Part shown: one piece after another, positions 1-64,000 of the stretch | Layout of the letters: each line of letters starts with the position of its first letter | Numbering within the stretch: the stretch's first letter is position 1 | Assembly: GCA_002269645.1 (NCBI GenBank) | Contig: NIVC01002529.1 | Coordinates: forward strand, 1-64,000 | DNA length: 64,000 bases | Source: Macrostomum lignano | Lineage: Eukaryota | Direction of reading: 5' to 3' | Position numbers and translations under genes: made by a program | The notes under the pieces: generated by a model | Database searches by the model: none | What the model saw: only the letters and a program-made list of their open reading frames with translations | What the model was told of the DNA's origin: nothing

Positions 1-810
1 ACGGATGATTGCTGACTGGACGGATGGTTGCTGACTGGACGGATGGTTGCTGACTGGATGACTGCTGACTGGATGGTTGTGACTGGATGGTTGCTGACTG
101 GATGATTGCTGACTGGATTGTTGCTGACTGGATGGACGGTTGCTGACTGGATGGCTGCTGACTGGACGGATGCTGACTGGATGGTTGCTGACTGGATGGT
201 TGCTGACTGGATGGATGCTGACTGGACGAATGGTTGCTGACTGGATGGATGTTTGCTGACTGGATGGTTGCTGACTGGATTGTTGCTGACTGGATGGATG
301 CTTGCTGGACGAATGGTTGCTGACTGGATGGTTGCTGACTGGATGGTTGCTGACTGGATGGTTGCTGAATGGATGGATGGTTGCTGACTGGATGGTTGCT
401 GACTGGATGGTTCTGACTGGACGTATGTTGTGACTGGATGGTTGCCGACTGGATGGTCGCTGATGGACGACGGATGATTGCTGACTGGACGGATGCTGAC
501 TGGACGGATGGTTGCTGACTGGATGACTGCTGACTGGATGGTTGTGACTGGATGGTTGCTGACTGGATGATTGCTGACTGGATTGTTGCTGACTGGATGG
601 ACGGTTGCTGACTGGATGGTGCTGACTGGACGGATGCTGACGGTTTGCTGACTGGATGGTTGCTGACTGGATGGATGCTGACTGGACGAATGGTTGCTGA
701 CTGGATGGATGTTTGCTGACTGGATGGTCTGACTGGATGGTTGCTGACTGATTTTGCTGACTGACGGCTGCTGACTGGACGGATGCTGACTGGATGGATA
801 GTTGCTGACT
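1..810. repeat. Minisatellite, ~15-bp unit (GGATGGTTGCTGACT) with many indel variants
   Basis: Directly visible tandem repetition from the window start to ~810. Confidence 0.95.
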
Positions 811-896
811 AAATAGTTGCCGACTTTAGAATAGCAAGTTAGCGGCTATCAGAATTCGCGCATGAGCACATTCTCAGCAAACGCTTTGCTTGCAAC

Positions 897-2293
897 TCAT
901 GAACTCGTCTGCACTTTTTGTGCAGAAAAAAGGCTCACGAAATTGTTGTAATCGCAACTTGATACTCGCAAATCTGCAAATGCACGAACTCTACTCACCG
1001 CAGTATAAAATAATCCAGCTGGAATAGCTTTCCTGGCGCCTCCTTTGCTAAACGCCACGTACGCTTTTGAATTGTAAGTCCTTGGCTCTTGTGAATCGTA
1101 CTAGCCCAAGCCAATCGTAGTGGAAATTGTTGACGCGACAATTGGGCTCCTCCTTTAAACTTTTCATTCGTTACTGACAGAATTGGCACTACACGAATTG
1201 CACGATTATCTTGTACAATTGCCCATTGCTGGGCCAGAATAATTGTCAAATTCAACCCAAATACAATCTGGCCAATCCTTTGGTGATTGCCTTCCAGGAG
1301 CGTAGCAAATTCCTCGTACAGTTCCAACTGATCCATTCACAAGTCCATTGCGTACTGACAGATTTCTAGTTAGCATTACTCGAGCACCAATACACAAATA
1401 GAGTCGCTTCTCCAGATTCGTATCCGATTTTTATGTTCCTTCTTTTTGCCACACAATTTTGCTTCGTCTCCTTTACAAATTGCGTTAATTGCCGCACAGG
1501 ATTCAATTCGGAAAATCTTTCCCAATAGCATGTAGTTGCGATTTCTCACATCCTCGTTAGTGTGATATAAAAATGTACACCCGCTTTGGAAACCTTCAGG
1601 CAAAAGGTCGGGAGCATAGACGCGACAATTGTTCATCAACGAATTCCAGCAGGCTTCGTCGGCCTTGCCTTCGCGAAGTTTATCCAACAACTGGGCGAAT
1701 TCCGTATCGTTTGCTTGTCGGACTTGTTCTGTCAGATGCACAACCTTTTTGAACCATGTACAATTTATAGCCTTCAGATTTCAATATATCGTGCTTCTTT
1801 TGATTTGGATTGTAAACGTACAGTTGCGTGTCCAAAACTGGAGGCAATTGAAACACGTCGCCAATTAGGATTACAGATCGACCACCAAAACTCTGTTTAC
1901 TGTGTTCTGGAAACAATTCGCGCAAACGAGCATCCACCTTACGGAGTAACCTTTGGCCAAGCATGCTAAATTCGTCAATAAAAATGTAGCGCACATCTTT
2001 CCACTGCTCTTGCATCTCCATTAGGGATTTCTTGCCAACACCAGCACTAAAATTTACATTCAATTTCAAAGCCGAGTGCAAAGTTTCGCCTGCAATATTG
2101 AAAGCGGCTACGCCTGTTGATGCCATAATTCTGCATCTTGATTCTCAATCAACCGACGCAATGTAGAAATCAAGTAGCTTTTTCCAGTTCCAGCGCTACC
2201 ATACAAAATTGCTTTGAGAGGCTCCGGCTTTTCGCCTTGGTTTTCTTCGGCTAGTCTTGAAAGCTGCAAATGACTTTCAATTAGGTTGTACAT
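897..2293 (-). pseudogene. Pif1-like SF1 helicase domain of the Helitron RepHel, broken by about 6 frameshifts (decay or assembly error)
   Basis: Successive overlapping ORFs give GSAGTGKS (Walker A), IDEFSM (Walker B), GDVFQLPPV, LTEQVRQ, GARVMLTRNL..GLVNGSVG and QFPLRLAWASTIHKSQGLT; another frame gives AGLFYTAVSRVR near 1020-985. Confidence 0.88.
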
Positions 2294-5200
2294 TTCTCGC
2301 TGCGAACATTAAGCGATTCAACACTGTTTATCGGCATGTCAGCGACCTCTCTTGCGCCAAGTTTTAGGTCGCTACTTAAAAACGCCTTTGCTTCTCCAAC
2401 CGTTGGAAACTGGCCGCCACTAGCTGCGCTCCAGTCAAAATTTTCTGGCGGCTTTGGCAATTGATCTTCTGGACAGGCCAATAGATTTCTCTCGCGATGA
2501 AGTGCCCCCACTGCAACCATCCAATCTTCTTGCTCTTCGTGCTCATAAGTTGGCTGAGCAGCAGATTGCGCATTTGCGTTGGTCATTTCGGGTAGCTCCG
2601 CAACTGCTTCGACTTCTTCGTCAGCTTCGTCGTTGCGCAAATCGTCCAAATTGGGCAGCTGCAGCTCGCATCGATTCTCAGCAGGCATGGCTTCGTACGC
2701 TTGCTGCCAGCTTGTGTGCAAACCTTTGGCTTCTCGCTCATTTCGCCAACAACTGTACAACAAAACCTGCTGCCGATAATAGCCTTCGCGTCTTTCGTCT
2801 GATTGCTCATTCGGTCGAAAAAATGGACTGATTAGCAAAACTACTTGTTTCGGCCTTTTTGTGCACCTCCCATTAGGGCTGAGACAGTAGTCGGAAAAGA
2901 AACGAAACATTGTTACATTTTCCAAATTCTTTGCACGCTTTGAATACTTGTCGCAACTATTCCTGCAAACACCCTTTTCCTCCACTGCGCGGGTTTCGCC
3001 AGTCTGAACAAAAACAAATTCTCGCGAACCCTTGTACATTGACGTCTGCAATAGCAAATGCATTGCCTCTTGCGCCGAATAATCACGCGCTCCAACTTGC
3101 GCCATCAAGTGTTGTTGTACAACACGCCTTGCAGTGTTGCTACGCTGAAAATTGTTATCGGCATTCTGTTCTGCATTATCTTCCAACTCCTTATGAAGAC
3201 GCTTTGTCAGCTCCGCCATATAATCCGACTCCTTTTCGCTTTTTGTCGCATACTTGATCAAATAGCGAATCAAATTCTTCACGGACGAAATCATTTGAAC
3301 ATCGACATTGGCTCTCCACATGCACAGCAACTGCGGACTGTGAGAAATCATTCGCTCGTCGTTGCGCTGCGTCTCAACTTGCCAATTTAAACGGGATACT
3401 CGCTTTGCAACAGTCTTTTCCTGCGGCTCGCGCGGATACTTGAATCGGCACTCTTGTTTGCCTTTTACTGTTCGCAAGCACTTTTTACTGCAAATAGTGT
3501 GCCTCTCTGTCAAATGCGAAATTAACTGCAAATCTTGCTTGTCATTTTCAATCTCTTCCGGTTTCAGTTGAGCTGGATGACCTTGACCTGCTAAACTGCC
3601 ATTCAAAACTTGATTTCCATAATCCGATTCGTCCATGGCCAAATTCCAACTACAGATGTACTTGTCAACAAAGCTCGTCAATTCTTCTGCATTCAATGTA
3701 TTCGATGTCACATCAACACCATCTGGCATCCAAATGCAACCGTGAACGTGTGGACTTCCGCGACTCTGATATTCTATGCGAAACCAATAATCGTTTACTT
3801 TCCAGTGCTCGACCAAAAAACGTTTCAAACATGTTTCAAATCGCAACCAAAACACAGTGTCTGCCATTCCGGGATCTTTTTGCAACTTTGACAACATTTC
3901 TGCTCTTAGTTCTACATTGCTTTCATATTGCTCTGCATCGATTCCCCAGGCATGCTGCAACTCTGGCCAATGTACATCTGCTGCCGATAGTGTCACGAAA
4001 AAATGAGGAACACCAAGCGTTCGAATCATGGCTTCCAATTGCCGTCCTTTACTCTGCCAATAAGCGCTTGTGCCTCGCAAATCTGATGCTCGAACTGACA
4101 CGCTAGCCAATACTGCCGGGTCATTTAGTGCTTCAATCATTTCCTTGGCACTTAATCCAGCATACTTGTTGTCGTGTACAAACACGCGACCAACTTCCAG
4201 CGCCCTCCAACGCATCACCATATTTTCAATGTAAAATTTAAACCGCAAATCGGTACGAAATCTTGGACACCGGAATTGCATCAAATGCTTTGCATAGTCG
4301 CCCAAACTTAGTCCAAAATTACGTGGCGTACTATAATCTCCTGCTCCATCCGGAAAGAGATGAGGATAAGCCAATGTAAAATATCCTTCATCCTGAAATT
4401 CGTTTACCGGCTCGTTGCTTCTTGCTGGCCATTTCAATTTTTCACTCAAAAATTTGTCTCGTACTGCCGATTCCAATCGACGCAAAGGAGTCTCCAACAG
4501 CGAACTAATTGTTTCCTCGAGCTCGTTCGTCTCGTCCGCATTTTTTTCTACTTGTTGCTGCAATCGCTCAGCTCTGGCTGAGCCGCCTTCTTGCTGTGCC
4601 GCCTCGAAATTCACTTCATTGTCAGACTGCATTTCGACAATCATACCTTCTACTTGATGAGCATAACCATCTTCAGGCAGATGTAGCAACGCATCATTAT
4701 TCATTGAAACCTGATACTGTCTAAAGTACTTGTTGTTTGCCATTAAATAGCGCATCGCATTAGTCACTTTGTCGCGTCGAACTCGCAAATTGTTCATTGT
4801 GCCGCTTTGCGCTTCTCCAGGCTGAACACGGGCTCTTTCGTCGTACATTAAAACAACTGGCAGAGATCGTCTTGGCAGCTCTCGCAAAACGTGCGACTGA
4901 TCTTGAGGCAACATGATTCCGTGTCCTCTCGATTTTGTTTGCTTTTGGGGAAAAATTTGTACCACAACAATAACCGACAAAACTGGCGAAATCAACATTT
5001 GCTCTGCTACACTCAAATCTTGCAAATCTTCTGGCTGCTCCAACATCGGAATCGCATTGTTTTCTTGGCTAAACGATTTCGGCTCATTGTCATCTCTGAA
5101 ACAACGATCGCACATGTCTTCAGAATCGATGCTAAAATATTTTCCAGGAAACTTTTCCCTACACACGTAGCACTGTTTCAAATGTGATACTTTTGTTATG

Positions 5201-6860
5201 TTTTCATTGAAAAAGTCTTGCCTCATCTTTTTGAACTGGTCTGTGAACGGATTGCGAAGGCACTTTGGCAGATTAGGATCTCCGATTTCATCTTCAACAA
5301 TTGGAGCATCTTGAGCGCTCTCTTCTGAAGTGCTGCTCTGCGGAACATTTTCTTTAGCTGGCTGCTGCTCCATTGTAGGCCGCTTTCTGGGTGACGAACG
5401 GATCGCTTCATCAGGCTTCTCCTGAGTAGCACGTGTCTTTCGTGGTGATGAATACGTAGAAGTAGCTGGAATATTATCAGACTGACGTTTATCTTGCTGC
5501 TCCTGCTGCAAAGGTGCCGTCTTCCTAGGCGACGATCGAACGGGTTCGCAGATATGATTTTCTGCGTTTGTCAATCTCTGTTTCCGTGGTAAAGAATTTG
5601 CATAGTTGACCACTTGCTGCTGGTTTTTCAAACGCTCGCTGCGACGAGTAGGAGCACTTGGTACAACGTCGCTCTTCTTTTCTCGACCTCTTCCTTTTTC
5701 CAAATGGCAAGAAACGCTTGAAACCGCCGAAACTGAGTCGCCACAACCGATGCAACTGCAACATGGTGCTCTCCGAGTGCGACTGCTTCTTCTCAATAAG
5801 CTCTGACCAGATACACTAGAGGCTGCAACAGACACAGACTCTAATGTGTTTGCTTTAGCGCTCAGTCGACTACTCCGACGCGTAGCGCAACTTGCCTTCC
5901 CAACATCCTTTTTACGCCGACTGCGCCGCGGAACATTTGATGGCACGGACTCTGACACACGATCACTTTTAACTGACTCTGACACATGCTCAATTTCAAC
6001 TGACTCTGCGCTATCCTCCGCGTCAAGATCGACATTCCAATTCCAGACAGAGTTGTTCCGATCCCGAAGCACTTCATATGAATTCGGATGCGCAAACAAA
6101 CTCGTATTATTTTCCAAGGACTTTGCTTGATTTCTACAACGTCCCTTCCAATGCCTACTTTGAACTCGGGTCCAGTCTGCAACCTTTTCAAAAGGCGTCA
6201 TTGGTGGAGCTGGAGGTGGCATCATTACAACAGGATCTTCGACAACATGAACATTCTCGTTGAGAGGGGGCATTTCCACATTCTTGGCGCTCAAATCTCC
6301 TTGGCCAGTCGGCCGAACTGAGCTTGCTTCATTAACTTCCAAATCATTGACACGAACGATTTCGTAGTGTTGACTACCAGGATTAAACAACAATCGAATA
6401 GTAGCCAAACGTTCTCCAATATTCGGTCGGGAATAATGGCCAGGCCGCGCTAGATTAAGCATGTTTGACTGATAAATAAACACTTCTAGCCGCAACAGTT
6501 CACCAATTAGTTCTGGAACTCCGCATGGCACGTACATACGGGGACGCCTTGTATCGTCGCGCACTTTTTCCCAATTCAGTCCTGTTTGCATAATTCTTTC
6601 CTGATTATTGACATCGCGATGCACCCATTGCTCGAATTCTGCAGCAACCGCATCTCGAAAATCTTCTACGCTTAGCGATTGATAGGCGGAAAAACCTGGC
6701 AGTTCTTGTAATTGTCTCAATATGGCCGTGAAAAAACAGTTGCCGTCACCTCGTACATTCTCAACGCGACACGAAGAAAAAGGAACCCATACAGGTTGGA
6801 CTTGTACAGCAGCAGTTACATGACCTTCGGCAAAATCCATTGCAGTAGCACCTGTTTCAT
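2281..6860 (-). CDS. Main exon of Helitron RepHel: OTU-like cysteine protease, S/R-rich linker, CxxC...CxxC zinc site, Rep (HUH-Y2) nuclease
   Basis: 1531-aa ORF with VRGDGNCFFTAI...HYEIV (OTU Cys/His), CYVC..CDRC, HFFVTLSAAD, EYQSRGSPHVH and YLIKYATK; splice acceptor ttttacag at 6861-6868. Confidence 0.9.
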
Positions 6861-7045
6861 CTGTAAAAGAATACAACTCTTAAACAGTGAGGTATGATAA
6901 TTTTAAGGAATTGAGCATTAATTGTATTTTGCACAAGTCGTAAACACTAAAATCTAATTTTCAATATTCGCAAGCAAAGTCAGATGTAAGAAAGAAAATT
7001 AACTTGTACTATGCATAGAAATTCAATAAAAAATAAAACTCTCAC

Positions 7046-7417
7046 CAGCACTCAAGTAGCCTATAAGTTGCTCATTGTAAGCAGCACCAGAATTGGGCAC
7101 TTCAGCATCACCTTCGACCACGGGGTATTCCGAAGCAGCCAGAGCGTCGGCCAGAGCAGCATCATGTTCAGCTAGCAGGGCAGCCAGACCAGCCTCGTCC
7201 AGCTTAATCACAGACTCAGTTTTAGCAGCAGCATCAGCAGAAGCACCAGCTTTAGTCCCAGCAGCGGCAATAGAAGAGGCAGCAGCAGCTTCCGGTTGTA
7301 CATCTGGCTCTTGAATCTGTTCTTCGCCAGCAGTTAAATCACCGACAGCAGCAACTTTAATATTATTCTTGGAGCGGCTCCAGTTTTTCTTCTTCGGCCG
7401 TCCGCACTTTTTCGCAC
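7046..7417 (-). CDS. Predicted upstream coding exon of RepHel (KKCGRPKKK AT-hook/NLS-like motif, Ala/acidic-rich)
   Basis: 372-nt open exon bounded by cag| and |gtgag; phase 1 at both ends and joins the main exon in frame (G|AT = Asp). Confidence 0.7.
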
Positions 7418-7699
7418 CTGTTTAAAGTCACAGTAAAAAAGAAATTTATAAATCTACCTATATATATATATATATATATATGTCTGTCCATCTATTTCGC
7501 TCTAGAGCGTGCCATTCTTGATCAATTTTGATAGCGTTTTTTCTAAACTATTGCAGATTTTGCACTGATTATACAGTGGTCAAAATTTCTTAAATCTGCT
7601 CAAATTCTAAGGGTGTTAAACATTCGAAAATAGAGTTTCTATAATTATTTTAATGATCTGTCAAACAAGGTCAGATTCCAATTGAATTTATTCCCTTTG

Positions 7700-7995
7700 T
7701 CAAAACTATTCAGTCGAAACTACTCAGTCGAAACTATTGAGTTCACACTATTCAGTCAAAACTACTCAGTCAAGATTATTAAGTCTAAACTATTCAGTTG
7801 TAACTATTCAGTTGAAATTATTCTGTCTGTCAAAACTATTCAGGCGAAACTATTCAATCTAAACTATTGAGTGTGAACTATTGATTTGAGCTGCGTCAGT
7901 TAAGAGTTTGAAAAATTCACATTTTTAGACATCTGAAAAACACTTTTTTACAGAATTACCTGTGAACTATTCAGTGTGAGTTATAGTGTGAACAA
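7700..7995. repeat. Degenerate short tandem repeat (AAACTATTCAGT-like) in a predicted RepHel intron
   Basis: Repeated aaactattcag/aaactactcag motifs. Confidence 0.7.
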
Positions 7996-8196
7996 TTGAG
8001 ATTTATTGTTTGGTAAATAAATTGTGTAGTGCAGGAACTTTTTAGTTTGTCTGTTGCCCAAATGGGCAGCCAAGAATGCTAGTAAAAGCTGGTTTCCTAA
8101 GGTGTGAATATTAATAATAAAGGTAGGATTGCTTTGAAACTATTCCTGAAAGTAGCACCTATCACCTGCAAGTTGCAACAAATGTACAAAACTTAC

Positions 8197-8275
8197 TATT
8201 GGCAGCAACAGAAGAAGCACTTGTATCCTTGTTAATGCTAGTGTTGTCCTTGATGCTGTTTTTGTCGTTGCCCAT
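8197..8275 (-). CDS. Predicted first coding exon of RepHel (MGNDKNSIKDNTSINKDTSASSVAAN)
   Basis: ATG at 8275, 79 nt, donor gtaagt at 8196-8191; phase 1 matches the next exon. Confidence 0.5.
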
Positions 8276-9768
8276 CCTGTCTAAATAAACATGTTAGTAA
8301 ATATTTCAGAATGATAAAGAAACTAATTAGCTAAACACAGAAAACATGCTACTCTTTACCAAGTTAACTCAACTCTTTTCTGGTGGCAAATTTAGTTAAA
8401 CTACGAACACTAGCACTGCTACTGGATTGTGGATTAATATGCTGCAGCATAATATACTGGCATATAGGCGGTGTGTGCCATGTAGTTTTTGTGCTTTCAA
8501 CATTTTTTCTTGGATTTAGTGCATATTTTCTAGAGTTTTTTCAGGCATATTCCATGTTTTTGTACATGCTTCTAGGAATTCTATATCAGCAAAAAAACAT
8601 CCCTTGGTAAAAATTCACCATAAACTAAGTGTCTAGCACTTTCAAGCATTGCTTGATATAAGGAGCATTGGCATGTATATATTGTCTAGCAAAAATGCTA
8701 AATTTATAATAAATTGAGCAGAATTTATAAAAAGTGTCCACAAACTTCTACCATTAAGCAGAGTACTACAGATATTTGTACTATGCTAAACATATGAAGA
8801 AATAAAAAGAATACTTACTTCAAAACTAAAGTCTTAAGTCAAAATTATGCAAACAAAAGGAAAATTCAAGTTAAATTTGACTGATAACTACAAAATAAAA
8901 TGTGAAAGGATGAGTACTTTTAAAAGATATATGTAAATATGACTATAATTTATAAAAATATGGAGCAAAAAGCAAAGCAGAGAAAAAAAACGTAAATATT
9001 TGGCAGAATACAATTAATTAGCTATAAAATAATATTAAAGTACTATACTTCAGTTATATTTCAAATAAAATTTGAAGCTTACACTTACAGTGTAAAACTG
9101 ATAACAATTGAATATATTACAATTAAAACTTGTACTTGTAGAATATAATATATTGTACAATAATTATATATAATGTAGTAGGATACGAATAAATAGCGTA
9201 ACAAAACCGAATATTATAGCTACAGATTGAAGCTTGAAAATATTTCAGATTTAGATAGCGTTTGCTTAGATAAGTTGCTTTGAAAATTTGGGGTCAAATT
9301 TGTCCTACAGCAATAAACTACTGTTAACATAACCGATTTAAATTTAAATTTTTGTAGAAATTATAAGGAACAGAACGACTGAAATGTACAGTTTAATTAT
9401 TTCAAAATTAAATAATTTCGAATTCTATTTTACCTTATTGCTTTCTTCAATTAAATTTTGTTATACAATTTATAAAATGCCTATTTTCAAAATATACCTC
9501 AAAAAGTAAGTTCAACAGCTTTAAAAATGCGCACGTTTTTACACTTCACGGCTCCAAAAAGTCACCATAGAAGATTTTTGCAGGACGCAAGACTTTTTAC
9601 GTTACAAAATAGCACTTTTATGTGCATTTTTTATTCAGTTTCAAAAGGCTTTTTAGTTACCTATTTGGTATTTTTTGTTTTAAAGATTTTTGCGAAATCA
9701 GGTCATTTTAACTTGTTACGAAACTGTGGACCCACACTTTTACGCAACGCAATGCGCATGATGTCATC

Positions 9769-10830
9769 TTAAAGCACTTGCTAAATGCTATTTATTGACA
9801 CTACACTGAAGGCCTGGCGTAGGATAGTTAATAAATGGCAGCGTGAAATATAGCAAAAAAACGCATAGTACCGGAACCTCGTAATTCGGTAAAATGTTAA
9901 TAGCGTCAAAATACGAATTTTCGCACACTAACGAAGATGGCAGTCATCTGTACGTGTTTACTGGGCACAATAGTGCTCTTGGAAGCTAAGAACCTCATAG
10001 CGAAAATTAATATATTTTCCGCCCTATGTAGTGCTCAAATGGGTTGTTTTTGCACAAAATCACGTTTTTCGATTTTGAGAGTCAATTAAAAATTTTTTTT
10101 GCAACTGACAGACGTGAATGTCACTTTTTCTGAGAGTATTCATCTAGATGTTTCTAATAAGTACTAATATGGGTCATTCTTATGCTTCACCTATCCTTAG
10201 TATAGGTACAAAGTCATTATTTCATTTCCAGCAAGTCACGTGACCTGGCCTGAGGTGTACAACGCATCGTGCAATGCCAGCGAACATACACTCAAATTAA
10301 AGCACTTTTTAAATGCTAACTATTGACACCACACTGAAGGCCTGGCGTAGCATCGTTAATAAATGGCAGCGTGAAATATAGCAAAAAAACGCATAACACC
10401 GGAACCTCGTAATTCGGTAAATGTTATTAGCGTAAAAATACGAATTTTCGCACACTAACGAAGATAGCAGTCATCTGTACGTGTTTACTGGGCACAATAG
10501 TGCTCTTGGAAGCTAAGAACCTCATAGCGAAAATCAATAAATTTTTCACCCTATGTGTGCTCATATAGGTTGTTTTTGCACAAAATCACGTTTTTCGATT
10601 TTAAAAGTCAATTATAACAAAATTTTGCAACTGACAGACGTGAATATCATTTTTTCTGACAGTAGTCATCTAGGTGTTTCTAATAAGTACAAATTTTGGT
10701 TCATTCTTACGCTTCACCTATCCTTAGTATAGGTACAAAGTCATTATTTCATTTCCAGCAAGTCACGTGACCTGACCTGAGGTGTACAACGCATCGTGCA
10801 ATGACAGCGAACATACATTCAAATTAAAGT
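9769..10830. repeat. Diverged tandem duplication, ~529-bp period
   Basis: ttaaagcact..ctgaaggcctggcgtag recurs at ~9769 and ~10298 with substitutions. Confidence 0.85.
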
Positions 10831-13292
10831 ACATCTAAAATGTAGTTCAATGACACCAAGCGCGTCGCGCTCCGGTAATCCGCTCAAAAGTTACAGGCTA
10901 AAAAGTATGTTCGATATGCAAGCCCCCCGTACCGTCGTTAAAGTACATTTCTGTACCGGCAGCGACTTCAATAAACTAAGACGAAATTTCAAAATATACA
11001 TATTGTGCGCAATTTAGTTGTGCACCTTGCCTAAAAAGTCTGATTTTCCTAGCATGTCGTCGTTTCTTATTTTTTGTACATTTGTATCATGAAAAATACA
11101 TAAAAATAGCCTAAATCACGTTTATCGACTTTAGCAGTGTATGGCTCAGAGTCAGTGCAACGAAACGGCTCAAAATGTATTATAAACATGTAGATCTTAC
11201 CTAAATGACCGCATTCATGTACTTTTTAGAGTCTCGCAACAAGGTTGAATTTCCTTTATTTCGGTTCGAATACCTACCCGTCGAATATTCGAATGTAATT
11301 AACAGGTGCGAATGTACAGTTAAAGTGAGTATCTTGGTTAAAGTCGTGCGTCATGTAAGAGTCCCAGGTGCCATTGTTAGAATGACGCAGCTCAAAGGTC
11401 GCGCTGACGCGCGACCTTTGAGCTGCGTCAGTTGAAAGTTGATAAAAATGCGCATTTTTTGACACTTAAAAAACACACTTTTACAGAATTACCTATCAAG
11501 GTAAGCATTTAGCGGAAAATAACCAATCAGTGTCTTGAAGGTCTGAAAATTCGCCAAAAGTTGGGTTCAATCAATTTTTGACTCCATATTGTGAATCCTT
11601 ATTTTTTGAGATTCAAGATTTGGACGGGTCTAAAAAAAGTCACTTTTTTGTTGCCATGGCAACCAAGACGCGTTGCTATGGAACTTTCACGTCACACATC
11701 TTGTAGCCCTAAATGTTTTACGTCCATAGAGGGGTCACACATGGTTTCATCTCAAGTGGTTTTAACTCTGCATCAATTTTATTTTCTAAAACGTTGATTT
11801 TACGTTGGGGGAGTCTCCGGGACATCTTATCTCGGTCTCGTTTGTCCGAAAAAATTGCCAACGTAAAAATACGAATTTTCGCACACTAACGAAGATAGCA
11901 GTCATCTGTACGTGTTTACTGGGCACAATAGTGCTCTTGGAAGCTAAGAACCTCATAGCGAAAATCAATAAATTTTTCACCCTATGTGTGCTCATATAGG
12001 TTGTTTTTGCACAAAATCACGTTTTTCGATTTTAAAAGTCAATTATAACAAAATTTTGCAACTGACAGACGTGAATATCATTTTTTCTGACAGTAGTCAT
12101 CTAGGTGTTTCTAATAAGTACAAATTTTGGTTCATTCTTACGCTTCACCTATCCTTAGTATAGGTACAAAGTCATTATTTCATTTCCAGCAAGTCACGTG
12201 ACCTGACCTGAGGTGTACAACGCATCGTGCAATGACAGCGAACATACATTCAAATTAAAGTACATCTAAAATGTAGTTCAATGACACCAAGCGCGTCGCG
12301 CTCCGGTAATCCGCTCAAAAGTTACAGGCTAAAAAGTATGTTCGATATGCAAGCCCCCCGTACCGTCGTTAAAGTACATTTCTGTACCGGCAGCGACTTC
12401 AATAAACTAAGACGAAATTTCAAAATATACATATTGTGCGCAATTTAGTTGTGCACCTTGCCTAAAAAGTCTGATTTTCCTAGCATGTCGTCGTTTCTTA
12501 TTTTTTGTACATTTGTATCATGAAAAATACATAAAAATAGCCTAAATCACGTTTATCGACTTTAGCAGTGTATGGCTCAGAGTCAGTGCAACGAAACGGC
12601 TCAAAATGTATTATAAACATGTAGATCTTACCTAAATGACCGCATTCATGTACTTTTTAGAGTCTCGCAACAAGGTTGAATTTCCTTTATTTCGGTTCGA
12701 ATACCTACCCGTCGAATATTCGAATGTAATTAACAGGTGCGAATGTACAGTTAAAGTGAGTATCTTGGTTAAAGTCGTGCGTCATGTAAGAGTCCCAGGT
12801 GCCATTGTTAGAATGACGCAGCTCAAAGGTCGCGCTGACGCGCGACCTTTGAGCTGCGTCAGTTGAAAGTTGATAAAAATGCGCATTTTTTGACACTTAA
12901 AAAACACACTTTTACAGAATTACCTATCAAGGTAAGCATTTAGCGGAAAATAACCAATCAGTGTCTTGAAGGTCTGAAAATTCGCCAAAAGTTGGGTTCA
13001 ATCAATTTTTGACTCCATATTGTGAATCCTTATTTTTTGAGATTCAAGATTTGGACGGGTCTAAAAAAAGTCACTTTTTTGTTGCCATGGCAACCAAGAC
13101 GCGTTGCTATGGAACTTTCACGTCACACATCTTGTAGCCCTAAATGTTTTACGTCCATAGAGGGGTCACACATGGTTTCATCTCAAGTGGTTTTAACTCT
13201 GCATCAATTTTATTTTCTAAAACGTTGATTTTACGTTGGGGGAGTCTCCGGGACATCTTATCTCGGTCTCGTTTGTCCGAAAAAATTGCCAA
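10431..13292. repeat. Apparently identical tandem duplication, 1431-bp period (10431-11861 / 11862-13292), non-autonomous Helitron/Helentron-like sequence
   Basis: Identical ORF pairs offset by 1431 (11205/12636, 11274/12705, 11591/13022); each copy has a 22-bp-stem hairpin (11383-11430, 12814-12861). Confidence 0.92.
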
Positions 13293-13366
13293 CGAGGAGC
13301 TACGCTCGCTTCGCTCGCTTCGCTCCTCGTTGGCAATTTTTCCGGACTGCACTTCGACCTAACTAG
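13276..13366. other. 20-bp perfect inverted repeat with a GCTCGCTTCGCTCGC loop, followed by CTAG; probable Helitron/Helentron terminus
   Basis: Arms 13281-13300 and 13322-13341; CTAG at 13363-13366 (reads A|TCTAG on the minus strand). Confidence 0.55.
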
Positions 13367-14754
13367 ATGAGGCCCTCAGCACATTTGCGTGCAAGCTACT
13401 TTCAGTTCAGTAGTAATTTAAACATAATCATTTTAATGTACTTTAAGCCAAGGCTCATTTATTGGCTCTTCCGCCCCCCACCCAGCTTAAACGCTCTAAC
13501 TGCGCCTTTCCACACTACCCCCCCTCCCCGCCCCAATTTTTATTGCCTTTCTCGGAATTCCAGCCTAAAGCTGCCGTGTACATTTCAGTGGACTGGCTAA
13601 TTTACATTATTGCTGAACCAATTAGCAAGTTGTTTACGTCTGCATGCTTGGGATGGTTATCAAAATCATTTCAGTTTGACTTTATTTTTATAAAATAGCT
13701 TATATATTCTTCTTTGCTACTGAACTAAAAGTAGAAAGCTGTTTTACTAAGTATAATATATGTCTGAGTGGCCCATCTAGCTATTTTTGTATCTATGGGA
13801 CCGAGTTTGACGAGCCCTGTAGCGCCTGGTTACAATCAATTGTTGCACAGTGATAATTAGTCTAAAGAAGTATAAAAATCTGTTTGAAGTTAATTCAGTG
13901 CTTCATCGATCAGCGGATTAGTGTCTTATATATTCGGTAATATCTTATTAGTTAATGCTATTTTTAGGTCAACTGGGTGTGGCTGCATCGGTGCTGTGTG
14001 CAGTGCCGATGGCCAGCTAAATCTATCTTGTCAATAAAGTCATTCCACGTACGCCTGATGAACGCTTATCGATATTTTATTTATTACTTTTTGGTAATAT
14101 AATCATCCCTGAACTTTTATCTTAGTTAATCAGTTTGACAACTTTTCCTTGTGTTTTTTTACTGAATCCATTCTAGTCCCACCTGTCTATTCTGTATAAA
14201 TAACGGTATCAATATGCGCATTATTCTACTAATCTTAGTAGGCCGACAGAAAACATGTAAAAAATTATGTCTCTCTTTTTATAACAGGTCAAAGGGCATT
14301 TAAATCTGGATTTTGTGTGATTTGTGGAGTTTTTCTTCTGCGCACAAACTGTCTGCACTTCTTGTATTCGGCTCCCGCTCTACTGGTTGTGTACCCATCT
14401 GACTATCTGACTCTGTATTGTCCCCTCTTTATCCTGCACTATTCAGTGCATTGCTGCTTCGAACTCTCTATTAGCTTGGTCTGCTATTGGTTGCTATGGA
14501 AACTGTATTGACTACTACCATGCGTTGTTTTTATCATCGAATTCTTTTTTTCTGTTGCATCTTTTTTAATAAATCGTTTATTTTTTTATTGTCTAATTTC
14601 TAAATAAGAAATTTAACCTTCTCTTTCTATGTGCAGCGAGTTCTGATTTGATCTTCTTTGCGACGCATTGCTACTCTCGTCCCCTGACCGCGTGTTACCA
14701 TGGGGATGGTCTTTTTAGTTCGCGGATTTTGTGTTGCATACTTTTAGAGTGGTT

Positions 14755-16012
14755 CACCGCCCTCCCAGATCCTCAGTTGCTAGACCAGCTTTCCGGATCC
14801 ACAGTTGCTGGGCCAGCCTCCCTCCCAGATCTTCAGTTGCTAAGTCAGCCTCCCAGATCTTCAGTTGCTAAGTCAGCCTCCCAGATCTTCAGTTGCTAAG
14901 TCAGCCTCCCAGATCTTCAGTTGCTAAGTCAGCCTCCCAGATCTTCAGTTGCTAAGTCAGCCTCCCAGATCTTCAGTTGCTAAGTCAGCCTCCCAGATCT
15001 TCAGTTGCTAAGTCAGCCTCCCAGATCTTCAGTTGCTAAGTCAGCCTCCCAGATCTTCAGTTGCTAAGTCAGCCTCCCAGATCTTCAGTTGCTAAGTCAG
15101 CCTCCCAGATCTTCAGTTGCTAAGTCAGCCTCCCAGATCTTCAGTTGCTAAGTCAGCCTCCCAGATCTTCAGTTGCTAAGTCAGCCTCCCAGATCTTCAG
15201 TTGCTAAGTCAGCCTCCCAGATCTTCAGTTGCTAAGTCAGCCTCCCAGATATTCAGTTGCTAAGTCAGCCTCCCAGATCTTCAGTTGCTAAGTCAGCCTC
15301 CCAGATCTTCAGTTGCTAAGTCAGCCTCCCAGATCTTCAGTTGCTGGGCCAGCCTCCCAAATCCTCAGTTGCTGGGCCAGCCCTCCCAGATTCTCAGTTG
15401 CTGGGTCAGCCTCCCAGCTCCTCAGTTGCTGGGCCAGCCTTCCAGATCCTCAGTTGCTGGGCCAGCCTCCCAGATCCTCAGTTGCTGGGCCAGCCTCCCA
15501 GATCAGATCCTCAGTTGCTGGGCCAGCCACCCTCCCAGATCCTCAGTTGCTGGGCCAGCCACCCTCCCAGATCCTCAGTTGCTGGGCCAGCCCTCCCAGA
15601 TTCTCAGTTGCTGGGTCAGCCTCCCAGCTCCTCAGTTGCTGGGCCAGCCTTCCAGATCCTCAGTTGCTGGGCCAGCCTCCCAGATCCTCAGTTGCTGGGC
15701 CAGCCTCCCAGATCAGATCCTCAGTTGCTGGGCCAGCCACTCTCCCAGATCCTCAGTTGCTGGGCCAGCCACCCTCCCAGATCCTCAGTTGCTGGGCCAG
15801 CCACCCTCCCAGATCAGATCCTCAGTTGCTGGGCCAGCCTCCCAGATCAGATCCTCAGTTGCTGGGCCAGCCTCCCAGATCAGATCCTCAGTTGCTGGGC
15901 CAGCCACCGTCCCAGATCCTCAGTTGCTGGGCCAGCCTCCCAGATCATATCCTCAGTTGCTGGGCCAGCCACCGTCCCAGATCCTCAGTTGCTGGGCCAG
16001 CCTCCCAGATCA
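14755..16012. repeat. Minisatellite, 28-bp unit (TCAGCCTCCCAGATCTTCAGTTGCTAAG); homogeneous on the left, variant units with ~210-bp higher-order period on the right
   Basis: Directly visible; the ORFs at 15285-16098 are translations of the repeat. Confidence 0.95.
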
Positions 16013-16551
16013 TTAAATCAGGCTTCAAGATTTCAGAGTGCACGGATTTCCTCGAACTTCTAGAAGTCTACACAATTCTTATATGTAAATTCCCGTAATC
16101 CTGATTTAAGTATATTTGCACCATTGTCGCTACTGTTCTGATCTGTACAAATAAACGAATTTCTTAATGTTTCTTTTCTTGTAACAATTTTATTGGTTCA
16201 TTATAAGCATGTCAAACAGGTTTTTAAAAAGTTGTTGTCTGGCTAACTGCCAATTTTTTCACGAAAACAATTTTATTGGAATTGTAATCGAATTATATTT
16301 TATTATGAATGTCCGAAGAGCGTTTATAAATATACTCTGCACAATGAGTCTGCAATTTCTGTTAACACTAAGCAGTCTATCTATGTACATGCAAATGGGT
16401 GAGGTGCAGTTGTTGCAATCGGATTTCAAACGATTTACGAGCGTATTGTACCTGCTACTGATTTTTGCTTCAGTATATATTTCTTATCTATTGATAATAG
16501 TAATAACAATAGTAATTGATTACACCTGTCCCAATGGCCAGATGTGCAACT

Positions 16552-16805
16552 GACAGCTCAGCCGCAGCTATTGCGCGGCGCATCTGAAGGCTGCGTACGG
16601 CTGTTCAGTCCAAGGACTGGGGGGTCACCGCACACCCTCAATTACCCCAGCTAATGCTGACGCCCATTTTACAGCTGGGTGAGCTGAAGCAATGCAGAGT
16701 TAAGCGTCTTGCTCAAGGACACAAACTGTCCCGAGTGAGTCGAGAATCGAACCCCCGACCTTTTAATCGTGAGTCCGACGCTCTAACCCCTAGGCTACAA
16801 CCCCC
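16552..16805 (-). mobile_element. tRNA-derived SINE with a CORE-like central domain
   Basis: Minus strand reads GGGGGTTGTAGCCTAGGGGTTAG (A box)...GGTTCGATTCT (B box), then gtgtccttgagcaagacgcttaactct...cagctgtaaaatggg, resembling CORE-SINE consensus. Confidence 0.75.
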
Positions 16806-16999
16806 TCACTAGGAGAGGGGTTGTCATCTATTGATAATAACAACCCTTGACACAACGTGTACATATCAGTCTATTATTAGCTTTGAGCTGTGCGGCACAT
16901 TGACGCAGTGTTCTGTTGTGCTAAGATGCCACATTTGATACTGAAAATCCACTGCATGCTGACACAGCACCCTTAACAAAGCTGTACCTGTTGCACAGT

Positions 17000-17112
17000 A
17001 CACAGTACCTCTTGCTAGACCCCTGACACAGTACCTCTTGCTAGACCCCTGACACAGTACCTCTTGCTGGACCCCTGACACAGTACCTCTGGATACACCC
17101 CTGACACAGTAC
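17000..17112. repeat. Short tandem repeat, 26-bp unit (ACACAGTACCTCTTGCTAGACCCCTG), ~4 copies
   Basis: Directly visible. Confidence 0.85.
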
Positions 17113-17163
17113 ATTAAATAGGTCACTAAAATACACCAGTTTTATCGGCTCCCTCGCCAGGTC

Positions 17164-17327
17164 AGTAGTAATAGAAAATTACGTCCATACCCCATTTTTC
17201 AATTGCAAAACACGTAATAAGGTACCCGTCAGAAATTTTATTACGCACATACCCTATTTTTCTATTAAAAATCAAGTAGTAAGGTACCGAACCAAAAAGT
17301 AGGGTATTCTACAGGAATTTCAACTAC
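17164..17327 (+). repeat. Left terminal inverted repeat (164 bp)
   Basis: Exact reverse complement of 35773-35936 by manual comparison. Confidence 0.95.
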
Positions 17328-17982
17328 TCTGCCTGCACCCACAAAGCACAAAAGAAAGAACCGCAATAAATTGCGGGTGTCAAATTTTGCAGTCAACTTT
17401 ATGCCCCCTCAAGCGACCCAAACGCAGTTCAGAGCAGCGCACACACAGCAAATAAAGGCAGTTCTGCGCTACACTCACCCCACAACACAGTCTACTCTAC
17501 CCCCAAACAGCGAAACTACACAATCCACGACACCACCCACAAAGAACGGTGGAAGAACGGATCTTAATTTTCATCAACGGACTTTGCTCGTCAGTCAACC
17601 GTTGTATATCCCCAAACCGTTACTGAGGATCAACCCGATATTATTCCCCCTTTTGAAATCATGGAATAATCTCCCCCGTCCCAGAAAATGAATTGAACGA
17701 AAAAGTTTAGTCGTGTATTCTACAAGAATTTCAACTAAACTGCACAGTTCCCACAAAGAATTGAAAAGAAGAAAAGATCTCATGCCCGATCAACCGACAC
17801 ACTTGATCAAGAACGCACTTTCAGTATATTTCCAAGGCAAGCGAATCAAAATATTAGCCGACTCTTCGTCCACAGCGCCCCCTAACCCGCCGACTACTCA
17901 CCCAAACTGTAACCTAATGCCTACCAGGAAGATTCACCACAAAGAAATAGTCTTTACCAACTAAAGGTAATTTTACAAGAGT

Positions 17983-18528
17983 TCAAGGATCTCGGCGACG
18001 CACCCGCGGCGGAGCGCGCATGTAAATCATCTTGAAACGATTCTCAGTGTCGTCCACCCGGAAGTAAGCCACACTACTAATGGTCACGGAGCCGTCGGAC
18101 TCCAAGCGGCGGCAGTAGCCAGCACCGTTTAAAGAAGTGCAGCGGCGGTCGTTGGAAGGCAGTCCCCACACCGTCCCCCCGTTTGCGGGTACCCCCGTTC
18201 CGTGTGGTTCGCGCAGATTAATCCGCTCCGCAGCACACGCCGTCCGGATGTCATCAATCCGCTCGTTCGTCATCTGCTGCCGCGGCGAATAAGCTGTAAC
18301 CACGCATACGGCCCTGGCCACGGTGTCAAGCACACGCGTTACTGGAAGCCCAGCCTGCTGGCCATCCAGGCGCATGCGCTGGATCTGCGCGCGAAGTGCA
18401 GCAACCGAGGGGTTTTGACACCACTCGTACCGTATGTACCGCACCAATGTGACGAAAATCGCCCTGCGGGACGAGCAGGGTGGAGCCTCACTCGGGTTCG
18501 GCTCACGACCCTCGTTAGATTCCGCCAT
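17983..18528 (-). CDS. Polinton hypothetical protein (~181 aa from MAESNEG), transcribed toward the left TIR
   Basis: Long non-repetitive ORF with ATG at 18528; no recognisable motif. Confidence 0.55.
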   Translation of the reverse strand: MAESNEGREPNPSEAPPCSSRRAIFVTLVRYIRYEWCQNPSVAALRAQIQRMRLDGQQAGLPVTRVLDTVARAVCVVTAYSPRQQMTNERIDDIRTACAAERINLREPHGTGVPANGGTVWGLPSNDRRCTSLNGAGYCRRLESDGSVTISSVAYFRVDDTENRFKMIYMRAPPRVRRRDP

Positions 18529-19167
18529 GATAAAAATGTAGGTGCCACGATGCCACGATAAAAATGTAGATCTAACCTCACGATTTTTGGACCAGTCGGA
18601 TACTGAGCCGACCATTCGCCGATTATAAGTCAGTGTGGACTCAACGTTGACCCGCGCGGGAAGGGGGGGGGCGGAGAATTCTGCCCAGTCAGGGCTTTAG
18701 TGCTGGTGGCAGCTGAAATATCGCCACACAGCACAACTATTGTTTCAAGAGGACTGGGGGTGGGGTGGTAGCCCAGAATTTCAGCTAACCCAGCCACGCA
18801 GACCCCCCCCCCCGCTTAGGAGTAGCGTCACTTCAACGAGTCGGGGGGGGACTCATTTTGAGTGCCTGGAATTTAACTTATTGTGCCACTAGCTACGGCA
18901 CCTACCATGCAGAACCCATGGGATTATTTCCACTCCAATGAGTCATCGCAAGCCTTGGGGGAGTGGAGAACGCGTTTTGCCACGTCAACTAGACTACGTC
19001 GACTTATCCACGTTGCATTATTAGAACAATAGAGCAGCTGAGCTCACACGTGGGGTGGAGCGACCGAAGCTAACATAGCAACTATAGGGATTATTCAAGC
19101 CCAACCCCCAGAAACTGCCACGTGGCACAAAAAGCCACATGGCGCCCCTCCCCACCAAATCCTGCTC

Positions 19168-19175
19168 TATAAAAG
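19168..19175 (+). promoter_or_regulatory. Canonical TATA box (TATAAAAG) upstream of the 19270 gene
   Basis: Consensus match ~100 nt before the ATG, in the divergent intergenic region 18530-19269. Confidence 0.45.
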
Positions 19176-19269
19176 AAAGTAGAAAAATTCGCTCAAACTG
19201 CCAACGAGCCAAGGACAACAGGAAGCAACTCAAGCGTACGGAGACTAAACCAACCGCTGCCGGAGAACC

Positions 19270-20423
19270 ATGACTGCCTATCCCGCCGAAGCAGTCCTGA
19301 CGCTGCGCCAACTCACTGACGGAGCAAGACTACACATTGGCGACGAGTCAACAAACGGCGAGTGCTTCTTCCGATCTGTGACGTGGACTCGGCCGGGGGA
19401 GAAGAAACGCTACCCACTCATACTGCAGACGGAGACCCCGCTGGAGCTGTTGAAAGGGATCAACGAGCGAGGAAACCACCACGCTGAACAATCGACCACG
19501 TATCAGGCCGACCATCGCGAGGAAATCGGACTGAATTTTCTCGGCGAAAATTTCTGCAAGCCACTGTTCAATCTACTGAGGTGAGTTACCCCCCGACTCA
19601 GGATTCACTAGCCCCCTTGGTGTCAGCGAAAACCAACACATAAACTCCTATTCAATTCCAGAACTGTGGAACGAACAATCGCACTGGAACTCGAGGAGAA
19701 GCCGGACTCTAAAGCGCTGCTGCGCGTGACGCGACAACCCTCACGCGGTACAACGGACGGGGCCTCCGCGGACTACGCCCCGATGCACTGGATTCCAATC
19801 AAGCCAAACTTCAGCTGTCTCGGCTTTCGCACAGACCAGGCCACCCACCCGGACGGTCGAGAGGCAGCCCTGAGCGAATTCAAAGGACTGACGGGACGCT
19901 ATCAATTCAAGTCACGTCGCTATTCTGTCCACGGACCGGAACCGGGTGGAGGCTCTCTTTCGCTCTACGCTCTATTGTGCTGATCGAGAGCAACCCAAAC
20001 CGGCTGGCCCTCTTCGCGGGAGTCCGACGACAGCTAGCCAAGAAGAGGGAGCCCGATACAGACGAGAAACCAGAAGCCAGCTCGTCAATGGAGAAGAAGC
20101 CCTCCAAGCGGCGCCAGTCCAGTCCTGAAGAGGAAGCCGAACCTAGCACAAAGAAGAAGCAACCGAGCAAGAAGCCAGCGGCCCCTCGCCGTCCTACTGC
20201 GCCCAAGAAACCGAAGCCGCCTGCAGCTACACAGAGCAACGACCGGCTGGCCCCGACTGCCGAAGGTCCGCCCCCGGCCAAGGCACTGGTGAGCCCTACC
20301 GGGTCAACTATCTCAACGTCAACTGGCGGAACTCGGGTGGCCTCTAAAGACCTTGCCTATCAACGTCACCTGGCGGCGGCCGCGGAGCAGTCCACGTCCA
20401 GCGACTCTGAAGCTGAATCCTAA
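19270..20423 (+). CDS. Spliced Polinton gene, putative OB-fold ssDNA-binding protein with a basic then acidic tail; one frameshift near 19960
   Basis: Exon 19270-19580 |gtgagt...ttccag| exon from 19662 joins in frame (AG|A); one missing base would join the 19977-20423 ORF (~357 aa total). The SSB call is pattern-based inference (LILQTETP..GI, F..L..VE..I, terminal beta-rich segment). Confidence 0.5.
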
Positions 20424-20607
20424 ATCTGATATTCAAATTTTTAAACGACGGTTGTGGATAAGAAATACATTGGCCACCCAGGTTCCGCCAGGAACATTTC
20501 TATATTGTGGGTGAAATCTATTGAGCCTTTGTTTTTTCTTCTTTCAGCGCTTGGTGCTACTCATTTTTGGTGCCGCACTGAAAACCTCTCCTGGAGAAAA
20601 GCTTTGC

Positions 20608-21100
20608 ATGCACGAGACTGAGATAGCTTTAGCTCTAAAGTCATATTCGTGCAAGGTTTTTAAAGCGAGACCTACAATGTGCAAATTTAAATTTGCGGAT
20701 TCAACTATTCAGCTTTATCCCAACGGGAAGCTGACAATTTTTTGTCGCAATATGAATGTGGACGTGGGATCGATTTTACAGTTTGTTAACGAAATTACTA
20801 TTTACAAACTGGATTTCGATTCTGTCCACGTTCAAACTTCTACACTGGTTGGTCAAGTTCAGTTTCCCGGAAGAAACAGCTTCCACTATTTAAAAAGCTG
20901 TATCGGAAACTATGAGGACTTTAGGGCAACCTATGATGCAGAAGTTTTTCCGCAGGCAATCAGTTTAAGACAGTCAAAAACTCCCAGACTTTTTTGCAAC
21001 GTCTTTCATACTGGAAAGATTGTCGCAATGGGAGCAAAAAACGTGACCGAAGTAAACCTGTTAACTCGGTCCGTTAATGCATTGCTTGCTATGCTACTAA
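20608..21100 (+). CDS. Divergent TATA-binding protein (TBP)-like protein; as assembled the frame stays open from 20521 to 21597
   Basis: Two TBP repeats: TEIALALK...TIQLYPNGKLTIFC and VQTSTLVGQVQFP...ATYDAEVFPQAISLR..PRLFCNVFHTGKIVAMGAK, versus canonical SYEPELFPGLIYRM..PKIVLLIFVSGKVVLTGAK. Confidence 0.85.
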
Positions 21101-21130
21101 AAGCAGCACAATTGGCGAAAAATTCCAGCC

Positions 21131-21802
21131 ATGACCCGGATCTACATTCTAGAGGGGAACCTGGCGGCAGGCAAAACAACGCTGCTGAGAAACCTGGCCC
21201 TGAACTCGCGGTTGGAGAAATGGGAACCGCAGATTCTCTGGGCCAAGGAGCCGGTTCAGGCCTTCACCTCCCATCCGAAGCTGCCGGCAGAGACAAACCC
21301 GCTGGAGGAGTTCTACCGAGGATCTCTATCAGCACTCGGTTTTCAAGTCCATGCGAGCCATTGCCTGCTCCAGCGGGACAAGAACATGAGAGAGCTTCTG
21401 CTCTCACCGGAGCCGGATCAACCAGAGTACGACATTCTGGTGATGGAAAGGGTCATGGCGTCGGCTCACGCATTCAACTCGGTTCTGGCAGAGGCGGGGC
21501 GGCTAACAACGCTGGAGAAGGCGATCTGCTGCGCACAGGTGGAGACATTGCAGGCGATCAAACCAAGCGAGGCCACCCTGATCTACCTCGACATTGATCC
21601 AAGCCTGGCTCTGGAGCGGATCCGGCAACGCGGCCGAACAGGAGAATCCGAAGTGACGCTCGACTATCTGAACCGGCTGCACGAAGCAATGGTGTCCAAC
21701 TTCTCTCTCTATCGGGCGGTCCACCGAGTGACGGTCGGACCATCTACAACACCAAGCGACGTGGCTCGACTGGTTGGGCGCATTGTGCGAGGACTAAACT
21801 AA
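21131..21802 (+). CDS. Deoxynucleoside kinase (dNK/dCK/dGK family)
   Basis: LEGNLAAGKTT P-loop, EPV, LEEFY..FQ, MER motif, LIYL..P..ALERIRQRGR.GE lid and LDYL..LHE; gccATG start. Confidence 0.92.
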   Translation: MTRIYILEGNLAAGKTTLLRNLALNSRLEKWEPQILWAKEPVQAFTSHPKLPAETNPLEEFYRGSLSALGFQVHASHCLLQRDKNMRELLLSPEPDQPEYDILVMERVMASAHAFNSVLAEAGRLTTLEKAICCAQVETLQAIKPSEATLIYLDIDPSLALERIRQRGRTGESEVTLDYLNRLHEAMVSNFSLYRAVHRVTVGPSTTPSDVARLVGRIVRGLN

Positions 21803-21836
21803 CTAATCCAAATCCGAATCAAATATATTTAAAACA

Positions 21837-22787
21837 CAGCTTTTGCTGTAAAACTCTTTCCGATCGAGGAAAGAGCCTGAGATGCATACAATCTCGTGAA
21901 TTATTTCTATGTCTTTTGACGTAGGCGAGAGACCAAAACAATACAGTCAGCTAAAGTTAATCATGTCGCTCTCTATTATTAGACATGCCCTCGCGTTTGG
22001 GTTCGCGAGTGTTTCCGCCGATTGCTATTGGAAACAACGTCCCCTTGCTGACAAGCTGGCCAGCTTTTGCTGTAAAAATCTTTCCGATCGAGGAAAGAGC
22101 CTGAGATGCATACAATCTCGTGAATTATTTCTATGTCTTTTGACGTAGACGAGAGACCAAAACAATTACAGTCAGCTAAAGTTAATCATGTCGCTCTCTA
22201 TTATTAGACATGCCCTCGCGTTTGGTTTCGCGAGTGTTTCCGCCGAATACTATTGGAAACAACGTCCCCCTGCTGATGGCAAAAAGCATTCTTCAACACG
22301 ATTAATTCTATTGGCTGTTGTTGATGCTGCTATTTACTTGCCCGCTAGCAGACGGTTTGGTTTTTGTCTCTATGTCGCCAATAATTTGAGGCCGTGCCCA
22401 CCCCGGTGTCTGGTGTAAACTGACGACTGGGTTTTTTCGACCATTGGCAAGTAGCTCCTTGAGGTTGCATAGTGTGGATTTTTCTTTCCACAGCTGGGTG
22501 TCTAGGCCGACTCTGGGTCATAGCACCATTCAGGTCCACCTGGCCCAGTGCCTTAAATGCAGCCAGACCAGTAAAGGAGCGCCAGGTACTGACCCAATAT
22601 TCGAGGTCTGCATTCAGACCCAATATTTCGAGGACTGCGCTTGCATCCATTGGTTGAATTACGGTGTGCATAGGATCAAAACAAACCCAATGCCAACGGA
22701 GCAAGTGGATTATTGCTGGAAAGCGAGGACTCTCGCTTGGAGATGCACCACCACCACCACCACCACCACCACCACCACCACCTATTT

Positions 22788-22822
<35 letters not shown>

Positions 22823-23000
22823 CGTGTTGGCACCCCAGAAATATTTTGGTGGGTGCGGTGCGGATAAAAAAATGAGGGATAAAAAAAAGTCAGCTAAAGT
22901 TAATCGTGTCATCACCCTCTAAAATTATTGAAGACACGCCCTCGTGTTTGGGGTTCACGAGTACTGCTACTACTATTTGTAGTAACGTCCCCCTGCTGAC
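21837..23000. repeat. Intergenic structured repeats: two 224-bp copies (21837, 22061) and a third diverged core copy (22889-23000)
   Basis: Direct repeats containing several stem-loops with compensatory changes; could be a ncRNA or cis element. Confidence 0.85.
22345..22671 (-). CDS. Possible small hypothetical protein (~108 aa from MHTVIQ)
   Basis: Non-repetitive part of the 22345-22833 ORF; the upstream part is microsatellite. No motif recognised. Confidence 0.3.
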   Translation of the reverse strand: MHTVIQPMDASAVLEILGLNADLEYWVSTWRSFTGLAAFKALGQVDLNGAMTQSRPRHPAVERKIHTMQPQGATCQWSKKPSRQFTPDTGVGTASNYWRHRDKNQTVC

Positions 23001-23089
23001 AAAAAAACGTTGTTTTTTAGTCTTTTTTTATTACTACGCTACTGCCTACACCGTTGGCTAATAAATAAAAATTATTTTCTTAATTCCAG

Positions 23090-23807
23090 CCATTGATACG
23101 GTGTGTTGTGTGCAAGCGCGTGTTTCGTTCGCGCGCCGAGTTGCACATTCACACGCATCAATTCTGTTTCGTTCCTGAACAACTACTGGATGGGCCGATT
23201 CGGGAACTGACTGCCAACAATCCTCCTGATGGGTGGAGTGTTGAACTGCGCGAATCAGCTCACCGAGGACTGGTCAACTATTTGGTGTTTATACCCGACC
23301 AGCAGGAGGGTGATGACGCGGAGCGTCTGTTGCCGCCCGGTAGCTTGTTGGCTAAATTGCGCGACTCGATTTACCGCCTATTCACGCAGCTGGGTTCACC
23401 CTCGTTACTACTGCGAACTTGTATGCACCTAAAAGTGAGAATGGCTAGGCCGAGAACCACGGCCACCACCGCTGAGGAAGAAGTGATTTCTGCATACTTC
23501 AACACCAACGTTGCCACAATACGCTTTGACAACCACAACAACAACAGCGAGCCACAGCAAACGTGGCTCTTATCGCGCGATGCCTACAATGATTGGTTTG
23601 AATTGGTTTTAAACGAACTGGTGAGCAAGGTGGACAACTTTACAGCTCGTGGATCGAATTGGCAATTTGATGGAGTTGAACAACTTGACTTGATGCTTTG
23701 TATCTACCGAAAAAGCACAATTCGTGGAGCAGCAGCAGCAGCAGCCCACGACACCAGCGACCAGACGGCAGAGCCGTCTGGTCACAGGCGTCGCACCCCC
23801 ACCCTCC

Positions 23808-23841
<34 letters not shown>

Positions 23842-26800
23842 GCGTGCATTTAAAGTGCCAATATCGCTCGGACGGAAACGAAATGCTGTCATCTATTTGA
23901 AACCACACAACTCCACTCAAACCGACTGTTTTCGGTATGCTGTACTGGCAAGCATTTTCCACGAAAAGGTTGCTGCCAAGCCGACCAGCAAGAAAAGCTA
24001 CGCTCCATGGTTGAAGAGGATTCGTTTCAGCGGCGGCGGCGGCGGCCCAGCGCGTCATGCAACTCCCTCATACAGGAAATTCTGTCGTCGAAATCCGCAT
24101 ATTGGTCTACGAATATTTGTGTGGGATCACGACAGCAAGACTGCTGTTTTATATTTTTCGTTGCGTGCCACGGATGAAAAGTATTTGGCTAATTGCTTGT
24201 TCATTCCTCCGTACGGTGAGTTCAAGTTGGGACATTATATGCCGATAAAAAATCTCAATTCGTTGTTGAGCAGCAACAATAAGCGCCGAAGATACTGCCC
24301 CGAATGTTTGGTTGGGTTCAGCCACACAGTCTCTTGGAATTTTATTTTGAACCAACACAACTGCGGGGGAGGAACCTTGGACAAACCGACCACGCAATGG
24401 GCAAGTTCAGCGAGTTGTTGTCCCCGTCGTCGTCATCCTGAAATTCGTGTGGCTCGATCCGCGCCAACAGAGCTGCTACCAAAACCTTCGGAAGCTATTC
24501 TTGAGTTCACTGCACATGAAGCTCGACTGCCTCCATTATACGTGGTCTATGCCGACATTGAGAGCATTCTTGCTCCACCCGAAACTCTACAGTCGGGACC
24601 GCGAATAGGCGCCAGTTCAAATATGCGCATTCTAGACATTCATGTGCCCGTGTGCGTTGCCTACCGACTTGTGGTGTGTCCGGAGCTAAACAAATTGTCA
24701 GCCGCGCGTTTGCAGGCCAAAGTTGGCCAACAGCCATGCAAAGTCATCTACAATATGCCAGACGGGGGTCCAAATTGCATTCGCCAGTTTTTACAAGCTG
24801 TTCGTCAACTTGCCTTTGAAATTTGTAGTGACACTACAAATTCTGCGACGTTTACACCTCTGCTGCGCAAGTATGCCTGCAGTAGGCAGCAGCAGCAGTC
24901 GGCGGAGCATTGTCAGCTTTGTGGTCGAGCGTTTGGAGAAGACGACCGCCAGGTTTTGGATCATTGTCATTTGACTGGTATGCCTCGAGGAATCGTTTGT
25001 GTCTCCTGCAATCGGAAACTGTCTCTCAAACGTTATCGTCTACTTGTCTACACTCACTGTCTGAGCAACTATGATGGCAAATTCTTTGTGAGAGAATTGT
25101 ACGAGACATTTTCTGGAAATGATGTGCAGCTACACGTGCTTCCAGAGACAAAAGAAAAATTCAAGACATTTTCGGTAAAGTTTAAGATACCCCTTGGTGC
25201 GGGTGCGTCTCGCCAGCAGACGCGACGAGACTTTGTATGGTTCGAGGTGTGTTTTAAAGACACTTTTGCCTATCTGTCCACCAGTCTGGCTTCGCTAGCT
25301 CAACGTCTCTCGCCCGATCAGTTGGTTCACACTCGCGAGTTACTCAAATTATATCCTCGCCTGCAGCCTGCTACACTTCAACAGAAGGGAGTTTTTCCTT
25401 ACAACTTTTTGTCTAGCGAGGAGAAACTTGATTCCGTCAGGCAACTGCCGCCAAAAGAGGCTTTTTTCGATCGGTTGAGTATGCAACACTGCTCTGATCA
25501 AGACTATGCACGAGCGCAACAGAGTTGGCTAGAATTTGAATGTACCAATCTACGCCAATACACCACGGCATACCTGCAGTTGGATGTGCTGCTTTTGTTT
25601 GACGTGTTTGAGAACTTTCGAAAGACTGCAATGCAAGAGTATGGACTCGATCCGGCCAATTTTTTAGGCTCGCCCATGTACAGCATGGCTGCGTGCTTGC
25701 TTGGTATGGAAATGCCGATTCATTTGTTCACGGACCCTAAAATGTATTCGGAAGTAGAAACCTCGATTCGCGGAGGATTCAGTTTTGGAACCCGACACAT
25801 TACGACCGCAAACAATCGACTTGTGCAAGATCAGCGTCGCCGACTGGATCAGGAGGAGCCGCAGCTTTCGACGTTGCGTGATAATGCACCCGATGGTACC
25901 TATTTGGTTTACTTGGATGCCAATTCGTTGTATGCTTCTTGCATGACCGAACCTATGCCGTGTAAAGATTTTCGCTGGTTGACTCGTCAAGAGATTGCTA
26001 GTATACCTTGTGATGAAACTGGTCGACTTGAGACCCTGCATGTTAAAAGTCGAATGCTGGATTGGTTGGTCGGTTTTTGCAACGATGGGCGTGGAGCCGT
26101 TTTCAATGTCGACTTTTATTATCCTCGATTTTTGCACGACTCTACCGCTGATCTTCCACTTGCGATTGGTCACGAGATTCTGACGGAGAATCGGCTTACG
26201 CAGCAAATGAGGGACGACTGGGTTTGCTTGCAACGTCAACTAAATCCAGAGCGATATGCCAATGCTGCCTGCTACGAGGACGTGAAACCGTTCAAGAGCC
26301 CAACAAAAAAGCTTGTCGGGTCGGTAGATCACAAGCTCGGCTATGTGCTTCATCATCGAGCTTTGCGCCTCTACTTGGAGTTGGGTTTGCGAGTCACGCG
26401 AGTTCGTCGGGCCATTGCATTCACAGAGAAGCCTATTCTACGCAAGTATATTAATCATAATATTGCTCGTCGTGTGGCAGCTAAAACCGAGTTCGAGAAG
26501 GACTTTTTCAAGCTGCTAAACAATGCCCTGTTTGGAAAATTCCTTCAGCGCGTTCGAGATCGCTTGACTTATCGAATGTGCTCTTCGCCAGAAAAATTGG
26601 AGACCTATATTTCGCGAGAGGAATTCTTGGATGTGACAATCTACACAGAATCTTTGGCCGGTGTCAGTTTGTCTCCTCGGCGAGTGGTGCTCAACAAACC
26701 GATAATAATTGGTGCGTCAATTCTGGATATTGCCAAAACGATTGTATACAATTTTTATTACAATCATGTACAGGTGAGCAGTAGGGGAATTTTTGGGGGT

Positions 26801-27387
26801 TTTGGGTTTGCTCTATTCTACTGCTGCTGCTGCTGCTGCGATTTTAGGTGCACCGGTCACTTGCCCGCGCTCGCGTACTTGGCGGTGATACAGACAGCCT
26901 GATGATGGCTCTTATAATGCGGAATCCTGCTGAGACGCCTTACGAGACACTGTTCAAAGATTTGGCTGCACAAGGCCTATTGGACACTAGTAACTACCCT
27001 CCGACACACAGTCTGTACTCGCTTGCACACAAAGGAAAGTTGCTCGCATGGAAAGACGAGTTTTGCGGACGTCTTCCGTTGGAGTTGGTTTTTCTTCGGC
27101 CCAAAAACTACTCTTTTCTGCATTGCACTGCTGAGGGGACAGTTGGTCAAGTGTCTCGGTCCAAGGGAGTATGCAAGGCTGTTGCTCGGACTCTGAAGCA
27201 TACTGCTTACTTGCAAGTAATAGCCGATCGACGTTTGCACTATGTTACAATGCAAACAATTACGTCGCGCAAGCAGCTCGTGTTCTCGCTGAGTCAGCGC
27301 AAGCAAGCGCTGGGTTACTTTGACACTAAACGTGCCTGGACCAGTGATCTGGCGTCTCTACCGTTTGGTCACTGGCGACTTGACTGA
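23090..27387 (+). CDS. polB: Protein-primed family B DNA polymerase (at least 1407 aa); exons 23090-26773 and 26848-27387, probably with an unidentified 5' exon
   Basis: N-terminal C2H2 (CVVC..HIHTH), RGSNW..CFRYAVLA region, ExoI YADIE, EndoVII-like CQLC..DHCHLTG..CVSCN, ExoII HCLSNYD, ExoIII YLQLD, motif A YLDANSLY, motif B KLLNNALFGK; motif C GGDTDS lies after a 74-nt phase-0 GT-AG intron. Confidence 0.97.
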
Positions 27388-27583
27388 TGTTTGGTTTTAT
27401 TAATTATTCTCTGACTAGTGTGGAATTTGTTTTTTGAACAATATATGTGATGTTTAGTTGGTAATATCAGAAGTGTTATTGTTGTAAATTTCGCTATTTT
27501 TAAAAAAAAAATAAGAATCCTATATCGGGTGTAATAAGCAAACTAAGAAGATTAGAGCCATAGTTAGTTACGAGCGTGGAGAA

Positions 27584-28264
27584 ATGAAGAAGCCCTACAA
27601 GTTAAAGCCGTTAGTTTTTGTGGATATAGAAGAAGAAGACGAGGGTTATATGCCACCCCCACAGACACCCCAGCCAACAAGTAGAAAATTCATTTTTCCT
27701 CATTCTTCGCAACTTTCAGCCACCACAGCAACTACAATGGAATCAATGCAACAGAGAGCTACTGGTCAGACAACTAATAATGCCAAACAATCGACCTCGC
27801 CGAAACGTCTGCCTGCGCTATTGCAAGTGAAGCGGCTGCGGGAGTATGCTGTACTTCCTCTGCGCCAGACCAGAGGTTCGGTAGGCTATGATTTGTCTGC
27901 TGTCGAGAGCAGACTTCTTCCTGCCCACGACCGAGTAGTGCTACCGCTCGGGATCTCTATCCGGGTTCCGGAGGGCACCTACGGGCGCATTGCGCCCCGT
28001 TCTAGTCTGGCAGTGCGAGGTATCGACGTTGGAGGAGGCGTCGTTGACCCAGACTATGACGGAGAAGTTGCTGTGGTTCTTTACAACCACAGCCTCGATG
28101 ACTACACAATTCAAGCGGGAGAACGGATCGCACAGCTGATCTTGGAGCAGGCGCTAATGGTTCCTGTCGTGGTGGAGGAGACTCCCGGACAAGAGTGCTG
28201 TTCGATTCTTGAACCCCCACCTGGAAAACGTGGAGCAATGGGATTTGGCAGCACCGGACTGTGA
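27584..28264 (+). CDS. dut: Trimeric dUTPase with a ~75-aa N-terminal extension
   Basis: All five motifs: GYDL, GRIAPRSS, GVVDPDYDGE, GERIAQL, RGAMGFGSTG. Confidence 0.96.
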   Translation: MKKPYKLKPLVFVDIEEEDEGYMPPPQTPQPTSRKFIFPHSSQLSATTATTMESMQQRATGQTTNNAKQSTSPKRLPALLQVKRLREYAVLPLRQTRGSVGYDLSAVESRLLPAHDRVVLPLGISIRVPEGTYGRIAPRSSLAVRGIDVGGGVVDPDYDGEVAVVLYNHSLDDYTIQAGERIAQLILEQALMVPVVVEETPGQECCSILEPPPGKRGAMGFGSTGL

Positions 28265-28447
28265 GTTGTGAGACATTGACTGCATCAGCTGACAGTGGTG
28301 TTGGTGGTGGCATTTCCTCTGTTAAAGCTATATGCAAGCCGGGTTCTCTTGTGTGCATAGGCCGATTTTTTTCCATTGAAATAGAAAGGGATATTTCAAT
28401 ACTTTGAAAGAAGCTATATGCAAATTCTTCTTTGTCGTCTCTACTAA

Positions 28448-28903
28448 ATGCCTGGTAAAACTCTTGACAACAAGAACAAGAAGAATAGGAAACAAAATCG
28501 CGCATCCAGTCAAACTGCTTCCAAAAACCCTTGCCGCCGCCGTCGCAGCCAACCCGTGCAGTCTGTTGGAAAGCAACTAGGATTTGGAATAGTAAACTGG
28601 TTAATCAACCATTTGCCTGTTGAGGTCCACGTACCCGGCTACCGTTTCTGTGGTCCCGGAACCCGCCTACGCCAGCGTTTATCGGAGGGACAGCGCGGGG
28701 TTAATCGCCTTGATGATCTGTGTCTGATCCACGACTTGGCCTATTCGAAGCACAAGGGGGTGCAGGAACGCTTGGAGGCAGACCGGGTTCTAGAAACCGG
28801 TGCCCGTGAAATTGCACAAGATCCAAACACCCCTTTCGGTGAAAAGGTTACTGCCAAGATGGTATCGAAAATTATGTCCTTGAAACAGAAACTGAGTGCC
28901 TAA
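28448..28903 (+). CDS. Parvovirus VP1u-like phospholipase A2 domain protein (adintovirus PLA2X type) with a basic N-terminus
   Basis: HVPGYRFCGPGT Ca-loop, LDDLCLIHDLAY catalytic HDxxY, and downstream EADRVL Asp. Confidence 0.9.
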   Translation: MPGKTLDNKNKKNRKQNRASSQTASKNPCRRRRSQPVQSVGKQLGFGIVNWLINHLPVEVHVPGYRFCGPGTRLRQRLSEGQRGVNRLDDLCLIHDLAYSKHKGVQERLEADRVLETGAREIAQDPNTPFGEKVTAKMVSKIMSLKQKLSA

Positions 28904-28904
28904 A

Positions 28905-29624
28905 ATGAGTGCTGCAACGCCGGAGACATTCAACTTGCAATTGGCACACGGTTCCTCGTTCATTATTGCTGGCCCAGCGATGTCTGGCAAGACCGAGTGG
29001 ACCCTGCGACTCTTGAAGGAACGCCATGCGATGTTTGACAAGGCTCCAAAACGTCTAGTTTGGTGTCATGGGACCGATTTGTCTGCGATGGAGCAGCGAC
29101 GTATTCGAATGTTTTGGCTAGACGGAGGCGACAGTCCAATTCACTTTGTTAGAGGATTTCCAGACACGCTGGTTGGTCAACTTCAGGAGCACGATTTCGT
29201 GGTAGTGGACGATTTACAAAGCGAAGTTGCTAAATCTACAGCCTTGACTGGCATGTTCACAAAATATGCACATCATATACCCTTAACGTGCGTGTACCTT
29301 TGCCAAAATTTATTTAATCGGTCGGATCCAGAGGCGCGAACTCGGAGTCTATCAGCTAGTTATATTTGTCTCATGAGAAGTGTGCGAGACCGATCTGCCG
29401 TTCAACACTTGAGTCAGCAAATGCTCAGTCGGGGCAGTAAATTCTTGGTTCGTGCCTACGAGGACGCCACTGACAACAAACCGCATAGCTATCTGTTCAT
29501 TGATTTGCGACAGAATACACCCGACTTTTTGCGTTTTCGAACTGGAATTTTTCCGGGCGACAAGCACATTGTTTACAACAGGGCTTCGGAAATGGGTAAT
29601 GCTTTTTTACCTCTTATAAGCTAA
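28905..29624 (+). CDS. Genome-packaging ATPase (A32/FtsK-HerA-like)
   Basis: IIAGPAMSGKT Walker A, VVVDDLQ Walker B, TKYAHH...LCQNLF motif typical of Polinton ATPases. Confidence 0.95.
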   Translation: MSAATPETFNLQLAHGSSFIIAGPAMSGKTEWTLRLLKERHAMFDKAPKRLVWCHGTDLSAMEQRRIRMFWLDGGDSPIHFVRGFPDTLVGQLQEHDFVVVDDLQSEVAKSTALTGMFTKYAHHIPLTCVYLCQNLFNRSDPEARTRSLSASYICLMRSVRDRSAVQHLSQQMLSRGSKFLVRAYEDATDNKPHSYLFIDLRQNTPDFLRFRTGIFPGDKHIVYNRASEMGNAFLPLIS

Positions 29625-29662
29625 GGAGTCAACAAGAAGCGTGCTCGATTCGGATTTAGAGA

Positions 29663-30655
29663 ATGAGTTTCTACGTCTTTTTGCCCTCAAACGACAAATC
29701 TTACTCGGACAATAGTCCGAACGATTTCAGGGTACGACTTAAAGAACCTCTCGACTTGGCTCCAAATGGTATCGGATCGTACGAGGTAGCTCTGGTTGAA
29801 TTGTTATGCCAAGGTGCGGTTGTAGCAACGAGCGGTAATCGAACTCGGCGATTTGAAGTGCCCTACTTTGCGGATATTTCGCAAATTCTTAAAAGCACCT
29901 CAGACTTCTTTGGACGCGTTTGGGAGGACGTTGATTTGGAAGCTTATGTTTCGTGGAAACCAACGGACGAAAAAAGCAAGATGGTGTGGGTTCTACACAA
30001 TGCTGGAAAGAAGACTTTGTCGGTAGAACTTCCTAAGCATTTCATGCTGATGAACTATTTTGCAAAGTGGAAAAAGATTGCAAGAAAGAGTGAGCCGCAG
30101 AGCACCGACCTGGAATCTCCCGATGGTGACTACAAAGATTTTATCAAGAGCATGAGTGAGGTTGCTGAGCTCTTCCCGGAGGAGTGGTTGAGCTTTGAGT
30201 GCGTTCTTGATCCTGGGGAGAGCTTGCATCTGGTCAGTGATAAGAGCCTCTACACCGAGCGCAGTTCTTCTACTACATGGAACAGTGTGTATTCATACTG
30301 GAAAAAGAATAAGACGTGGCGTTTTCATAAGACCTACTTAGATACAAGTGGCACCAGCGCATCAATCAGTACTAAGACCGTTTACATGTACTGCTACACT
30401 GACATAGTCGAGTACCAAGCTGTGGGGAGTACTTCTGTTCCCTTGCTACGCGTTGTTGAACTTCAGCAGAGGAAAGATGGTGAGCTCGTGCGTGATAGTA
30501 GTGCTCTTCAGACACCACACTATTTGAAAACTAGTCGTCTACTTGTTTCGGAGATTAGCATCCGGCTTTGTGATCAGCGGGGGCAAGCGTTGAATTTTCG
30601 CCCTGGATCTCATGTAGTTGCTGTGTTACATTTTCGACGGCGCTCAGATTTATAA
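29663..30655 (+). CDS. Minor capsid (penton-like) protein
   Basis: N-terminal FYVFLPSN..F.V.L..P.DL...YEVAL.E and C-terminal YTDIVEYQAVG...PLLRVV...P.Y...ISIRL.DQ.G..LNF...LHFRR. Confidence 0.85.
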   Translation: MSFYVFLPSNDKSYSDNSPNDFRVRLKEPLDLAPNGIGSYEVALVELLCQGAVVATSGNRTRRFEVPYFADISQILKSTSDFFGRVWEDVDLEAYVSWKPTDEKSKMVWVLHNAGKKTLSVELPKHFMLMNYFAKWKKIARKSEPQSTDLESPDGDYKDFIKSMSEVAELFPEEWLSFECVLDPGESLHLVSDKSLYTERSSSTTWNSVYSYWKKNKTWRFHKTYLDTSGTSASISTKTVYMYCYTDIVEYQAVGSTSVPLLRVVELQQRKDGELVRDSSALQTPHYLKTSRLLVSEISIRLCDQRGQALNFRPGSHVVAVLHFRRRSDL

Positions 30656-30738
30656 GCAAACGTCGACTTCTTTTTTATTCTAACAATGTTCCGACTTGGA
30701 CAACTACAGCTGCGACTCTGTGTGTGTGTTGAGGCCCC

Positions 30739-31167
30739 ATGCAGAGAATCTCGGAAAAGGCTAAGCGGAGTGCCACTTCTCTATCCCGCTGTGCGAATAT
30801 TTTACAAATTGTTACGCGGCTTGGTAGTCAGATTCAACGAAAAAAGTTTCTGCAAACGCTCACGCCGCCCGAAGTGAGGTGTTTGGTTGAATTGCTGCTA
30901 AATATTGTCAATCGGCGTGTACCGATCTCTCCATGCGACAAAAAGCGGCTTGAGAAACACGCCAAGTATATACGCCAACTGGTGGATAAAAAAAAATCTT
31001 TAAGTAAAAAGAAGAAAATTATTGTCCAGCACGGGGGATTTCTTCCTTTCCTGGCCCCAATTATCGCCGCGCTACCGACTATAGCGACTGCATTGGGAAT
31101 TACATCTGGTGTCGCAGGAACCGCCGCTGGTACAGCAAATTTAATTCGAGCAATTCAAAGAAAATAG
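30739..31167 (+). CDS. Small basic virion core-type protein with a GGFLPFL hydrophobic C-terminus (adenovirus pX-like)
   Basis: ELLLNIV...KKRL.K....IRQL...KKKII.Q.GGFLPFLAPIIAALP pattern, seen in Polinton conserved ORFs. Confidence 0.75.
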   Translation: MQRISEKAKRSATSLSRCANILQIVTRLGSQIQRKKFLQTLTPPEVRCLVELLLNIVNRRVPISPCDKKRLEKHAKYIRQLVDKKKSLSKKKKIIVQHGGFLPFLAPIIAALPTIATALGITSGVAGTAAGTANLIRAIQRK

Positions 31168-31173
31168 TGCCTG

Positions 31174-31872
31174 ATGGACAAGCGGGGTGACCTACGACGA
31201 ATGGTTCTCTTGCCTGAAAGTGTCTACCATGTTTTATCCCAGCAGCAGCAGCAACAGCAGGAAGCGCCGCCGCCGCCACCGAGAAGGACCGAGCCACTAG
31301 ACACCCCAAACGTTGCTCTGCAAAAGGATATCGTGTCTACGCAGCTAGAAATGGACAAACTAGACGAACAGATGGCGAAAAATCCGGTTTCGTTTCCGAC
31401 AGCTCAAATGAAACGCTCTGATTTGGAAAGCAAGTTGCTAAATTCTCGGCGAATACTGCAGAATGGGCCAAGTAGCGGTCCTGTTCGAGAGGTTGGTGTT
31501 GAAGAAGCACCGAAATTTGTAAGTCGGCTTCCGAAGGCATTCAAAAGGAGATACGATGCTCTTGTAAAAACTCTTTTCGAAGAAGAGGGTAGTTCTGCGG
31601 AGGCTCTTCCATCGTCTTTATCGGCGGAGGAAGTGGAAAAGTTGCTTGAGTATGTTGTCCGAGACAGACCGCTAAAAAGACATGGTAGTTCTCCCCCTGT
31701 TGGCTTTGAATCTTTTCTGGATTTTGTGCGTAGACGTAACGTGCCTAATCGTCTTGTTGGTCAGCATGTGCGAGGACTCTTGCAGTCGTTTAAAGGGAAT
31801 GACGACGACGAGGAGGAGGGTGTAAGCAACGACGATCTGAATGCTCTGGAACAATATGAGACCCTTGATTAG
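31174..31872 (+). CDS. Polinton hypothetical protein (232 aa)
   Basis: Clean ATG-to-stop ORF packed between core genes; RMVLLP N-terminal motif and acidic C-terminus. Confidence 0.75.
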   Translation: MDKRGDLRRMVLLPESVYHVLSQQQQQQQEAPPPPPRRTEPLDTPNVALQKDIVSTQLEMDKLDEQMAKNPVSFPTAQMKRSDLESKLLNSRRILQNGPSSGPVREVGVEEAPKFVSRLPKAFKRRYDALVKTLFEEEGSSAEALPSSLSAEEVEKLLEYVVRDRPLKRHGSSPPVGFESFLDFVRRRNVPNRLVGQHVRGLLQSFKGNDDDEEEGVSNDDLNALEQYETLD

Positions 31873-31925
31873 TATAAGCTTGTCAGGATTCGTTGATTTG
31901 AAAAGTATACGTGAGCCGATAAAAA

Positions 31926-32153
31926 ATGTCGTCTGACGTTTGGCGTAGAATTCGTCTTTGCGTTTGTCGTTTTTTTGCTCGTCAACACCTATGTTGCGCT
32001 CGATTGGTGACTAGTTGCATTGAAAAGGAGGACGATCTTGCAGATCACACTGTGAACGTTCAAGCGAGTTTTAACTGCTGCAACACACAGGGCGGAGCTG
32101 TTTCTACCGATATTCATGGAGGGGCGCAAGAAGACCAACCACCCGATTCATAG
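31926..32153 (+). CDS. Possible small Cys-rich ORF (75 aa) overlapping the integrase start
   Basis: aaaATG context fills the gap between genes; no homology evidence. Confidence 0.3.
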   Translation: MSSDVWRRIRLCVCRFFARQHLCCARLVTSCIEKEDDLADHTVNVQASFNCCNTQGGAVSTDIHGGAQEDQPPDS

Positions 32154-33294
32154 TGCTGTACACGAGTTTCTTGATCGCCAGTTTTTTGACTTGGAGAATC
32201 CGTCTTCTTATTCTGGAAATAAAACGAGCTTGCTTCGGGCGGTGCGCAAGACATTCCCTCAGATTCGGTTAGGGATTGCGCGAGACATTGTGCTCGATTG
32301 GATACGGTCAACTCAGGAGCACCATCTGTTTCAAAAGGCTCGACGGAATTTCCCTACACCAAAAATTAGTGTCCCGCCTGTTGCTCGGTTTCAGTTTCAG
32401 ATCGACTTGGCAGATATGCAGCAGTATCAGGCTGAGAATCGGGGCTATCGTTTCATCATGGTTTTAATTGACTGCTTCACTAGAGTTGTTCGTCTACGCG
32501 CACTTCGCTCCAAAAAACCTACGGAAGTGAGTGGAGTTTTACGCGATATTTTCAAGAGTGGTTTCAAGCCGCTGTATTTGCAGGGCGATGCAGGAATGGA
32601 ATTTCTTGGACGTGATACTCAGAACATGCTCAAGGAAGAAGGCGTTCGCTTCTTTGTGAGTCAAAGTACGTACAAGGCAAGCATGGCGGAGCGTTTTATT
32701 CGCTCGTTGAAGGAGCGAATGGAGCGTTATTTCAGAGCAAAGAAACTGCCTCGTTGGTTTGATGTGTTGGGAAAACTGGAGACAAACTTTAACTCGAGTC
32801 CTCATCGCTCTTTGAGTGGTAGAACCCCGAGAGAGGTATCAGAAGATCCACATCTTCAAGGAATACTTTGGGACAAAATTTTTGGATTGGAACAGCAGAA
32901 GCGAAAAAAGCCGCGTTTCAGTGTTGGTAGTTGGGTTCGAATTGCGAGGCGACGAGGTGTTTTTGAGAAGGGTTTTTCGACTACTTGGAGCAACACGGTT
33001 TACCAGGTTGCACGAACAATCAACAGCAACCCTCCAATGTACGAACTGAGCGATCCGGATGCAAACTTTGAGTTATTAGAAGGTCGATTTAACGAGTCAG
33101 AACTATTGGAGGTAAACCTCCCACGGGAGGAACCTACTGTGATTGAGCGAGTGCTGGATGTTGATCGGTCTAAATACGGTAAACTGCGCTACTTAGTAGA
33201 GTGGAAAGACATGGGCGAACTCAAAAGTCAGTGGTTGCGAGAGCAGGAGCTTGATGCAAAAACTGCACGACTATTTGCTAGAACCTATAAGTAA
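32116..33294 (+). CDS. Retroviral-like (RVE, DDE) integrase with a C-terminal chromodomain
   Basis: QIDLADM (D), LQGDAGMEF (D), ASMAERFIRSLK (E); chromo-like VIERVL...YLVEWK....SQWL; consistent with the 6-bp TSD. Confidence 0.96.
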   Translation: MEGRKKTNHPIHSAVHEFLDRQFFDLENPSSYSGNKTSLLRAVRKTFPQIRLGIARDIVLDWIRSTQEHHLFQKARRNFPTPKISVPPVARFQFQIDLADMQQYQAENRGYRFIMVLIDCFTRVVRLRALRSKKPTEVSGVLRDIFKSGFKPLYLQGDAGMEFLGRDTQNMLKEEGVRFFVSQSTYKASMAERFIRSLKERMERYFRAKKLPRWFDVLGKLETNFNSSPHRSLSGRTPREVSEDPHLQGILWDKIFGLEQQKRKKPRFSVGSWVRIARRRGVFEKGFSTTWSNTVYQVARTINSNPPMYELSDPDANFELLEGRFNESELLEVNLPREEPTVIERVLDVDRSKYGKLRYLVEWKDMGELKSQWLREQELDAKTARLFARTYK

Positions 33295-33297
33295 AGG

Positions 33298-33777
33298 ATG
33301 AGGGGCGAGTGCTTCAAGTATTTCGTTACGTCGGAAATGGATCCGATTTTTGCATTCTATTCGGGTCCGCGTTCTTCTTCGATTGGAGGACGAGGTAGCG
33401 TGCATCCTGCTATACCTGTGTACGAAGGATATGGGTTTCTTTCAAATTTACATGAGAAAGTCTTGTACCCGGTACTGCGCAGTGGGGCACGGGAGTTGCT
33501 CACGAAGGGATTGGATCTCCTCGCCCCAGCGAAGAGTGGGCGCGGTCTAAAACGAGGTGGTTCGGTTGTTGAAGCTGGTGAGGATTTGTTGGTTTCTTCG
33601 GTGCCCAAGAAGCGAAGACGGGCAGTTGGGTCTATAAGCAGTCGTGGTGGTGTGCGAAGGAAGAAATCGCAGAAGAGGAAAAAGAAGACGAGTGGGAAGG
33701 TGAAACGAAAATCGCCAAAATCTCGAAAGCCCAAGAAGAGGAAGAGTAAGAAAAACATCTACAGTCTTTTTGGTTAG
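33298..33777 (+). CDS. Lys/Arg-rich putative DNA-condensing core protein
   Basis: YEGYGFLS..LYPVLRSG motif followed by a very basic tail; lies directly upstream of the major capsid gene as in other Polintons. Confidence 0.75.
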   Translation: MRGECFKYFVTSEMDPIFAFYSGPRSSSIGGRGSVHPAIPVYEGYGFLSNLHEKVLYPVLRSGARELLTKGLDLLAPAKSGRGLKRGGSVVEAGEDLLVSSVPKKRRRAVGSISSRGGVRRKKSQKRKKKTSGKVKRKSPKSRKPKKRKSKKNIYSLFG

Positions 33778-33790
33778 TCAATCGTTAATA

Positions 33791-35116
33791 ATGAATCAGC
33801 TGCTGGGACCGGATATCGCTGCGCTAAAGAGTGAATTGTCGCTTTTCGATTCGACGCCTGTTCAGTTTAGTGTGGTGGATAGTCGTTACACCACAATACA
33901 ACCGCAACATGGCATCGGTCAGGGTTCGCCAATAGAGTTTGAAATAGTGCCTGCAGGTGATTTGTATATTGACCTGCGTGAGACGGTCTTGAGTGTCAAG
34001 TTTCGGGTGAGTGATGCTGACGGAGCGGCTATTGATGCGGCGAAGAACAACGTGTGCCTCAACAATTTGGCGATTGCGAGTCTTTTCGAGGATGTGCAAT
34101 TCAATATTGGGGACACTGTGGTGGAAGGTGGAACTTTTATGTATCCGTACAAGGCAATGCTATTGACTCTGCTGGAGTATGGAAGTGTTGCACAGAAGAC
34201 TGCTTTGGCTCCTTGGGGTTTTTACAAGGACACTGCTGGACAAATGGATGGTACTACGGGAAATAGTGGACGGGTGAAGCGGAAGGCTCTGATTGCGGAC
34301 AATAAACAGTGCACTGTGTCTGGACCTCTGTTCCTCGATTTGTTTCGGCAGCCGCGGTATATGCTCTCAAAAACTCCACTACGACTCAAGTTCCTACCAG
34401 CGAAAAGTAAGTTCGTTCTGAGTGGTTCGGCAATCGGAACAGGTGTTGATTTGAAGGACTATACTATATCTATCCTTCAAGCGGAGTTGCGTGTTCGTTT
34501 TGTGGAACCGTCCCCCAGTGTACTTGGAGCGCATGCGCATGGTTTGAAAAGCCACAATGCTTTATATCCACACCGTAGCTTGAGTCTTGGCACGTTTACT
34601 ATTCCGCGCGGATCGTCCAGTCATACGCACGAGAATTTGTTCCCGAGTGGTGTGCCGAGGTTGCTTCTGGTAGCCTTTGTGAACAACAAGGCTTTCAACG
34701 GAAGTATGGATACAAATCCGTTTAATTTCGAACATGCAAATCTCAACAGCATTGGTGTGTTTGTCAACGGGGAGTCCGTCCCTTCGCGGCCTCTGCAGAC
34801 GAATTTTGGTGCAGGTGGTTGTGTGACAGAATATACCTATCTGGTGCAGCAGTTGGGGTTGTATCTGCAAGGACGCGACGTTGGCTTTACAATGGAGGAC
34901 TATGGCAGTGGGTACTCGATTTTCGCGTTTGCGTTGGGGAGCGAGCCTGGTGTTGGGCATGGTGCTCAGCTCTATAAGGAAGGCAATGTAAAGTTGGAGT
35001 TGCGCTTCGCTCAAGCAACAAGCGTTGTCTACAATGTAATATTCGGTGGTCTATTTGACAAGCAGCTGCAGATCACGGAGCTTCGCGACGTCGTGCCGGG
35101 AACAGCATGGAAGTGA
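33791..35116 (+). CDS. Major capsid protein (double jelly-roll), 441 aa
   Basis: KSELSLF..P.Q...Y..I.P......PIEF.I.....YIDL..T.L N-terminus; P.LLLVAFV.N.AFNGS...NPFNF in the second half. Confidence 0.92.
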   Translation: MNQLLGPDIAALKSELSLFDSTPVQFSVVDSRYTTIQPQHGIGQGSPIEFEIVPAGDLYIDLRETVLSVKFRVSDADGAAIDAAKNNVCLNNLAIASLFEDVQFNIGDTVVEGGTFMYPYKAMLLTLLEYGSVAQKTALAPWGFYKDTAGQMDGTTGNSGRVKRKALIADNKQCTVSGPLFLDLFRQPRYMLSKTPLRLKFLPAKSKFVLSGSAIGTGVDLKDYTISILQAELRVRFVEPSPSVLGAHAHGLKSHNALYPHRSLSLGTFTIPRGSSSHTHENLFPSGVPRLLLVAFVNNKAFNGSMDTNPFNFEHANLNSIGVFVNGESVPSRPLQTNFGAGGCVTEYTYLVQQLGLYLQGRDVGFTMEDYGSGYSIFAFALGSEPGVGHGAQLYKEGNVKLELRFAQATSVVYNVIFGGLFDKQLQITELRDVVPGTAWK

Positions 35117-35670
35117 ATCTGAACGTGTTGCAGGGTGTTAGTGACAGATTCTTGCGGTCGACTATTACCAAACTCTGCATGGGATTGTTTGGTGTTGTCT
35201 TTTTGGGTGTGTATCCTCAGGACTCGATTAGAACTCTTGGACAATTACCTTTAGATGGTAAAGACTATTTCTTTGTGGCGAATACTGACACTTCGAATCT
35301 TCCTGGTAGGCATTGGGTTGCAGTTTGGGTGGGTAGCAGGCGGGTTAGGGGGCGCCGTGGACGAAGAGTCGGGGAATATTTTGATTCGCTTGGTTTAAAT
35401 CCGCCGGAAAATATTAGACGGTGGTTGGGGCGAGAATGTGGGGATTTTCAAAATTGGTCCTACAGCCGATTTGCTATTCAGGATCCTCGGACTGGTCATT
35501 GTGGTATTTGGGTGTTGTTTTATTTGTATTTCAAACTGACTCGTGGTGGTAGCCTTCGATTCTTTTTAACGCGTATTCTTGGTTGTGGGTCTCGTCGAAG
35601 GAATGAATTTCGGCGCGCGTATTTTTGCCTACGACGCTTTGCAGCACATGTGTTGCCTCTGTTCTTGTAG
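35107..35670 (+). CDS. Adenain-like (Ulp1 clan) cysteine maturation protease
   Basis: FLGVYP.D, ANTD....PGRHWVA (His), EYFDSLG (Asp), IQ......CG (Gln/Cys). Confidence 0.93.
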   Translation: MEVNLNVLQGVSDRFLRSTITKLCMGLFGVVFLGVYPQDSIRTLGQLPLDGKDYFFVANTDTSNLPGRHWVAVWVGSRRVRGRRGRRVGEYFDSLGLNPPENIRRWLGRECGDFQNWSYSRFAIQDPRTGHCGIWVLFYLYFKLTRGGSLRFFLTRILGCGSRRRNEFRRAYFCLRRFAAHVLPLFL

Positions 35671-35772
35671 TGCAGAAATATACCGAAAGTGCGTTTTTGG
35701 ACAAGTTGGTTGGTTGATTGATCGAAATTGAGATCTTTTCTTCTTTTGAGTCCTTTGTGGGTACCGTGCAGT

Positions 35773-35936
35773 GTAGTTGAAATTCCTGTAGAATACCCTA
35801 CTTTTTGGTTCGGTACCTTACTACTTGATTTTTAATAGAAAAATAGGGTATGTGCGTAATAAAATTTCTGACGGGTACCTTATTACGTGTTTTGCAATTG
35901 AAAAATGGGGTATGGACGTAATTTTCTATTACTACT
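35773..35936 (-). repeat. Right terminal inverted repeat (164 bp)
   Basis: Exact reverse complement of 17164-17327. Confidence 0.95.
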
Positions 35937-36106
35937 CAGGTCGAGTCTAAAATGCATTTTATCATGTAATATCAGAGCTGCCGCTAAAAGGTCGCTCACT
36001 GCATGCAGGACAACTATGAATGCTTGTTAATTGGCTTGTTGAAACTTCACATAGTTTTAAGCGTTTAAGTAAAACACCTGCAACAGAAATAGTCGAGTAA
36101 AGAAAC

Positions 36107-39100
36107 ATGCAGACACTGTGGCAGCCATTTCTACCGCCAACTGCGCCGCCCCAGCCGGCCACTCCGAGTTCGAATGTCGCCCTCGAGTTCGGGGAGAATC
36201 CGCAGGCTCGACTGGCTGAAGCCGAGCTGTGGCGCAAGTTCCACCGGCTGGGAACGGAGATGGTCGTGACTCGGGCCGGACGGTGAGACTGGGGTGTGGG
36301 ATCTATTGCAGACTGGGTGTGGGATCTATTGCAGACTGGGTGTGGGATCTATTGCAGACTGGGTGTGGGATCTATTGCAGATTGGGTGTGGGATCTATTG
36401 CAGACTGGGTGTGGGATCTATTGCAGACTGGGTGTGGGATCTATTGCAGACTGGAGTGTGTGATCTATTGCAGACTGGGGTGTGGGATCTATTGCAGACT
36501 GGAGTGTGTGATCTATTGCAGACTGGGGTGTGGGGATCTATTGTATGCTGGGTGTGGGATCTAGTTTATACTGGGGGGTAGGCTCTATTGAGAGTGAAGT
36601 GTGGGATCTATTGCAGACTGGGTGTGGGATCTATTGGAGGCTGGGTGTGGGGATCTTGCAGACTGGGTGTGGGATCTATTGAGACTGGGGTGTGGGATCT
36701 ATTGGAGACTGGGTTGTGGGATCTATTGCAGACTGGGGTGTGGGGATCTATTGTATGCTGGGTGTGGGATCTAGTTTATACTGGGGGGTAGGCTCTATTG
36801 AGAGTGAAGTGTGGGATCTATTGCAGACTGGGTGTGGGATCTATTGGATACTGGGGTATGGGATCTATTGGATACTGGGGTATGGGATCTATTGGAGACT
36901 GGAGTGTGGTATCTCTAATCGATAATAGAGTGGAATCTATAGCTAATCCAGTGGGATGTATTGAAACTTACTTCAATTCTACTGCCCCAAATTGCATTTC
37001 CCACCGGCCCCTGCCAGCCGGATGTTCCCGGCATTCAAGGTGTCCCTGACGCACCTGGAGCCGGACGCCAGCTACTCGGTGCTGCTCGAGGCGGCCGTCC
37101 AAGGCGACGCTGCTCGGCACCGATTCGTCGACGGCGTCTGGACGGTATCGCCGACAACGTTGAAAAAGGCGTCGCCGAGCCGCCGACCCCGTCCAGTTCG
37201 AGCGCACCCGGACAGCCCGGCTCCTGGCCTGCACTGGATGGCCAGGCCCGTGTCCTTCCACCGGCTGAAGCTGACTAATAGCGAGGAGCAGGCCGACAGG
37301 CTGGGTCACGTGAGAGACCATTGGGGGTCGCGTGATATGGGAACTGATCACGTGATTATGAAATGGCCAATAATTGGTCAATCAAGTAGAAAATGTCACG
37401 TGATGTGGATATGAATTATTCTCGTTTACCTAAGTTAGCGCCAACCATAGCCTCAACCATAGCCCCAACCATAGCCCCAACCATAGCCCCAACCATAGCC
37501 CCAACCATAGCCTCAACCATAGTCTCAGCCATAGCCCCAACCATAGCCTCAACCGTAGCCCCAACCATAGCCCCAACCATAGCCCCAACCATAGCCCCAA
37601 CCATAGCCCCAACCATAGCCCCAACCATAGCCCCAACCATACCAACCATAGCCCCAACCATAGTCTCAGCCATAGCCCCAACCATAGCCCCAACCATAGC
37701 CTCAACCGTAGCCCCAACCATAGCCCCAACCATAGCCCCAACCATAGCCCCAACCATACCAACCATAGCCCCAACCATACCAACCATAGCCCCAACCATA
37801 GCCCCAACCATAGCCCCAACCATACCAACCATAGCCCCAACCATAGCCCCAACCATAGCCCCAACCATAGCCCCAACCATAGCCCCAACCATAGCCCCAA
37901 CCATAGCCCCAACCATAGCCCCAACCATAGCCCCAACCATAGCCCCAACCATAGCCCCAACCATAGCCCCAACCATAGCCCCAACCATAGCCCCAACCAT
38001 AGCCCCAACCCCAACCCTGGCCGCTCAGCTGGCCCTGCCCAGCATGCGCCGGTATTGCCTGAAGCTTCACCTGGTCCGACTGGACAATCGGGGAGCGCCA
38101 GAGCCTCTCGGCTGGCACAGCTTCACGTTCAAGGAGACCGAGTTCATTGCCGTCACAGCCTATCAGAACGAGAAGGTTAGTGAGCATGCTCTGCGTGATG
38201 TGGCAGATGCGGACAGATTCTGTGCAAGTTTGCCCGATTTCACTTCCAGCCATTTGTCTGCCACAAATTGGACTCCGACACTAACTTTAACCGACTGAGC
38301 AGTCGGTTGGTTGGCACTCAAATAGTGGCACTAAAATACTGGCACTGAAATAGTGGCACTAAAATAGTGGTACTGAAATACTGGCACTAAAATACTGACA
38401 CTGAAATACTAGCACTGAAATACTGGCACTGAAATACTGGCACTGAAATAGTGGCACTGAAATAGTGGCACTGAAATATTGGAACTGAAATACTGGCACT
38501 GAAATACTGGCACTGAAATAGTGGCACTGAAATACTGGCACTGAAATACTGGCACTGAAATAGTGGCACTGAAATACTGGAACTGAAAAACTGGCACTGA
38601 AATACTGGCACTGAAATACTGGCACTGAAATACTGGCACTGAAATACTGGCACTGAAATAGTGGCACTGAAATACTGGCACTGAAATACTGGCACTGAAA
38701 TACTGGCACTGAAATAGTGGCACTGAAATACTGGCACTGAAATACTAGCACTGAGATAGTGGCACTGAAATACTGGCACTGAAATACTAGCACTGAGATA
38801 GTGGCGATGAAATACTGGCACTGAAATAGTGGCACTGAAATACTGGAACTGAAAAACTGGCACTGAAATACTGGCACTGAAATACTGGCACTGAAATACT
38901 GGCACTGAAATACTGGCACTGAAATACTAGCACTGAAATAGTAGCACTGAAATACTGGCACTGAAATACTGGCACTGAAATAGTGGCACTGAAATACTGG
39001 CACTGAAATACTAGCACTGAGATAGTGGCACTGAAATACTGGCACTGAAATACTAGCACTGAGATAGTGGCACTGAAATACTGGCACTGAAATACTAGCA

Positions 39101-40171
39101 CTGAAATACTGGCACTGAAATACTGGCACTGAAATACTAGCACTGAAATAGTGGCACTGAAATACTGGCACTCAAATAGTGGCACTGAAATACTGGCACT
39201 GAAATACTGGCACTGAGATAGTGGCACTGAAATACTGGCACTGAAATAGTGGCACTGAAATACTGGCACTGAGATACTGGCACTGAAATAGTGGCACTGA
39301 AATACTGGCACTGAAATACTGGCACTGAAATAGTGGCACTGAAATACTGGCACTGAAATACTGGCACTGAGATAGTGGCACTGAAATACTAGCACTGAAA
39401 TAGTGGCACTGAAATACTGGCACTGAAATACTGGCACTGAGATAGTGGCACTGAAATAGTGGCACTGAAATACTGGCACTGAAATACTGGCACTGAGATA
39501 GTGGCGCTGAAATAGTGGCACTGAAATAGTGGCACTGAAATACTGGCACTGAAATACTGGCACTGAAATACTGGCACTGAAATACTGGCACTGAGATAGT
39601 GGCACTGAAATACTGGCACTGAAATACTGGCACTGAAATACTGGCACTGAGATAGTGGCACTGAAAGTGGCACTGAAATACTGGCACTGAGATAGTGGCA
39701 CTGAAATAGTGGCACTGAAATAGTGGCACTGAAATAGTGGCACTGAAATAGTGGCACTGAAATAGTTCCATCCTCCGCCGCTTCCTACCCACAGATCACC
39801 CGATTAAAGATCGATCACAATCCCTTCGCAAGGGGATTCCGCAGCGATCCAACAACATCAGGCTCAGGGTAAGAATTATTAATATCGTCTCATTAAAGGT
39901 TACTTGAATTTTCTTCAAGATGCAAATTGATTTAGGTTAATTTTAAGAACTTCAATCATTTTTTCGTGAAACTCGATTTTCCCAGGCAAAGACTTTTTGC
40001 ATTTTTAGGTCCTCAATCTGAAGAAATGCTTGGCTGTTTTGTAACAACTCTTTCAGAGAGAATAATGCAGAGCGTGCCAGCAGCGAGAGCCGCATGGTTG
40101 CCAGGCAAAAATTCGAACTCTCGGGAAGGTCGGCCGGGTTCACCATCGATCAGCTGCTGCGATCTGGCTGA
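36107..40171 (+). CDS. Host T-box transcription factor, ~267 aa; exons 36107-36282, 37018-37309, 38029-38175, 39795-39868, 40057-40171
   Basis: Spliced product reads LWRKFHRLGTEMVVTRAGR|RMFP...HPDSP..G.HWM..PVSF..LKLTN...|..SMRRY...FKETEFIAVTAYQNEK|ITRLKIDHNPFARGFR; all junctions GT-AG and phase-compatible; last exon (less certain) ends FTIDQLLRSG*. Subfamily not assignable. Confidence 0.9.
36287..36905. repeat. T-box intron 1 minisatellite, ~23-bp unit (GACTGGGTGTGGGATCTATTGCA)
   Basis: Directly visible. Confidence 0.92.
37440..38015. repeat. T-box intron 2 minisatellite, 12-bp unit (CCAACCATAGCC)
   Basis: Directly visible. Confidence 0.95.
38315..39765. repeat. T-box intron 3 minisatellite, 14-bp unit (GCACTGAAATACTG / GCACTGAAATAGTG)
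   Basis: Directly visible. Confidence 0.95.
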
Positions 40172-40735
40172 CCCAGTTGAACTCACTACTAGCATTGTTT
40201 GAACACTGATGACACCAAAACATTTTTTATAACCCCGAAACCTCACCGATGCGACTGTGACCTGTCAAGTGTTGAACCCTCATTCACGCCATGTGGTCTC
40301 ACAGAAAATGCTTTTCCAAATTGGCTTGCCGGCCAAAGCACTGATAAAACGCGCCACAACGCCCACCCGCCTTAACAAGTAGAGATAATTTTATTATCTT
40401 GGAATGCAACAAACTTAATAGAAATTATTCCAATATCGAAGGCTTCTGAATGTGTATGCATGAAGGATCGGGGGTGCATTGGCGGCCAATCTCAAAGGTG
40501 AATGATTGAGTGTCCTAGTCTTATTTATCTTTGTTGCTATTTTCACACTCTTTAAAACTGGCCTCGGGAGTGTCAAATGTGTGGTTGAGGCTAAGCCACT
40601 CTTATCGCCACCTCTTATAAAGCGAACAGGCTTTTTAAATTTAACTTTGCCAATTAAATATTAGATTATAAATGCTAGTAGCTGTGCGCAACTCTATAGT
40701 GATTGTTTATACTCTGGAAAGGGGAAGCTCTCACC

Positions 40736-41603
40736 TAGCATGAGCTGCAGTGTTCTCAGTGACCCGGCAAGGGGTAGCTCATCTCTCTTCATAGCATGAG
40801 CTGCAGTGTTCTCAGTGACCCGGCAAGGGGTAGCTCATCTCTCTTCATAGCATGAGCTGCAGTGTTCTCAGTGACCCGGCAAGGGGTAGCTCATCTCTCT
40901 TCATAGCATGAGCTGCAGTGTTCTCAGTGACCCGGCAAGGGGTAGCTCATCTCTCTTCATAGCATGAGCTGCAGTGTTCTCAGTGACCTGGCAAGGGGTA
41001 GCTCATCTCTCTTCATAGCATGAGCTGCAGTGTTCTCAGTGACCTGGCAAGGGGTAGCTCATCTCTCTTCATAGCATGAGCTGCAGTGTTCTCAGTGACC
41101 TGGCAAGGGGTAGCTCATCTCTCTTCATAGCATGAGCTGCAGTGTTCTCAGTGACCTGGCAAGGGGTAGCTCATCTCTCTTCATAGCATGAGCTGCAGTG
41201 TTCTCAGTGACCTGGCAAGGGGTAGCTCATCTCTCTTCATAGCATGAGCTGCAGTGTTCTCAGTGACCCGGCAAGGGGTAGCTCATCTCTCTTCATAGCA
41301 TGAGCTGCAGTGTTCTCAGTGACCCGGCAAGGGGTAGCTCATCTCTCTTCATAGCATGAGCTGCAGTGTTCTCAGTGACCCGGCAAGGGGTAGCTCATCT
41401 CTCTTCATAGCATGAGCTGCAGTGTTCTCAGTGACCCGGCAAGGGGTAGCTCATCTCTCTGCATAGCATGAGCTGCAGTGTTCTCAGTGACCCGGCAAGG
41501 GGTAGCTCATCTCTCTTCATAGCATGAGCTGCAGTGTTCTCAGTGACCCGGCAAGGGGTAGCTCATCTCTCTTCATAGCATGAGCTGCAGTGTTCTCAGT
41601 GAC
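40736..41603. repeat. Tandem repeat, 56-bp unit, ~15.5 nearly identical copies
   Basis: AGCATGAGCTGCAGTGTTCTCAGTGACC(C/T)GGCAAGGGGTAGCTCATCTCTCTTCAT repeated without spacers. Confidence 0.96.
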
Positions 41604-41998
41604 TATATGCAAATAAACTTATTTTAATTCTTCTATTTCAACACTAAGACAGAGTTATGAAACGTAAGAATTAGTTTTAAATTTTGCCATCGTGGAGAAG
41701 TTTATTGAGTACTTTTGGGGGGGGGCTTGATGTAGTACCGTTGTGTCGGTCCGGAGAAATTGGATTGGTACATCTAGGAAAGTGGAAAAATTAGTTTCGA
41801 AAATGGAGAAATCAGACTCAGAATTTAAATTATCTTATTAAATTTACGTCAACTAAAAATTATTACAAAAAATAGAATCCGAAACTGAACAGACAATAAA
41901 TTCCTAGTAAAAAATAAGTGGAGTTGCACAGAGTCTTCTGGAGAAGGCCAATGACTGGGATAGTACCACGATGAAACTGTAGTCACCATATTAAAAAT

Positions 41999-43894
41999 CT
42001 CTCCTAATACTAAAACCGACGCGATGTTTGTCTGTCTGTATGTCTGTCTGTCTGTATGTAGCAAGTGAACTCCTACAATTCTGCCAAGTCAACGTCGAAA
42101 CTTATATGGGAAAACTGCAAATTTTCCGGAGCAGGCTTTAGGCTATTTTAATTTTTAATTTTCACATTTTAACATCCCTAAAAAAGCAGAAAACTGCTTT
42201 TTTAACCCCCAATAACCTTCTTTGGTCACTCTGCCTGGGGCTTCAGCCAGTTTGTAAAAATAGCCACCCCAACCTCCGCCCGCGGGCCGCTGTGTATTGA
42301 GGGGTGGTGGGTGCGCGTGTTCTGCGTTCAATGCAAATAAAACCCCCGCGTGTTGGGGGGGTCGAGTTAAATTTAATGCTTCCCCCAGAACGGGGGTTGG
42401 GCTTGGGCTGAGTGTACATAGCAGTTGTACAGTGTAAATAGATAGACTGTGTCGAAATTCATTTGGTTTTATTATCGGCGCCTTTTTTCTCCATAGGCAG
42501 CCAGCCCTGTGTATTAGCTTGGCAGTGAAATTCAATTCAATGAATTGCGACTGCGAGCTTCTCTAGCAAGCAGTCGGGAAATCGGTAAATTTCAAACGCT
42601 AACTGTTCCTCGAGTTTTAAACTTTGAGAGGAGAGACTTATATTGCTGGAAAGATCTTGCAACGCTGAGTTTGGGGATATAAGTTGTTTGCTTTATATAT
42701 GAAAAGAAAAAGCACAGCATTTGAAAAACTATTTTCATACTTTTAACTTTCTGCAAAGATTGTACTTAGTTTTGCGAGACGTAATAGATAAAGTTGGGGG
42801 AGGGTTCAACTTCTCACTGCTGCTGTGTATTGGAGGGTTGATTTAGATTGCGCAACTGTTTATTTAACTTTAAATAAGACTGATACTGTCTGACTGAGAA
42901 ATGGTTTGCGCAATTAATTGATTCAATTAATTCAACACGCAGCTCTGTGCAGCTCGAACCCTAACCCTAACCAATGAATTCTGAAAGTTAAGTTCTTTTT
43001 GACAGAGAAAATTTCGATTGAGTCCAGTTTCACGGAGTATTCTGATGGTTTTCGGTTTCACGGAGAGGATTTATTTTTCGTGGAGAGAATTTAGATGTAT
43101 TTCTGTTTTACGGAGACGATTTTGATGGATGTCAGTTTCACTCAGAGGATTTCCATGGAGCCCAGTTTCACGGAGAGGATTTCTGTTTCGCGGAGAGGAT
43201 TTCTGTTTCGCGGAGAGGATTTCTGTTTCACGGAGGGATTTTGATGGATTTGGTATCTTCAGTCAGTCAGTAAAGAGAGTAAAGAGAAGAGTGAAAAGAG
43301 AAGAGAGAAGAGATTATAGAAAAGAGAGTAGAGATGAGAGAGGACAGATTAGACATGACAGATGGGAGAGAAGAGGGAGTAAGGCGGGAACGAAGAGGGA
43401 GAGAGAAGAAAAGAGGAGAGAGGAGATGAGAGGGAATATATGAGATAGCAGAGGGAGACAGGAGAGATGAGAGGAGAGAGAAGAGAGGAGCTGAGAGTAG
43501 AGGAGAAAGAAATAGTGAGATGAGGCATGAGGGATGAGAGATGAGAGAGGAGAGAAGAGAGGAGAGAGGAGAGAGGAGAAAACAGGGGATAAAGGAGACA
43601 GAAGAGAAAGACGAAAGACGAGGGAGAAGAGATAAATAAGGTGGTAGAGATGAGAGACGTGAGAGGAGAGAAAAGAGAAGAGAGGAGACAGAAGAATCTG
43701 AGTCTGGACAATGGCAGTCAGTTTTTGCGAACAGGGAAAACAAGATATGGTATTTGAAAGGCTTTACAGAGGATTTGGAGATGATTTGGAAGATGGGATT
43801 CAAGTCATGGAATTTCAGCTGATGGATTTCAGGGAATGGAATTCCGGTGATGGGAGTTCTTCCCCTTTCTCCTCCAGAGGAGGAGTTGGCCTCG
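41999..43894 (+). mobile_element. Non-autonomous Helitron-like element, family B
   Basis: 5' TC..CTAATACTAAAAC plus (GTCT)n microsatellite; 3' hairpin CTCCTCC-aga-GGAGGAG then CTCG|T; inverted relative of 58716-60950. Confidence 0.65.
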
Positions 43895-55006
<11,112 letters not shown>

Positions 55007-55423
55007 TCAATAATATAAAAAGCGTATTAAATTTCGGCGGGTGAGTAAGATGAGAAAAAAGCAACTAACAAGCTGAGATATGGTTGAATTAACATAACAA
55101 AGTGAGGCCATTTTCTGATAAGAATAAAGCATTCAAACAACCATTGGAGACAGTCGAAAGCGGAGAATTAATATAATTTTTAGAGAAATCATTTGTAAGA
55201 GATTCAATTTAGACTACTGAGAAAAGTAGACGAATAATAATTTGAATCGTTAATCTCTCAAATAGCCTGAAAAATGTCGCCAAAAAACTAATGGCTTTAT
55301 GACTGACGAAGGCAAACAAATCAGAAACCGGGTCTGCTTGCGACCTCCAATTTTAGTGTATCACATAGTTCTTGAATTGCATCAGGCTTTTCAGAACATT
55401 AAAAACATCAGCTCTATATTTTA

Positions 55424-58400
55424 CGAGGCCAACTCCTCCGTTGGAGGAGAAAGGGGAAGAACTCCCATCATCGGAATCCATCAGCTGAATCCTATGACCC
55501 GAATCTCATCATCCAAGGTCTCTCTAAAATCCATCAAATTCCTCTCCATGAAACAGAAATCCATTAAAATCCTCTCTTTCAAACAGATTTTTATTCATAA
55601 AAACTCTCTCAGTCAAACAGATATTGATCAAAACTCTCCGTGAAACAGAAATCCATTAAAATCCTCTCCGTGAAACCGATATTCATCAAAATTCACTGTT
55701 AAACGAATATCTATCAATATTATCTCCTTCAAGCAAAAATCCATCGATTTAATTTAACCAATTAGACTCTGTTAAATTAGAGTGTATTAAAAACGCTTTC
55801 TAATTGTCTGGCTTAAATATATGCAAAGAAAAGGATTCAGTGGTTAGGGTTAGGGTTAGAGCTGCACAGTGCTTCCTGTTGAAAGGCACCGATAATAAAA
55901 AAATTGAACCAATTGAACCAATTAGTTGCAAAATCGATTTTTCAGTCAGTCAGTATCAGTCTTAGTTAAAGTTAACAAAATGATTGCGCAATCTAAATCA
56001 ACCCTCCAATACACAGCGGCAGTTAGAAGTTGAAGCCCCAAATTTATCTATTGCGTCTCGAAAAAAGGAGTACAATCTTTGCAGAAAGTTAAAAGTATGG
56101 AAATCGTTTTTTGAATGCTGTGCTTTTAGTTTTCATACTTAAAGCAAACAACTTATATCAGCATTGAAAGATCTTTCCAGCAATTTAAGTCTCTTCTCTC
56201 AAAGTTCAAAACTTGAGGAACAGTTTGTTTGAAATTTCCCAGTTTAAAGCATTGAATTTTTAGTGTAATTTCACTGCCTGCTACAGTGAGAGGCTTGAAA
56301 GTTCATGCATTGAATTTCACTGTCCGCCAGTTAGCAAGGGTCCAAGTGTACACACGCAGCCACTTAGAACGCCCCCATCCCCCCACTGGAGAGAAAATGC
56401 ACTGCCCAGATAGGAAAAAAGTGGTGGCGCAATCACTCAAAATTGATGCAAATTTTCAGTTCAGAGCAGAAAAAGGGGCCAAAGAAGGTTAAGAAAACTG
56501 TTTTCTGCTTTTTTAACGGACTTGACTTTTAATTTTTCAACATTAAAATAGCCTATTTGTTGTGTAGGAAAATTCTGAATTTATATATATAAGTCTCGCA
56601 TTTGAGTTGGCAGCCGTCTAGGAGGAGATACGCGTTAAACCCGGCCGGTCGATCGATCGACCCACTCAGCTTTAGATATAACGAGTGGAACTCCTCCGTT
56701 GGAGGAGAAATCCGCTGAATTGAAATCCCCGGAATCCCATGGTTGGAATGTTGAATCTGCAGAACTCCATATCGTAACCCTAACCCTAGCTCTTGGGCCA
56801 GCGAAATTGAGCTACTGAAACGATCGCCTGCCCCCGTTGATGCATATGCATTGCGCCATCACTGTCGCAGCCCGGTTCTCACAAATGTACACTGCATTTA
56901 GCCGAATTTATTCATTTATGCCGGCCTTGTTACTTGCAAGCGTACAGTAAAGATCTACAGTACAGTCTATAGCCCATGCACCTCCCCAAATGCACAGGGA
57001 GAGTCTAGGCTTGTGCATTGCACAGTCAGAATTGAAATTAATGAAACCCCTCCCCAGCCACTTAACGTTTTCACAATTGAAATCAAGAAATTTTCTATGA
57101 CAAATTGCTCTGATGCAGTTGAGATTTCGGAACAGAAAATTATACCATTCTGTTCAGTTTTTCAAACTCTTTCCAACGGTGTGATTCACTTTTCTGTAGC
57201 TTGAAAATTAAAAGCAGAAATTAAGGTGCAAGTTTTCCCGTTTCTTACTTGCAGAGCGCAATGTACACTCTGTGATGAGTTAAAAAATCAAGCCATCCAT
57301 TCTCGCGCAGTGTGCACCTCCACCCCTTTTTAACACTGAGCAAGTAGGCCGCCAATTCTCAAGTGCCGGCGACCCTCCCCCAGCTGAAATGAAATACACT
57401 GCAGAGATAGGAGAAAAGTTGTGGCGCAACCATACAAAATAGCGTCAAGTGGGAAGGAAGTCCATGGAATGCGATATATAGACATCTGGCTGTCTGGTTT
57501 GTGCTGTTTTCTGCTTTTTTGAAGCACTTAAAATTGAAATTTGAAAATGAATTTTAAATTGTAGCATCGTCGGGACATTTGACATGTTTTGGTACCGGTT
57601 TGAAAGTTGAGTTGCAAGAATCCTAGGAGGAGATCGTCGACAAACCCGGCCCACCGGCCCACCCTACCACCGGACCACGACGTCAGCTTTAGTATATACG
57701 AGTGGAACTCCTCCGTTGGAGGAGAAATCCGCTGAATTGAAATCCCCGGAATCCTATGGTTGGAATGTTGAATCTGCAGAACTCCATATCGTAACCCTAA
57801 CCCTAGCTCTTGGGCCAGCGAAATTGAGCTACTGAAACGATCGCCTGCCCCCGTTGATGCATATGCATTGCGCCATCACTGTCGCAGCCCGGTTCTCACA
57901 AATGTACACTGCATTTAGCCGAATTTATTCATTTATGTCGGCCTTGTTACTTGCAAGCGTACAGTAAAGATCTACAGTACAGTCTATAGCCCATGCACCT
58001 CCCCAAATGCACAGGGAGAGTCTAGGCTTGTGCATTGCACAGTCAGAATTGAAATTAATGAAACCCCTCCCCAGCCACTTAACGTTTTCACAATTGAAAT
58101 CAAGAAATTTTCTATGACAAATTGCTCTGATGCAGTTGAGATTTCGGAACAGAAAATTATACCATTCTGTTCAGTTTTTCAAACTCTTTCCAACGGTGTG
58201 ATTCACTTTTCTGTAGCTTGAAAATTAAAAGCAGAAATTAAGGTGCAAGTTTTCCCGTTTCTTACTTGCAGAGCGCAATGTACACTCTGTGATGAGTTAA
58301 AAAATCAAGCCATCCATTCTCGCGCAGTGTGCACCTCCACCCCTTTTTAACACTGAGCAAGTAGGCCGCCAATTCTCAAGTGCCGGCGACCCTCCCCCAG

Positions 58401-61400
58401 CTGAAATGAAATACACTGCAGAGATAGGAGAAAAGTTGTGGCGCAACCATACAAAATAGCGTCAAGTGGGAAGGAAGTCCATGGAATGCGATATATAGAC
58501 ATCTGGCTGTCTGGTTTGTGCTGTTTTCTGCTTTTTTGAAGCACTTAAAATTGAAATTTGAAAATGAATTTTAAATTGTAGCATCGTCGGGACATTTGAC
58601 ATGTTTTGGTACCGGTTTGAAAGTTGAGTTGCAAGAATCCTAGGAGGAGATCGTCGACAAACCCGGCCCACCGGCCCACCCTACCACCGGACCACGACGT
58701 CAGCTTTAGTATATACGAGTGGAACTCCTCCTTCGGAGGAGAAAGGGGAAGAACTCCCATCACCGGAATTCCATTTCCTGAAATATCCATCAACTGAAAT
58801 TCCATGCCTTGAACCCTATCTTCCAAATCGTCTCCAAATTCTTTACAAAACCTTTAAAAGACCATAGCTCAAAGACTCTCACGTCTATCATATCTCCTCT
58901 CTACTCTCTTCGCTATTATCGTGACTCTCTTCTCTCTCCTCTCTCTCATCTTATCTCTACCCCTACTCCCTTATTTATCTCTTCTCCCTCGTCTTTCGTC
59001 TGTACCCTCTCCTGTCTCCTGTCTCCTCTCTTCTCTCTTATCTCTCCCTCTTCTCTTCTCTCTCATATATCATCTCTACTCACTTATCTATCGTCTCTCT
59101 TAACCCTCTCTCTCTCTTCTCTTTTCTCTTCTCTCAGCTCTCATTTCTCATATCTCAAATACGCTCTCACACTCTACTTTCTTGTCTCCCATCTTTCTTT
59201 CCTTCTTTCCACTATCCCCTGTCTCTTCTCTTCTCTCTTTTCTATCCTCTCCATTCTCTCTTTTCTCCTCTCCTTGCTCCTTTCATCTTCTCCCCTCTCT
59301 TCTCTAATCTCTAATCTCTAATCTCTTCTCTCTTATGTTCTCACGCATCTCTTCTCATCGCATCTCTCATCTCTCCTCTCCGCACTACTTTCCTCTCTTA
59401 ACTCTCTCATCTATGATCTTTCATCTCTCTCCTCTCTCCTCTCTCTCTTCTCCTTTCGCTTCTCTCTCCTTTCTCCCCTCTTTTCTCCTCTCTTCTCTCT
59501 CCTCTCTCCCCTGCTCTCTCATCCCTCATCCCCTCATCTCACTCTTTCTTTCTCCTCTACTCTTCCCTCTCTTCTATTTCCTCTGTACGCTCTTATCCCT
59601 CATCTATTCTCTCTCCTATTATCTCTCTTGTATCCCTTTGCTATCTCATATCTCCCCTCTCATCTCCTCTCTCCTCTTCTCTTCTCTCTCCTTCGTTCCC
59701 GCCTTACTCCCCTTTTTTCTCCCATCTGTCATGTCTAATCTCTCCACTCATTTCTACTCTGTTTTCTATCATCTCATCTCTCTTCTCTTTTCATTCTTCT
59801 CTTTACTCTCTTCTCTAACTGATTGAAGATGCCAAATCCATCAAGATCCTCTCCGCGCGAAGCAGAAATCCTGTCCGTGCAACTGAAAACCATCGAAATC
59901 CTCTCCGTGAAACTGGACTCCTTCGAAATCCTCTCCTTGAAACTTAAATCCATCAAAATGGTCTCCATAAAACAGAAATCAATCATAAATTATCTCCACG
60001 AAACAGAAATTCTCTCCGTCAAAATTAAAACATTGAAATCGTCTCCGCTAAACTGGACTCAATCGAATTTTTTCCGTCAAACAACTCAACTCCGGATTCA
60101 TTGGTTAGGGTTAGGGTTAGGGTTAGGGTTAGAACTACGCACAGGTTTGTGTTAAAAGGCACTGATAAGAATATTGAACTAATTGAATCAATTCATTGCG
60201 CAACCGATTTCACAGTCAGTCAGTACCAGTCTCAGTTAAAGTTAACAAAAACATTGCGCAATCTAAATCAACCCTCCAATACACAGCAGCAGTGAGAAGT
60301 TGAACCCTCCCCCCAACTTTATCTATTACGTCTCGCAAAACTGAGTACAATCTTTGCAGAAAGTTAAAAGTATGGAAATAGTTTTTCAAATGCTGTGCTT
60401 TTTCTTTTCATATTTAAAGCAAACAACTTATATCCCCGAACTCAGCGTTGCAAGATCTTTCCAGCAATATAAGTTTCTCTTCTCAAAGTTTAAAACTCGA
60501 GGAACAGTTAGCGTTTGAAATTTACCGATTTCCCAACTGCTTGCTAGAGAAGCTCGCAAGTTTATTCATTGAAATTCACTGCCCAGCTAATACACAGGGC
60601 CGATAATAAAACCAATTGAATCTCGGCACAGTTCTATCTGTTTACAACAGCTATGTACACTCAGCCCAAGCCCAACCCCCCGTTCCGGGGGAATCATTAA
60701 ATTTAACTCAACCCCTCAACTCGCGGGGTTTTATTTGCATTGAACGCAGAACACGCGCACCCACCACCCCTCAATACACAGCGGCCCGCGGGCGGAGGTT
60801 GGGGTGGCTATTTTTACAAACTGGCTGAAGCCCCAGGCAGAGTAGCAAAAGAAGGTTATTGGGGGTCAAAAAGGCAGTTTTCTGCTTTTTTTGAGGATCT
60901 TAGAAATTAAAATTTCAGAATTAAAATAGCCTATAGCCGACCTCGGATAATTTCCAATCTTCCCAACCTTAAAGCAGAAATTAAGGTGCAAGTTTTCCCG
61001 TTTCTTACTTGCAGAGCGCAATGTACACTCTGTGATGAGTTAAAAAATCAAGCCATCCATTCTCGCGCAGTGTGCACCTCCACCCCTTTTTAACACTGAG
61101 CAAGTAGGCCGCCAATTCTCAAGTGCCGGCGACCCTCCCCAGCTGAAATGAAATACACTGCAGAGATAGGAGAAAAGTTGTGGCGCAACCATACAAAATA
61201 GCGTCAAGTGGGAAGTCCATGGAATGCGATATATAGACATCTGGTCTGGCTGTCTGGTTTGTGCTGTTTTCTGCTTTTTTGAAGCACTTAAAATTGAAAT
61301 TTGAAAATGAATTTTAAATTGTAGCATCGTCGGGACATTTGACATGTTTTGGTACCGGTTTGAAAGTTGAGTTGCAAGAATCCTAGGAGGAGATCGTCGA

Positions 61401-61460
61401 CAAACCCGGCCCACCGGCCCACCCTACCACCGGACCACGACGTCAGCTTTAGTATATAGA
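55424..61460 (-). mobile_element. Four head-to-tail minus-strand non-autonomous Helitron-like copies, family C (55424-56681, 56682-57698, 57699-58715, 58716-61460)
   Basis: Minus-strand 5' TCTATATACTAAAGCTG; 3' hairpin CTCCTCC-nnn-GGAGGAG then CTCG; the middle two copies are 1017-bp near-identical repeats. Confidence 0.72.
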
Positions 61461-61588
61461 GAAGAGAGAAGAGAGAAGAAGAGATTACATATGGACTAGA
61501 TATTTAATTCAACCAAAATTCTCGATTCCCGAGTGCTCAATCATAATTATATTGGACCTCCATCGCCAACCAATCCATCCAATGCCAA

Positions 61589-61927
61589 TCAGTCGAACGG
61601 GCTGACGCACTGGCAGAGCGCGTAGTTATTCTCCGATTCGGCTTTGTCGTTGAACACAACGCCTGACTTCTCCAGCACCATGCGATTCTGGTTCACGTCG
61701 TTGTCGGGATCGTCCGAGTCCCACAGCGAGCGGCTCATGTTCACGGGCAGGCCGGAGCCCAGCCACAGCCAGCCCTGGTCCGGCTCCACGCTGCCAGGCG
61801 GCTGGAAGGCGTTCAGCCAGGCCTGATCGGACCACGGATAGCCGCCCATGGTGGCAGCGTGGTCCATGTCCTGGCGGTCCACCAGCTCAGCCAGGCGGGA
61901 CAGGCCTCCGAGCGACTTGCAGTGTGT
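61589..61927 (-). CDS. Terminal exon encoding a C-type lectin-like domain (host gene; upstream exons not identified)
   Basis: Acceptor ttcccatgcag|; C..LGG...LA..., AWLNA, GWLW..G......W....PDN, FND, ALCQC then stop; GC-rich codon usage like the T-box exons. Confidence 0.7.
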   Translation of the reverse strand, partial: THCKSLGGLSRLAELVDRQDMDHAATMGGYPWSDQAWLNAFQPPGSVEPDQGWLWLGSGLPVNMSRSLWDSDDPDNDVNQNRMVLEKSGVVFNDKAESENNYALCQCVSPFD

Positions 61928-63098
61928 CTGCATGGGAAAGTTGGCAACTTTTATTTGTTTATTTACTTTGGAGTCTGACTAAGAATTTATCACGTGACTC
62001 TTGATGCCAGGACTTATTACTATACTCAACAACATTAAAAAGTTGCCACCTGTGAGAGTGCGCAGTAGATTCCAGCTCAGTATTGACTTTTGAGTGACGC
62101 AACTTGCGCCACGCGACGCAGAGTTGGGCTGGGTGAGGAGGATTGGGAAGAGCGGAGGGTAAAGATTGGATGGATTGAAGCTGCCGCCCGGTTCTCATTG
62201 TTTTTTCAAGCATGTTTTAATATCAAAATGGTTGACCAAGTGATAGACACTGGTCGAAAGACACTGCTCACTGGGGCAAAGGGTGGCGACTGTTCAATGT
62301 TGCTGAGTATAATTACCTGTTTCTGCTCAACTGCACCATTGCAAATATTAGCTAACCTTAAACATCCATTTCTGACACATGGAGCTGGCACCAGACAGAT
62401 GCTAAACGACTACCTGATCTGCCAACCATGAGTGATCCCATTGGGACGGACAGTTTGATATCAAATGTCAGCTGCTCGGGAAGTTAGTCAGCTGGAAATG
62501 ATAAACATGTTTTAGATGACAACTCAAGGACGACTTAAGTATAACTACCTGCAGCTTTATAATTGACTCATTGTTTGTTTTGCCAACGTTTCAATCTGAA
62601 TCAGCTGAATCAATCGTTTCTTGAACCGATACTCGTAAAGCAATTTGATAACAAAGCCTTTATGGCATTCGCATAGTTATATTTTCCAGAAATTTACAAG
62701 CTACAAGATACTCTCTAGGATGTACTTTTGCAGAAATTCTATCTGCCAACAGGAGCCCCAGCAAGGCATACACTGCCCTATTTTGGTTATGAGCGCATTG
62801 AAGAACTCACAAGAGGACTGATATGGTTTAGCTCAACTTAATAGAAGCATTATCCGACTAGCTAAAATTTCTGTCTGTTGATTTCAATGGTTAGCTGAGC
62901 TGTCAGGAGCAGAAGTACAGAGCATTCAAGAGCAAGATATTGTATTTTCTTTCTTCATAGCTGTTCTTCAGCTTGCTCTTAACCTTGGCTGAGAATACGA
63001 GGTATTTCCTATTTGGTGAAAAATTGCCCCCCTGATAAGAGGCTGAGCAGCCCAGTTCAGAATGGAGACAAATGAGCTTTATTTAGTCAAAGCTAAAT

Positions 63099-63385
63099 GG
63101 GCAGATCAGCTCAGTGGTAAACGCATTTGACACGGTCTTTGGTTCGATTCCGTGCTCAAACACATTCACATTGCCTTGGGCTTGTGTGCTTGTGTGTGTG
63201 GTCAAGGTCAAGAAAGTCAGGGCTGCTGTACACCCTGTGTGAGCGTGTGTTTGAGTGCTCAGGAGTCAGCGGAATGTACAGAATTGCCGTCAGCTCTGGT
63301 TGTGGGACCGATGCCGCCGAAGTCGTAGCGCCAGGGATGCCCCACAGCCCCTCCTACAAATATGATTATGATTTTATTATTATCT
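63099..63385 (+). mobile_element. tRNA-derived SINE-like element
   Basis: A box (CAGCTCAGTGGTAAA), B box (GGTTCGATTCC) and ATGATT/TTA simple-repeat tail. Confidence 0.6.
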
Positions 63386-63582
63386 AGAAATTACACATCG
63401 TCGCAGAGACAAACTTCACAAGCTTGAAAGTTACCAAAATTTTTTGTTTTTCGACGATGTCAAGTTTTGAGCTTATGAACTTTCGAGCTTGTGAAACGCC
63501 CTCACCCAGGTAGTACTCTATGAAGAGGCACGGCGCCTCAGCAGATGAACTGCGCCTCTGCCTTGGAAAGCCTTGCAACCAC

Positions 63583-63897
63583 AGCACTGAGATCAGTGAG
63601 ACAACTGCAACCAGAGCACTGAGATCAGTGAGACAACTGCAACCAGAGCACTGAGATCAGTGAGACAACTGCAACCAGAGCACTGAGATCAGTGAGACAA
63701 CTGCAACCAGAGCACTGAGATCAGTGAGACAACTGCAACCAGAGCACTGAGATCAGTGAGACAACTGCAACCAGAGCACTGAGATCAGTGAGACAACTGC
63801 AACCAGAGCACTGAGATCAGTGAGACAACTGCAACCAGAGCACTGAGATCAGTGAGACAACTGCAACCAGAGCACTGAGATCAGTGAGACAACTGCA
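63583..63897. repeat. Tandem repeat, 32-bp unit (CAGAGCACTGAGATCAGTGAGACAACTGCAAC), ~10 identical copies
   Basis: Directly visible; each unit contains the small palindrome CACTGA-GA-TCAGTG. Confidence 0.95.
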
Positions 63898-64000
63898 GCA
63901 ATCCTATTAAAATCAATCGCTTCTCAACTAGCAGCAGCAATTAGTAAAGCTACTAGTTAGTTTTCTCATTTGTTCACACTCACGTTGGCCTGCTCCCAGG

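Follow-up and report, generated by a model that had tools for sequence, protein, structure and literature searches.

We found that the window (the whole 64,000-nt stretch analysed, positions 1 to 64,000 of contig NIVC01002529.1) carries a young Polinton of 18,773 bp (17164-35936) in the genome of Macrostomum lignano, bounded by terminal inverted repeats (TIRs) and a 6-bp target-site duplication (TSD). The left TIR (AGTAGT..., 17164..17332, + strand) spans 169 nt with 1 mismatch to the right TIR (...ACTACT, 35768..35936, - strand), and the duplicated target CAGGTC occurs on both flanks, at 17158-17163 on the left and directly after the right TIR. Empty sites in C903 and C461 each hold a single CAGGTC, and the insertion at 17164-35936 is recent. 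A first-pass annotation of this DNA had placed five co-oriented genes in the left half of a 19-kb element; the measured length bears out that size, and all five genes were found on the + strand, left of the virion genes. The element also contains a lineage-specific minus-strand ORF (17983..18528; 181 aa if read from the ATG at 18528 and 210 aa if read from 18615) that has no Pfam or PHROG match and was matched only in C1090 and degraded relatives. Between the deoxynucleoside kinase (dNK) and PolB genes lie three copies of a ~100-nt non-coding motif (CAGCTAAAGTTAATC..., 21948..22990, + strand), with a 108-aa minus-strand ORF among them (22345-22671). An Rfam search of 17000-36100 returned 0 matches.

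The leftmost of the five genes is a putative SSB gene (+ strand) with a first exon at 19270..19580 (conserved in 5 lineages; dN/dS 0.13), an 81-nt GT-AG intron in phase 2 (19581..19661) and a second exon (19662..20423) encoding a beta-rich half, a basic linker and an acidic tail. Exon 2 is interrupted by a frame break near 19,900 in the 17164-35936 copy and is unbroken in the C889, C272 and C1090 copies. The annotation's SSB label is unproven for 19270..20423: the acidic C-terminal tail of OB-fold viral SSBs of the T7 gp2.5 or poxvirus I3 type is present, no Pfam, PHROG or PDB profile matched, and Atlas leads scored 0.82-0.89 (<0.9), with Pox_I3 and DUF2738 on minorities of their members. The intron is spliced out with 0 other letters in RNA-like contigs of runs X5 and X9, which come from two studies, and is kept in one X15 contig; other lineages show a gap at the matching place. 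Because this intron is removed we treated X5 and X9 as RNA, a status deduced from splicing, with no run on record as RNA. Three X5 contigs also cover 21232-21816 in dNK with 0 other letters, and the module is host-transcribed and spliced, at least for the SSB gene and dNK. Among the pieces listed, neither run covers PolB, dUTPase or most virion genes, which is not evidence of silence.

Three of the remaining genes have identities upheld by both family matches and motifs. The dNK gene (21131..21802, + strand; dCK/dGK/TK2/Dm-dNK type, dN/dS 0.13) matches PF01712 at 9e-21 and retains the P-loop, the catalytic Glu of the EP motif, FQ, the ER motif and the LID arginines; a word-indexed search recovered only dNK itself and P0020 (33%) among 1032 candidates. 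The protein-primed PolB gene (23090..27387, + strand, two exons; dN/dS 0.08-0.12) begins at an acceptor, ...TTAATTCCAG (23089), and encodes an N-terminal CxxC, Exo I-III and Pol A-C, with an Endonuclease VII insert and a match to DNA_pol_B_2 (PF03175) at 1e-20; the region 23090-24400 gave no Pfam match. Its motif C (GDTDS) lies in exon 2 and is readable only with the 74-nt intron (26774-26847, + strand) removed, and reads GGDTDS or AGDTDS in 8/8 copies with a full reading. The intron position is common to C889 and C272 and absent from four other lineages, and no junction across it was found among the contig pieces listed. The trimeric-type dUTPase gene (27584..28264, + strand; domain dN/dS 0.12) carries motifs 1-5 and matches PF00692 at 8e-34.

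The TBP-like gene (20548..21111, + strand; dN/dS 0.14) begins directly after the acceptor ...TTCTTTCAG (20547). Its identity was corroborated by a Pfam match (E=8e-7), by an AF2 model (pLDDT 94.6, pTM 0.85) and by Foldseek, which placed TBPs on top (TM 0.61-0.71); together with PDB profiles, these indicate the two-repeat saddle of the TBP family. In the model, strand 1 (residues 2-11) falls within the 20 codons preceding the first ATG (20608), and PDB TBPs align to the TBP profile starting at position 2-5. At what we take to be the family positions, four DNA-intercalating Phe and two central Asn, repeat 2 keeps both Phe, repeat 1 has a Tyr and a non-aromatic residue, and both Asn are replaced. 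An acidic stirrup Glu, whose role we presume, is invariant in alignment A2, which contains no stretch conserved enough for scanning. The TBP reading frame stays open to 21597, across dNK. We rejected this run-on as a conserved protein tail: dN/dS is 1.0 when this frame is read, and synonymous positions of dNK are under no constraint.

The virion and integration half (28448..35670, + strand; Pfam) encodes a PLA2-like protein (28448), an A32-type ATPase (28905; weak Pox_A32 match at 0.006, Walker motifs), a presumed penton (29663), a pX-like protein (30739), an ORF at 31174, an rve integrase with a chromodomain (32116; E=7e-6, below the curated cut-off, with D, D, E motifs), a basic core-like protein (33298), a presumed major capsid (MCP; 33791, dN/dS 0.03) and an adenain-type protease (35107; weak C48 match at 0.045, H/C motifs), all on the + strand. 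Penton and MCP are named by position, size and conservation, with no Pfam or PHROG family match, and an MCP scan of viral and metagenome contigs gave no confirmed relative. With AGT-type TIR ends, the 6-bp duplication, protein-primed PolB, retroviral-type integrase, packaging ATPase and adenain-type protease, the element has the traits of Polintons/Mavericks; the integrase chromodomain and the PLA2-like and pX-like genes, here in separate ORFs, are adintovirus traits.

We then considered the age of the left arm. Gene order is kept in five sister lineages of the M. lignano genome whose capsids are 66-80% identical, and conserved domains show dN/dS of 0.08-0.15 at near-saturated dS. By these measures the left arm (SSB-like, TBP-like, dNK, pPolB and dUTPase) is an old replication and expression module under purifying selection, common to a radiation of elements in this genome. 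Recombination can swap it onto a shared virion half: the window copy and full-length C889 DNA are 96-97% identical over 28574-35677, while identity in the left arm is 64-75% and the TIRs are divergent (75%). The annotation had named patchy, recent host captures under relaxed selection as the outcome that would undo its reading, and this scenario, which fails on the conserved order and the dN/dS values, now seems extremely improbable. What speaks for it is the loss of dNK in one of the five lineages (multi-copy C593/C1136/C1383; in another lineage dNK is fused to TBP) and a dUTPase tree in which element and host copies did not group but a clade uniting them was formally unrejected (AU test, p=0.069). 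Against this, dUTPase is 42-43% identical to the host type, dNK gave no tblastn match to host dNK loci, and the element TBP-like clade forms a branch distinct from both host TBP and the TRF2-like gene (96/91).

The same annotation called the block giant-virus-like and inferred replication in somatic cells with more autonomy than a typical Maverick. A derivation from, or ancestry to, giant viruses, with NCLDV-like autonomy in non-dividing somatic cells, appears improbable, and comparison of the sequences does not support a giant-virus origin or affinity of the block. Several leads do point that way: viral members, most often Nucleocytoviricota, make up 47-59% of the two top Atlas clusters for TBP, the SSB Atlas leads are mostly Nucleocytoviricota, BFVD holds many NCLDV TBPs, and one chlorovirus dUTPase is among the 120 matches listed. 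However, the TBP model shows no greater identity to NCLDV TBPs (7-17% in the top BFVD rows) than to cellular TBPs (13-20%), and its closest relatives in a tree without NCLDV TBP rows form a separate short-TBP clade. Element dUTPases lie outside the chlorovirus branch in a tree with one named NCLDV row (47 rows, 10 from the M. lignano genome and 37 of 119 other matches listed, namely 13 labelled rows plus every fourth id), and the presence of spliceosomal introns and splice acceptors speaks for expression by Pol II in the nucleus. A word-indexed search with TBP yielded 161 candidates, 0 at E<=0.01, and scans of viral contigs with host TBP, P0007 and P0009 gave no confirmed relative, so the outside TBP homologues have no genomic context and the TBP tree, from which P0005, P0006 and P0010 (unrelated repeat proteins) and P0018 were left out, has no NCLDV rows. 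A giant-virus reading adds little: midsize DNA viruses already offer precedents for genes of these types.

TBP and PolB have one feature in common: in both, coding sequence precedes the first ATG and opens at a splice acceptor (20547|20548 and 23089|23090, respectively). The TBP acceptor, a pyrimidine tract plus YAG in phase 0, sits at the first conserved codon in 11/11 copies, only one of which has an in-frame Met within 75 nt; against background, an acceptor as strong as the one at TBP would turn up in 60 nt with a chance of 0.002, and one as strong as that at PolB with a chance of 0.013. Free-standing homologues P0009, P0012, P0016 and P0017 each carry a Met of their own immediately upstream of strand 1. 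In PolB, the AG| coincides exactly with the codon that reads ATG| in three sister copies (C593, C1680 and C3805). No in-frame ATG lies upstream of PolB in the window, in C1090 or in the C362 lineage; C889/C272 carry such an ATG 120 nt, and C1975 one 57 nt, ahead of the PolB CxxC. Genes that keep an ATG may have an out-of-frame acceptor, as do PolB in C1680 and dNK here (TTCCAG, 2 nt upstream of the ATG); the dUTPase acceptor (27719), followed by an in-frame ATG at 27737, is out of frame in 5/5 copies with a usable match. Leader-type acceptors of virion genes are mostly at background strength.

Upstream of the arm, a canonical TATAAAAG (19168..19175, + strand), a putative early promoter, lies ~100 nt before the SSB ATG; RNA-like contigs start at 19213 and 19218, and other lineages have a TATA box at a similar place. 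The SSB stop and TBP acceptor are separated by 124 nt in the window and by 124-490 nt across lineages, against a mode near 100 nt described for operon intergenic regions (PMC8629364). The host genome contains 61 exact matches to the leader 3' end (0 for the reversed control), 10/16 leader loci read onward as ATG|GTAAG, and host leader genes ending in AUG|GU are present; the AUG of the flatworm leader is described as acting as a start codon (PMC9851317). These observations suggest that the left arm is a single early operon driven by TATAAAAG at 19168 and that host spliced-leader trans-splicing would cut it into single messages at the acceptor before each downstream gene. Since the flatworm leader ends in AUG, it would supply the missing start of TBP and, in the window's lineage, of PolB. 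We consider such a leader-resolved operon, with an AUG supplied to both genes, probable. The X5 and X9 contig pieces listed, outside which the TBP and PolB 5' ends fall, contain no leader-to-acceptor junction.

A cis-splicing arrangement resembling adenovirus E2, in which a small start exon is shared, could also account for the acceptors. Here the TBP and PolB acceptors would be spliced to a weak phase-0 donor-like site in the SSB tail (CTG|GTGAGC, P..K.L|VS, 20286..20294, + strand) or to an exon of 3 codons at the exon-1 donor. The products would be fusions of SSB with TBP or with PolB, and the unspliced form would encode SSB with its acidic tail. The L|VS site is coded GTRAGY in 7/7 copies of five lineages, shares phase 0 with the TBP acceptor and lies 259-619 nt upstream of it; C1680 and C362 read ATG-CAT-CAR|GT before the exon-1 donor, and the adenovirus E2 region expresses DBP, pTP and Pol from a single spliced unit (PMC7851563). 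However, Val is GTR in ~55% of SSB exon-2 codons and the AGY serine is locked by descent, so conservation of the site is weak evidence. The 42-50 codons past the donor stay open, an RVASKD-like motif is kept there in 5/7 copies, and the X5 and X9 contigs continue unspliced across it. Elsewhere, TBP homologues stand alone as proteins of 143-257 aa, with no long fusion among 17 matches, and the out-of-frame acceptors before dNK and dUTPase, unusable by a fusion where the ATG is kept, would go unexplained. We regard cis-splicing as unlikely, at about one chance in four, and prefer the leader-resolved operon.

To the right, five TATAAG[CT] boxes (29615, 30651, 31873, 33286 and 33633; 29615..33639, + strand), putative late promoters, lie upstream of penton, pX, integrase, core and MCP, respectively. 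Sense copies of this box, which was chosen after seeing the data, number 5, 6, 9, 6 and 5 in the main virion stretches of the five lineages (shuffled means 0.4-0.7; 0/200 shuffles reached those counts) and 0 in 5/5 left arms. A 2-kb C593 stretch has 1 copy, a count reached by 54/200 shuffles, and a second TBP-bearing Polinton group has no such box (2/2). Confinement of the box to the virion half suggests that TBP drives late genes: the TBP-like protein would act as a late factor, binding TATAAG[CT] and recruiting host TFIIB and Pol II to virion genes in the manner of herpesvirus TATT-binding factors, among which HCMV UL87 and KSHV ORF24 are described as beta/gammaherpesvirus late factors on TATT promoters (PMC8360532). 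We favour this late-factor role as the probable one; the loss of one repeat-1 intercalating Phe, the other being Tyr, counts against it. Alternatively, the protein may be a decoy or repressor that titrates TFIIB, NC2 or Mot1, or damps host or its own early promoters, with the box read by host TBP/TRF or a helper virus. A degenerate repeat-1 DNA-binding face, the box-less group-2 elements with their TBP and the slight difference of TATAAG from a canonical box all fit this proposal, but restriction of the box to virion halves in five lineages, a different, canonical box at the early promoter and retention of the full saddle under constraint do not, and we think it rather doubtful. From what is known of their families, dNK and dUTPase would serve pPolB by increasing the supply of dNTPs and lowering dUTP; one abundant lineage can dispense with dNK.

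Taken together, an old left-arm module expressed as a leader-resolved early operon, with TBP as late factor, is in our judgement the best explanation, at a probability of roughly 0.55. More tentatively, with the odds somewhat against it, an animal DNA virus lineage may have given up the start codons of its TBP and polymerase in favour of the host leader AUG, with TBP running a private early-to-late switch on TATAAG boxes. If so, the early operon would be tied to cells with active leader splicing and the element limited to leader-splicing hosts, and the truncation of TBP and PolB by ORF callers would be explained. Leader splicing has been reported to be enriched among stem-cell genes in such worms. 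For the questions of how Polintons time their genes and whether animal Polintons go through a real viral cycle, this family gives three points of attack in a type of host that can be made transgenic: a minimal viral TBP and the late box that matches it, a pair of nucleotide-supply genes long under selection, and genes untranslatable in full without a spliced-on start. Our literature search, which covered mostly open-access papers, returned no virus or Polinton using a leader AUG, so a leader-supplied start would be a viral host-dependence without match in the literature searched. The same search returned nothing on flatworm Polintons, a Polinton dNK or animal Polinton late promoters. TATA is unmentioned in five Polinton papers (10.64898/2026.10.13.758929, PMC11161782, PMC11131425, 10.64898/2026.06.19.733378 and 10.1101/2023.08.22.554363) and in PMC11071296.

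Among known systems, the element resembles Polintons/Mavericks and adintoviruses (Starrett et al., 2021, PMC8502044) in its TIRs, 6-bp TSD, pPolB, rve integrase with chromodomain, packaging ATPase, adenain-type protease and PLA2-like and pX-like genes. That paper has 'TBP' in its Figure 5 legend for MELD viruses, 'dUTPase' in its Figure 6 legend and 'dUTPase' and 'SSDBP' labels on supplement maps; in its searched text neither a nucleoside kinase nor a flatworm element is named, and spliced genes, promoter boxes and leader dependence are likewise absent, whereas in the M. lignano Polinton all five genes form one conserved, putatively early block. Nematode Polintons, as described in 10.1101/2023.08.22.554363, likewise move replication genes onto a common virion backbone, but there the polymerase alone moves, and here the entire left arm. 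The NCLDV TBP, dNK and dUTPase are alike in fold and gene function; the element differs from NCLDVs in its low TBP identity, the lack of tree support and its dependence on host nuclear splicing. The adenovirus E2 unit (PMC7851563) similarly combines an ssDNA-binding protein and a protein-primed polymerase in one spliced replication unit, and some adenoviruses, the aviadenoviruses, likewise encode a dUTPase (PMC8961515), although E2 is cis-spliced from viral leaders and is without TBP or dNK. Herpesvirus late factors (PMC8360532) offer an analogy as virus-coded factors reading a variant TATA box with host Pol II; they are large, multi-domain and act in a complex, whereas the Polinton TBP is a bare ~185-aa saddle with a TATAAG[CT] box. 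Flatworm spliced-leader trans-splicing with a 3'-terminal AUG (PMC8629364, PMC12582326, PMC9851317) shares the acceptor directly before the coding region, the operon-like spacing and the leader-supplied in-frame start, which those sources describe for host genes (Cheng et al., 2006, as cited there) and which the sequence predicts here for a Polinton.

The element at window positions 17164-35936 (18,773 bp) is a Polinton by the features that could be tested, among them terminal inverted repeats (TIRs), target duplication and gene set. The TIRs are 169 nt each, with one position different between them, and the termini read AGTAGT at the start and ACTACT at the end, with CAGGTC flanking on both sides. 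Because two other contigs carry identical host sequence with one CAGGTC and no element, the insertion appears to be young. A host T-box gene (window 35937-38300), whose introns hold tandem repeats, has its ATG at 36110, 173 nt downstream of the element end, and the insertion may affect its promoter. The right half carries the usual Polinton gene set by Pfam, with penton and MCP named from position and conservation only. Elsewhere in the window, a Helitron-like element on the minus strand (998-6879) encodes an ORF of 1532 aa that carries Helitron_like_N and DUF6570 and, by eye, an OTU-like start; fragments of a PIF1 helicase come after it, spread over several frames. Long inverted repeats surround GA-rich satellite blocks at 42100-61000 (for example 42552-42800 versus 60310-60558, 97%).

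The first-pass annotation had read five left-arm genes as a giant-virus-like accessory block (19270..28264), an observation that we confirmed in part and an interpretation that was partly supported. Four gene identities held up by Pfam, motifs, profile or fold. Both dNK (Pfam 9e-21; nearest solved structures Drosophila dNK and dCK) and dUTPase (Pfam 8e-34; nearest named database protein annotated from M. lignano, 75%) carry their catalytic motifs, and the six PolB motifs are complete after removal of a 74-nt intron (26774-26847). The TBP-like protein has a weak Pfam match (8e-7); its profile matched 35 sequences in the PDB at E<=0.001 (best 7e-20), every one of them a TBP or containing one, and its predicted model (pLDDT 94.6) gave a Foldseek list of TBPs down to rank 44. 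For the first gene, an SSB identity is plausible from its position, beta-rich core and acidic tail; none of the family or structure libraries searched confirmed the label, and the window copy has a break in exon 2 near 19,900, whereas this exon is open in sister copies on contigs C889, C272 and C1090. The PolB intron lies at the identical position in C889 and C272, with other sequence and length (and a TT donor in C272), and is missing in four other lineages, so it was probably gained in the window lineage. The TBP frame also stays open for 154 codons across dNK (21130-21597; 129 in C889), with within-gene codon permutation P=0.034 and 0.001, but the same frame has a dN/dS of 1.0. Between dNK and PolB a motif of about 100 nt occurs three times (21948, 22173, 22891), and two copies hold TTCGCG and TTTCCGCC, which we take to resemble E2F sites.

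A DNA search with the TBP-dNK stretch gave nine matches, and neighbourhoods were examined for five of the eight others; family searches, host genes included, gave 330 TBP candidates (150 scored), 48 dNK matches and 98 dUTPase matches. Among the loci examined, the order SSB-TBP-dNK-PolB-dUTPase-PLA2-ATPase-penton-pX-ORF-integrase-core-MCP-protease is kept in five lineages with MCP identities of 66-80%. A many-copied lineage (C593/C1136/C1383) is without dNK; C593 and C1383 share a large internal PolB deletion, and the C1136 PolB is full. In the C362 lineage, TBP and dNK form one in-frame 473-aa ORF (L076:1447-2865), with an acceptor and Met still present before dNK, and its dNK has an insertion of about 40-50 codons opening with a strong donor, AAA|GTAAGT, that is probably a further lineage-specific intron. 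DNA identity between window and C889 jumps from 64-75% up to dUTPase to 96-97% from PLA2 on, which indicates that entire left arms have been swapped onto a single virion half. Three degraded, internally deleted copies (C102:686000-690200, C322:216600-220800, C48:193000-197300) share one rearranged layout, with TBP, part of dNK and the PolB start fused to the MCP end, as a non-autonomous family. The genome also holds a second, distant Polinton group (C1113:342000-352000, C130:899000-909000, C530:480000-490000; MCP about 28-33%), with well over 100 TBP-family matches; its different TBP-like gene has its own ATG and faces PolB, and an ORF of about 300 aa upstream of this gene, presumably exonuclease-like (no Pfam match), overlaps it.

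Between window and C889, dN/dS was 0.13-0.14 for SSB pieces, 0.14 for TBP, 0.13 for dNK, 0.08-0.12 for PolB exons and 0.12 for the domain of dUTPase (0.23 across its complete ORF), ratios that are rough at a left-arm dS of 1.1-2.9, near saturation; dS in the right half was 0.04-0.14. Uncorrected pN/pS had upper 95% limits of <=0.49 for the left-arm genes, and the 19 TBP codons upstream of the first ATG, too few to tell, gave a ratio of 0.46 (pN/pS interval 0.18-1.42). Recent host capture under relaxed selection is very unlikely, given an order kept in five lineages and dN/dS of 0.08-0.15 for the conserved domains, although one lineage lacks dNK. Host-type dNK loci gave no tblastn match to the element dNK at E<1e-4, and the element dUTPase shares 42-43% identity with the host-type gene. 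In a quick dUTPase tree with long branches, element copies fell outside the branch holding the host gene and 37 database rows (SH-aLRT 91), but the AU test did not reject a tree constrained to unite them with the host gene (p-AU 0.069). A branch supported at 96/91, which long branches may inflate, separated element TBPs, five short database proteins and the second group's TBP from seven cellular rows in a tree without any NCLDV. A giant-virus-like origin is not supported and seems unlikely: the TBP model showed 7-17% identity to top giant-virus TBPs versus 13-20% to cellular TBPs in the structure search, and its best Atlas clusters were mixed viral and archaeal. An old Polinton-resident gene family is the simpler reading.

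TBP and PolB commonly lack a start codon. In all 11 copies a pyrimidine tract and YAG, in phase 0, directly precede the codon where TBP conservation starts (acceptor ending at 20547 in the window), and only one copy offers a Met in frame within 75 nt; four further contexts, three from new copies, are of the same kind. The predicted TBP model places its first strand inside the 20 codons preceding the window's first ATG, and free-standing TBP homologues have their own Met directly before that strand. For PolB (acceptor ending at 23089), TTCCAG ends at the exact codon of the sister ATG in five of 10 copies, three have ATG there, in one the in-frame acceptor lies 18 nt farther up, and in the last a deletion has joined PolB to dNK. 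Both dNK and dUTPase retain their ATG, preceded at a distance of a few to 20 nt by an acceptor that is frequently in another frame. Across left-arm genes, therefore, a missing ATG always goes with an in-frame acceptor, and genes that have their ATG show no fixed acceptor frame, as a spliced leader ending in AUG predicts.

We favor, at a probability of roughly 60%, predicted leader trans-splicing as the supplier of the missing TBP and PolB starts; for flatworm host genes, the leader AUG is documented as a start codon (PMC9851317). The contig pieces listed showed no junction for a leader or for any other source of the starts. The published leader motif had 61 exact genomic matches, with GTAAG next in 10 of 16 examined; the other six (L138-L141, L150, L151) have no GT next, four continue AACCATCAAAAC, and they may be leader-capped RNAs copied back into the genome, or members of a repeat family. 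The exact leader match and the nearest named dUTPase protein mark the host as a Macrostomum-type flatworm. All five lineages keep a weak donor in phase 0 within the SSB tail (20286..20294), and cis-splicing from it could also supply the starts. We consider this less probable: the encoded peptide partly explains the donor's conservation, conservation also extends into the tail downstream of the donor, and RNA-like contigs run across the site unspliced. Both routes could operate at once, and some other source is improbable. In contigs from two separate studies (runs X5 and X9, presumed to be RNA), 19578 is joined to 19660 without any mismatching letter, so that the 81-nt SSB intron of the window copy is removed; a run X15 contig retains it. 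The dNK gene is covered by three X5 contigs, all free of differences. The window copy or an identical one is transcribed and spliced in the nucleus, which says nothing on cell type or level.

The left-arm gene types have precedent, since MELD virus maps list TBP and dUTPase (PMC8502044, preprint 10.1101/697771) and thymidine-kinase-like and dUTPase-like genes are mentioned for bidnaviruses (PMC11071296). The literature searched, which left most subscription papers and Repbase outside it, yielded no account of the five-gene block, a Polinton dNK, the late box or the missing starts; the novelty lies in the early module and the probable expression scheme.

The late box, TATAAG[CT], is a motif selected after the data were seen, with 5, 6, 9, 6 (plus 1 in a second stretch) and 5 sense copies in the virion halves of the five lineages (expected 0.4-0.7) and none in their left arms or in the two second-group elements searched. 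In most lineages its distance to penton and to pX is about 45-55 nt, the exceptions being the window and C889, where 86-88 nt separate it from pX; in some lineages it also stands upstream of PLA2, core, integrase or MCP. The early SSB promoter instead has canonical TATAAAAG or TATATAAG. The TBP-like protein keeps its acidic stirrup, and the residues at its expected DNA-contact positions are altered. Its likeliest job would be a late-gene switch on the putative TATAAG[CT] promoters. Herpesvirus TATT factors (PMC8360532) are a parallel for such a switch, in which the Polinton TBP is predicted to bind the box.
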